Source: Xylographa opegraphella (lineage: Eukaryota). Taken from it: a stretch of 64,000 bases of DNA. A program made the translations under genes and the position numbers. The stretch is taken from NCBI GenBank assembly GCA_022813865.1, contig JALDZX010000083.1:1-64000 (forward strand). The letters run 5' to 3'. Below are positions 1-64,000 of the stretch, piece after piece; position 1 is the stretch's first letter; each line of letters begins with the position of its first letter. The notes below the pieces were generated by a model, which was not told where the DNA came from, ran no database searches, and worked only from the letters and a program-made list of their open reading frames with translations.

Positions 1-242
1 AGCTGGAGGTGCAAGTAATGGAAACGAGCAAGAACAAACTCGGAGCGGACCATCCTTCCACGCTAACCAGCATGAACAATCTTGCATTTACGTGTAAGGC
101 CGCTGGCAAAGGAACTGAATCTATAAAACTTATGAAGGAATGTGTGCAATTACGAAAACGGGTTTTGGGAGTTAATCATCCACATACCTTATCATCCTGC
201 ACCGCTTTAGCGAATTGGACAGCCGAGCAAGAGGATGTTTAG
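1..242 (+). CDS. 3' end of a tetratricopeptide-repeat (kinesin-light-chain-like TPR) protein, as found at the C-terminus of fungal NB-ARC/NLR-like proteins; 5' part outside window
   Basis: Repeat motifs LGADHPSTLTSMNNLA and LGVNHPHTLSS; stop TAG ends at 242. Confidence 0.8.
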   Translation, partial: LEVQVMETSKNKLGADHPSTLTSMNNLAFTCKAAGKGTESIKLMKECVQLRKRVLGVNHPHTLSSCTALANWTAEQEDV

Positions 243-334
243 ATGGATTTTTGGTGTAAAGGGCTATGTGGCTGAGATAGATCGCTAGTGTCGCAGGTGC
301 CACTTCGAAATGTGTCTAGCGGTTAAATTCTGAC

Positions 335-1390
335 ATGTGGCTAAGCGTGGAACGGCTAATGCTCATCCATACGAATGTTCTCCGAGAATGTCAAGCCAAT
401 CTAAGAGAGCTTGCCGACAGGTTCGACACTTGGTTAGAGAATACCGCAGGAGATTTTGAAAGAATAAACAATCTTATCCAAGAGGACTTGATCAAGCCCA
501 CAGCTAGCTTAGCTGATTTAATGTATAAGTCTGTAGGTATACGGGACGCAAGACATGCAGTGGAATTGTCGATCTCACTTTGGAGGTAAGTTGTTCTGGG
601 GTTATCCAAAGATCACAAGCTTTCCGCCCACATAGACCTTAACTGAACTAGATTGTCTTGGATCACATTCATATTTCTTCCCCTAACATTCTTGAGTGGA
701 TTCTTCTCCATGCAAGTCAGCGTGATCGCGGATACTCCCAATATCATGTGGTATTTCGTCGCCGCCTTACCGATGATGCTTGCAGTCTTCGCCTCGTGGT
801 ATTTTCTGAAGCAATTCCTAGATGGATCCAGGCGGAGCCCTTACGCTCGTGGTATTTATGAGGCTTTGTTCCAACATCTAGCTACCAACTATCCTCAACT
901 CTGGACTCGTACAGGGCCGCGTCGGACTATTAGATTAAGCGGTCGGTTTGAACGTATCAAGTGGTGGCTGATTCTATACTGGAGCACTCCCAAAAAGACG
1001 GCCTATTCGGGACCAGTCAATGATGACTCCCTTTTCGATGGCTTAGGGACCTGGTCCCGCTTAAAGCGCCGATTCATCCGGCAGTGGACGTCAGAAATCC
1101 ATAGCACAGGTAAGCTGCAACCCCAGGCGCTCCAAGGAACTGGCCGCGTCGCTTCCACACCCGATGGATTGGAAGCAAGTAACGTACTTGTGAATATGGC
1201 ACAAGTTTCCACAAGCCCAGAAACGGGAATCCTGCGGATACCTTTTGATTTGAACAAACGGGTATCAATCATTGCGGACAGCTCTCGGCGCTCAGGAAGT
1301 GCTGGGAGGCCGAGCACTAGCAGCAGTGGTGGTAGGAAGAGTGGTGTGATGGTGGAGGAGGAGAGGTTGGACTGGCTGGAGAACCCATGA
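335..1390 (+). CDS. C-terminal part of a fungal CorA-like Mg2+ transporter domain protein; probably 5'-truncated or pseudogenised
   Basis: Exon 335-585, intron 586-651 (GTAAGT..CTAG), exon 652-1390. Spliced ...SVGIRDARHAVELSISLWRLSWITFIFLPLTFLSGFFSMQV..WYF.. matches the CorA TM1-loop-TM2 region, but GMN reads SMQ. Confidence 0.7.
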
Positions 1391-1924
1391 GGGCTGACAA
1401 ATTGGGAATGAGCCTGTGATATACCCTGTAGCATGTATGCTATCAAACAATCGTGTATGCTATCTATTGTACGATCCCTTTCTCCTGCATTTCATGCTAC
1501 AGTCTGGGAACTCGTATCGACTTACATGGAAGGAACTCCATGATGATTTCGAGACGGTCGAGTGTATGTAATATTATTATTGAGTATCTACAGTGCTGTA
1601 GCAATTCTTCGGACAGTTTTACTACTCCCGTTTCCTCCGGTCGCCGAATAGTAGAGGTTACCTGGCCGGCTACTAAATGCCGTGCATTGATTCGTCATCC
1701 AAGCGAAAACTATGTCGGTCTTCGGGTGTGGACCCTAAGACCGAACAATCCTTCCTTCGGCAACAAACTCATGCTCCCGCCAGTTTTCGGATCCAGTTCT
1801 CAATCCTCACACTCATAGGAAGCTTTTCTCCAATCTCCGTTCTATTATCATCACTTTCGCGAATGATCTTGAAATTGTGACCAATAATTCAAGCCTTCCC
1901 ACGAACCCAACTTACCATCACAGC

Positions 1925-2931
1925 ATGTCTTCTCCCGACGAACGAGACAGAAAGAGACCAAGTAAGCATTTATGCAATAGCTTCGTTCTCCTCTTGCCTC
2001 CCGACGAATTCCACAATCCGTATGCCTCGCACTACTTCACGAATATTCTTTGTGCTGTCACATCAGAATGCCATCGTTTCGAAAATGGCCATAGCTCTAA
2101 AATACTCCGAAGCACGCTAACAACTCATTCCCATGCGAAGGGACTTCTCAATCGTGCCCACCTCCAAAGCTACCTCAACTAGTTGCTGAACAGCATGTTC
2201 CAATTGCGTCGACCGACAAGGATACTCAACGCCTTATAGTGGTACTTTCAAATGCTAGTCTCGAGACATACAGGGCGTCACACGGTGGGAGGGGTGGCTC
2301 GATAAAGGATGAGAAGTTTTCTCTTCTCAACAGTGATGAGCACATCGGTATCATGAGGAAGATGAATCGAGATATCAGTGATGCCCGACCAGATATCACA
2401 CACCAGGTTTGCAATTAGGAATTTGGCATTCCACGACCTCTGACTTTGGTTTAGTGTCTCCTTACTCTTCTGGATTCTCCTGTGAACAAGGCTGGAAGGC
2501 TCCAAATTTATATCTCCACTGCTAAAGGCATGCTTATTGAAGTCAGTCCAACAGTCAGAATACCACGGACCTTTAAACGGTTCGCTGGTCTCATGGTTCA
2601 GCTGTTACACCGACTATCCATTCGGTCGACCAATTCCCAGGAGAAGCTGCTCAAAGTCATCAAAAATCCCATTACAGATCATCTCCCGCCTAACTGCCGC
2701 AAAGTTACCCTGAGCTTCGACGCCGAGGTAGTCAGGGTTCGAGATTATATAGCGGATTTAGGACCCAAGGAGAGCATTTGTGTGTTCGTGGGTGCTATGG
2801 CAAAAGGTAATGATGACTTTGCAGACTCCTTCAAGGACGATTCGATCAGCATCAGTAACTACAGTTTGAGCGCCAGCGTCGCTTGCAGTAAATTCTGTCA
2901 TGCGGCGGAGGATGTCTGGGACATCATCTAG
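1925..2931 (+). CDS. EMG1: 18S rRNA pseudouridine N1-methyltransferase Emg1/Nep1
   Basis: Exons 1925-1961, 2141-2406, 2455-2931; motifs [48 protein letters not shown]. Confidence 0.96.
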
Positions 2932-3967
2932 GACCTAACCGAACCCATGCCTTCAAACAGCCGTTGGGCCAAAGATGGACTGAGTTTTAGAGACAAGGAT
3001 GTAAGTGGAGAGCATGTGACAGCTGAGATACCAACATCAAAGCTCCCTCACATGTGTCTCCACGAATCGCGTTGAGAACATTGTGGCCTCGTTTTCTTTG
3101 CAACAAGAATCAAAGGTTCAACAGACTCAAGGCGCTTCTCGTCTTCGATGGAGCACTTCAACTTGCTCCATCATCTCTTATATCTCTTTCCAACTTATTC
3201 CTTGCTAATCAAACCAAGGTAAAGTAGGCTGTTTCTCTGGACCTGTCTAATGGATTTTCCGGATCGATGCACCTTGCACTTTGACCGAGGACGGCTTTCT
3301 TAAATCAGTGTATTGTATATCTCTAGCTAGTGCAAACAGGCAAAAGCGCTTCCAATACCAACGCACTACGAGAGTACTTGTGGACGATAGCTCTAGTTAC
3401 CCCAAATTTTGCGAATTCAGATCTATCTACGTGTATTCGTAACATTAGTTGTGCGATATCCGCTATCAGCAACGGTACTGTTCCTACAAGAACATGCGAT
3501 AATACAGACACATTGAAAGATTTTGCCCGATTCCTATTGACGCATGTTTGTGGCTTTCCTTCTCGATGCTGATTATTTGCGAGGCCCGGATGAAGCACCC
3601 AACCACAAACCGTTCTGTGTGCTTAGTTGCTTTAGCTGCAGATGGTCGTACGTGGCGCACCTTTCCCGACCATCCACACTCCCCCATGTTTTAGGCTTCA
3701 CGTTATCGTTGTGCCGTCACAGATATAATTCGCCCAGCTCAGTAGCGTTGCGCCCTGATGAAGAGTCAGGTACCAGTCTGGCTCGGATGGGTCGCCTCGC
3801 TTTCACGAGTACATCTGATTGGACTTACAAGTCAATGCTCATCATCGGATCTGGTATAACAGCTCAAAATCTGCTGATCTCTTTAATCACTTGTGCGACT
3901 TCGGATTTCCTTTCCCTTCATCTCAACCTTCTATACCGACCCAGTGATCTGGTTATTCTGATCAGAA

Positions 3968-5439
3968 ATGCCCGTTTCCCATATCAGCTTAACAGTCTCT
4001 CATCTTCCATCATCCTGTACTTTCTTCCTTGCTGCACTGTCGCCCTTGGGCTATCGATATATAGGTCAGGAGGATAACAAAATCGGCTTTGGTCTCGAAC
4101 AAGCTGATTTCTTCATATGTCAACAATCTCCAGGGTAATTCTTTGTTCCCGGATGAAAGACTTCATACTAATTTTGCTACTCGTCAGAACACCGCCTGGC
4201 CCAGCACATGTAGCTTTCTCCGCGCCGTCTCATAATGCCGTGGACTCTTTTTTCCACTCGGCTTTAAGGGCGGGAGGTGAGATGTTTGGTGAGCCAAAGG
4301 TTCGCGAATCAAAAACAGGATATTATTCTGCAGGAGTGCTTGACTTGGACCGTAACTCAATTGAAGTGGTGTATCGGCCAATGGATGGCCTTGAAGAAGA
4401 CATGGCTCTCACCAGAATCTCTGAACATCCAACTGAGAATCGTATGATGGCCCGCTCCGAAGGGTATCCTCGTAGCACTGTCAGTCAAAGCTTGTCAACG
4501 CCACGATCTCCTCTTAGGACGATAGTCAACAATCTCTCCGCACCTGTACGCGTTGTTCAACAGGAACAAGTTCCTAATAACGACTCAGTCTCAAAAACTC
4601 TCATTGGGACTCTTATTGGTGCGGCTGCTGGGGCTGTCATTGCATACGCTATATCGAAAACCGAGCCGGAGCCTGCTTCTCGTGCACCTCTGGAGCGGGA
4701 AAGCGAAGTTGTCTACCGAGCAATAGATGCACCATCGTCAGCCTATAGAGCTGAAAGATCCCCTCGAAGCTACTATCCGTCGAGCCCGCCTTCGAACGCC
4801 CCTTCGTACCGCTCTCAACAGAGTCATCCGCCCGCTCCATACCAACGTACTGTCGAGGCGGCCCATTCTTCAAGCTCGCTCGGCACTGCCGTCAAATCAT
4901 CGAGGGAGATCGTCCAGTATCTGAGTCCACCATCTCAATCTCCTCGTTCGACTTTCGCACGAAGTCAATCCGACTACCTCAGTCCAAATCGAATTCCTTT
5001 ACCTCGTTCACCTAGTGTACAATCGGTCGCATCCTCTGGTGCAAGAACAATCACCCAAGCGGATTTCCCACCGGCATCACCCGGACATAGATCTCGGAAG
5101 ACCTCAGTGGCCTCTCACCACGAGGATGGTAGGCGGCCCTCTACCCGCGGTAGCCGACACAGCAGCTATCACGAGACACCCACACCACCATCCGGACCCA
5201 TAGTGAAGGAAATTGAGAGCATTGATCTTGATGGCTCCGTCACGCCGAGTGACAGTATCAGCCAAGCAGGATCGACCAAATCGCGTCGCAGGCACAAAAG
5301 TCGCCACAGTGGGCGAAGCCGCAGTCAACAACGCGAAGGCGGGAAGAGAAGTGTTGTAAGTTTGCCGGCTAGAGATATTGGAGAGGAGAGAAAAGGTTTG
5401 GGTCGGAGGAGTGTGATTACTCAGATCCTGGGTCGCTAA
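3968..5439 (+). CDS. Glyoxalase/bleomycin-resistance (VOC) domain protein with long Ser/Pro/Arg-rich C-terminus
   Basis: Exon 3968-4134 (MPVSHISLTVSHLPSSCTFFLAALSPLGY..IGFG), intron 4135-4187, exon 4188-5439 (HVAFSAPS..VDSFF..YYSAGVLDLDRNSIEVV). Confidence 0.85.
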
Positions 5440-5927
5440 GGGCTCGGTGAGCTTGGCCCAGGAAATGAGATACCACAAGAGGTTGCGGTGTCTATCAGAG
5501 ACAAGGATATTTCATATACGACAGAGCTTTGACATACAGTCGGAATAATTACAGATCCACGGAAGAGCTATCAGAGCTTGGGGGATAATTTGGCAATATA
5601 CAAGGAATTTCATGGGATACACGAAGGGCTTGTGATAGAGCTTGAGAATAGCCAAGGCTTGTCCGCTATAATACAATGTAGCAAACATACGCATGGTACT
5701 GAAAGTTTCCTTTTCTCGTCTCAAAGAAATGTGGAACGTACCGAGATGGTTTTCCTTTGCCGCCTCTGAATTATCAAGCAGAACAATCAAGAGAGTTGAT
5801 ACTTCGTAAGAAACCACTAAAATTAGAGTTCCAAGGGCTTGCAGTAGGCGGCTCGGAACTAATTAAGAATGACGATCATTCGGGCCGAGCCCGTGTAGCG
5901 CTTTATGAGGAGCTTCGGATCAGAGCA

Positions 5928-7511
5928 ATGCAGAAGTCCAAGAGTATGCACGTTTCAAATGGTAGAGCAATCGCCGATGTCGCAGGCTCGATAATCAACA
6001 GCGATCACTTCAATGTTACCACTCTGAACTATTTCAACTACACCTTCTACGAATTCAACAGCACCATCTCCAACGCTTCCGCTTGTTACCTCGTGCTTCC
6101 AAACCTTCATCCCACTGTCCTCTCCAATGGTACTTGGGTCAACGGCACATCATGCTACGATCCATATTATGGGATTGGGTTAAGAGGTAGTCTAGGAATA
6201 CTGTTCGCATGTCTCTTCGCAGCGTCCATCACCCTCACTTTGGCAAACCTGGGGAAACATGGACGACTGTTCCTGCAGCAAGAGAAGCGCTTCGGCGCAA
6301 TCGGGAGGCGGTGGCAGTGGTATTGGATGTGCTTCGTTGCAGCTTGTGGAATCATCGGGGGAGCCTCGGCCGTCGACGTGGACCGTGACTATCTTCAGGG
6401 TCTTGCAATCATCCTGCAGAGCTTCTTCTTCTACCTCATGATCCCGGGGCTGTTGGGTGTGGTCTGGGAAGAGGTCAGACATTGGTATACTTAAACACGT
6501 CTATAAAATTGAGCATGACTGAGACGTCTAGGGGCTCGTGGCAGGAAAGACAAGCGTATGACCAGGATCCGTTTTCGTTGCCTCAAAACGACAAACGCAG
6601 CAGGAAGGAATTCTTTATGCCCCTGATATTCTATCTCTTTGCATGGCTGGTATGCTACATCTTGTGTAATTGCTTGTTGACTTTCTAAAGGTGCCTGCCA
6701 GAATTTCTTTCTAAACATCCCCAGGAATTGGGGAGGTTTTGATGCTCAAAGCTCAGCTGAAGAGATAGATATTACGGCAAGGCCTTTGGCTACAGACGTA
6801 CGATTTAAGATGGGTGCCATCTCCGCTCTTGCTGCTTGGTGTATTATCTGTTGGGCTCTACAGCATGCAATTCACTACTACAAGCCCAGGAATAGAGGGG
6901 CCTTTAAAAGTTCCGTCGGCCTCATACGTCAAACGCCTATTAGATTTCTTCTGACGATACCATTATTGCTTATTGTTATTGGATATACCTTATCAGCCTC
7001 GTTCTTATGGGAACTTCATCCCGGTAACATTGCCGCCAGTGTGGGCTGGCTGTACGGTCTCGGCTACAGTCCTACCTTTCTGATCCTCATCATCAACGAA
7101 GTCGATGGATTCATGCGTCGCAACGAGGACCGCGAGCTCATCGATCAGAGAATGTCCCGTGGCCTGGCGATCGATGCGGAGATCGGCTTTCCTCGGGCCC
7201 GTAAACCGTGGTGGTGGCAGAAAGCGGAAGACCGGTTCCTTACTCCCGAACAGCGGTTGAAGGCCCTCACTACCGAGATAGGCGGGGGACCGGCGACATC
7301 GCGAAATATCCAGAGAAATGTTGAGCTTGGAATACTGCCTGTCAGGCGCCCAGAAGACGATGAGGAGCCTTTCCGAGATCAGGAGGCGAGATCAGGAACT
7401 GCTTTCGCGATCGGGGATAGCGACTCGGACTCGGGGCAGTCCGTGAGCCAGAGAACGACGAGTACGACGGCAAGCCGACCGCAGCAGGTGAAGAGTATGC
7501 TTGATGTTTGA
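5928..7511 (+). CDS. Fungal multi-pass membrane protein, DUF2434-like
   Basis: N-glycosylation-rich N-terminus (NGTWVNGTSCY), GRRWQWYW and VDVDRDYL motifs; two short introns near 6485-6531 and 6650-6690; start uncertain (ATG 5928 or 5946). Confidence 0.8.
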
Positions 7512-8184
7512 GACGATGACTTGTGATTTTACGTGGCTGGCTTACAGCAGCATCCGGATGGGTGGGTGGCATCGTCCGGACTGACAACTGTGCAGGATAG
7601 TAGGTATGGCGTTGACATCAGATACCCCTAGGCCAATTTGGCTCATTCCACATTTACAGCAAAACGAAATAAATTCATTTGCCTATTCACCATCAAGATG
7701 CCCTTCGAAACGGGGCGGATACCTCGTCTAGGAGGGTCTCCATGCTTCAACTTATACAATCACTGGAAAAATCAACTGGCCTCCCCTCTTCTCCTCGAAA
7801 TTACCTCGTCCTTGTCCCTTCCGTCTCGTTTCCCCTCTGCCACCGTTTGTACTTTTCGGAACCTCGTCGTTATCCTTTCCCGGACGTCTCCTGCGCTCAC
7901 CCGCTGCCGAGCCCGCACCGCGGATGATGTCACCGGCCAGCAGCCAGCGTACACACGATCTCTCCCTTGCAAACAACTCCACTGGAGCGTCCCCGCTCCC
8001 TGGCGTCTATTCGAGATCCCAGTTCCCAGAAGCAAGGTGGAGGCGTATGGGGGACTCCTGCAACCAGCAATCCGATCTTCTCCCGCCGCCTTCCCTCTTT
8101 TCCGTGACCGACTTGGACCAACCATCTCCTTCCTTCCGACCCGCCTTTTCCCCGCCTCGAAAACACACAAGCACTTCCCTCACT

Positions 8185-8985
8185 CTACGAGCCATCGACC
8201 TTCGCCCCCAACCCCACCATCACAACCCGATCCTCCCCACCCCTCACCCCCACCCCATTCCGCCCCCGCCTCCCATTCGTCCCATGCAGCCAATCCAACC
8301 ACCCCAGCCCCCCATACCAGACGGAGAACTGCTCATGATGCTCATCATGCATGCTCGCCCAGCCCAAAAAGTCATACCCGCTATGCACGGTACTCGTCTC
8401 GAGCAGCTCGAGCGCCACAAAGGCCCAGAAAGTCAGCACGTGGCAGCGCAGCAGCATGGCGGGAGGCTGACGGGCAGCGTGTTGCGAGGAGGTGCTCGAG
8501 CGGGTGCGCGTACTGCGCCGCCAGCGTGACCGGGGCCGTGAAGCGGTGGTGGGCCTTGTGCACGCGCGCGTACAGGCGCGGCGTGTGTAGGAGGCGGTGG
8601 GCGTAGTAGAAGAGGATTTCGCGCAGGAGCACGCAGGCGACGATGTCGGCGAGGATGCGGGAGGGGGGCGGGATGGTGGGGGAGAAGCTGTAGGCGGGCG
8701 GGCGGCTGAGGCGGTAGTTGAGGCAGAGCAGGGAGAGGTGGACGATCGCGCTAAGGAGCTGGTTGCGCACGACGACGCGCAGGCAGGCGCGGAGGTCGGA
8801 GGCTGTGGGGCTTTGCTCGCTGGTTGGAGTCTGTGGGTGAGGGAGAAGGCGGGGCAGAGGGTGGGGAGGGAGTGGTAGAGGTGGGAGGGCAGCCAGAAGA
8901 AGAGGAGCTGCACGAGGAGCGTGCCCCAGAATTCGAGCACTGAGGGAGAGTAGGTGGAACAGAGGCGTGGCCAGAGAGCATTCAT
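8185..8985 (-). CDS. Fatty-acid hydroxylase/sterol desaturase family protein, interrupted by three single-base deletions (sequence error or young pseudogene)
   Basis: His boxes HRLLH and HKAHH plus FTAPVTLAAQYAHPLEH lie in one frame; N-terminus, HSGYDF and HDEHH lie in another; NTLPVSL lies in the third. Confidence 0.85.
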   Translation of the reverse strand: MNALWPRLCSTYSPSVLEFWGTLLVQLLFFWLPSHLYHSLPTLCPAFSLTHRLQPASKAPQPPTSAPACASSCATSSLARSSTSPCSASTTASAARPPTASPPPSRPPPASSPTSSPACSCAKSSSTTPTASYTRRACTRACTRPTTASRPRSRWRRSTRTRSSTSSQHAARQPPAMLLRCHVLTFWAFVALELLETSTVHSGYDFLGWASMHDEHHEQFSVWYGGLGWLDWLHGTNGRRGRNGVGVRGGEDRVVMVGLGAKVDGS

Positions 8986-9656
8986 TGTGGTTTGCTGCTT
9001 TGAGGCGCAACCCCGGAGGGAAAGAGATGATATTGTGATCGATCGAGTTAGCTTGTTTACCCCGCAATCGACCTCGGCCTGGGCCGGGGATGATATCTAT
9101 CGGGTGCGTACTGGGCGAAGCAGACGTTGCGAATAGTTATCATGTCTGCCAAAAGTATTGACCTTGCAGACATGCGAGTAGAATAGCAGAAATTCGTGAC
9201 AGATAAGGGGTTATGGGGAGCCTGCTAACCGAATCCGAGCAGTGCTTCAGTATGCTAGTTAAAGTAGCGTTGCTAAAGCAGAATGATAACAAACTTTGAA
9301 AAAGTGTAGATTGCAGGATCGAAATAGATATGATCAGGAGTCAGACAGCCAGATCTGAATCGGATATTGATGTTTATGGTGGAATTTCCTAGCCAACCAG
9401 CCGTTCGCAATTGCGACTGTACACTCTTAGGCACCATGTCTTCGCTTGAATGACCCTCTGCTTTCATGAAATGCGTGATATATGTTGTCTCGCGCACCGC
9501 CCATGTCTTTTGTCTAAAACCTTAAGCGTGACTGTGATTAATCATCAAAAATATTGTCTTTTTGCGCAGTCCACCGAAGTGGAGAAAAGAGCACTTCCCC
9601 TTCTCTCTATTCTCTTTCCATATTGCTCTATTTGTACTTCCTTTCACCTTCGCCGT

Positions 9657-11619
9657 CTACTCGGAACCCCTTTGAGATTTAGGCTTCCCTTCGGCCTTCG
9701 CCGGCAGCCATCTCAGAAGAGGGAGAAGTGCCATAGCCAGTATGATCTGCACAAGCCATATAAGGTACCCGTCCAGAATCTGCGTCCTTGCTCCAAAGGC
9801 AAAAAGACTTGCAAAAGCTGCCGGTGCTACAGCTCTGATACCACTGATTAGTGTGAGGGCCAGCGCATTGAGCGTCCCGAGCGTCGTTGGCGAAGGCGAG
9901 ACATCGTTGAGCGCGAGTTGTATCGCCGCTGTGAGACATCGTTAATAAGTTGTCACTTTTTCAAATTTACAAAGTTGGGTTGTGGATGGCTTACTGAACG
10001 CCATAGATATGCCACTCCCCAACGCTATAGAAATCGGTCCGACAACCCAGAAAGTTAGTTTCCAATCTTGTCGGAGGAACAAGTTACCCAGAGCGGCCAC
10101 GAAAAATAGGATGGGCCACGCCACAGCGCAGCCGCGCAAGACGCCGCCGGTGCCAAATCTTGCTTGCAGGGGCGGGAATGCAATCAGTATCCATACTGCT
10201 TGGGAAAAACCTGCAAGAGCCATGAAAAGCGAAATCTGAAGCGGGGAAAACCCATAGCCTCCTAGAGAGACAGCGGTGAAATAGAAAACAGGACACACTA
10301 GAACAGTAGAGCAATAAGTTAGTTGCCTTCGCTTAATGAGAAAGGTAATATAGGACGGGGCTCTTCTACGGACCGGCAGTATAAGCGAAAGCAAGAAGCA
10401 TGATATGACCGTACAACAATAATACCACGGAGACTCCAGGAGATCTGATGAGCTCCGGTGTCGACATTGGCGGGTCACTCGAGAATCGGTCGAGAGTCTT
10501 GGGGTCAAGTGTCTGCATCGTCACTCAGCCATTGTCCAACGGATCGAGTCCATCCATTTGGATGTGAAAGCAGACCTCTTTCAGAAAGAGCCAGCAAATG
10601 ATAGCCGCACTTGCACTGATCAGACCGACAAAAATGGTCGGTACGGCGTATGGAAACTCCTCAAAAAAGTATATTCCTCCAAAGACGTGCGGATACTGCT
10701 CAGCTGGATTCGCCAAAGCACCACCTGGAGGTGTTAGATATCATGTTGACTCGGACGCCAATCGCAGTAAATATGAGTTAGACATACCCAGCAAAGGGCC
10801 CAGAAAAATACCAAGGTTACCCGTGAAAGCAAAGAAGCTAAAGGCCCTTGCTTGGGTCCTCTGCGTAGAGTTCTCTGTGATCATACTTCGTATGCACCTA
10901 AGAAATACACACGTGAGTTATGATAATGGGTTGCAAAGATAGACGACGTACACAACAGAACCGGCGAAGACGCCGGCAAGGCACCTAAACAAGATCAATT
11001 GCCATATAGTCTTGCTAAAACCGAACAGCGCTGTCGCAATGGCAATGCCACCTAACGAAAACACCAGGACTGGCTTTCTTCCAAACCGATCCGCAGCATG
11101 GCCCCACGATATCATGAGCAGCATCTGAGTCAACGAGAAAAGAGATTCCTGTACATTGTGATCGCTGTCAGCCGGCGAGTTCTTATTCGCACAGCAATAA
11201 CGTGGTTCGATTGACTCACTATCAATCCGCTGTAGAATCCTACGTCCGCTTCATTCAGCCCGCCGGTCTCCCTGGCCAAAGTTAGAACAGTCGCCAGTAC
11301 AACAACTTCTGACAGAGCTTAATCGTGAGAAAAGCAACACACACCAGATCATTTTGTTTATGAATGGAAAGATCGAGAAAAAAGCAATCGGCTCCACGAG
11401 GCGAGCGTAGCACAACAGAATGATCTGCCCAGTCGGCAAGGGTTTGTCGTCGTCGTCGTCATCCTCTCGGCTTGCTCCATCAGACTGTGTCTCTCTGGGG
11501 AGGGATGCTTCGTCAGGCGCAGTGCTTGCGTCAGCCTTCGAGGTAGACAGGAGGGCGGTAGTTTCGTCCACGTCCGTTGCAGATTGGCTTCCTACTGTTG
11601 ACGGCGGCGAGGATACCAT
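9657..11619 (-). CDS. Major facilitator superfamily transporter, multi-exon
   Basis: Motif A WGHAADRFGRKPVL, RCLAGVFAG, LCYARLVEPIAFFSIFPFI; last exon IQLALNDVSPSPTTLGTLNALAL..RGSE* ends at 9657. Confidence 0.92.
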
Positions 11620-12199
11620 TTTTAGTCTTGAATTGCGGTTTAACAGTCCTCAGGTGAGAACAGCAAATATCTAGAGATCTGATGTCCCTTCCAGAAATCT
11701 TGGGGCTAACGGACTTGGTTCTAGGCAGCGACAGAACATGCAAGATCTCGTACACAATATCTCATGCTGGATGCAGTCCCTCGTTCCTTCAGCGCACTCG
11801 ACTGGCTATGTTTCATCAAGGAACTATGATATTGACACGAAAAATCCGTGACCATAACGTGGGGAATAGCACAACAATTGTTTCGGGGTCGATGGATTTC
11901 GAAGGATGCCGATCAATCGTAATTAAGTTAAGGATAATCTGCTTATCTTAAAAACGATTCTACCACAGTAACGCATCTACCTACGGTTTGACCCCATCGA
12001 CTCACCAGCACGACCCGCCGACGATCTGAGCGTTGATAGGAGCGAGCTGCTCCTCTGGGTTAGGCCGGCGGGCCTCATGGGTGACGTACGAAGTCCGCAC
12101 TAGTAATCGGCCACTAAAAGCCCCGCCCCGCCTCTTGTGGCAGCGGGAAGGGCTTATCATCAGCACAGACCTTCCCACCTCTCATCCACATCCCACCGC

Positions 12200-13121
12200 A
12201 TGGACCCCTCCCCCAACACCACCCTTAACGACGAGCTCCTCGCCATCGACGCCATCCATCCCTCCGCCCTGACCCGCCTCTCAAGGACCCCAGACATCTG
12301 CACTCTCCGCCTCCCCGCCCACCCCTCAATCTCCGTCCGCCTCTCTTTCCCTCCATCGTACCCCGATAGCCCACCTTCCGTCCTCGGCCCGGAGACCTCT
12401 GGCGGCAAAGGCACCCGAAAGGGTGAAGGCACAAGGATCGCTACGCTCGTAGAAGAAACTTTGGCTAGAGTGTACCAGCCCGGCGAGCCCTGCGTCTTTG
12501 CGCTCATTGACGATATTGCGGAAACCGTTGCGCGGGAGGGTGGAGAGAGTGACGGCACAGTCGGTACGGACGCCGAGTCGGTCGAGTTCGCGCCTGGAGC
12601 GTTATCTGCAACGGCGATTCCGGGGTCTACTGCCATAGGACACAGCTCGAAGAAACGGGAGGAAGGAGGCCAGGAGATGTACCACGCCCTCGTCCGAACG
12701 CATCACATCACTTCCCGTAAGAAGGTCGCGAAGCTGAAACAGGCGGCGGATGCCCTCGGCGTTTATGTATTGCTTCGAAGTGGAGGCTCGCCCGGGTTGA
12801 TGTACGTCGCAGGACGGGAGGAACCGGTTAAGGAGTGGGTGGGTGTTGTGCAAGTAGGTTGCAAATTTCAGCCCCGTTGAAGAGTTGGGAAGGGAATTCT
12901 GCAGAGGAAGCTAATGATTTGGGGCGGGGCTACAGAGACTGAGGTACAAGGATTACCAACTTGCCGCTCGACCGGCGGGGATTGAAAGGACGGAAAGCGG
13001 GAAGGCTGAAACGGAGAGAGCAGGCCTGCATGAAGTGGCAGCGGTAAAAGACTTCGGAGTGAAAATGGATGAGAAAGGCATATTAGGGTGGTGGAGACGG
13101 GCAATGGGATATACTAACTAG
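12200..13121 (+). CDS. RWD-domain protein with DUF1115-like C-terminal domain
   Basis: DELLAIDAIHP..FPPSYP (RWD), HHITSRKK..GGSPGLMYVAG; intron ~12854-12935, then RLRYKDYQL..WWRRAMGYTN*. Confidence 0.8.
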
Positions 13122-13511
13122 CTTGGAACCGCCATAATCTTGCTGACCAGCTGCATCGAGATCGGTTCGAGAGGAACCCCCTGTGCAAAAGAAACCCGCT
13201 TCATGACTTCGATTCGATACGAAAGACCTACAGCACAGCTGTCCACATTCGGTTTCTGACGTCCAATGATGAGTCCCTACCTTCAAAACGTCCGTCTTGT
13301 GTTCTGCCATGAGACTGTTCTGCAGATAGGGTCGATCTTTCACTCTGACTCTATATGTTGCGTACCGAACACCGCATTTGTCAACGTATATGGCTTGATT
13401 CGCTCAATATGGTCGAACTTGTATGGCAGTAGCGACCAGTCCGAAATGGGTATGTCCGATCACATCAGAGACCATGATAAACCAGGGAGTCAGTAGCACG
13501 CAGAATCCGAG

Positions 13512-14623
13512 TCACTCCTCACTACATTCGGGCGCAGGCTTTCCATTCTGTTCCTTGCGTCCATGTCTGACACCCTTCACAAGCTCCGCTTTCACCAATA
13601 CTGGAATCACTGATCCCGTAAGAAGCGGAAACGGGCGGTGGCCGATGACTCTCAACAATCCAGCAATGGCGCCCGAATGGCTGGTGAACGACATCCATGT
13701 GTTCTGATCGTTCTCAAAGATGTCGTCGAGCAGTATAGTCAGCCGAGCATCAAGAGCCGAGTCGGGTTCCCGGAAATCAGCTGACCAAAGCTCGTCGTCT
13801 TCAGTCAATGAGGGCTCGATGATGTAGCTTGGGTAGTGCGTGCGGATATATGTTTTGCTAGATCGACGATCGCAGGTGTGAAGCCCATTTGTTTCGCGCA
13901 GGAGCTTGCCACCTTATCAGAACGATATTGCGGGATATCATGACAGGCGAGAATTTACCTCCTTCACGGTTGGCACAAACGGCCGCTCAGCAGGGAGCTC
14001 CAGCTCGGAGAATGTGACCTGCGCTGTCATTAGACACCTATCTAGGGGACTCGCATAGTAGCTCTGCGGAGCTGGCATCCTTTGATCGATAAACTGCTTG
14101 GCCCAGAAGTCGTGGGCCTTTTGCGCCTGTGCAATACCAACAGTTGTAAGGTGAGCATCGGCCCAGCTCAACGTGCCGTCGGTCTCAAGGAGAGACCATT
14201 TACACTGCATACTTGTTTAACTGGTAAATACAATGAACAGAGTATCTCTCAAATAGAAGCCCTACATTCCATGCTGACGTTCCATATTGTGCTTCGGCGA
14301 CATTGTGCACACCTTGCCCATGCCGTCCCAGAAACAGAATTTTGTACTCAACATTCGGGCCATCGACAGCATTCAGGTTACGAAGTTGCTCCTCAAACAT
14401 GGCCCATCGTGTTTCCACATCCTCTGCAGCATTGGAGAAGGCTTTGAGTCCAAAATTGAGGGCTGTCTTACGCAACCATTAACCAAATGCAGCAGTCCAA
14501 CGACTCACTGCTGAGGCATACATAGTCAAAGGTTTTCGGATCTGGCTCCGCGTCATCTTGCAGGAAATACCCTGTGACAGTCGAGTACTTTCTAAAGTAC
14601 GTGGGTCCGCGTTGACCTGCCAT
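13512..14623 (-). CDS. Histidine phosphatase / phosphoglycerate mutase family protein (Pmu1-like)
   Basis: FLGRHGQGVHN, DAHLT..G, SPLDRC, TSHSG motifs over four exons; start MAGQRGP..GYFLQDD. Confidence 0.9.
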
Positions 14624-15530
14624 GATGATCCAGCAGACAAGGAGGGTTACAAAGAACAAACCCGAACTATTGAGTATAGAAATCAGTACTGAGTGAAGTG
14701 TGAGGCTGATCCATGAACACAAGGCTGGGCTTTGGGTATCCTCGACATGGGGGCTTACGTACATCACAATAGGGATGCCGCAGTACTTCCTTTTATGAAA
14801 TCGATTACATTGAGCGTATGAGGACATTTGACTGGTACAACGTTAATTGTGGCAAACATTCACTGCTACAGTAGTTCCATAAGCACGTGGCATCCTGCGC
14901 ACGCCAGTGACAGTCAGACAGTTGTGCTTGGCGAAAGGGGCGGGCAACTTAGCGAGGCCCCCCTAATCGCTCACGTGAAAGACGAAAAGGAGCAAAAGTG
15001 CGGGGATGTTTTAGGCAGGGCGCCCCTGAGTTGACGAACTATCACCTATTAGCCCTCCACACAACCTCCCTGAATAATCATATTTTAGAATGAGCTGAGT
15101 GGTCGAACATAGTTGGTAGTCTAGCTTTATAAGTGGGGAAAACGAGGTGAACAGAGATCGTGACGACGAAGCCGGTTTTCTCGTTATTATAAATAGGCGG
15201 AGTTGAGCATTCAAAGATCTCAAAAACGCGCGACACAACAGACTTTTGATTTATTTATCGTTCCAGGACTCGTTACCAGTACGAGTCCGGATTCGGCACA
15301 GGCAAAACACTCGAAAGCGATTGTACGCCAGGCATTGTAGGGAAGGCAGGCAGGGTAGTGAAGACATCATAATTTTCGCTAGATTAGAAAAGTGAGCATA
15401 CAGAGCGACGGCCAGCTGCAAATTGCCTGCCTTCACATGTTCCGATCTCAACGGTTCCATATCAATCCCACGCCGAGATGCAACTCCACCATGCCAGAAC
15501 CAAGAACGCCTTTTGCACTCCATTGTTTCT

Positions 15531-16797
15531 CTACGACCTTTTCGCATGCTCTTTCTCCACTTCGTACATCTATAAAGTCGACGTTAGTGAATGTTGAGCA
15601 ATGGTAGCAAAAGGAACTTACAAAATCAAAGTATCCCTTGTCGAAATGATGCACACGCACATATCCGTCCTCGCCTCCACTTGCGTAACCACGGCCTTGA
15701 GGATCTACAGCTACGGTGTTGAGTGGCCCGAAGTGGCCTTTCACTCTTCCAATCTCGTCCTCAAAAATCTTGTGGTAGAACCGAGCCTCGAATTTTCCTT
15801 GCCGCGAAGATGTGGTTGTGACGTCCATAGCAGCTTGGCCACCGCCGAGGATCACAAAATCCTTCTTGGGGGTTATTGCAGCAGTGTTCAGTGGTGTATC
15901 GGAAACATAGGTTTTCAGGAGTTGGAGGTCGCGTGCAGATAGGATCTGCAACCATTAGTGATGGTACCTTATACAAAGCAGAAGACCTTACTTTGGCAGT
16001 CTTATCTTTCGAGGCTGTAATGAAATAAGTCCGGTCAGGAGACCATTGCAGATCAGTGACCTGCATTCCATCCTCGTGCACTGGTTCATTGATTAGGAGT
16101 TCACCGCTCTGTGAGGATTAGACAAAGCATTAGGACAAGTCCGAGGAAAATCAATTACCTTTCCATCATATTGAGACACAGATCCGTCCTCGTGACCCGC
16201 AATAATGTACTTTGACAGATAACTCCATCCTGCCACTGTTGCTTTGCTTTCGTCACAAGTGATTGTCAGGCTTCTGTCATCTGTTTGTTCGGCGTCCACG
16301 TCGATTTTGACATCGAAAACCACTATCGTGCCAAGGAAACCCATGCGCTTCTCTGTCACTGCTAACAATTGCGTCCCATCTTCTGAAAACTCCACTCTTT
16401 TCACAGCTGTGTTGAATTCCCAGACTTTTAAGCATTTGCCTGTTCTTATGTCCCATAGCCTCACTGTGTTATCTGCAGCGCCACTTGCAAGAAGGGTAGT
16501 TGAAGGATCGACATCGACCGTCCATAAAGCACCTTGGTGGCCATGGTAAGTTCCAAGTCGCTCTCCGTTTGCTGAAAACCAAGCGCAAATGACCTGATCC
16601 TTTGCCGTAGAGAAAAGAATGTCTCCGTCTCTGGTATATCTTGCTTTAGGTCAGTGTTTGGTACTGAAGACTTTTAACTATGATCTCACTTTATCTGTGT
16701 CAGAGATCGCTCCTATAGTCGCAAATTTAGCTTGTACAGATTTGAAGTTGTGACAATGCTTATCACTTACATGACCTTGCAGTAATATAGGCCTCAT
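15531..16797 (-). CDS. TIF34: Translation initiation factor eIF3 subunit i (WD40)
   Basis: [17 protein letters not shown] start, [33 protein letters not shown]; multi-exon. Confidence 0.97.
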
Positions 16798-17090
16798 GGT
16801 GATTAATGGTACCTGCTAGGGGAGTTGTGGGCAAAGATTCTTGATATAACAAGCGAAAAGTTACTAGTGCGGTATGACTCAGGTGGTGTTCCCCCACAGT
16901 TGACTCCGATTTTGGCTTCCGCCCGTCAATCAAATTTTTTTTGAGAGCGGCTAGCATGAAACACAATTATGACACCTGAGATACTTTGGTGAAAGGCAAT
17001 TGTAAGAACTCCAGATTTCATGCAACACCTAGATTCATATGATTGTACTTGTGTGAGACAAGTGGACCATGTGGAGAGCTTTGCCGTATC

Positions 17091-20000
17091 ATGAAGATCT
17101 TATGCAGCCCTAATACGTCGATCTATCGGCACAGATTCTACAAAAGCTCATTCACTGAAGCTGCAATAGCACGTGACAGGTTCTGTCCTCACTCTGTTAC
17201 CTCCGTATTGGCTGCCCAATATCATTCCAGCCTACGGGCAGTGGGGCGTCTTTCTATACCGAGCATTGGAAGCTCACAGCGCCTTATCCTCAGTCCCCAG
17301 CGGACTGTGCTTTCACGCGCTGCACACGGGAAGAAGCAATTCTCGAGTACCAGTTACGCAATGGCGGCTGAAAGAATAGATGGCACTGCCATTGCCAAAG
17401 CCATTCGAGAGAGGATCAATACCGACATTAAGGAAAAGCAAGCCAAAAATCCTCGCTACAGGCCATCGTTGACCATCGTGCAAGTCGGAGACAGATCCGA
17501 TTCCAGTACCTATGTCCGGATGAAGCTCAAAGCTGCAGAAGAAGCCAATATCAAATGTGACCTCATGCATTATCCCGAATCTATCACAGAGGCCGAGCTC
17601 CTCCAGCACATCATACGCTTCAACAACGACCCTTCAATACATGGCATCCTTGTGCAACTGCCTGTGCCCAATCATATTTCAGAGCACGCAATAACATCAG
17701 CAGTAGCGGATGAGAAGGATGTCGACGGATTTGGTGTTAGCAATATCGGCGAATTGGCTAAACGAGGAGGGAAGCCCCTATTTACGCCGTGCACTCCCAA
17801 AGGTGTCATGGTTTTGCTGCAAGAAAGTGGGGTGGATATCAGGGGAAAGAATGCTGTGGTCCTAGGTCGGAGTGACATCGTCGGAAGCCCTGTGAGCTAT
17901 CTGTTAAAAAACGCGGACGCTACGGTCACTGTCTGTCATTCAAGAACTCAAGGACTAGAAGATTATGTGAAGAGAGCAGATATCCTAATTGCAGCAATTG
18001 GAAAACCAAATTTTGTCAAGGGAGACTGGCTGAAGCCTGGAGCGGTAGTCATCGATGTAGGCACCAATTACGTTCCTGATGAATCTAAGAAATCGGGTCA
18101 AAAGCTTGTCGGAGATGTGGACTTTGAGTCCGCGATCGAAGTGGCCTCCAAGATCACTCCTGTTCCCGGAGGAGTTGGCCCGATGACAGTTGCCATGCTT
18201 CTACAAAACGTAGTAGATTCCGCGACAAGCTATTTTGAGCGGCAGAAAGCAAGACATATACGACCTCTACCGATCAAATTGAATAGTCCGGTCCCATCCG
18301 ATATTGCTATCTCACGCGCACAACGGCCTAAGCCAATCACGCAAATAGCAGAAGAGATTGGTATTTCACCTCACGAGCTTGAACCTTATGGTGCGTACAA
18401 AGCAAAAGTGGACCTGACATTGCTACAACGTTTGGGACATAGACGAAATGGACGCTATGTTCTCGTTGCTGGTATTACTCCTACTCCTCTTGGCGAAGGC
18501 AAATCGACGACAACTATGGGTCTCACACAAGCACTTGGTGCGCATCTCAATCGTATAGCTTTCGCCAACGTGAGACAGCCCAGTCAAGGACCTACCTTTG
18601 GCATCAAGGGGGGTGCGGCCGGCGGAGGGTATAGTCAAGTTATTCCCATGGACGAGTTCAACTTGCATTTGACTGGAGATATCCATGCTGTCACAGCGGC
18701 GAACAATCTGCTAGCTGCAGCTATCGAGACAAGGATGTTCCACGAAGCGACTCAGAAAGACGGACCCTTATACAAACGGCTAGTACCTACCAAAAAGGGG
18801 AAAAGGGAATTTCAGCCTATTATGTTTCGGCGATTAAAAAAGCTTGGTATCGAAAAGACAAATCCCGATGATTTGACAAAGGAAGAAATAACAAAATTCG
18901 CGAGGTTGGATATTGATCCCGATACAATAACATGGCGTCGGGTGCTTGATGTCAATGATCGGCATTTGAGAGGCATCACAGTAGGACAGGCTCCTACAGA
19001 GAAAGGGTCAAGTCGAGAGACTGGGTTTGATATCTCCGTTGCCAGTGAATGCATGGCAATTCTTGCTCTGAGCAATGACCTAGGAGATATGAGAGAACGT
19101 CTGGGCAGAATGGTCGTGGCAACATCGAGAAGCGGCGACCCTGTTACCAGCGATGACATTGGTGCCGGGGGTGCTCTCACAGCTTTGATGAAGGATGCGA
19201 TCAAACCGAACTTGATGCAGACACTCGAAGGCACGCCCGTTTTTGTACACGCAGGACCTTTTGCAAATATCAGTATTGGCGCGAGTTCAGTATTGGCAGA
19301 TAAAATGGCTTTGAAACTCGCAGGTACCGAATTGGACGAGAACCATGATGAAAAAACTGGTTTTGTAGTCACGGAAGCTGGCTTCGACTTTACTATGGGC
19401 GGCGAAAGATTCTTCAACATCAAGTGCCGCTCGTCAGGTTTGATTCCAGATGTTGTTGTCATAGTTGCAACAGTCCGCGCTTTGAAAGTCCACGGAGGTG
19501 GTCCCGAAATCACTCCAGGTGGAGCTCTTCATGAAGTTTACCGCACAGAGAATGTTAATATACTGAGGCGTGGATGCGTGAATCTCAAGAAACATATCTC
19601 TAATGCCAGATACTATGGCGTACCGGTCGTCGTGGCTATTAACAAAATGGAGACAGACACGGAGGCCGAGATCGCGGTCATTCGAGAAGAGTCATTAGCG
19701 GCCGGTGCAGATGACGCTATACCCGCCAATCATTGGGCAGAGGGCGGCAGAGGCGCGGTGGACCTTGCTAAAGGAGTCATCACCGCAAGCGCCAAAGATA
19801 AAGATTTCAAACTACTCTACGAGACGACTGGTAGCGTGCAAGACCGCATTGAACGTATTGGCAAAATCATGTATGGCGCCGACAAAGTAGAGTTCAGCGA
19901 GCTAGCTCAGAAAAAGGTCGATATGTACGAAAAGCAAGGGTTTGGGAACCTGCCTATCTGCATCGCTAAGACACAGTACTCACTCAGCCACGATCCTGCA

Positions 20001-20227
20001 TTGAAGGGTGCTCCAATTGGCTTCACTGTACCTATTCGGGATGTGAGGCTGGCTGTTGGAGCTGGGTATCTGTAAGTAAAGCTGGCTGAAAGGAAGAATT
20101 TTAACTAATGTAACCCAGGTATGCACTAGCCGCTGATATACAGACCATTCCTGGTTTACCTACAGCCCCTGGCTATCTGAACGTCGATGTTGACCCAGAG
20201 ACTGCAGAAATTGATGGGCTCTTCTGA
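17091..20227 (+). CDS. ADE3: C1-tetrahydrofolate synthase (dehydrogenase/cyclohydrolase/synthetase) with putative mitochondrial presequence; second ATG at 17361
   Basis: TPVPGGVGPMTV, ITPTPLGEGKSTT, GIKGGAAGGGYSQV, VHAGPFANI; intron 20072-20118; ends EIDGLF*. Confidence 0.97.
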
Positions 20228-20684
20228 TGCAAATATATCAACAGGAAAAATAGTTTCTAACGTCAACATGAAGCTTAACAGGTTCAATTGTCGATAGAAC
20301 TAGAGCTTGCCACTTACGCATATTCAACAATGGCGTTTGGCAGGAGAATTAGATACCACGAGGCGCACGATTTATTAGTATATCAAATTCAACTTCAAAA
20401 TTCAATCCAAGCTTTGTACAAATTTTAAAGTAGAGGTCAAGCTCTCCTTGTGACTCTTAAGACTCTGGCAGTATCCTTACTAGATCTGAATTGCCCTTGT
20501 TCGTTCGCATAGAGAGCTGTAAAGCCCTAAAGTGGGCTAGATGCCGAGGCTCGCGGAAATCACCCGAGCCCCGCTGTTGACACGGAGTTTTGGAGCTTTT
20601 CACAAACCAGAGCTCAGAGCACTATACGAAGAAAAGCCTGCGTCCCCTCAATCTTTTTAAAGACTGACCAGAAGTCAATTGGTA

Positions 20685-22111
20685 ATGAACGCCCTCTGGG
20701 CACCCTCTCCTTTTCGAGTAGGCTACTCGATCCCCCTCCGAAGAGCGGCCGCGATACGCCCCACCCCAATTTTGTCCACACGTTCAAGGCAATCGCATTC
20801 ACCGATCTACAGAAAAGCCATGTCTTCCACTCGCAAGATTAAGGTCAAAAACCCTGTTGTTGAGCTTGATGGCGACGAGATGACCCGAATAATATGGCAA
20901 GACATTAAAGACAAATTCATCCACCCGTACCTCGACATTGACTTGAAATACTATGATCTCGGCTTGCCATACCGGGATGAAACCAATGATCAGGTCACTC
21001 TCGATGCCGCAGCTGCGATAAAGAAGTACTCCGTCGGGGTCAAATGCGCGACTATCACGCCTGATGAGGCGAGGATGAAGGAGTTCAAGTTGAAAAAGAT
21101 GTGGCTAAGCCCTAATGGTACAATCCGAAACTACTTGGGTGGGACAGTCTTTAGGGAGTCAATCATTATCCCGCGGATACCCAGACTGGTGCCAGGTTGG
21201 AAGCAGCCGATTATTATCGGCAGACATGCTTTCGGAGATCAATACAGGGCGAAAGATCTGGTAGTGAAGGGGCCCGGCACATTGGAGATGGTTTACACGC
21301 CTAAAAGTGGAGAGCCAGAGCGGATCAAAGTCTATGAATTCGGGCAGGATGGAGGCGTGGCTCAAACGCAGTATAATACTGATGAGTCGATAAGTGGATT
21401 CGCTCATGCCAGTTTCAAGCTTGCATTGAGCAAGCCGTTGCCACTGTATATGAGTACTAAGAATACTATTCTGAAGAAATACGATGGGCGATTTAAGGAC
21501 ATATTTCAGGAGATATTTGAGAAAGAGTACGAGACACAGTTTAAGGAGAAAGGCATCTGGTATGAACACAGGTTGATTGACGACATGGTGGCTCAGATGA
21601 TGAAGAGTGCTGGTGGATACGTGATGGCACTGAAAAGTAATTCTTCGATACCGGACCATACCCACACGATGCTGACATAGCTCCAGACTATGATGGCGAT
21701 GTACTGTCCGACATCGTAGCCCAGGGCTTCGGTTCGCTCGGCCTCATGACCTCTGTCCTCATCACCCCTGATGGCAAGACTTACGAGTCCGAAGCCGCAC
21801 ATGGTACTGTGACACGGCATTTCCGCGAACATCAGAAAGGGAAAGAAACATCCACGAATCCAATAGCATCCATTTTTGCGTGGACAAGAGGTCTCGAGCG
21901 ACGAGGAGTGTTGGACGAAACACCGGAAGTGGTGGCTTTCGCGGAAAGCCTGGAACAGGCTTGTATTGATACTGTAAATGTGGATGGCGTTATGACAAAG
22001 GACCTGGCACTAGCGTGCGGGAAGACGGAGCGGAAGGATTACGCAACCACGAAAGAGTATATGGCTGCGGTCGAGAGGAGAATGCAGCAGAACCTGAAGG
22101 CGAAGCTATGA
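20685..22111 (+). CDS. IDP1: NADP-dependent isocitrate dehydrogenase; N-terminal presequence, second ATG at 20820, C-terminal PTS1 (AKL)
   Basis: [40 protein letters not shown]; intron 21637-21686. Confidence 0.97.
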
Positions 22112-22404
22112 GCTATTATTGTATGGTATAACAGTGTATATAGATCCGAGCACTCCGTTTGGATAGTGTAGTCTTGTAAATACTCGTTAACGAAGTTTCC
22201 ACTTCTCAAACGAGCTCGCAAGGTCTGGAAAGTTCACAGAAATCTGTTTGTCCGTCATGCATAACAACTGCCGTAAAGCTCTATCGCTATCGAAGCTTTC
22301 ATGCTCATAATACAAATCTTTTCTCACTCCTTTAAACTCCTCTCGAAAAATTGCTTTCCGCCCTCTTCACCTCGCTCACATGGCTCCTCCCTCACACTCC
22401 GACT

Positions 22405-22917
22405 CTAGTGCCTGTCCGCTAACGGCTCTCCCGTCTTCGGACTGATTTTAAGCACTCTGGCCACCTTGTTGAGAAGCGCCTGATTCTTTATCGCCGTGCC
22501 GCTCTCCAACAGCTTGATATCATTCGCTTGTGCGTTCACTTTCTGTGCCAGCTGCGCCTGCGTTAACTTGAAGCCCTCCTGCGCCCGCCGGTTCTTGATC
22601 GCCTCTGCGATCTTCGTGTCCAGCTTCTGAGGCGCTACGATGTCGTCCGAGCGGTCGACCTTTGTGAGGCGCTGGCCTTCGGAGGAGGCGGATTTGTTGG
22701 ACTAGTGGACATTAGTATTGAGCAAGAGGGTGTAAGCAATGAAGGCGATGCAGCTTACGGCGTTGCCGGCTGTGAACTTCTTCTCTGTGGCAATGATGGC
22801 TCCGGACCGTTGGGCTGCGTTCAGCGCGGCTTTGCCGCGGACGATGGTCTCGCGCTGGGCGGCGCCCCCTCCGGATTTGGAGCCGATTTTTGTGACAGTG
22901 TCCCAGTCGTCAGACAT
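22405..22917 (-). CDS. MBF1: Multiprotein bridging factor 1
   Basis: [21 protein letters not shown], one intron (~22702-22758), then [15 protein letters not shown] and HTH region [10 protein letters not shown]. Confidence 0.93.
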
Positions 22918-23898
22918 TATAGTGGCTTTAATGGGGGCTCAGGGAGATGTGTTTAGTGGTATACGGAGATTATGTAAGTGAGCTGAGTTTTTCTGGTATT
23001 GTATACTTCTCGGAGAAAGTGGTGGAGGAATAGATATGAACAGATTACTATACTTCGTAATGCGGCTGATGGACTTTATTACACGTCGTTGAAGCCGCCG
23101 AGGATGAATCATAGGCTAGTATAGATAGGGCATAGACCGCCACCACCGCCGCTTGTTTCGCTGTTCTCGGCCAGGCACGGAATCTCTCGAGCCTCTCAAT
23201 CAATAATCCCAAGATTCTCTGGACACTTGGTTATCTCGAGAGAAGCGTGTGCATTGCGGGGATCACATTTCATGCTCAACAAAATGACTTTCTTTACTAC
23301 GAAGTCCAAACTGGGTTTTCTAGATGGAGCAAATAGCCCTTAATATTTCTCTAATCCTATTTATATCAATGAGTATGTCGTTCTGAAAACGACGAGCCTC
23401 TTATTATATATGCATCTCGTATGCCATAGCCAAGGGTGGCAAGTCCTAGCCGTACACCGTTTTGGTGAGCCTCGCCATTGTATCAATATTTTTTAGGCTG
23501 CAAGTACGGAGGTATCGGGCTCGTAAACTGCTCAGCTGCACTGAGAAGGCCGTACTAGATCGCGGGAGCGCTTGTAGTATGTGTCTACGGTAGGTGGGTC
23601 GGTGCAGTTAAGCGGAAAGAATGGGTTTAGACAGTATTGATGCTGTAAAGTATAGGCGCCCATAAGAAAGGAAGATTATCTTCTGAAGAAATGGCTGCAG
23701 TTTGTAGTTGTAGTTTGTAGGGCTTGTACCATGTTACTTGACTGTATATGGCTAGCGTATCTATAAGCAATGACGAGATATTGGATCTTGGCGTCTCCAT
23801 ATCAGTCTCGAGGTGGTCCTAGTAATCCATGGAAATTTTCAACGACATGGACTTCGTAGATCATACATCTGGTAGAGTAGACTTAACGTCCAAAGACG

Positions 23899-26046
23899 AT
23901 GTTCGACCCCGGCACTTCAGAGTACAGAAGCCTCCGATTTTGTAATGTCGATAATTGGATCTTAATCTGCTGCCTCACAGGTTGGGTATTCCGTGGCATT
24001 TTCAACAGAGAGGGATGTAAGCGAGATGGCCTGCTGCTTATAGGCGTGACAATCTTCTCTCAGTTCGGCGCATTGATTGAAGCTACAGCGTACTTGTCAA
24101 GTCCGATCGTCCCCTTCAGTGGAACATACTTCTTCGTAATAGTTCTGGCGCTCGCTATCGGGTTCCTGTTGGCCTACAGAAAAGCGCAACCCGGCGATGT
24201 GCAAATCAGCAATGAGCCAGAACGGACCGCATTGATCAATCCATTAAAACCTTTACTCTTTCCGTGCCGTACTGCTCACACTCGGCTGTTCCCAAAGAAA
24301 CACTCGTTCTCTTATTCGTACTTGCTCGTTGGCGTCCCAGTGGGATGGACCGGCTCTGTGGGATCAATGATTGCTGCGGACGCAGACATATCTATTGAAA
24401 CCGGTTCTACAAAGGCATGGTTCAGAGTGGAGGCTAGAGATCACCTTGACAGAGGTAATGCTAATCTCGGGTTGCACGGAAAACTTCGAGTCTATCTAGA
24501 GTCGCAGGTACGCTAGAGTCCATGGATCAGCATTGATAGACTCATACTTCAGTAGGGAGAGTCTATAGAACAATATCCGATTGCATACCTGGTCACAGCT
24601 CCAATGTTTCTAGGGTACGCTTTCAACCCAGTATCCTTCTGGTATCTTTATTCCAGTGAGATGCAGTTGAAAGCCATGGTCCTCGAAGTAAACAATACAT
24701 TTGATGAGAGACGGATGTATCTTTTGAAAGGTTCCAGTGACTCCGAAGCGGAGTTTTCGGCAGTCCAACAGCCCACAGCCGCTGAAGAGACAAGAATGAA
24801 GCCGCCTGGGCTGGAAAATACTGGCAGATTCACAGACGCTTGGGCAAAAGACTTCCATGTGTCCCCGTTTAGTTCTCGTAAGGGTTCCTATGCACTTTCA
24901 GCTTACGATCCATTCTTCCTATCTCAAAGTATGCCAAGGCCCATTAACAATACAATCACTCTCAGCTCGTCGAAAGACCACCCTAAGTTGGTCGCACGTA
25001 TCTTCTCCACCGGACCCGCTATCGAGCCGTCAGGGATTTCTTCGTGGTCCAAGCTTCGATTTATTGCTTCTTGGTGGTGGGTTGGTTTTGTGACATTTCC
25101 TCGGATTGTGAGGGAAGCGAGTAAGCTTTTCTTTCGGAGGAAGTTGCATATATGGTATAGACCCGAGGTCTTGAAGGATAGTATAGGAAGGACAGAAACC
25201 AAACGAGAGAAGTAAGTATCCGTGCTGATGCCCTCAACTCCTTGACTGACCATGCTCAGGACTATTGAAGATTGCTTCAGAAAGTTTCTCAAACAACAAG
25301 TCGAGCAGTCGAATGTGCAAATACCACTGAAGTACGTAGCTGCCGGGGTCGACTCGAAACGAGAAGAGATATTCTATCCAAAATCAATTACCACCGTATC
25401 CGAGAAGTTCGCACCAGATGGCCTCCAATTCAAAGTTCTGACTCCGCTCTTCTACTCCTCGGTAGCCCGTTTCGCCCGCATATCAGAGTTCATCTATTCT
25501 GAAGAACTTAGACACAACGACAAACAGCGTACCTTCTGGACATCGGACCCACAGAAGTTACTCGAAATTCTGGGCGAGAAGCAGATCCCGGATTCAGATC
25601 GAAGTAACCCACTTTCTAGTAACTGGATGAGTCAGATATATTGGGCCATACTGCGCCTTCTCCGCCGCTCGCCGCAGTATAGCGTCCCGGAAAGCGTCCT
25701 GCAAAGTACTCGGTCGCTGGATGATTCAGCCAACCACGATACCCGCTCTTTCAGGCTGTCGACTCTTGACCAATTCGTGCTTTTGAGTTGCAAGCACTCA
25801 CAGTCTGAGGAATATAGGACAGCCGTAAGCACACTCTTGCTGAGCGACTATGTTACCTTTGGCATTCCGGAGTTGATAGATGCTTTCGATTGGTGTATCA
25901 GGTCATTTCTCTGCTACGTCTCTGTTGATTTCATATCGAATTGGATGCGTACACTGTTCTCGCCATGTATCTTCATAACAGTGTCGGACGCTCTGGTGTC
26001 TTGTAACCTGTTACATTTCTGGTGGCTCGTCAAGAGTATGCTCTAG
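23899..26046 (+). CDS. DUF1365 family protein with fungal extensions
   Basis: HTRLFPKKHSFSYSY, FLGYAFNPVSFWYLY, LEVNNTFDER, KDFHVSPF; introns near 24508-24555 and 25212-25259; start uncertain. Confidence 0.85.
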
Positions 26047-26594
26047 CAGAACCCAAGACCATGTCCCATCATTGTTGGACACACTATCTGTATGGCCAGA
26101 GATTATGAAAGGCATACCAACCATGAGCAGATCTATTTGCCGCGTTTGCCTGGGTTGTACTGAAAAAATATGCTTTGCAGTGGTCCTATCGAGGATACAC
26201 AGTCTGTTAGCAACCCAGTCCCCGAAATCAACAATCAAACCAGGGGGCTTCAGAGATGGTACCAAAGTCATGCCAATGTGAACGGTTTGAGTGTCAAGCC
26301 TGACTACGAAGCACCGACCCAGCATTATATATCAACTGACCCCATGGTAGCTGATAGTTGTTAGCAGGAATTCAGTGCTGAAATCCAAGAATGACACTAG
26401 CTCTCAGCCAAACACTACAGAATAAGTGAAAGCGACTCTCATCACGTTTAGGGGCCATCCAATCAAATGTGCCACAAATTCCGCCCAAGAGCAGCAAAAG
26501 TTAAGACGCCCAGAGGCTCATTCTGCGAAACGTCGTCTGTCTATCCTGTACCAGAGTGGTTTGCTTGCAAAAAAGATCTCCTGTTTGTTGGATG

Positions 26595-26626
26595 AAAAAA
26601 TGTAAAAACATACCCGGAGGGGTATG
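26595..26626 (-). terminator. Perfect 7-bp hairpin followed by T5 and T6 tracts; putative Pol III terminator
   Basis: Minus strand CATACCC-CTCC-GGGTATG-TTTTT-ACA-TTTTTT; first run of 4 or more T downstream of the tRNA-like head. Confidence 0.6.
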
Positions 26627-26644
26627 AAACTCAGCCGGTGCTTG

Positions 26645-26752
26645 ATTTTTTTTTCCCGATGCTTTTTCACCGATCCCTTTTCTCCAACACCCTTTCCCCG
26701 ACCCCTTTTCCCCAACTCCTTTTACCCAATCCTTTTCCCAAAGCTTTTTCCA
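26645..26752. repeat. Degenerate 12-14-nt tandem array (~7-8 units, plus-strand consensus ~CCCRAYCCTTTT) with G-quadruplex motif on the minus strand
   Basis: Units cccgatgctttttc/accgatcccttttc/tccaacaccctttc/cccgacccctttt/ccccaactcctttt/acccaatcctttt/cccaaagctttttc; minus strand GGGG-AAAA-GGGG-TC-GGGG-AAA-GGG at 26690-26713. Confidence 0.85.
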
Positions 26753-26754
26753 TT

Positions 26755-26870
26755 TGTCCTCCCCGGGGCTCGAACCCGGTCCTCTAAGGTGGTAGCCCAG
26801 AATTATTCTGCTTCAGGGCACAAGCCGCCGAGACACCATCTCCCCTAACCATGTAGGCTAGGATCTGAAC
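26755..26870 (-). ncRNA. Non-canonical tRNA-like element (pseudo-tRNA or head of a Pol III ncRNA/SINE)
   Basis: Minus strand: A-box TAGCCTACATGG, perfect T arm CCGGG-TTCGAGC-CCCGG (B-box), acceptor stem GTTC(AGA)TCC/GGAGGAC with a 3-nt bulge, extended anticodon stem with an intron-like insert; anticodon not assignable. Confidence 0.7.
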
Positions 26871-27328
26871 TGATGAACAGCTATCTAGACCAAGCGCCAC
26901 CCTTCGATATTGGTGATTACTTTTAACAATATATATAGTTTCACAACGGTTACCCCTTTTTCCACAACGAAGGCCAATTTTCAGTACCTGCACACAACAC
27001 ACATAGAAGCATTGCACTTGCTGGTATAATCGAGCATCTATGTGAACTTGATCTTGATCACTTGGAGGGAGTTTTTCTTGTACAGTGCTTTCTCTAATTT
27101 CTCATACAGCGTGTCGGCAGCACATTACTACCTAATGGTTCTATGCATCCTCAAGTCGCACTGCTTTCGACAGGTTCCTTCGCTATCTATGCAGAAGCCA
27201 TAATAAGGTCTATGAATACCCCAAGGTTCATTCAGCACCCCTAACGCCATCGCTACCCAATGCTTTTTCCACTCCTTGCACAAGTATCGTGATCTCAAGC
27301 AACAACACAACCACACAACACCGTCGTA

Positions 27329-28924
27329 TCAGCTCTTCCTCTCCATCGCTTCTGCAATCCTCCTCTCCATTTCCTCCCTCCCTACCCTACTTGCACCCTT
27401 CACTGTCACGCCCTTCAACTTCCCAAGCTCTCTTACCCCAACCCAACCCGGCGCGATCTCCTCCGCTAGCAGCCCAACACAACGCACCGCCTCATTCTTA
27501 CTGATCGGGTTTCGCAACGACATTTGCAGATGCTGTATCACCGTGGGCATCGTGAACGAGGAAACTTTGCTTACACCCCCAACTTTCATCCCGTCGGTAC
27601 AATCCCCTCGACTCCCAGAGCTGGTTAAAATTTCGAGCACCGGTATGATCTCCTCGAGTCGCTGGAGAGCATTCCTGCGCGCTATGGACTCAGGAGATGG
27701 GCCGGCAGGCAGAGTCGACTGGTAGAGCTCTTTCGCATGGATGCGCTCGAGTAAGGAGGAGCTCCGGCTGCTGGGTGTTTTGGGTCTGGCTTGCGCTTTC
27801 TGTGGCATCAAGGCTGTGGGCTTTTGGTTGTTGAGCTGCGCTTTGATGGCACCTGCTTTGAGGTCTTCGAGTCGGCGCTGGCCTTTGGCGAGAAGAGGAA
27901 AGATCTTGAGCAAGGAGGTGCATGGTTGTATGGGTGCGCGATGCAGTTTGGCGAGGAAGGAGGGGATGTCGACGGATGCGTGGGTACTCCACAGGTAAGA
28001 CAGGTTCTGAATGAAGATGTTGTTCAGTTTCTCGACATCGATAGGCCGTCGGCGCTGTCCTTTTTCGAGAGAGGATTTTGACAGCTCGATACAAGTTTTA
28101 CCACCGCCAAAGTCGGAGAGCGCGAGCGGACATGCTGCGTCCGCGGGAGACCGGTCTCGAAGACTGTCGCTTGCAAGTATCCCCAACGTCACACAGATAT
28201 CGTCCGTCTCTATCCTCCTTTTTCCCCAGGCTCGCTCAATGATTGGTCGCAGGTTGCGCAGATCCACAGGGGAGAAGGACCCATTGTGCGCATAGTGTAA
28301 GGACAATGCTGTCAGGAAGGCCAAGTGTAGATCGATGAGATCTTGCAATTCGTTTGGTAGCTCAGAGGCACTGGACCGAAGAGGGCAAGGGGTTGTGGTT
28401 GATGTAGGGCGAGGGCTTTGGATCGAGGCAGGAGAGGTCGGAGGAGTAATATCTTGAGCGGGTAGGGGCGATGATGCACGTCTCGAGGGCGAGGAGGAGG
28501 AAAGTGCGAACGCTTCGAGGAAGGCACGGGCGCCTTTGGTCGGCGTTTCGGTGTTTTTGGGTCGGGGAAGTAGCGCCTTTCGGGGCTTGTGAGGGAGAGC
28601 AGGTAACGGCGGCTCAAAGTCCTGGGTAGCCAATGCTGCTGAGATGGTACTCTTGGTCTCGAGCACAGTAGCTATATTCTCCTTTGGTGGTGTTTCCAGG
28701 GTCTCCACCTTCCGCTTCCTAGAGTGTCCACCAAACTGCTCAGAGCACTCGACAAGAACCGCATCTTGCTTTACTGCTAGGTCTTTCGTGCCCGTCGAGA
28801 GGGTACTGGTTGATTTCGTTATCCTACCAAAAGCAGCGATTCCACCTTTGGCGGTTGGTCTTGCTGTAGTGCTCTTGCTGACAGCACTTGCAGCTACTTT
28901 ACGTTTCTTCAGAGCGGGAGGCAT
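27329..28924 (-). CDS. CDT1: DNA replication licensing factor Cdt1-like protein (Cdt1 C-terminal domain)
   Basis: LPNELQDLIDLH..FLTALSLHYAHNG, C-terminal SFTMPTVIQHLQMSLRNPISKNEA..LLAEEIAPGWV; S/T-P rich; upstream in-frame ATG also at 29005. Confidence 0.8.
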   Translation of the reverse strand: MPPALKKRKVAASAVSKSTTARPTAKGGIAAFGRITKSTSTLSTGTKDLAVKQDAVLVECSEQFGGHSRKRKVETLETPPKENIATVLETKSTISAALATQDFEPPLPALPHKPRKALLPRPKNTETPTKGARAFLEAFALSSSSPSRRASSPLPAQDITPPTSPASIQSPRPTSTTTPCPLRSSASELPNELQDLIDLHLAFLTALSLHYAHNGSFSPVDLRNLRPIIERAWGKRRIETDDICVTLGILASDSLRDRSPADAACPLALSDFGGGKTCIELSKSSLEKGQRRRPIDVEKLNNIFIQNLSYLWSTHASVDIPSFLAKLHRAPIQPCTSLLKIFPLLAKGQRRLEDLKAGAIKAQLNNQKPTALMPQKAQARPKTPSSRSSSLLERIHAKELYQSTLPAGPSPESIARRNALQRLEEIIPVLEILTSSGSRGDCTDGMKVGGVSKVSSFTMPTVIQHLQMSLRNPISKNEAVRCVGLLAEEIAPGWVGVRELGKLKGVTVKGASRVGREEMERRIAEAMERKS

Positions 28925-29026
28925 GATCGTTCTTGCTGGTTGGGAATCGTCGACTGCAAAGGAAAGTGCGGTTCTTGGTTCTGTCTGTAGATTGCGGGAC
29001 CGCATTCGGAGCTACGAGTGTGGAAG

Positions 29027-29036
29027 ACGCGACGCG
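29027..29036. promoter_or_regulatory. Overlapping MCB-like elements (ACGCGACGCG) upstream of CDT1
   Basis: Two ACGCG cores ~100 bp upstream of the CDT1 start. Confidence 0.55.
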
Positions 29037-30517
29037 CTGAAGCTTTGCCCGATTGAGCTAAAGTGGTTCGCGCCATGGGTCACGGCTTTCGTGATCTAGG
29101 CTTGGCAGACTGCTCTGGCATAACACCGTGTATTGTCTTATCGTCGCCATCAATAACGGTTCGTCGCAAATGCTGCTCACCATTCGCTGCGAGACTTGTG
29201 CAGATACGCATTGATATTGAGAATTCTTTTGCTCCAAATCAACTCTGTGACCACAAGTAATCACAAGCCGTCTGCTACTCATAAAATTCATTGAAATTCC
29301 TACCCACCAATACGATGTGTGAACACGCTCTGATTGTATAACTGACTCGACTGCGATGACCGCAGCTTCGACCTTTGCTGCATGCGCCTCACCCGAGACG
29401 CGGCTCACAGTACGAACCAGACAAGAAAGCACGTTCTACGTTGCTTCTTACGCCTCCTAAATCCATTGAGATACTCAGCCAGCACAGATGTCCCGACTCG
29501 AGCGTTGAGTAAGCAACAATTGGCACGATAATCAAGAATTTTAGTCCACTGGTTTTCAGAAGCTAGAGTCAACACAGTACTGGGTAAGTCTGGTGGTGTG
29601 GGGAGCCCATGTGCACCGACGCAGATACTAGGTGGAGGGTCAGATATTAAGACGGAAGATGATAAAGAGAGGCGGGATAGGCAGATGAGAGATGATGGGG
29701 AGAAGGTATGAGAGGACGCATATAGCGACTCGCAGTGAAGGTGTAGATCGCCAGTATGACCAGGGACCGCGAATGGTATAGCTGGACGGGTTTGGATGAG
29801 ATGACTCTCGCCGCGTAAAGTATTCACATGATCTTTGAATATCGAGTGCCAATCAAAACGTCGTTTTTTTCTCTACCACAGCTCCCATTGGATAAGCCTC
29901 CAGAAAATCCCCTTACCGAAGTCCAATAAAGCCATTCCTTAGCAAGTACAATCTCTCCAAAATGATCCGAGATACTCCTCCACAACACAAGCAGCACCAA
30001 GGCCCTTTTGTCGGCGATTTGGGTTACTGGAAAAGGGACTAGCATGTCTGTATGCCGCAGACATCTCCTCGGCTTTGCATCATGTAGTACTGCGAAACAT
30101 TATGTTATCACACTCGACACGGTTCTGATCGGGCTCGTTGCTCTTTTGCTGGAGCGAGCCGAAGATAAGAAAATATTTGAGCACTGGCAGCAGCAGTCTG
30201 GGTTGACAAAAATGGATAGTACCCTGGTTTGCTCACGATTCCGTCACCATTGCATGTATTTCTCTGCAGGGCTCGAAGGATCCTCTGAAGCTTGATGCTG
30301 ATGGCTAACAATCAAGAATACTCTCGCTGCCGGATTCCGCAGCCAAGTTAAGTTAGACATTCTCGTACATAGCAGTGTTAAACGTGAAGAAGTATTAGCA
30401 AAGATTGAGATAAGGAAGAACCGTGCATAACTCGGAAATTGTGCTTCAATTTACAGCGCTTTCGGCAGAGACACAAAGCTCAATATACAATGTAGATATG
30501 TCAGAACGACCAGCCAA

Positions 30518-31091
30518 TCATTTACCAAAGCCGAACCAGCTAGCTATTCCAGACTTTGCCTCCTGTGTCTTGCGTATGACCGTTGTGTCGAACTCGTCGA
30601 TCTTCTTGTCTGTATCCTTGCGTAGCTCTTTTGCCTTTTGGATACCTTCCGCCTTCAAGTGGTCAATCTTTGCATCTGCTTCCGCCATCTTCGCGCCTAA
30701 TTTTGCATCGGTCTCATGGATCGTGGCCCTAGCATCGTCGACCTGTGCAGAAGTCCAGGCAATATTAGTTTTTGGCAACTTCATCAGTCAAGAAGCAGCA
30801 GACTCACAGCATGGTCCAACTTTGCGCCAGCTTGCTTTGCCCAGACCTCGCCTTGCAGTTTGGCCTCCTTCCCCTTTCCTGGCAAATCGCTCTTCACCCT
30901 GGCGGTCGCACTCGCCGCATCGTCTAGATAAATGTATTTAGCCTCGATCGTGATAGGGCACAGTTGTAATACTTACGCTCAAATTGTTTTTCTGCAACCT
31001 TCGGATTTCCACCAGCAGAGTAGAGGTAGTACCCCACTGTCCCCACGGCTACAACGCCCAAGGTCGGGACTAATCTTCCTCTTCCAGCCAT
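30518..31091 (-). CDS. Small conserved fungal protein with N-terminal hydrophobic anchor and LEA-like helical body (calcofluor-white-hypersensitive-protein-like)
   Basis: Three exons: MAGRGRLVPTLGVVAVGTVGYYLYSAGGNPKVAEKQFE / ..DAASATARVKSDLPGKGKEA.. / VDDAR..KIDEFD..KSGIASWFGFGK*. Confidence 0.8.
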
Positions 31092-31527
31092 TGCAACTTA
31101 ATTATGGGAGGGAACGGTGTAACGATCGGGTCTCCGAAGTTTCGATCCGGCGAATATGATTGTGAATATGCAACGTGATGACTGGAGCAAGCTTGAGGAG
31201 GTGCCTTGGACTAGACCCTGCGCTAGAACGCGCACGCGCGAATGACGTCCGACTTCCCCATTTCGAACTCTCGACCGAGAGAGAGCACTTTGAACATTGT
31301 CAGCCACTGCTCGACTCTTGAGCTTTGAAACTTCTCTTCACGTCTATCGTTACATTCAATGCTTATATTTACTTTGGTTTTTGTAATCGAGTGCCGTATC
31401 TTGTTTATACGAAAAGTTACTACATTATCAATTGTCTTGTATGGAGACAGATTCTGGCTGCTCCAGCGATTTTTTTTAGCATGCAGGGAACATTGCAGAA
31501 CTCGTTCGTGTGAGCGACAGCAGTATA

Positions 31528-33075
31528 ATGTCATTGAAAGGCTTCGTAACACCCACTCGAGCTTATGGTATATTTGCAGACCAGTACGACCATGCTATAG
31601 ATCTTGTCGACACCACGAAGCCCGCTGTTGAGCCGTCCTCTTCATCTCTTGATCTTGAGTCGGCCACTCAATCGTCTGCTCGAAGAAATAGTGATGGCAC
31701 ACTAAATAGACGATGGACTAGAGGCACTCTCAGAGAAGAATTGGCCCGTCGAAAGTATGCCAAATATCAGGAGAGGGACAACCAGATTGAAGGGTTGGAT
31801 GACGTGGCGGACAACGGAGTGCAAGGTGACGATAAGGACTCTATTAAGAATGGCAAAGGAAAGAAAAACTCGATCCGCGAAGGTCGCTTTCGAGACAGGA
31901 TTCCTTTTAGATCGAAAAAGCCAACCAAGGTCAGGAAGCAACAAGACTATGAAGTCGATATTCTGTACGAAAACCAGAGGGGGTCATTCTTCTGTGGCAT
32001 TCCTCTGTACTCTTCCAAATCATTACTCAACTTCGATCCCTCTGCCTGGCAGACGGCAGCTTTCAAGGACAGCCCGGTAGATATCACCAATGCCCAGGTT
32101 CCGGATCCGACTTGGGCTTGGGCTTGGAAGTGTTGGTACGTGGATATGTCTCACGATGTCGACGAGGAGGGCTGGGAATACTCGTTCAGTTTTCGACAAG
32201 GCTTTTCTTGGCATGGTAACCACCCCTGGTTTCACTCGTTTGTCAGACGGAGGAGGTGGCTTCGGAAGCGAGTGAAAGCACATTTGCAAGGTGGCAGTGA
32301 TTCCAAGAGCGGGCCCCACATGCTGAACGCAGACTATTTTACCATTCATCCTGCCAGAGCAAGTAGCCGAGCATCAAGTGCAGACAGATCAGTCGACAAT
32401 CGATCAAGTTATATCAGTATTCAGCACGCAGAGAGCGGTTCAGAAGACGAAGACGGGGAGATCAGCAATATCTTGGCTCTTATGAAAGCACTCAAAAAAG
32501 CTACGGTGGACCGAAAGAAGACCGAGGCAATGACAAACTTCTTGGATCATGGCGGTGATGATCTGTATTACCTCCCAGACCATATGCACGAAATAATGGG
32601 CATATTTCTTTACCAGACATCAAGACAGCAACTGGTCACAACCATGCAGGACGTTCTTGATAGAAGAACAAAGCGCAGTCAAGAGAATGGAAATGATGGA
32701 ACGACTGAACCCGAGGACAAAAATCGACAGACAGACAGTCTTCTGAAAGCTCTCCACGCTGCGAAGGAGCACGTCAATGATCTCGAGTATTGGAGCGATG
32801 TGAAACATACCCGGAGTGGAGGAGTCAGAGGTGAAGAAGGTACAAGCGACCAACACTCGAACAGCTCAACCAGCCGTGAAGCAGATTCGTCCAGTATAAG
32901 TGCTAAGCAGCATGGGGAAGATGACGGAAGCTCAACGGTGGATTTGGAAATCAAAGGTATCCCTGAAGACGCCGCTATTGACAAGGCGCCAAGCATCAAC
33001 TGGGATTTTCACGGAGATGAACAAAGTTCGCCTGTGCGATCGTCATGGAAGGGGAAGGAGAAGGCAGTAGATTAA
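31528..33075 (+). CDS. Dysferlin-domain sporulation protein (Spo73/Mug65-like)
   Basis: DILYENQRG..GIPLYS..LLNFDPSAW, WYVDM..DVDEEGWEYSF, FVRRRRWLRKR. Confidence 0.85.
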   Translation: MSLKGFVTPTRAYGIFADQYDHAIDLVDTTKPAVEPSSSSLDLESATQSSARRNSDGTLNRRWTRGTLREELARRKYAKYQERDNQIEGLDDVADNGVQGDDKDSIKNGKGKKNSIREGRFRDRIPFRSKKPTKVRKQQDYEVDILYENQRGSFFCGIPLYSSKSLLNFDPSAWQTAAFKDSPVDITNAQVPDPTWAWAWKCWYVDMSHDVDEEGWEYSFSFRQGFSWHGNHPWFHSFVRRRRWLRKRVKAHLQGGSDSKSGPHMLNADYFTIHPARASSRASSADRSVDNRSSYISIQHAESGSEDEDGEISNILALMKALKKATVDRKKTEAMTNFLDHGGDDLYYLPDHMHEIMGIFLYQTSRQQLVTTMQDVLDRRTKRSQENGNDGTTEPEDKNRQTDSLLKALHAAKEHVNDLEYWSDVKHTRSGGVRGEEGTSDQHSNSSTSREADSSSISAKQHGEDDGSSTVDLEIKGIPEDAAIDKAPSINWDFHGDEQSSPVRSSWKGKEKAVD

Positions 33076-33551
33076 TGGTAGCATCCTATATCAAAGAAAT
33101 AATACTACTTTTTGGCGGTGCGAGAAACCCCACCTGATGATTCTCCGACGGCAACAAGATATAAGCTAAGAGTTGTTGGAGAAATTGTAAGTCTAAGCTT
33201 TAGAGAGAAATATCTCCTACCGACATGATCGTGGGCACTCGGTGACTCTGAGTATGCCATGCTTACACCGCTTTCTAATAGAAATTGAGTTGACAGGCAG
33301 TTTCATGAGAACATTGGCTCACATTGGCACACGTAGATGGTAGACTACACGATCTCAGCAAGCACGAGTGGCAGAGTGATGTTTTATGTTGTTTTTGTAT
33401 AGAAGTTGACTATCTATGTAAGATTCCCCATCACAGATGAATCCTGGTTGAGACAGAAAAGCCCTGACGTTGAAGATCGGAAGAGAGATCGGTAAAAATT
33501 CCAGCGGCGGCTGCGTCTCATCAGTCCTCCGCGTCACTACTGACCGGGGAC

Positions 33552-34599
33552 CTAACCATTCTCCATCTCCATGTCTTCCCGCTCCACTTCTTCCACATCA
33601 ACGTCTTTCATCTCCGCGTCCTCGTTTTTCGCTTCTTCGTTCACAACGGAGACACGATGCACCCCCGGCGGGGCCTCAGGGGGGTCACCTGGCCAAACGT
33701 GACTCTGTTGCTTTGCGGATCCATCACCACAATCCTGGGTTGAACCTTCGTGAGTGCAACCATCGTGGGTGGAGCCATCGTGGGTGGAGCCATCGTGGGT
33801 GGGATCATCGTGGGTGGAATTATCGTAGGTAGAACCATCGTTGGTGGAGCCATCGTGGGTGGAGCCATCGTGGGTGAACCATTGGGGGTGGAGCTGATGT
33901 GTGCGTTGATGAACTCCCGTCCGAGGATCCCTTGCTCCTACGCCGAGGACGATAAGCCCAAATATTGCGAATGACGTTCATGGTCCTCGATCGACCGCGA
34001 GAGGTATCCAGTCCACCTGGACTAGTATTCCTTCACCTGTGAACGTTGTACGGCAGTGCAGCATCCGGAAGCCTTGCATCATGAGGCACCGCCAGATTTG
34101 TCAGTCCTGACGTTCGCGATTTTCGCGAATTTGTCGACGTCCGTGATGGATTTCCGTTCGAGTTCAACGCTATCGCACGCGAAGGTGTACGGACCCGGGA
34201 TACATCCGTCGAAGTGACTGGGGCTTGCCAGTGTGCAGGTATAGGATGAACCGCGGCCACGTTTCCGGGCAGTGCGAATGGGTTCCATGTGCTTTTGAAA
34301 TCTGCTCGTCCTTCGCAAAGGGCGATTCGGATCCGAACTTCGATCGTGTTCGGGAAAGGGCTTCCGAGGAAATCTTGAACTAAGAACCAATCCAGCGCCC
34401 GCTGAGCCTGCGTGAACGTCGGAAACACAGGAACGTTGGGATAGTTGCGGTGGATTATCTTTGGGTCAAGATGCTTGCAGACGTGGGGCCAGGCCGCTCG
34501 AATGTCTGCTTCTGTAATATTGTAGTTCGTGGGGTTCAGCCCCAGCGTGTCGAAGAGATCAAAGTTGAGCTCGTTGTTGAAATATGGAATGCAAACCAT
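33552..34599 (-). pseudogene. Orphan gene or pseudogene: J-domain-like N-terminus (34033-34599) and a second open frame (~33975-33552) with HDGST repeats and an acidic tail
   Basis: LFDTLGLNP..ITEADIRAAW..KHLDPK loosely resembles a J-domain without HPD; downstream frame reads THDGSTHDGSTNDGSTYDNSTHDDPTHDGSTHDGSTHDGCTHEGSTQD..EDAEMKDVDVEEVEREDMEMENG*. Confidence 0.45.
33733..33882. repeat. 15-bp tandem repeat (ATCGTGGGTGGAGCC), ~9-10 degenerate copies
   Basis: Directly visible. Confidence 0.95.
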
Positions 34600-36040
34600 C
34601 TTGCGAGCTTTTAGCTGATCTATGTCTGTTCGAAGCGATGAGGCCGGTATGGAAATAATTGATCAATCTGCAGTTAGGGTGAAGGTGATCGATTTCTAAG
34701 GATAAAAGCTCGAGAATCGAATCACCATAAAACCTTTTATATCCAGGACCGGTTGCGGACAATAACAAAACGCATTCACAACAACTCCCAGTGAACAATA
34801 AACATCTCTTGATCACATTGTAACTAGCCCACACTGAATTTTGTGCTAGCATGAACACCTTGATAATGAACGATGCGCTGTAGATGGAGATAGATTTGTA
34901 GCAGACAATGGCCTTTCAAGTGGCTTTCGAGCGGCCTTTGAGAGGTCTTTGTGCATTGTGACTTTAGCTTGCGGCTGTATTGTATCAATATGGTTTGTGC
35001 TGTCGAGATAAGCGCTGTTGTTCCGGATATGCAACGTGGATGGCTTGTAGCACCAATTCTTGAGACGATCGTCGGAACGGGTTGATTGAACGAGCATTCA
35101 ATGCCAGAGTGCACCAGGTGAGAGTCTCTCGTCCGAAATTGGCTTCTAAGCTTCCAGGATGATGACTCTTAGAGCTCTTAATGGCGGCTGCTAAGCACTC
35201 TCTCTTATAAACAAGGTGCCGAACATTTCAAGGCAGCAGTGGCATTGACAGAGCTCCGATCTTGGAAGCCAATTTGATCGACCGAATGTATGTAGACGTA
35301 TTCTTTTGGTAACCAGGATCATATATATAGACGGTAGACATTGAGGTGTTAGGAAGCCAGAAACTGCTGTACCGAGATTAATCCTCGAGGAGGCGCTGAG
35401 AGGTATAAAACAACACTAGGTACGCACAGTTTCAATCATGACCAACATCATTTGCCCCAAAAATTCGGAGACATAGCTCTAGTCGCTCCTGTTTCTGGAA
35501 GACCATGATCGCCGCTTTCGTAACTGTGTATCTTCTCCCAGCTCTCGTTCGTCTCCATCGAGCATACCCTATCGTTCGATATGGATGCTGCGCACAGTAT
35601 AGAGTTCTCTCCCGCCTAGTCTTCGTACTATTCCTCACGATGACTCTTCCGCTTACGGGAGGCGATAGCATCTTCTACATCATACATGACGCTGCATTTT
35701 CATTCTCAAAATTCTCCACCAGAACATTGTCAGACACGATTTAGCAACCGGCGCTTGTCACTCTCATCCAAATGCGCGAAATATCATCATGTGATGGAGG
35801 CTTAGGCGGCATAATTGCGGAGAAACCAAGTCCGAATGGCCAAACGGCGGCAGCAACCGAGAATAGGAAGAATAGGAGGCGAGATGGAGCAGTTCAATTT
35901 CAACAGCCGTAATGGAGGCGTCTGCATTTATCGACACTCAAAAGAGTCTTCCTTAAAACCACTTGGTCCTCCGCTCAATCTTTGTCAAATCGGTTACAAG
36001 AACTGTTCCAAGCGGACCGAGACACCCTGTCTGAGAAAGG

Positions 36041-36083
36041 AGCGAAAGCAGCAGTAGCGAAAGCAGCAGTAGCGAAAGCAGCA
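36041..36083. repeat. 15-bp tandem repeat AGCGAAAGCAGCAGT x~3
   Basis: Directly visible. Confidence 0.9.
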
Positions 36084-36854
36084 AAGGCAACAGCAACAAA
36101 GCAATGAGCATCAACAGCCGTGATATCAGCGGCCGGAAAGAACTGTGAACCACTCAACCGACAAGACTTGAGACACATTTTTCTCGGCAGCTGGCATAAC
36201 AGAGGTGCTGATGCCGATGTCAGGGGACGAGAGCTCAAGAACTGGAGCACAGACAGATGACATGAAACAGAATGCGGGAAATATGATGAGGAACACGGGA
36301 CCGAGTTGTAAACCGGCTATCCGAAGATGTACAGCTTTTGGTGTGATAGTGTGTACACACAACTTAGTGGTGTTCAAGTCTTGCCTTGCATCAATTACCG
36401 GTACCTGATGAATCATGTCTCTTGCAAGTCTTTGACGGAAGGGCGTTGAAATATTCCATGATTGATCTGGGTTCAGGTGGTAGCGGTCCCGATTTCCTTG
36501 TTTTGTGATCATGGCTAGTAGCAGGCTGAATGACGATGGTTACACTATTTTTCGGAGACTTCTACGCATTACCGAAGGCAGTGCAAAGTAGTGATTCCGA
36601 ATCTCCACAACACGCCTGCACACGGCCGCTTGCTTCAGGATATGATTTCTTGGCGGAGCTGTCATGATCTCCGAGTGCAGGTGACGGTATCAAGAAATAC
36701 GATCTAAACTCAAGTAGTACAGCGAATCGACCAACTTGAAGCATATTAACTTCCAATTTCATCAGACGAAGCAGTGGTATCACTATGTCGAGTACTCCGT
36801 ACACCGTATTAATGAGGTGGATAGGACGACTCTCAAACTGCTCGGCAATTAACG

Positions 36855-37024
36855 TGTGCAAAAGGCTTGCATTCTCTTGGCGCTCAAACTTTGCTCTCCC
36901 CCACCCAAAAATGCACNNNNNNNNNNNNNNNNNNNNNNNNNNNNNNNNNNNNNNNNNNNNNNNNNNATTTTTGGGTGGGGGAGAGCAAAGTTTGAGCGCC
37001 AAGAGAATGCAAGCCTTTTGCACA
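36855..37024. repeat. Perfect 58-bp inverted repeat (36855-36912 / 36967-37024) flanking an assembly gap; possible transposon/MITE terminal inverted repeats
   Basis: TGTGCAAAAGGCTTGC...CACCCAAAAAT and its exact reverse complement on either side of the N run (36917-36966). Confidence 0.85.
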
Positions 37025-37604
37025 TCGCAAAATGATCCGTGGCAAAGGTGCCAGTGGTTCCTTTTTGACCTGGTGCTGGACTTGGGTCAAGAGCTTGGAC
37101 GAATGATGCCAACGACGCGCTTGCAACATCAGCACCTCCGGATGATTAGTATCATCGCTGTTCTTTACTTTATCCGTTCTTCAATTGCTTGCATCGGTGC
37201 CGCAGTAGTATTCTGTTCGTTGTTTGTTGTGAGCATTGCTTTCTTTACCAATGCCGGCCTTAACGAGGTTATCTCTGCTACTGTAACGTACTCATGTGCG
37301 CAGCGGTCCCCTTGCTGGATATTCAACTATAGTGATTCAGACTTACGGCAGTCCAAGTTGTGTTTACCGGAAGCTCGACTCTCTGACATAAACTCAGAAT
37401 GTGCAGGTTATCCTTTGGAGTATTCAAGCATGTATGTTTGCAATGCAAAAACCGTAAGAGATCAAGAAGCGAGCAGCTTTGGTTGAGCAACGACAGAGAT
37501 TATCTTCTCGGATCGTGGAGAACAATCAAAATGTCTGTATGCTTGCTTAACGGAGCTGGTGTTCTTCATCAAATTAAAATCCGTTACTGTATATTTGTTG
37601 TCCA

Positions 37605-39428
37605 TCAATGTAGACATCCACCTGGACTCTTCAAACACCACTCCATCTGTACCATCCCCGCCCCCACTCCCCTTGCCACCAGTCTCTCCCTCATCTCCGC
37701 CAATCGCCCAGTCACACCCTCCCCAATCGTCCCCTTGCCCCTCCACATCACCTCCGCCGCAGCCGCCACTCTCGGCCACAGCATGCCATCCAATCCCACA
37801 CCATCCGTCAGCTCTCCCCACAGATGCACCTCGCCCCCAATCACCAGATGTCTATCCTCTTTGGGGATGCCCTCAAAAGGATCATAATCGTACACAAGCC
37901 GCCAATTCTTGTATGGGGGACACCAATCTGCATACGGGGCCTTGGTTCCCACGTCGTCGACATTTGAGGGGTAAGGGTCCATCCATGTGCCGAGCCCACA
38001 GTCCAGATACCAGTGGGTGCTTGGCCCGAAAAGAGCACGATGACCACGGGCGACAACAGCGGCGAGGGAGGCGGGCTTCCGCCATGTCTGGACAATAGTA
38101 GAAGGTGGGAGGGTTATGTTCCAGTCCAGAAGGATTTCCTCCCAGGCGAGAGGCGTGAGGGAGTGAATAGATACGAGAGCGAAGACATTGTCGTAGAAAG
38201 CCTGTAAGAGAGGCTGTAACACGGCTTTGGAGGAGGAGTTGACGGTGGGATCGAGAGCATAGGAATTGGTGTTGAGCTCGTCTCCGCCGAGGTGGAAGTG
38301 CGGAGAGTAAGGCGCAATACGAGGAAAGAGGTCGGAAAGAATTTTTGTAAGGAAATGGGTGACAGCGGATGAGTTGAGCTTGAGTTGCCCGGATGGAGGC
38401 TCGGCGGCGTAGGACTCCCATGGCTGTATGTTGTAGGCTGTTATGAGTTCAGGATAGGAGTGGTGGATCGAGGCTGTGTGACCTGGCATATCGATCTCGA
38501 GGTAGACTTCGATACCAACAGATTTTCCATATTCTTGGACATCGCGGAGGTCGTCAGTACTCCAGATTTGTCTTTTGTGGTAAGCACCCTTCTCGGCTAA
38601 ATCTGGGAGGGCTGGTATCTCGAGGGGCCAGGATTGGGAATCTGTGGCATGGAGATGGAGACGATTGAGCTTGCTAAAGCTCATGGCGTCGAGGCTGCGT
38701 TTGACATCTTTCGTGGAGATTCTGTTGCGGGCTATATCTAGGTTAAGGCCTCTGTGCTCGAAGACGGGACGATCCTCGATAATGACGGGAGCATATGGTG
38801 TATACATATTAGCTTCACTTTCGGTATGAGCATAGAAGAGCTGTGCGAAGGTGTTCAGAGCGTGCAGTCCGCCTTGAATAGAAGTACTTTTGATCATGGC
38901 ACTTCCATCCTCGCGCAAATCTAGAGAGTATGCTTCCGTTGATGCATTGCTCTGCGGCTTTGCATCACTTGATACGTGGTAAGCTTCGATGGTGATTGAT
39001 TGTATGAAAGTTCTTGCGCTATCCATACTCGGCTCAAAATCGATATTTCTTTCGTGAAACTTGAAGGGTACAAAATGCTCGGCGAACAGTGTGTTCTTCA
39101 TACGTTCAAAGGCAGTTTCGAGAATTGCTTCCTGTTGTTTCTGAGACTCACTGAGCGGTCTCGTGACCCAAGCAGAAGTGTGAACCGGGTTTCGTGAGAC
39201 GTAATTGACAGCCAATTGTAACATAGTAATCAATCTTGTCCCAAAACGCTGTTGATCATGCCACAACTCCGCAAATCGGGGCTTTTCCACTGGTGTGTGT
39301 TTGAAAACAAGTCGGGCATCTCGAGATAGCCACACGGTGGACGATCCAGCCTCGAATAATTCCGGAAGAGGCCATATAGCTGTAGCTGGGGCAAAAAACA
39401 ATGAAATGGCAAAGAGAAAAGGAAGCAT
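37605..39428 (-). CDS. Secreted beta-N-acetylhexosaminidase (GH20)
   Basis: Signal peptide then IWPLP; HRGLNLDIAR, HATDSQSWP, EIDMPGH, catalytic HLGGDE, WYLDCG, LWPRVAAAAE. Confidence 0.96.
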   Translation of the reverse strand: MLPFLFAISLFFAPATAIWPLPELFEAGSSTVWLSRDARLVFKHTPVEKPRFAELWHDQQRFGTRLITMLQLAVNYVSRNPVHTSAWVTRPLSESQKQQEAILETAFERMKNTLFAEHFVPFKFHERNIDFEPSMDSARTFIQSITIEAYHVSSDAKPQSNASTEAYSLDLREDGSAMIKSTSIQGGLHALNTFAQLFYAHTESEANMYTPYAPVIIEDRPVFEHRGLNLDIARNRISTKDVKRSLDAMSFSKLNRLHLHATDSQSWPLEIPALPDLAEKGAYHKRQIWSTDDLRDVQEYGKSVGIEVYLEIDMPGHTASIHHSYPELITAYNIQPWESYAAEPPSGQLKLNSSAVTHFLTKILSDLFPRIAPYSPHFHLGGDELNTNSYALDPTVNSSSKAVLQPLLQAFYDNVFALVSIHSLTPLAWEEILLDWNITLPPSTIVQTWRKPASLAAVVARGHRALFGPSTHWYLDCGLGTWMDPYPSNVDDVGTKAPYADWCPPYKNWRLVYDYDPFEGIPKEDRHLVIGGEVHLWGELTDGVGLDGMLWPRVAAAAEVMWRGKGTIGEGVTGRLAEMRERLVARGVGAGMVQMEWCLKSPGGCLH

Positions 39429-39882
39429 CCTGGATGCCTAGACACGGGATACCGCAAAAGATGAACAATACAGGAATCGTGAGAAAAGCCCAGAAACTAT
39501 CTAGTCATTGGGAAAACGAACAGTCACACTATCGTGGGTCCAAAGTACATGAATGACAACACTTATCGTTAATCAATGCGTGAAAATAAGCGTAGGCATC
39601 GGCAGGTGCTTGCACAGGTCAGTGGTCCAATGAGAATTCAAAGCTGGTCGTTGTATTCCACCGACGTGCATCTACGAAATATCCAGATGCTCACTTTCCG
39701 CCTCGAGCTGCGGCCCATGATATACTGGCCAGTCACGTACTTTATAGTCCGGGACATTGGCGTTAAGGGGCGGGGCACAAACTGGACTTCTTCCTTCCAA
39801 TGACCTTCTACTTCTCACGTCAGTGATTCGAGCTGCAGCTCCTTGAGAGTGCAGCTGCTCAATAGTCTCTCCATATGGCATC

Positions 39883-41139
39883 ATGGTGGTGTTACTTGAT
39901 CTCGACGCGGACGATATCAATTCACGCAGGGTCTACTCTAAAACAGCCCTGACTTTCCCAATCCCATACCGAGACGAATCGAATCGAGCTCAGCAGCATG
40001 ACGACGCAAACCAGGACAACGATGAGAGGTCAAACCCAAACATCAACAGCTTTTCCGCGGCCTTGGCTTGCTACCCGTAAGCTACCCTCAGCATTACTAT
40101 CCCACAGTGGCTAAAGTGCAATCGGTTTTAGGATTGTTGTCCAAATTACTCGATCACTGGATCTCAATAGCCTCCACGCCCTGTCTCGCACATGTCGCCA
40201 ATTTCGATCAAGCCTTCTGCAATACCATAGACAGCTAATAAATGGAACCCTCCGGTGCATCTATGAATCATGCTCATTACGAGGGATCCACAAGAGCCGA
40301 CGCTCAAATCGCCGCCTGGGCTTTCTGACAAGCGGCAAGGTTGGCGCTTGTGCTAGAGATATGGTCAGCGAGTGTAGACGCTGCGGTGAAGTGGTCTGCA
40401 GAGTACGTCATAATCTTCAGCTTATCGAGCACGCGAAAGCCTGACAGTATGCTAGAACTGCACTATGAAAGCCCCGTCCAAATCTTCCTTGACCCATCGA
40501 CATCGCCGTTTATGTTCTGAATGTCTAGCCGCTCCAACCGAACTATTGATCGACCCGTGTGCAGTTTGCTCTTCCCCACCATCGTTCACCTCCTCAGCAT
40601 TCGCCGATGGGCTCTGCGCTTGTTCCGATATGTTTTATGTATGCCAGCCTTGTGGCCATGCCCTAGGCAATGCGGATACGTCTTACAAGCGAATATGGAC
40701 ATGGCGGACGCGGTACAGCACCTATCTTGGTGGTCTTGGCACAGGTATAGGGGAAGGCAATGAGGGAGTCAAGTGTGGACGTGGGGATCACTGCCTCGCA
40801 GCGAAGGATATAGAGATGGAGATCGATAGCGCTGCGGACGGGCTTTCATCATCGGTCTGGGTAGATGCTTTCCCGGGCGAGTCTACCAGCGAGGAATCGT
40901 GGAACGATTCTGGTGAAAAAGCTGGATACTTGACACAGGAGATGGAAGGAATCGGCGGCGTGGTAAAAAAGAAAGTCAAGAAGAGAGTAAAGGTCGGGAA
41001 GACTGTGCGGGAGTATGAGGATGAAAGGGAGAAGGCAGAGTACTTAGGGAGGGAAATACGGATGGAGAATCGAAGCTGGTGCGGCTGGTGCGACCGAGTG
41101 ATCCTTGGGAACAGAGATCGCGAACGACAAATCCTATGA
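39883..41139 (+). CDS. Conserved fungal protein with F-box-like motif and Cys-rich region
   Basis: Three exons (introns ~40077-40131 and ~40403-40456): PIVVQITRSLDLNSLHALSRTCRQFR (F-box-like), CARDMVSECRRCG..VCRNC, WRTRYSTYLGGLGTGIGEG, WCGWCDRV. Confidence 0.75.
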
Positions 41140-43575
41140 AACAGTAATGGCCTACCGTCTTCAGATCATGGTGCTTGAGCAGGCTAGTTCCAGCGCGCCG
41201 ATTGTCAACAAATTCGACTGTTAACAAAGCGGACTTGGCGAATGGCAATGGATGAGCCACGATGAACCGCGATAGTTCACGATGCGTCAAAGGATTGCAT
41301 CTCCATTCGAGGGAAACTCTGGATATGTAGCGTCCTCGAATACAGAAACGAAGCTTACCCCCTGCTCATCCGTCTGTGAAATGCAGCAGAATGGGATGTC
41401 AGCCTGTCAGGTAAGGTAGATTGGTAACATGCCAAGGCGCTTTTGCTCATCGGCTTAGCGTGCTCGCGAGGGGATTGGCTTGCGATGATGATGCTGCACG
41501 ACGACTTCTTTTGACAACGTCCCACCATGTCCATCATGGATTGTTGGATGGTTGAGGCTATGAATGCTTCATGGCTTCACTCATGCCTGATCGGGCTCAA
41601 GTATTCGGCCGCAGCCTTGATGCACTTTGTAGAGATCCACAGTCTGACTCTCACCCGCGGTCGCGTCGGTCCTATTAGGCTACAACTTGCCAGTTCGCCT
41701 CAATGAGGCTGTGTCTGCGAGATGTCTGCCTCATCAAATCGTCATTTTTCTACTGCAGATGGAAACTGTTAATGGTACGTCTTACTACGGTGGGATGACC
41801 TCTGTCGCTTTTCCTGCAATCCTCTGATGGCCTCGTATTGGACCTGCATAATGGACCTGCCACGTTTATCACAACACCACTTAGCGACTGCGCAGTCGCC
41901 GCACTTTGACAATACTGATATGCTCGTTCTCTTGGTGGTGCGTAATTGCATCTCGCCTTGCCTTCTAATCTTCTTCTTCCTTCCCGTTCGTCCGCAGTCT
42001 GAGGCTTAGACGGATAAGGCAAATCGGGCAACCGCGCTAAGCTCAATGGCCGCACGTCCTTGAAGTGTCATCTCACGTCGAATCATTTAACAATGCTACA
42101 CAGTGAGATGAGCCTAGATAAGAGGCGATGTGCCCCAGCTGTTTGCCTTTCTCCCTTTGCCTGGGCGTCCAGGCTCCTACCCCCCCTTTTGTCCACGGGA
42201 TATCATGTGGCATTAAGTCCTGAGAACAAGCATGTACAGACTCAAAATGCACAAGAGAGCCGAGTAAGTGTTCCATCCAATTGAGAGCTTGATCTCGGCT
42301 GACCAAGCAATAGGCTGCGGCTTCCAATAACTCTGTCGACCCTGCTCCCTCCAACTGCGCCTCTTTATGTCACGGACTCTTATGTGTAGGTATAGAAGAA
42401 GTCTGGGACATGGTATGCTATTATCCAGATTTGCATTTCTCCGAGTCCACCTTGAAGAGAGCCCAAGCCGAGATGGCCAAGCCTGAATAGCTACTAAGGC
42501 GACCAGAGGCGTATTGTTCGCCTACTTAGCACATACAGGAAAGTGAGGCATATGAGGTGCATTTCATGGCCCTCGACTTATTCTAGGCTTAGCTCTAACA
42601 GAGCATTCGTCGCCTTGCCTTACCTACGAGGGAGCTCCCACTTCACAAGACACTGAAGGTCCCATACACATTTTCAAATTGATCAAGCATCGATGAGCCT
42701 GTTTATTGCCACAAAACGAGATGGGTGTGAATGTTGTATAAAATATTCGAATTAACAGCCTAAGACTCGCGTGTAACTCTGTCTCACACATACAAGCATC
42801 CTTGTCTCCTTCAAATCCTTCTCAGCTGTCCAATAGCCGAACCGGGTGATCTCGAAGCTACAGACCACTCCAGACATTCCGGGCGTTTAACTCAGTCATC
42901 GCCGGCTCGACTCGCTACTAACACTCCCCTTGTACCATTCGGGGTACCACTACCACTTGTCAGGGAAAGGAAGGACGTGTAGGTATGTAGCTTGCAAAGA
43001 TGATGCGGCCGTCGGACACAATTTCAGGGCTTCCAATCACTGTTTTTATACCCCTTTAACAGGCAAATTTTGCCTCTTTCGCCGATTGAGTTCTGGATCT
43101 CCGATTTCATGCTGGCCAGAACTGCCATTCTCTTAGTGGATTGGGGCTAGCTGCGTTTTCGTTGCATACTGGCCCGTCGTGTAAGCTTATTTGCTGTCGT
43201 ATGTTGTAGCAAACTGTGACCGAGTTTCAATGTGTTTTCCAAACGTGTATCCACTCTCGCCTCAACTCAATGCAACGGCTGATTTGCTTGCTTTGCGTAG
43301 CTATTGGTTAAAAATTTACGGCGACGACCAAGGTCAATCTTGTTTTGAAGGCGCCTGCAAAAACGAATAAAATTCTAGGGCTGTTAGGCATATTGAATCC
43401 TCCGACTGTTTTTGAGCTACGTATAAAGGAACCACTTTGAACGCTGTTTGTTGGTGGACATATACTCCTTTCCAAGACCAGTACAAGCTCCAACAGTTCA
43501 CTTTCCATTCACATTGCTATCCAAACAATCGGTTCACGGCTCAGGCCAACGTCAATCTGCAAGTGGTCTCGTAAG

Positions 43576-44257
43576 ATGGCTTATCAGCAATCAAACTACA
43601 ATGTGAGACGATCTTTGGTACCTGCAAAACCGTGCGGTCTTCTTACAGTACCCTAGGGCATCCAAAACATCCCCTACTATTATGCCTCTCCGCCGCCGAG
43701 TCCTTACTCTCAATACCCTCAATCAAGCGCTATGTCACATAGCGTTTCGCAACAAAGTGACAGCTCATATGGGAGCTCGTATAAATCCAGTCCAATCTCC
43801 GGTACCATATCACCCCATCAAATGCACTACAATCAAGATCTGTATGCCTCGTATGTGGAACAGCCTGTTCCAGCTCACTCTCATTCGGCTTCTGGAACGA
43901 GAACTAAATCTCCAAGTACTAAGCAGTAAGCATTCTACCACAGATTATGCTTTTCTCGTATTAGCTTTCCATCCTACCAGCGGATCCTGACAGTGTTTCT
44001 AAAGGTCCAGCAATTCTTTTCCTTGCGTATTCCCCGGCTGTCTATCCGCTGCCAAAGGCAGTAGATTCACCAGGCTTGCCGATCTAGATCGCCATATGAA
44101 GACCGTCCATTACCCGGAGTATATAGACTGCCCGCACAAGTGGTGCGGCCGTACGGGAACCAATGGCTTTACACGAAAAGACCATCTGAAAGAGCACCTT
44201 CAACAGATGCATGGTGGACGAGAGTACCCTCCTCCAAAAACACGAGCGGTACGATAG
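43576..44257 (+). CDS. Small transcription factor with two C2H2 zinc fingers (fingers not in the ORF track)
   Basis: Exons 43576-43602, ~43658-43925, ~44004-44257; FPCVFPGC..RFTRLADLDRHMKTVH and IDCPHKWC..GFTRKDHLKEHLQQMH. Confidence 0.85.
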
Positions 44258-45440
44258 TAGACAGTGCCTTGAACTATCGCAAGTGGAATCATCGGATTAT
44301 GGGATTGCGTGGGTTGGAACCTGGATTCTGGCGCTGAGCGGGATGTGCTAGGCGTCGCTAGACTTGGTGATTCATCGACATTGGAGCGGGTGTTGGAAGC
44401 CTTTTATGGAAAACAGTACGTGGGTTCGAGCTTCATTTCTTCAAGACTCCTAGGGGAAAGACCGCTCGTTATCATCATCCCTTTATCGGAGTTCAACGGT
44501 TACACGGCACCAGACTAGATGAAGGCTTTTGCTTCCGAAGCCGGGGCAATGGCGCTTTTTCACCGATTTTCCTGGGCCTGGCGTTCTTTCTCTTCTACGA
44601 TCTATGGCGCCACCCGCTGTTTTGGAGCTCATGCTCTCTCTGCTCCTCGTCTGGCGTTCTGGCTCGCCGGGTCTCGGGGCTTTTGTCTGCTGTGTTTTAT
44701 GGTCTGCAACGGTATCGGTGGCGGTGCTGACTGTGGGGCTTGGTTAGCTGCCTTACAGGCGCTGATGCTGTCGTTACTATATGTATGCGTAGCTGCTTAG
44801 ATATTTCGGTGCGGTTGGGGACGGGGCGTGCAGACGTTGAGGGCGTGGTTGATAGATAGATGGTGTGGCGAGGGGAATGCAACCAATTTTTTTGTATTTT
44901 TGTGGATTATATGGTGTTTGTGTGGATGTGCATCGTACTGGGGCTCGCCGAAGCCGTGGTACCGCCGCTGGCTGAAATATGGCTCCTGTTTCGAAGTAGA
45001 TGCCCGTTGGGCGAATCGCCCTATGAAGTCTGTTGGTGGTATGAGCGAGGGTGAAAGGGTATTTTATGGATAGGGACTCGGTGGGTTGAGGTGTCGCTAC
45101 AACGTAGGATGTCTTCCGGGCTTTGGGTAACTGTAAAAACGGGAAACACTCGGGCTGCCTATTGGGGTTATTTGTTTGATCGGCACCGGTTCGAAACACG
45201 GAGAAGCTGGTTGGGGATGAGGCACCGGAACAGAAAAACGCGTGGAGGATGAAGTGCCTTCTGTGGGACTGATAGTCGTAGCAAAACACGATTGAGGCAA
45301 TCATTCATAGTGGTCAATGAAGGGCAAGGAAGAAATGATAATGAGCGGGTCACGGCGGAGCATAGGTTAAAGGGAAGCACATGGGATTATTGCGAAAAAT
45401 GCATTGATGAATAGGTGGTGTGAAGGTGAGTTGTTTTCAT

Positions 45441-47546
45441 TCACGTCACGAGAACCTCGCGAAAACGCTTATGGCGAAAACGCTTATGGCGAAAACGCTT
45501 AGGGCGAGAAGCAGGCTTGGTGTGCAAGTCGATCCCCACATGTATCGCATGCTGGATCTTCCACGTCGTCGGTTTTTGCAAAATGTCCTGGTTATGCCAG
45601 CTCCTGTCGAGTACCAATGCTTCCGCGAATAGGTCGATGAAGTTGCCGGCCAGCTTGTAGCGTCTCATTGCGCCCAGGTCTCGAGCTATCATCTGCTTTG
45701 CCAGACTCAGCGACCGCTCGCGATCTTCTCCGGTGAAGGAATATTGGCTCAGTAGCTCCTTTATTCGCCATCCCGGGTCCGACTTTTCTGAATTTGGGCT
45801 TGAGCGAATATCGATCCCGACAATAACCTTTCCAGCCGTTTTGAAAAGGCGCTCCGTGGCTGTCCGGGGGTGTTCGGGAGTATTGCGTACCAAGCTATGG
45901 AGAACAAGTTTCTGCATTCGATAACTTACGGCAGCTTCCAAACAGGCCACCCGCCAGGTTACCCTGCAACAGTTGATGAGTTTTGACCGCCATGCGAGCA
46001 TAAACAGGCCGTCGTATTCACCCTGGCCTGGAGACACGTTATATTGAGATTTGAATAGCCGAAGCAACTCGATGGCGCGTTGTGGTTGTCTCAGGCTGCG
46101 GCAATACCCAAGGAGAATGTGTAGAGTTACATTGTTTGGTTGACATCCACGATCGACCATCACTCGAAGCACTATGACCGCCTGAGAACCCAATCCGTTT
46201 TTCCCAAGGATATAGCACATCTGGTTGCCTGATCGAATAGAAATCCAGTCAGTCCCATAGCGCGAGTCCATCAGTGAAACAAATGATTCGAGATCTTTAC
46301 CACCAGCAAGGTGATCAGAAAGCTCAACCTCAACGATCTGTCTCACAACAGACCGGAGCATTGCAGCATCTTTCAACATTCCAGCTTCCCTCATAAATCT
46401 TACAACCAGCAGCTGTGCGCGCCTGTCCTTGATGGCTTTGAGAAAGACAACCCATGTGTGCCCATTCGGTGACACTCCTCTACGAGTCATGACTTTTAAT
46501 AAATACGTGAAGCTGTGGAGGTCATTCCTCGTAGCTGCACCACGAAGCATGACATTGAATGTCTCTGTCGAAATGATAACCTGCGTATCATCCATGATGT
46601 TGAACAACTTGCGAGCACTTGAGATGTTGCTATTCTTGTAACAGAAGCTCAAGGCGATATTGAATGCTTCAGTGGTCATGTAAGGTCTTAAAGACTCATC
46701 CTCGAAGAGTAGCATAATCGCTGTGTGTACTGCATCTGTATGTGTAGTTTGTTTCCTATACAAATGCCTGTGCATCAAACGTGAGACCTTGGATTGAGCC
46801 AATTTCTTTACGTGAACCGTAAAAGTGGAGCTAGACCATATCTTTGGGCGCGGTATATCCTGTGCACGAATTGGACAGTTTTTTGAGGGGTCCGTAGATA
46901 TGTTATAGATAACCAACGGAGGTTTGGTAATAGTCGTACCATGAGTTTCATAGTGCTGCTTAAGCTCAAGGAAAGCGAGCCGCCAATCGTACGACCAGGA
47001 TCCAGTATATTTGGTGATGGCAGTCCTAAATTCTTGTATGGCTTCTTTCCTATTTGTGTTTGACTCTATCTTCCGGATATTCGAAGGTTGCAGCATAAAG
47101 CTGTTATGAAAAGACTTTCCACGTGGAGCTGACAGAGCCTCTTCCAGAGTCTTGAAGCCGCCAACATGACGCTCCTTCTCGACTACGCTTGCTACCGGTA
47201 GCGTCCCATAGGTCTTGGAAACAGATATATCGGACTTATCACCAGTAGTACTCTCTTGTAAAGGAATCGTTGTTGATAATGTCCTTAGCGTGCTATCGTG
47301 TAGCCTCGACCCACCCTGAGCTTCTTTGACATCTTGTACTTGCAGTGGTGTTGCCTGAGTCGCTGTGTCCTCCACACGCAACAGGCCTGTCGAGAGGTGT
47401 GCAGTCTGTAAGCAAAAGAGGGCTCTAGCAGCTTGCCCCACAGAGAAACATAGGAACAAACGACGAGAGGTGTCCCTGGGAGTCGCAAGGAGATAGGTAG
47501 TAGCCAGTGATAAGCTCCTGTAGTGTACTCGACGTCCCAGGGACAT
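45441..47546 (-). CDS. Pentatricopeptide-repeat protein, probably mitochondrial
   Basis: PPR motifs EAFNIALSFC, ETFNVMLRGAA..MTRRGVSPNGHTW, MVDRGCQPNNVTLHILL; Arg-rich N-terminus. Confidence 0.88.
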   Translation of the reverse strand: MSLGRRVHYRSLSLATTYLLATPRDTSRRLFLCFSVGQAARALFCLQTAHLSTGLLRVEDTATQATPLQVQDVKEAQGGSRLHDSTLRTLSTTIPLQESTTGDKSDISVSKTYGTLPVASVVEKERHVGGFKTLEEALSAPRGKSFHNSFMLQPSNIRKIESNTNRKEAIQEFRTAITKYTGSWSYDWRLAFLELKQHYETHGTTITKPPLVIYNISTDPSKNCPIRAQDIPRPKIWSSSTFTVHVKKLAQSKVSRLMHRHLYRKQTTHTDAVHTAIMLLFEDESLRPYMTTEAFNIALSFCYKNSNISSARKLFNIMDDTQVIISTETFNVMLRGAATRNDLHSFTYLLKVMTRRGVSPNGHTWVVFLKAIKDRRAQLLVVRFMREAGMLKDAAMLRSVVRQIVEVELSDHLAGGKDLESFVSLMDSRYGTDWISIRSGNQMCYILGKNGLGSQAVIVLRVMVDRGCQPNNVTLHILLGYCRSLRQPQRAIELLRLFKSQYNVSPGQGEYDGLFMLAWRSKLINCCRVTWRVACLEAAVSYRMQKLVLHSLVRNTPEHPRTATERLFKTAGKVIVGIDIRSSPNSEKSDPGWRIKELLSQYSFTGEDRERSLSLAKQMIARDLGAMRRYKLAGNFIDLFAEALVLDRSWHNQDILQKPTTWKIQHAIHVGIDLHTKPASRPKRFRHKRFRHKRFREVLVT
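45459..45501. repeat. 15-bp tandem repeat GCGAAAACGCTTATG x~3 encoding KRFRH repeats at the PPR C-terminus
   Basis: Directly visible. Confidence 0.9.
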
Positions 47547-47863
47547 GTGCTACGTCAATTGCATCCTGGAGTTGAGCATAAGGAAGATGGTTATTTGGTT
47601 TGGGGAGAAACAGAATTTCGTGTTTGCGGTCAGCCCTACGGCACGGTCGGTCTTCCCGAGGACGATCTTTCCCTGCAACGGTTACGTTAGGCTTCTCGAG
47701 CACGCGTTGCTGGAATTCACCACCTATGATAGCTTCAGAACACAGCAGTCACCGCACAAAGAGATAGTGACTAGACAGTCGGGCATACTCAGCCAGAATT
47801 CGGGTCCCAACTGCTGCTCCTTTGATATCATAGGCTGCAACCTTACCCAGCTCATTTTCCAAA

Positions 47864-48897
47864 ATGTCAGGTCTGTAATTATCGCTCTTAATGGCCGGCC
47901 GTACCGGGCTAATGAAGCACTTGAAAATAGGGAGTGCGGGCTATGATCGACACATAACTATATTCTCTGACCAGGGAAGGTTATATCAAGTCGGTTCGTC
48001 CCCACCGAATCTGTGAACCGTTGCGCTTCACATGGACTCTGCTCCTTCTTGGCTATGAAGATGCAGCAGCTAAATACTAGTACTTGCCAGAATATGCATT
48101 TAAGGCTATTACCGCCGCGAATATCATGTCAGTCGGTGTCAGAGGGAAGGATTGTGCCGTGGTGCTGTCCCAAAAGAAGGTCCCCGTAAGCCAGCCTGTT
48201 ATCCATTCGAATATTCTCCAGTGACTGATGCCCAGCTGCTTAGGACAAACTGATCGACCCATCATCTGTCTCTCATATATTCAAATTATCGCCCTCGGTG
48301 GGTTGTGTTATGACTGGATCGATCGCGGATGCGCGAGCGTCTGTCAACCGGGCACGAGGCGAGGCAGCGGAATTCAGGTACAAGAACGGATACGAGATGC
48401 CATGCGACGTGTTAGCCAAACGACTAGCCAATATCAATCAAGTATACACACAAAGAGTGCGTATCCACAGCTGAGCGTCGGACGTTGGACGACATTGCTG
48501 ACGGACACAGGCCTACATGCGGCCTCTTGGCGTAGCAACAACTCTGATCTCCATGGACTCTGAGTACGGACCTCAGCTCTACAAGTGCGATCCTGCAGGC
48601 TACTACGTCGGATACAAAGCGACGGCATCGGGACCGAAACAACAGGAGGCTCTCAACCACCTGGAAAAGAAGCTGAAGAACAAGGATTGTGCAGAAGGGA
48701 CATGGGAGGATGTGGTCGAGTTGGGAATATCAACGTTGAGTACCGTGCTCAGCGTTGATTTCAAGAAGGGCGAATTGGAGGTCGGCATCGTCGGGGGCCC
48801 AGCGGTGGGCGGGCGGGAGGGCACGGATCTGGCGTTCAGGGCGCTGAGCGAGGAGGAAATCGAGGAGCGATTACAGGCAATCAGTGAGAAGGACTGA
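47864..48897 (+). CDS. SCL1: 20S proteasome subunit alpha-1
   Basis: 7-nt first exon (47864-47870), then [62 protein letters not shown]. Confidence 0.96.
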
Positions 48898-49912
48898 GGG
48901 AACGTCGGAGGTGGCTGATGCCCGGTCCGCGTGGGAGTCGGGCTAGTGATGGGAGGAGAGTCAAGCAAGAGATCTCAGTACGCAGAGCAAGGATCTTTTG
49001 ATAATTCTCGAACGTGAGCTACTTGCACGAATTGGGAGGTACTGACGTCAGCCAGACTTGACAGTGCACTCATGAGTTCCCATTAGCAGTCAATCAGAAG
49101 ACCCGAGTCCTGACCGCCTGTGTACCTGCGTTGCTTGCTTTTGGAGCCTCATGAGTTGTGATTTGCCGATGCCCGTCTGCACAGCCAACCGTGGCTTAGG
49201 ACGCACCCTGCGCAACTCGTACCGAGATGCATTAGCGTGCCTGTGTTTCCGTTGACGTGCCCATTCGCTGGAGCAGGAGAGCGGAGCAACTTTACTACGG
49301 GTGAGCCAGTTGGACCCAGCGATCTGGGATACTAACTTTAGGACTTCTGGCATGCAGAACCGGCGCAATGCTGGGGGACGATGGGCATGCAAGCGTGCAA
49401 GAGCGTTTGGTGTTGTCGGTCGACGACTCTTTCAGCTGCCGCTCGCCGCATGATTGGCCAGAGGCGTTTAAGCTCATCAGGTGCCACGTTCCGGATGCGC
49501 CCTTGCCCGCTTACGGCTAGTGCCCTCGCACTATGGCGCCAAGCTGAAGCCTTCGTTTCGGCTGAACGTGCCCCGGCAACACCCTTCACGAGCGTGCTCT
49601 CTTGCAAGCTCCAGCTCGAATGTACTCGATGCATCTGACTTTCACGCTTCTCGGATCGAGCTCTGGCAGTCATGACAATCGTTTCCATCCTGTGTTTGAA
49701 GAGCGAGCACCGGTTCGATGTGGGTGCCTTCAGCAAGCCACCGGAGTCTAAGGAGCTGTTCGCCAACCGGCACTCGGGCATGGGTCACCTCATGCTTTCG
49801 AACAGCATTTATAAGGAACCATGTTGGGACCTTTGACATCCGACAAACACCGGCTATCAGACTCTTTCCCACCGCCGCAAAGCAAAACCTCGTAGCTTTC
49901 CGAATTGTAGCA

Positions 49913-50633
49913 ATGGCAGACGGACGTAAGCAATCTTTCACAATCCTCACGGCCGACGACAACTGCGTGGTGGCTGGACTGACTCGCTGTGATAGTCAAC
50001 GATGCACGGGCGATGCGAGTGGCGGAGGTGATGAACGACTTTCGAACAATCCAGCACCGCATACAGCAGTATCGGGTCAATCCTCCTCAGGGACAGCAGC
50101 AATTGACCGGATATGCGGTCTTACGACAGTGTCACGCTGAGGCCCAAGGTCTTTTGTCCGCCAACTTCAATGCTGGTTCAGCACAGAGCTCTGGTGGCTC
50201 TCCTGAGACATTGAAACGTCAGCTTCAGCGGTCAGCAGACAGCTTTTTTGTTGAATGATCACGATTCGAGTATACTGATAGCTCTCAGAATCTTGATCGA
50301 TGCGAGTGCCCGTCGATTTCGAGTTCAAAGAGTCTATCTACGAGCTGTGGCAGCTATGCGCTGGGTTCAAGCTCGCAACCAGGCACTTCAAGGACAGCAG
50401 CCGCATGCGGGCCATGCGGCTGCATTGCAGAGGGTCGACCACGCGTTGGCAGCTGTCAGTGCATTCCATGTATTTCTTGGCAATACACTAAACATTATTT
50501 TCAGGAGCTCGCCACCATTACCGATGACAGGATCGTCAACGAACTCCGCCAGAAAGATTGGTCTGCCGGTCATTACTTGGCTGAGGACCCTTCTCTCGCG
50601 ACCTTGCAAAGCTGGATTCGATCGCAGCACTAG
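49913..50633 (+). CDS. Uncharacterised helical fungal protein, four exons
   Basis: MADGLNDARAMRVAEVMNDFRTIQ..GYAVLRQC..ILIDASARRF..EDPSLATLQSWIRSQH*, joined in frame by three GT-AG introns. Confidence 0.8.
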
Positions 50634-51120
50634 ATGTGCAAAATTTTGAGACTTACTATCAGCGCTTTTTTTTTTTTTGGTTGCACTATTTCTGGGCATA
50701 GCGAGGGATATCATGCGGGGCTTATTTCACGAAGGTCTTTGGAAAATGTAGGGTAAGCATAGGAAAGGGATGAACGGCATGGCGTTCTTTATTCTGGTCT
50801 GTCATCTAATGTTTGGTCTCTTGTATGGCAGGCCCAGCAAAGCTTGTGTGGACGGTAATTGTATGGGATATGTTGGCTCCATTGTGTTATGGCATCAGCC
50901 TACCACGTTCATATGTGGGGCAAAAGGCGAACTTGTGCGGCTCATGGTTCCAATTCAGAAGGTATTGACTGCCATGGTTGAATGGAATAGCATCTGAGTT
51001 CAATTTCAGCTCTTTGTACATGGAGATCGTCATTGTTAGTATATACTGATTTACGATTTGCATGCATGCGAATGGTTCCATTGGGTAGAGTTGACTTCAC
51101 TGCCCCTACAGTATGGGTAA

Positions 51121-51709
51121 TCAGTTCTCATGATCTCCATCTAGCACCTTCTTTATGAAGCCATCAGAGAACCTGACCAACTGCTCATACGCGACTTCGA
51201 AGCCCCAGAGCTCACCATACCACGGGTCGATAATCTCTTCCCCCTTTTCCCCTCCATAGTCACCGAACAAGACTACATGGGCCAACTTTTCAGTGTCACC
51301 CCCGGCAGCCAGGCGCTGCCGCAGCACCTGCAAATCACGCAAGTTGCTTCTATCCATGGCAAGAACGTAATCAAAGCGATTGAAGTCCGACTTCTTGACC
51401 TTGCGAGCTACATGAGAATAATCCACGATCCCGTTCTCTTTCAGAACCGCCATGGTCCGCTCATCGGGACCGTTGCCAACGTTGTAGCTCTCGGTGCCAG
51501 CAGAGTCTACCAGCTTGATGCGTGGATCTGAGGAGGTCCGATGACGGAATACCGCTTCGCCCATGGGGGATCGACCTGAACATGATTGGTCAGGGGAACG
51601 AGGTAGTTGGACCTGGCCCAGGAGTCTTGCGAAGCTCACAGATATTGCCAAGACACACAAAAAGCACGGAGATGGGTGGCCGAGTGGTTGGAGGCTGGGT
51701 CGCGGCCAT
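51121..51709 (-). CDS. LTP1: Low-molecular-weight protein tyrosine phosphatase
   Basis: ISVLFVCLGNI|CRSPMGEAVF (P-loop split by an intron), DSAGT, LAMD, DPWYG. Confidence 0.95.
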
Positions 51710-52363
51710 CTTTAGACACTAAGAGGGGGGGAGGCTTCGATGATGGCCGTGGGGGGGGATAGAACAGGTGCGAACAGGTCACCAAGGGGACGTTTCGGTA
51801 GGATTCCGCGGGCCGTAAGTTAAGTTTTGAGGTAAGTTACACCGTACCAGGGTCACCACGCGTCCTTAGCGGGGCGCAGTAGCCAATCAGGAGCGTGTTA
51901 TTTATGGCTCCGTGATCAGCCGCAAGGACACGACTCGTGGCAGCGTGTAAGGCATATTTCACGCCGCAAGTGCCTGCGGAGAGTCGTTGTGAAGCTGCAA
52001 TACTTACAGGAAAACAATCTGGGGAAGCTTCTTTCATTTTTCTTCACCTGCGCTGCAAGTTCAGCTGGCGATTGAAGAGTATCTATAGCAGCCGATGTCG
52101 TATTTGTGACACATAGTGCGCCCGACCGCAAAGACCGCCTATCCACATCGGGGGCCTCCTCTATTGATCTCAGACCGTCGGGGCAACTCTGAAACGCCAT
52201 TTGCGAGTCCTTCGACTTCTGATCAGAAAGCCGAAACCTCGAGTGTCTCTGTGCAGTGTCCAGTGTGCAGATCTCTTGGATATCGAATTTGCCAAGAAGT
52301 CCAGCATTCCACAGTGCTCTGCTGTAAACAGCCCGGCACGAGGGAGGGTTCGCGATTCCCGCG

Positions 52364-55300
52364 ATGGCATACAATCGACTAGGTATGTTCTCTAATGCTC
52401 AAATCTCCTTCCACGTATCGATAATGTTTCCTTGCGCGTGAGGACTATCATTCACGCTGTGTACTTTACCTACAATAAGGGACAGTTCACGACTGACACA
52501 TTCTCTCTCCAGGTCACCCGGATTATCAGGGTGAAGAAGATGAATTCGCATCACCCACGATGCATCCCCACACAGGTCGAACACCTTCTCCTGGACAACC
52601 CCTGGCAGGTTACCAGCTAGAAGATGGCCCTTACAGACCACAACAAGCACCCCTACAAATACCTATGGGACCGCCAGGACACATGGCTTCGAGCGACAGG
52701 CTTGCAGCGCAACCCACATACTCCGTTGAAAATATCAACAACTCATATGGACACAACCAGGCCTACAATCAACAAATTTACAACATGCCGGGAACGCAAT
52801 ACAACTATCCTCCTACCGACTATGCGATCTCTCCTGAAGACCACCACGACGCCTACTACCAACGGCCCTACCAACCCTCTCCACTGAATGACCCCGAAGC
52901 AGATCCATATGCACCGCATGAGCAACAGCAGCCATACTATGACGAGAATGACCATGTCCCTATCCTGGGGCCTGAGAATCCCTATGGCCCAGATCCTCAA
53001 ACACCTGGGGAATATGATGGACAGTACGAAGCTCCCCATCCAATCCCCACCCCAAACCCGAAACCATTAAGGAGGTGGAAGACTGTCAAGGAGGTACAAC
53101 TATTCAACGGAAACTTGGTTCTTGATTGCCCAATTCCCCCAAAGCTTTTGAACCAAGTTCCTCACGCCATGCCTCCAGACAGAGATGAGTTCACCCATAT
53201 GCGCTATTCTGCTGCGACTTGCGATCCATCAGAGTTCTACGATGATCGATTTACTTTGCGCCAGAGGCTTTTCGCGAAACCGAGGCATACGGAGCTTTTC
53301 ATTGTCGTAACAATGTATAACGAGGACGAATTCTTGTTCGCGCGTACGATGATCGGTGTCTTCAAGAATATTGAGCACATGTGTTCGAGGACGAACAGTA
53401 AAACCTGGGGCAAGGAGGCGTGGAAGAAAATTGTGGTCTGCGTTGTTAGCGACGGGCGTGCCAAAATCAATCCAAGAACGAGAGCTGTGATAGCAGGTCT
53501 GGGTGTCTATCAGGATGGTATTGCTAAGCAGCAAGTCAACGGGAAAGACGTCACTGCACACATCTACGAGTACACCACTCAAGTAGGGATGGAGCTGAAG
53601 GGCAAAATGGTCCACTTGAAACCGAAGGGTGCTACTCCGGTGCAGATGATTTTCTGTCTCAAAGAGAAAAATCAAAAGAAGATCAATTCACATCGCTGGT
53701 TCTTCCAGGCATTCGGGCGAGTATTGGATCCGAACATTTGTGTGCTCATCGACGCTGGTACGAAGCCTGGGAAGGACTCCATATATCATCTCTGGAAAGC
53801 ATTCGATCTAGAACCCATGTGTGGAGGTGCTTGTGGGGAAATCAAGGTGATGTTGTCTGCTGGAAGAAAACTCATCAATCCATTAGTTGCGACACAGAAT
53901 TTTGAGTATAAAATGAGTAACATTCTTGACAAACCTTTGGAATCTGCTTTTGGATTTATCTCCGTGCTACCCGGTGCTTTCTCCGCATATCGCTACGTGG
54001 CTTTGCAAAACGACAAAACAGGTCAAGGACCATTGGAGAAGTACTTTGCCGGGGAGAAGCTGCATGGTGCTAATGCTGGAATTTTCACTGCAAATATGTA
54101 CCTTGCCGAGGATCGGATTCTCTGTTTTGAACTAGTGTCGAAAAGAAATTGCCGTTGGATATTACAATATGTAAAATCCTCGACCGGAGAGACTGATGTT
54201 CCAGACACAATGACGGAATTTATTCTGCAGCGACGAAGATGGTTGAACGGCAGTTTCTTTGCCGCTGTATATGCTATAGCGCACTTTTATCAGATCGGGC
54301 GAAGCGACCATAGTTTCGGGAGGAAATTGATGCTCTTCATCGAGTTCACATACCAGACCATCAATATGATTTTTGCATGGTTTGCTGTTGTAAGTATCAC
54401 TTGTTTCGAGCTGTACCGCTTTTCTGACCTCCCTAGGGCAATTTCTTTCTCGTATTCCATATATTGACGCAATCCCTCGGAGACTCAGATCTACTCGGAA
54501 CCGCTGGAACTATTCTGGGTGTCATTTTCGAATGGCTATACCTTGCTACGCTCATGACTTGTTTTGTGCTCGCACTTGGTAACCGGCCACAAGGTTCCAA
54601 CAAGTTTTATATGTCCATGGTCTATTTCTGGGTCATCATCATGATCTACCTTATCTTCGCCTCCATTTTTATCACCGTCAAATCCATTCAGATCCAACTC
54701 GCTGAGAAATCGTTCAGCATCAACGAATTATTTACCAATTCGCTGTTCTCAACTCTGATAGTATCACTTGCCTCTACTTATGTCCTCTGGTTTGTCGCTT
54801 CTATTTTGTTCTTCGATCCATGGCATATGTTCCACTCCGTAAGTCTACTTTTGCAAAACCGAGACTGTTATACAGACTGACTCATTCGTGTAGTTCATCC
54901 AATATCTGCTGCTGACACCTACATATATCAACATTCTCAATGTGTACGCTTTCTGCAATACTCATGACATAACATGGGGTACCAAAGGAGATGATAAAGC
55001 AGAGAAATTGCCATCTGCAAACCTCAAGCCCGGTGGAAAAGTTGAGGTCAACATACCGCAGGACGACGGCGACTTGAATGATCAGTACGATGCGGAAATG
55101 AAGATGATATCAGTCAAGGCACCGAAGGAGACGAAGAGTATATCCGCCTCCGAAAAGCAAGAGGATTATTACAAGGGTTTCAGGAGTGCGGTTGTGCTAG
55201 TGTGGATGTTCTCCAACCTCGCTCTCTCGGCAGTAGTGCTGAGTACAGCGGGCACGGGCGGAACTTATGTTGGCGTCAGCGACCCGAACGCCACGGCGAG

Positions 55301-55531
55301 GGCTACGATCTACATGGCCGTGGTGTTGTGGAGCGTGGCTGCTCTTTCGTTCTTCCGCTTCACGGGAGCGATGTGGTTCCTGGTCGTGCGTTTGGTAAGT
55401 CCCTCCTCCATCCCCTGCTCTCGACTGCACCCCCCCCCCCCCCACTTCCCCTGCCCCGCTGCATTCGGCCCATCTCCGCTTCGTGCGATGCATTTTGCTG
55501 ACCGTCTGCCATCCAGTTCCGAGGCGTTTGA
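52364..55531 (+). CDS. CHS1: Chitin synthase, class I
   Basis: First exon MAYNRL (52364-52382); [41 protein letters not shown]; last exon FRGV* (55517-55531). Confidence 0.95.
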
Positions 55532-56543
55532 TCTTTTTGTATAAGCACTGTATATTTCACGACCCGAGTGTTGTTTTCGCCCGGCCCTGGGCCATACCCT
55601 GCATGCATGGGCGTCCCGCGCGGCGTAGGCGCTGCTGCTCTAGACAATTATTTCGTTTCCCGTCCTTCTGCTTTCAAATATCTGTGTCCTGTCACGGTGT
55701 CTTCGTTGATGAGCGCGGCTGGTGTCCACTGCCTCGCACTTCCGCTTGCCTCATAACCCGTCGCTAGCTAACTACAGCGCCCTCTCCCATCCCCATTTCC
55801 TTTCTGCAGCGGTTTCTCCGCCCCTACTTTGTCCTGCACAGTCGTCAGCGCAGAGGTTATCCCCCCTCGGTTCCGTTGCCGCCCGCTCCGGAGCTATCAT
55901 CCCCTGCGCCGTCCACCGGAAAGCGAGGAGGGAGTGAAACCGGATTGATGGTTCCACCCTTGAATCCTCTTGCAATTAACGATGTTAGGGTATGTTGAGA
56001 CGTCGGCCTTGGGGCTTGGAGTCAGTGGCGTTCGGTCTTCGGGTTTCCCAAGCCGGGGTGCGTTTTGTGTGCGCACGTTCATGGCTCCTTTGTTACCTTT
56101 GGCTCCTTTTTTCTTTTAAGGTAGTGATGGCTTAGGTGGTACTTTGGAGCTGCGCTACTAGGCGTCGTTTAGCGCACCCGCTTGGCTCTGTGGTAGGATC
56201 GCATGGGGGCTTTGTCTTTTCTTTTCTTTTCTTCTTGACGGGCTGTGCTTGAAACGAGCGCTGGGCTGGGGGTGGGTTGCGGGTGGCGAGTGTGGTGGGT
56301 TTGTGGGGGGAAGGGTGATGAGACGAGGGGAGCCGGGTTGGAGGAGAGGGAGGAATGATCGGGCGGCGAGGGTGGGTGCGCTCGAGCAGAATCTGGGGCA
56401 ACGTGCTCTAATTTGGAAGACGTGTTCTCAATTAACGTGTAGCTTATGTTTTATAGGCTATAACAAAATGTCCCGGTTCATCAAAACCGGAACCCTACTT
56501 GTTCGCCGACAACGGTTGAGTTGGAAACCCTGCACAATAGCGA

Positions 56544-57500
56544 TCATGAAGACGTCGGCCGAGACTGCAAAATCCACTTGACCTCATCAACCACGAGATC
56601 CGGCTCGTACACCTGCACATTGTGCCCGCTATTTTCGGTAAAGTGGTATCGACTGTGGCTCGACAGGCGAAGCTGTTCCCGCTGCAGCTTCTCCTCGAGC
56701 GCATCAAAAGTCGCGAACAGCTTGGTCACTTGGGCCCTCTGCTCCTCCGTTCCGTTCCCTCTTTCGGTCGCGGCCTTGAGGATGGCGTTCAGCTCCCTGA
56801 TCGTGTTCGCCCTGACCACGCTGACCGGATACGACCCCAGGACTTGACGGTCGAACTGCTTGTGCGCTGCCAGTGCGTCCGCACTGCTCGCATAGTCCGC
56901 TTTTTCGAGTCCTACGTACTCGCCATCGTCGCCATTGTCGCTCGCCATGATGTCCCAGTCCTCTTCACTGAGTTTGTGGCTCTTCTTCATGCCGCAGACT
57001 TCGTAGTAGTTGATACCGTCCAACATGGCTTCCAGGAGCTCGTCGACAATGGGGCGATCGCTGTACGTTCTCTCTTGATTCGCATCTAGAAGGCAAAGAC
57101 CCACCACGTCTTTCGGCCGCTGGGCCAGAAACAGTCTTGCTAGAATTCCACCGTAGGACTGCCCGACAAGCACGTATGGTGGTTCAAGGTGCATTGCCTT
57201 TAGAAGAGTAGATAGTTCCTCGGCGATGACCTCTCCAGTGCGTGGGGAGGGCGAGGGTGCTTTCTCGCTCTTGCCCAGACCGGTCCGGTCGTATGCCATG
57301 ATGCGGGCGAAGCGAATGCAACCTCGTAGAACGGACGGCCATGAGGTTATGCTGCTTCCTAAGCCGGTCACGACAATGACAAGAGGCTCTCCAGCTTTAC
57401 GGGTCGGACCTGCAATTTTCGCGAATAGCTTGTGCGTGCCTATCGAGACGAGACCTGATTTGTCGCCGGATTGCCAGTCGATGTCGGATGAGTCGGCCAT
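56544..57500 (-). CDS. Alpha/beta-hydrolase fold protein, intronless
   Basis: YDRTGLGKS, nucleophile elbow GQSYGG, C-terminal SGHNVQVYEPDLV. Confidence 0.9.
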   Translation of the reverse strand: MADSSDIDWQSGDKSGLVSIGTHKLFAKIAGPTRKAGEPLVIVVTGLGSSITSWPSVLRGCIRFARIMAYDRTGLGKSEKAPSPSPRTGEVIAEELSTLLKAMHLEPPYVLVGQSYGGILARLFLAQRPKDVVGLCLLDANQERTYSDRPIVDELLEAMLDGINYYEVCGMKKSHKLSEEDWDIMASDNGDDGEYVGLEKADYASSADALAAHKQFDRQVLGSYPVSVVRANTIRELNAILKAATERGNGTEEQRAQVTKLFATFDALEEKLQREQLRLSSHSRYHFTENSGHNVQVYEPDLVVDEVKWILQSRPTSS

Positions 57501-58052
57501 TGTGAAATATTGTATTTGATAATCGGCATGTGGAAACTGTGGCAGCACAGATACTAAGGAAATGATAAAGGAGGACTTGAATAGAGCTCAGAGATCATTA
57601 GAGAAGATAGTAGAAATATTTTTGAATGTTTTATATCAAATATCGTACTTGAAAACGACCGCGTAGATATGGGAAAGGTAGATAGCAATTCAAACACGTC
57701 GTCCGTATATGTACAACCAGGCGTCACACTGTCTTATTAGGCTGAAAATGCAACCCACCTTGCCACTATGAGGAATTGAAAAGACTACCGGGTAATACGT
57801 TCCTCTGATAGCGGCGTAGCGCACTAAGCAAGATAGAGAAGGCGATACCCTCCGTACAATCTCCAGACAAAGCTGAGGTAACTTCATCCCAGCATACCCT
57901 AATCGATATCCGAATCCGAACCCACCAATCACGGAAGGGCCGACGCCTAGCCCCCGGCCAGCTTTCATCCCCTACACCAGCTCTGCTCTGATACGCACTC
58001 CCTGACGCAAGACAGCTATGTGATACTCCTCAGCCACAGTCCCCATAAATAC

Positions 58053-59161
58053 ATGGCACCGCCTCCAGCTGTACGTCCGCACCACCTCCCGTCCGCGGTG
58101 CAACAGCTCACGCGAGCCAGACCCCCTCCCCGCACCGCTTCGTCCCCCAGTCCAGAGGCCGCGCTGACCCCAAGCCGCAATCCTCTCTGCGGAACCGCTA
58201 CAGCCTACTGTCTTCTGCGAGCGCGCAGCAGCAGTTCGCGCCTACACCGAAGTTCTCGGCGCGGCCTTCCGCAAGCCACGAGGATGTAGCGGCTTCGACG
58301 GCGAGCTCGCCGCTGGTGTCGAGGGCGCGGCCGGCGTGGAAGGGGCAGCAGCGCGAGGAGATAGAGGAGACTGCGGAGTGGGACGGGGAGGAGGATGGCG
58401 ACGAGGATCCCCGTCGTGAGGTGTCTGGCGACGAAGATGTCGCGGAACTTGAGCTGCCGGGTCAAGCACAACAGTCCCTTGGACCGCATAAGCGCCGGCG
58501 CTCTTCCCCTCTCGCCGCTGATCGGGATGCTATCCGCATCTCTGACGACGACGACGAAGGCGATCCCGGTGCACTATCGCCAACCTCTGGCTCCTCCTCC
58601 CCGCTCGGCTCACCCACAACTACACACCTTCCACTCCCTCCCTCAGCAGCCGCTCACGGCATCCCCGCTAGCACCGCTACCACTCCACGTTTCCACCTCG
58701 CCCCGCCCCCATCGACACCCACTCCGCTCAGCCTACCAAGATTCATCATCCCCACCCCCGCCCTCACGGAGCCTCCAGCTCCGTTGCCGGAAGCCTTCTC
58801 CCCACACCGCCGGGGAGCAAAGTACCTCCCTTCCGGGCTCGCGGCGACATGTCGGGACTGGGTTCTCTCGGCATCGCAGCTGGGTACGCGGATGAGGAAG
58901 ATCGAGAGCGGAGATGATGGGGAGGCCGAGTTGGCCGCGAGGGTGAGGGTGCAGGAGGTGAGGCATGGGCAGGGCATGGTGCTGGTGAGAAGCGGTAAGG
59001 GGGAGCGGTGGATGCTGATCGGAGGCCATCGAACCGGAGCGGGGCTGCGCGAGGGAGAGGTGGTGGGCGTGAAGAGGCCGGTGTGGGAGGTAGAAGTGGA
59101 CGGCGAGACGTGGGGCGTTGGAGTGGAATGGGCTTTGCTAGGGGAGGCACGGGAAAGCTGA
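58053..59161 (+). CDS. Uncharacterised fungal protein
   Basis: Exon 58053-58070, intron 58071-58120, in-frame exon TPSPHRF..QFAPTPKF..FSPHRRGAKYLPSGLAATCRDWV..PVWEVEVDGETWGVGVEW. Confidence 0.75.
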
Positions 59162-59269
59162 GGATCGAATGCATCGCACGATATTGCACCACAAAAGGGA
59201 ATCTCATGGCCATACTGTTCGGACGCCAATTCGGCGTCCTCTCTTGCTACCCAGCATCCTTCCACCCGA

Positions 59270-62200
59270 TCACTCAAATACCCCCATCCCCAACGCTCCC
59301 AAAACCCCTCTCCTCATCTCCCCCACCCTGATCTTCTCTTCCTTCCTCCTCCTCTCCACCTCCTTCACCGCCTTATTCCGCTCCATCTCCCTCGCAAAAT
59401 AGTTGATACTACTCCGCTTCGTACCCCCCCTCCGCACAAAGTCGCCCTTCTCCCCTCCCCCAGCCGCACGCTCCGTAACAGCAGTCGTGATACCGTGCGT
59501 CTCCGTCACCTGCGTCGTCGCTCTGCGCAGCAGACTCGGGACCTTGAAGCCCATACCGGGTACGGTATTCGGATCGTTGAAGGCGAGCCGCGTCGTCACG
59601 GAGGCGGAAGAAGCGGATTCGGCGCGCATCAGGGAGATGCGGTCGATGATATTGGCAGTGCGCCGCCGAGGGCCGAAGAGCTCGTGGCCGGGTTGCTGCG
59701 GGTTCTCGTTTTGGGCTTCCCCTTCTTCGTCCGACGTGTCTGAGTGAGGAATCTCCGTTGCGCCTTGCGGCTCTTCGATCAGGAACGAGACGGACTCGCG
59801 GATCTCGGCCAGAGTGGCGGGTTTCCTCATCGTTGGGACACGGCGCGCCTGAGGGGGAGGGCGGTTGGCGCCGTTAGGGAGCGATTCTTGCAGAGGTCGT
59901 TTACGCTTGAGGCCTGCGGACTCGGGCAACACGTTTTGCAGTTGAAAATCGGTGTTCTCCTGGCTTTCGAGGACGACCTCGGATGATTCATCTTCGCGTT
60001 CGAGGAAATCGATATCCTCGTCATCCTCGCGATCTTCGATTGCGCGTAGGAACGCGAGCTTTTTGGGATCTTCCGCGATCTTGCCCACGTTCTCATTTGC
60101 GAGCAGCGCTTTGCGCATCTTGGCAAACTCGCGTCTTTTGATCCGTCGACGGGCCTCGATGTCGTCGTCCGAGTCAGACAGATCGAACTCTGTGCCGCGC
60201 TTTCTCCGCAGTCCGCCGTTGTTGATATCCTTGAAGAGTTTTTCTACGGCTTTGGCATCGCTTGCGCGCTCCTTGTCACTGTATATTGGAAGTTAGCGAA
60301 CAATGTAGCACTGCGCAAGGCGGCATCACATACGCATAAAATGCAGCCAGCTTTCTCTCATCAACGTTGACCTCCCCTTCGTCGATCATTTCCCGGACTT
60401 CTTCGTCATCCTCAGCCATACTGTCATCGTCACTGGCACCACCGAGTCCAGCATACTCGTCTTCAGACTCCTCAGCTTGTTCTTCAACCATACCCTTCGC
60501 ATCGCTCTTCTTCTTGTCGAACACTTCGATATTAGCATCCTTCTTCTTGCTTGCTATCTTCATGACGTCAAAAGCATCTGCTGAGACCTTGAATTGTGCA
60601 TGCTGCTCAGTTGATTGAGCTACGCCTGCATCCTCACTTACGTTCTCCTCGTCTGAGAAGATACGCACAACACTGCCACGACGTCGCAGTTTTCCTTTCT
60701 TCTTCACGATAGAAAACTGTACCTGTGCGCCTCCAGCAACAACGACCGTATCAACAGTTGACGGTGGAACCGAGACAAATCGTACAGCTAGAGGCGACGA
60801 GGAACCAAAGCCAGCGTCTTGTGTCGGATCTGGGATATCTGAGTATTGCGTGGCGATGGGAGGTGTATCATGCTGAATCTGTGATTGTGAGAAGTGAAGG
60901 TCAACGGCTGGAGCACTGAGAGCACCCGTCTGACTGTCCGGCACAATGGTATCGGGTCCATCCTCATCGAACATGGGAAAGTCTGGATCTGGGGCCGCTC
61001 TCAAGAATGCAAGGGAGTCCTGTTCGAGCTCTGTACCTTGTGTGTTCTTACACCCTTGTGTCGGACTTTCAGCCATCGTAGCTTCAAACGCTTGAGTGAG
61101 ACCCATAGGAGCATTATCGGATCCTGGCAGTGCCGGTGGGAATGGATTTCCTGTCTCCTCCACCATTGGTTTCGTTGATGCATCTACAAGTCCATCATCC
61201 TCATCGTCCTCATCTTCTATGATACGTTGAGGATTGTGTCGCCGCTTGTTTTGGATGGCTGGCAGTTGATACTCCATGTCATCGTCCTCACCAGCATCAT
61301 CTGGTTTCTCTTCTGTTTCTTCGTCACTTTCTTCAATTGCTTCATTGTCAATGAGAGGGGTCAACGAAGTATTCTGAGGATTAAGCGTAACGCCTCCTGT
61401 CTCCTCTTCGTCTTCTGCTGCACCTGTATTTTCCTCCTCACCATCACTTTCATCTGAATCTGAAGCCCGATCTTCATCATCGACTTCCTCATCAGAACCA
61501 GAAAGCTCAAGATCTGGAACATCTACCTGGACATCCATGTAATCCTCGTCTTCATCGCTAGAGTCTTCTTCCATTCCGTTTGCCTGCCGCTCTTTTTTGG
61601 TTGCATTCTTTTCCTTCTTGGTGAGTTCTTCTCCTTCTCTTCTCGCCTTTTCCAATAGATCTTCAACATCAGCTTGATCTCGTTGCCGTTCCTCTGTTGT
61701 CTGAACGATGATGCCTCGATCCTTCAGATCCTGGATTTTCTCGGCACGTTCTCTCGCGGCCTGCTGACGAGCTCGCCTTTGTAACAAGGATTGCAATTGT
61801 CCCAGTGTCATTGATCCTTTGGTTTTATCACTTCGTTTGGAAGGAGATGTAAGATGAGCTAACACACGCAGAGTCTGGAGCGATCGTCTTTCTTCAACTT
61901 TGTTTGGCTGCAGTCTATCAAAAACATCCAGTTTACTACCTCGACATCTTTTAGCATGAACAATTTCCAGGTCATCCTCAAGTCCATCCGACATGAGTGA
62001 AGTCTGATGGAACGGTTCCTTGGGCGGCCGAACTCGGATCGGAGGATGAGTGAAGACCGTCTTTTTGGACTTTGATAATTGCTGGTCTTGGAAAGGTTGA
62101 ACAGGGTCTACGGCCTTGCCCTTACCCTTATCCTTAGCACATATGGGTGTTGACATAACGTCCTCCGGACTTGGTAGCTCCTCTTCGAAGTCAACCAGCG

Positions 62201-63524
62201 ACTTGGTCTCACCAAAAGCAGATCCTGCGTCATTCGTCTCATTTCTAGAAATTTTCTTGTCAACAGCGTCTGAGAGGTCGGCTGGCTTAAGAGGGCTGGT
62301 AGGTGGTGTCTCGTGATCCATCACGCCTTCAACATCAGACACTGGTGTGGAACTGGCCGCTACTGAGGAATTATGCGATTTTGCAGCATCTGTCGAAGGA
62401 CGCTTAATAGGTCGGAAGTTGAATTTGGCTAGAAGACTCTCCTTGGTCACCTTCTTTTTTGTCTTGGCCTGATGTGCAAGCTGCATATTACGACTCATAC
62501 GCTGTGTCTCCCTGTTCATTTCTTCGAGCGCTTTCTTGCTAGCTTTGCGGGTCGGCCTGGTTTGTTGGGTGAGCTTGTCCTCCGTAGCACTATCATCCTC
62601 AATGTCGTCGTCTGATAAAACTCCAGCTATACTAGCACGGTTTTTCGCTTTCAATTGCCTCTCGGCACTCTTCTGTTCCTCGGCTGCAACTTTAGCTTGA
62701 CGCTCTGCCCGCTTCTTTGCAACCAGTGCAAGAAATCGATTGTTTGCTTGAAGATCGCGAGGAGAGTCCGGGTGTGACTCAGGAGAGCTTCTTGCTACTT
62801 TTGAGCCCGATGAAGCGGCGGCTGGTTCGGGAGTCAGAAACAAGCCAGGAGAAGAAACATGTGTTCTAGGCGGGGTAGCTGGCTTTTGTCTTTCGGATGT
62901 AGGTGACCGGCTTGGAGATGAGCCGTGAAGTGGTGTAGATATTCGCGAGGAACGGCTGATCTTTGGTCCTGTCACTACCGGTCGTTTCTTGCGAGTCAAG
63001 AACTTTCTTGTCAATTTCATTTCCTGCTCGATGTTCGGACTGCCTTCGTGATTCAATGCTTCCGTGTTTTCAGCCGTATTATCTGTGTCCCCAAGTAATT
63101 GCTGGCGAATCCTATCATAAGCATTTGTCGGAGTATCGGAAGCATTCTCCAAGGCTGAAGCTTCATGATCGTGACCAATGTTCCCAACAAGCCGAGCAGC
63201 CAATCTTCCCTGAGGACGTATAACATCGCTATCCTCGTCATCGTCATATCGACTCCCTCTGTCGCCGTGATTTGATTGTCCAAATGGATCTCCTGCCCTT
63301 CCGCTGCCACTTCCATCTTCTCCTACTCTGTCAACGGTGGGAAATATGCTTGTATTTGTACGGGGCGTATCTTCTTCAGAGTCATCGTCAAGTGTAGCTA
63401 GTAAAGCCTTTACTCTGCTTCCCAGTGTGATTTGATCGTATATTGTAGATTCATCGTGATTTGACTGAGTGGAAGCTGCTACAGAGGCGTTTCCCGGCGA
63501 AGATAGCGATCTCTGGCTTGACAT
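59270..63524 (-). CDS. MRC1: Replication checkpoint mediator Mrc1 (claspin-like)
   Basis: RKASKKALEEMNRETQRMSRNMQLAHQA, many SQ/TQ sites, MVEEQAEESEDEYAGLGGASDD, KLAFLRAIED; one intron near 60279-60331. Confidence 0.92.
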
Positions 63525-63570
63525 CGTTACGGTCGCGGACGCAATGCTGGATCCTAAGTCGATGAAGAAC

Positions 63571-63660
63571 ACCGCGTTAGAAGTTATTGCAGCGTTCTCA
63601 ACCTCGCGAACGCGGTTGTGGAAGTCCGGGTAGTCTGTGGGAGACGCGACCCAGACGCGT
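63571..63660. promoter_or_regulatory. Cluster of MCB/MCB-like elements upstream of MRC1
   Basis: ACGCGT 63655-63660, ACGCGA 63644-63649, further CGCG cores near 63573 and 63605-63614. Confidence 0.65.
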
Positions 63661-64000
63661 AGATATACCCACACGGTTAAGGCCCTACCAAAGTGTTCAG
63701 GTTCGGGGCCGGAGGAACCATAACAGCGAAGCTCCTAGGTCTTAGCATAAAACCAAGCCCCTAATGCTCCTAAAACAAAAGTACAGAAACATTATGGAAC
63801 AAAAATACTGTATAGAAGGAAGGATTCTCTTTGGTAGAAATCATATCCAACTCATGTTACACTTTTACCCATAAAGTACAGAGAATTCAATACTATTAGC
63901 ACAAAAACGAATAAACATCTGAGACCTTAAGCCAGTTTGCTGTGCATTTCTATTAATTCAATGACGAATGCGAAGTTGTTTCGAGTTCTCGGTCTTGATT

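Follow-up and report, generated by a model that had tools for sequence, protein, structure and literature searches.

The 305-nt unit at positions 26595..26899, on the minus strand of the window (the whole stretch of 64,000 nt analysed here), belongs to a small dispersed family, with at least two full copies and one tail-only copy. Judged from the sequence, the family is best read as a low-copy, tRNA-related family of Pol III RNAs, which may be SINE-like or may be a BC1-like family of ncRNA genes. The reading we favour, to which we give a probability of roughly 0.4, is a family of SINE-like Pol III retroposons whose source RNA is under selection. The SINE-like and BC1-like readings are compatible with each other. 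BC1 itself is a cellular RNA gene and a source of retrocopies at once.

The evidence supports a unit of three modules, namely a folded tRNA-like head, a repeat body, and a tail consisting of a hairpin and oligo-T. The first-pass annotation had proposed a modular RNA of about 265 nt at what it tacitly treated as a single locus, built from a tRNA mimic, a repeat body and a 3' hairpin. The modular build stands, and it recurs on other contigs. The length and the single locus do not: likeness to the other copies gives a unit of ~305 nt (26899-26595), of which the annotated 3' end at 26595 was exact and the 5' end lies ~29 nt further out, at ~26899. The SINE reading, which had been mentioned in passing, is now foremost because the element belongs to a small dispersed family.

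The unit occupies a 1.28-kb gap between two convergent genes. On one side, on the plus strand, is a DUF1365 gene with Pfam hits in 23890-25215, whose last long open frame has no Pfam match and stops at 26046. On the other, on the minus strand, is CDT1 (27332-28924, stop codon 27329-27331), which carries a CDT1_C domain and is assigned to Ascomycota by the protein atlas. The unit and CDT1 share a strand, with 430 nt between the CDT1 stop codon and the unit. The 64-kb window is otherwise gene-rich and housekeeping in character, and no reverse transcriptase or transposase was found among the 15 long ORFs scanned in it. A coding ORF through the repeat (26501-26812) was considered and rejected, as it has no usable start.

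Copies were sought by aligning the contigs of X1, the one public DNA run found to contain this stretch, to positions 25600-27800 at a likeness of at least 80%. This run comprises 98,362 contigs and 30.6 million letters, and is probably the source of the window DNA. Three of the 98,362 contigs match: one holds the locus itself (record 1), one a tail-only copy (record 2) and one a full-length copy (record 3, here called copy 2). Copy 2 lies on a 34.6-kb contig and matches 26896-26721, with 30 substituted letters and 5 gap letters, and 26651-26621, with 2 differences in 31 nt. Inspection by eye extends it at both ends: three letters at 26899-26897 (TGG) are also common to it after a 1-nt indel, and its loose end before 26621 continues across the hairpin, whose loop is longer here, and across both T runs. 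The tail-only copy, on a 64-kb contig, matches 26651-26595 with 4 differences in 57 nt. Compared with the window copy, copy 2 is ~80% alike in the head and ~93% in the tail. On each contig the flanks are unlike outside the match limits, which give loose ends at 26896, 26651, 26621 and 26595. Head and tail thus recur together on another contig, and the tacit view of a single locus gives way to a small dispersed family.

Wider searches added no further members. Inside the 64-kb window nothing was found beyond chance 11-16-mers. Two further runs of the same study from other organisms, X2 and X3, gave 0 contigs on 25600-27800 at 80%, a result that is uninformative on absence. Metagenomes scanned with two conserved motifs combined in a DNA pattern yielded 0 matches; when they were scanned for the CDT1 protein, there were 254 pattern matches, with no relative among them. 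Four characteristic motif strings of the element had no occurrence in a literature text search.

The limits of likeness are clear at both ends. The 3' limit is 26595, the last T of a T6 run, as defined by the tail-only copy, and the 5' limit is at ~26899, about 7 nt ahead of an A-box-like motif. The repeated unit, as delimited by alignment to the two other contigs, therefore coincides in its limits with the predicted Pol III transcription unit of 305 nt. Because it starts and ends where the predicted transcript would, the copies can be read as having been made from RNA. That the unit coincides with the predicted transcript speaks for either retroposition or, in a gene family, selection on the transcribed part alone.

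The features listed for the element in the first-pass annotation were all found on the minus strand, by sequence inspection and by script. The clearest of them is the T arm, CCGGG-TTCGAGC-CCCGG, at 26779-26763, which contains the B box GGTTCGAGCCC at 26777-26767; both were checked by script. The strict B box GGTTCGANNCC has a single exact match on both strands of the 64-kb window, at 26777-26767, and copy 2 has zero differences from the window copy in the B box and T-loop. A more permissive T-arm pattern is close to chance, with 5 occurrences in the window against 2.0 expected.

The A box is less exact. The motif originally proposed, TAGCCTACATGG at 26860-26849 (motif 2, recognised by sequence inspection), shows two differences in copy 2, at 26852 and 26851, both at N positions of the consensus. 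Near the 5' end, inspection adds a further A-box-like motif, TGGTCTAGATAG (motif 1), which starts 7 nt into the unit and spans 26893-26882. Each candidate has one mismatch to the consensus (TRGYNNARNNGG for motif 1). Of the A and B boxes claimed earlier, the B box is exact and the A box is a candidate. Motif 1 is 116 nt and motif 2 is 83 nt ahead of the B box, the usual spacing of A box to B box being 30-60 nt. Further upstream, ~30-38 nt ahead of the first base of the unit, the sequence TATATATAT at 26937-26929 on the minus strand is a possible TFIIIB/TBP site. Upstream TATA elements serve Pol III genes in some fungi. In the known upstream flank of copy 2, which is 30 nt long, no TATATATAT-like element is visible. 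SINEBase regards A and B boxes as merely an indication (PMC3531059).

The rest of the head contains three further helices on the minus strand. H1 is a 7-bp hairpin, CCUAGCC-UACAU-GGUUAGG, at 26862-26844, and is present in both the minimum free energy (MFE) and the centroid folds. H2 is a long stem at 26787..26841, originally described as an anticodon stem, and encloses two small hairpins; its strands GATGGTG/TACCACC at 26840-34 and 26794-88 contain one A.C mismatch and are separated by a 39-nt insert. H3, at 26810-26798, is the hairpin CAGAA-UAA-UUCUG and is found in the MFE fold. The fold as a whole is no more stable than that of shuffled sequences (z 0.50 for the 305 nt and 0.09 for the head). 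In the window copy, the architecture that combines H1, H2, H3 and the T arm is 2.6 kcal/mol above the MFE, and in copy 2 the MFE fold has all four formed. A panhandle between the 5' end and the tail (26899-91 with 26644-36) was also considered, at -12.9 kcal/mol against -8.8 +/- 2.5, and was dropped as not significant, 6% of shuffled tails reaching it.

The body is a purine-rich tandem repeat of 12-14 nt (28 nt), identified by TRF at 26752-26650 on the minus strand. It differs greatly between the copies: in copy 2, 66 letters replace the 69 letters at 26652-26720, and these are not alignable at 80%. Inside the body of the window copy, a regular expression search finds a canonical G-quadruplex motif on the minus strand, with four G3-4 tracts and loops of 2-4 nt (26690..26713). 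Motifs of this kind number 4 on the plus and 7 on the minus strand across the 64-kb window.

The tail, at 26651-26595 on the minus strand, is conserved and shared by the other copies. It consists of an A-run, a unique stretch, a hairpin, T5, ACA and T6. The hairpin CAUACCC-CUCC-GGGUAUG (7 bp, 26626-26609) stands directly ahead of T5 (26608-26604), and T6 follows at 26600-26595; both T runs are candidate terminators. The repeats and the 7-bp hairpin directly before T5/T6 of the original description are thus confirmed, TRF giving about 100 nt of repeats where ~110 nt had been described. According to the script, T5 and T6 are the only runs of four or more T in the unit; the absence of other T4 runs is unremarkable, since 1051 of 2550 window pieces of 290 nt have none at all. 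In copy 2, as judged by eye, a 6-bp hairpin stem and both T runs are kept and the loop has been swapped for a longer one. The ACA ahead of T6 in the window copy is GCA in copy 2.

We propose that TFIIIC would bind the B box in the T arm together with an A box, and that TFIIIC, with the upstream TATA-like element, would position TFIIIB, with a Pol III start near 26899-26907. The polymerase would transcribe the folded head and the purine-rich repeat and would stop at T5/T6 past the terminal hairpin, to give an oligo-U-ended RNA of ~295-305 nt. Copies would be produced via this RNA as non-autonomous, low-copy, SINE-like retroposons, the source RNA being selected for its fold. The conserved 3' hairpin tail would be a likely handle for reverse transcriptase, or might protect the 3' end, and the repeat body would act as a tolerant spacer.

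Selection for a fold was assessed by comparing the window copy with copy 2. Four helices, with 25 pairs, were fixed from the window copy alone, the T arm and H2 being taken from the first-pass annotation and H1 and H3 from the MFE fold. The sequence of copy 2 was rebuilt by script from a difference table, which locates 22 of the 30 head substitutions and 4 insertions; the other 8 substitutions are within ~32 nt of the ends of the matching piece, and all 6 tail differences are likewise unlocated. The test is therefore one of two full copies and of substitutions only. Indels, among them two insertions at the base of H2, were left out, and the null model places substitutions at random without mutational bias.

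Eight of the 22 located substitutions fall on paired bases. They nevertheless break only 1 of the 25 pairs in copy 2, and two pairs carry compensatory double changes. One of these is in the T stem, where the C-G pair 26778/26764 of the window copy is U-A in copy 2, and the other is the closing pair of H3 (26806/26802), which changes from A-U to C-G. Single changes convert G.U to G-C in H1 (26858/26848), A.C to A-U in H2 (26839/26789) and G-C to G.U in H2 (26837/26791). The G.U pair 26834/26794 of H2 is lost in the fixed alignment, where an adjacent inserted C can restore G-C. The remaining two changes of copy 2 in H1 are both in the loop, and two loop bases of H3 are also altered. In 100,000 random placements, one broken pair or fewer was seen 126 times (P = 0.0013), and one broken pair or fewer together with two or more double changes 24 times (joint P = 0.00024). 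For the two copies together, RNAalifold gives an energy of -33.0, compared to -19.6 +/- 3.7 for random mutants, of which 1 in 1000 reaches it. The first-pass annotation had named covarying base pairs as worth looking for, and the double changes in the T stem and in H3 are such pairs. G.U pairs in H1 and H2, together with the T runs, suit the minus strand only.

The substitution pattern bears on how the copies diverged. Repeat-induced point mutation (RIP) leaves a sweep of C-to-T mutations; because the 22 located substitutions comprise 10 transitions and 12 transversions, the divergence is not a sweep of this type. One might still suppose that the element is a silent DNA repeat, an old tRNA-derived relic beside a microsatellite that was duplicated at the DNA level, with a helix pattern that is a leftover or due to chance. 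The folding energy, which is not above that of shuffles, the unremarkable lack of internal T4 runs, and the acceptor and D arms, which are unlike those of tRNA, all agree with this idea, as does the fact that two copies were compared. It is nevertheless unlikely. One broken pair with two double changes has a joint P of ~0.0002 under random placement; a divergence of ~20% has spared the B box, the critical positions of A-box motif 2, the hairpin stem and both T runs; and the unit has sharp limits with unrelated flanks at three places. A decayed tRNA beside low-complexity DNA, which the first-pass annotation had set against its own proposal, is not borne out, as head and tail recur and the helices are preserved. 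With at least two full copies and the RNA folds kept, the sequence suggests that a small Pol III gene or a SINE-like retroposon is more likely than a decayed tRNA.

Conservation of helices requires selection at the RNA level, and this does not have to involve Pol III. The element could accordingly be a structured cis element of Pol II transcripts, located in a long CDT1 3' UTR or in read-through from CDT1, in which case the T runs and the A- and B-box likeness would be incidental and the copies might lie behind other genes. It shares the CDT1 strand (stop at 27329-27331) and has no match to tRNA models, both of which fit. We regard this as quite improbable, however, because the limits of likeness are an A-box-like start and a T-run end, which are not features of an mRNA, and because the B box is invariant and is the sole strict match in 64 kb. 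The distance of 430 nt to the stop codon would also be long for a fungal 3' UTR of typical length.

The first-pass conclusion that the head does not fit a normal tRNA is confirmed, and it extends to an intron-containing one. ARAGORN at default stringency, with and without introns, gave 0 genes in the window, and Rfam gave 0 gathering-level hits in the 64-kb window. With Rfam at E values up to 10, searches of 901 nt and of 161 nt gave noise only and no tRNA hit, the T arm being echoed solely by that of mascRNA (12.3 bits, E 5.8, in 161 nt). A 5-bp stem and a TΨC-type 7-nt loop like those of a tRNA are present in this arm; neither ARAGORN nor Rfam recognises a cloverleaf. The acceptor stem with a 3-nt bulge described in the first pass is one of several equally poor pairings and finds no support. 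In the same searches, Rfam echoes of sR44 at 26941-26988 (E 7.1) and of mir-1803, p27_CRE, FTX_1 and snoZ6 (E 2.8-7.8) were judged to be noise.

A missed, ordinary intron-containing tRNA gene is accordingly close to refuted. Its attraction lies in the perfect T arm, in the possibility that the long stem is an anticodon stem extended by intron pairing, and in the 'tRNA-Phe' (26754-26976, with an intron of 126 nt) that ARAGORN proposes when relaxed. Relaxed ARAGORN, however, produces 5 such calls in the window at 90% stringency and 139 at 80%, so this call is noise; at default stringency, with introns allowed, it finds 0 genes, and Rfam, with E values up to 10 admitted, reports no tRNA in 161 nt. 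An acceptor stem of 7 bp is lacking, and H1 is a hairpin of 7 bp with a 5-nt loop and not a D arm. Either register of the would-be anticodon loop lacks U33 or lacks purine 37, and the would-be anticodon is unlike between the two copies. In comparison with tRNA and mascRNA (RF00005, RF01684), the unit has in common the T arm, with a 5-bp G/C stem and a UUCGAGC loop, and differs in that the acceptor stem, D arm and anticodon loop are absent and the score is far below gathering.

Several other element classes were also considered. A MITE was rejected for want of terminal inverted repeats. An H/ACA snoRNA was rejected because the ACA ahead of T6 reads GCA in copy 2 and is preceded by T5. A solo LTR or PBS/PPT, a Helitron end, a C/D snoRNA and SRP RNA were dropped on sequence inspection.

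The SINE-like reading can be set against the properties of described SINEs. With a length of 305 nt (<1 kb) and a presence on three contigs with unlike flanks, the unit has the size and dispersal of a SINE, and a tail-only copy is what would be expected from 5' truncation in reverse transcription; copies that look 5'-truncated are found for tRNA-derived SINEs (SINE2) as they are in this family. Alternatively, the tail-only copy might represent the end of a partner LINE. A precedent comes from another ascomycete, Aspergillus fumigatus, where low-copy, tRNA-related SINE candidates with internal short repeats are described (PMC5063351). As presented there, AfuSINE2 is also short, interspersed and made of three modules, with a 5' part resembling A and B boxes, a body that has short tandem repeats and no known origin, and a low copy number in its ascomycete host; one AfuSINE2 entry (Table 1 of PMC5063351) has a purine-rich repeat of ~12 nt, as does the unit. 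When compared by eye with the 13 AfuSINE sequences printed in PMC5063351, the unit shows no sequence likeness to them.

The unit also departs from tRNA-derived SINEs in several ways. For the window copy, a target-site duplication was looked for in ~50-nt flanks, which have in common neither an identical 6-mer nor, with 1 mismatch allowed, an 8-mer, a duplication of 4-5 bp being below the resolution of the comparison. Where such SINEs have an A-rich or simple-repeat tail, the unit has a hairpin and a T5/T6 terminator; its own simple repeats lie inside it, there is no measurable tRNA likeness past the T arm, and the copies differ by ~20% yet keep their helices. The copy number, at 3 places with at least 80% likeness in the X1 contigs, is below the SINEBase criterion: SINEBase asks for at least 100 copies, and for 60% likeness to tRNA over 60 nt (PMC3531059). 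No covariance-model match to tRNA, 5S or SRP RNA was found in Rfam, and the window holds no tRNA for direct comparison; because of the missing tRNA match, descent of the unit from a tRNA would be conjectural. The unit is thus outside every Rfam family and, as far as tested, outside the formal definition of SINEBase.

One point against a SINE-like retroposon is that dead retrocopies should lose their helices, while each copy here has at most one mismatch in 25 pairs. Retention of the helices at ~20% divergence suits functional paralogues at least as well as it suits dead retrocopies. It is consequently possible, if somewhat doubtful, that the unit belongs to a family of cellular Pol III ncRNA genes resembling BC1, with at least two paralogous genes kept by selection. 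Its 5' domain would then carry the promoter, and the purine spacer may form a G-quadruplex or bind proteins. On this view it is the work of the RNA within the cell, and not any mobility, that would explain why the copies are conserved. Such a family would account for ~20% divergence of the head with at most one mismatch per copy in 25 pairs and two compensatory double changes. It would also account for flanks that are fully diverged around a transcribed part that is kept, as in tRNA gene families. A target-site duplication and a retroposon-type tail are absent, the surroundings are gene-rich and housekeeping, a TATA-like element lies ~30 nt upstream of the start, and the body contains a G4 motif; all of these are in keeping with a gene. 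The tail is better kept (2/31 and 4/57 differences) than the head (35/181), although we estimate, with no formal calculation, that this difference is not significant, the sites being few. The length of the body is likewise kept (66 vs 69 nt) despite its unalignable sequence, but a body that cannot be aligned is more in character for a spacer or microsatellite than for a functional core. The presence of a tail-only copy and the absence of an Rfam match also weigh against a gene family.

BC1 and the ID elements of rodents, and BC200 of primates, provide a close parallel. They have a promoter-bearing, tRNA- or SINE-like 5' domain, a purine- or A-rich centre, a unique 3' part and oligo-U. The unit, known here from its DNA sequence, resembles BC1 and BC200 in layout only: it is unrelated in sequence and host (a fungus as against mammals), it has a G/A-rich tandem repeat of 12-14 nt at its centre where they have an A-run, and it is about twice the length of BC1. 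We suggest only tentatively that it represents a cellular Pol III RNA, not described before, from a filamentous ascomycete, with a promoter-doubling head, a spacer that is G-quadruplex-capable and kept in length, and a 3' hairpin with oligo-U. Such an RNA would be a fungal counterpart of BC1/BC200 and possibly a source of retrocopies. A different comparison is with the yeast genes RPR1 and SNR52, where a non-tRNA 5' leader bears A and B boxes that drive transcription of the RNA behind it as far as a T run. That leader is removed, and the RNA behind it is RNase P RNA in the one case and a C/D snoRNA in the other. In the unit, by contrast, the downstream part is a repeat and a hairpin with no Rfam match, and the conserved helices are in the head.

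To our knowledge, well-supported Pol III elements of filamentous fungi are scarce beyond the tRNA, 5S, U6, SRP and RNase P RNAs. The curated list of SINEBase, as summarised in its abstract, names no fungal family (PMC3531059). The unit provides a concrete and testable candidate, with clear limits, promoter parts that are kept, and paralogue divergence that preserves its helices. Should it prove silent, it would be a warning that a perfect B box and a T run are insufficient by themselves, and that the comparison of paralogues carries the case. As a retroposon, it would exemplify one that closes with its own terminator and has no tail of the usual sort; as a cellular RNA, it would represent a new class of fungal ncRNA.

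The stretch in which the unit lies is a gene-rich, housekeeping region. Among the genes identified are those for C1-tetrahydrofolate synthase (17043-20072), an Iso_dh-family dehydrogenase of the isocitrate/isopropylmalate type (20661-21677), a GH20 hexosaminidase (37608-39437), a PPR protein (45444-47549), chitin synthase (52497-54464) and MRC1 (59273-63734). None of the 15 ORFs scanned in the window encodes a transposon protein, and neither tRNA genes nor Rfam families at gathering level were found anywhere in the 64 kb. The window also contains one assembly gap, a run of 50 N at 36917-36966.

With the 305-nt tRNA-like unit subtracted, what is left of the gap between the convergent genes DUF1365 and CDT1 (26047-26594 and 26900-27328) still amounts to nearly 1 kb, a length that seems great by ascomycete standards. 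No further element was recognised in these two parts apart from an echo of sR44 at 26941-26988, which at E 7.1 in the Rfam search is at chance level.

The purine-rich tandem repeat that forms the body of the unit is crossed by a stop-free frame of 103 codons (26501-26812, minus strand). The predicted peptide is of low complexity and rich in G, K and E, its sole Met being at about residue 68, past the repeat; the frame was judged non-coding, there being no usable start codon. The same repeat body carries a canonical G-quadruplex motif (26690-26713, minus strand), with four G3-4 tracts and loops of 2-4 nt. Motifs of this kind occur four times on the plus strand and seven times on the minus strand of the whole window.

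Upstream of the unit, approximately 30-38 nt 5' of its first base, is the sequence TATATATAT (26929-26937, minus strand). In fission yeast, upstream TATA elements are in use at Pol III genes; if this fungus employs them likewise, TATATATAT could possibly serve as a TBP/TFIIIB site.
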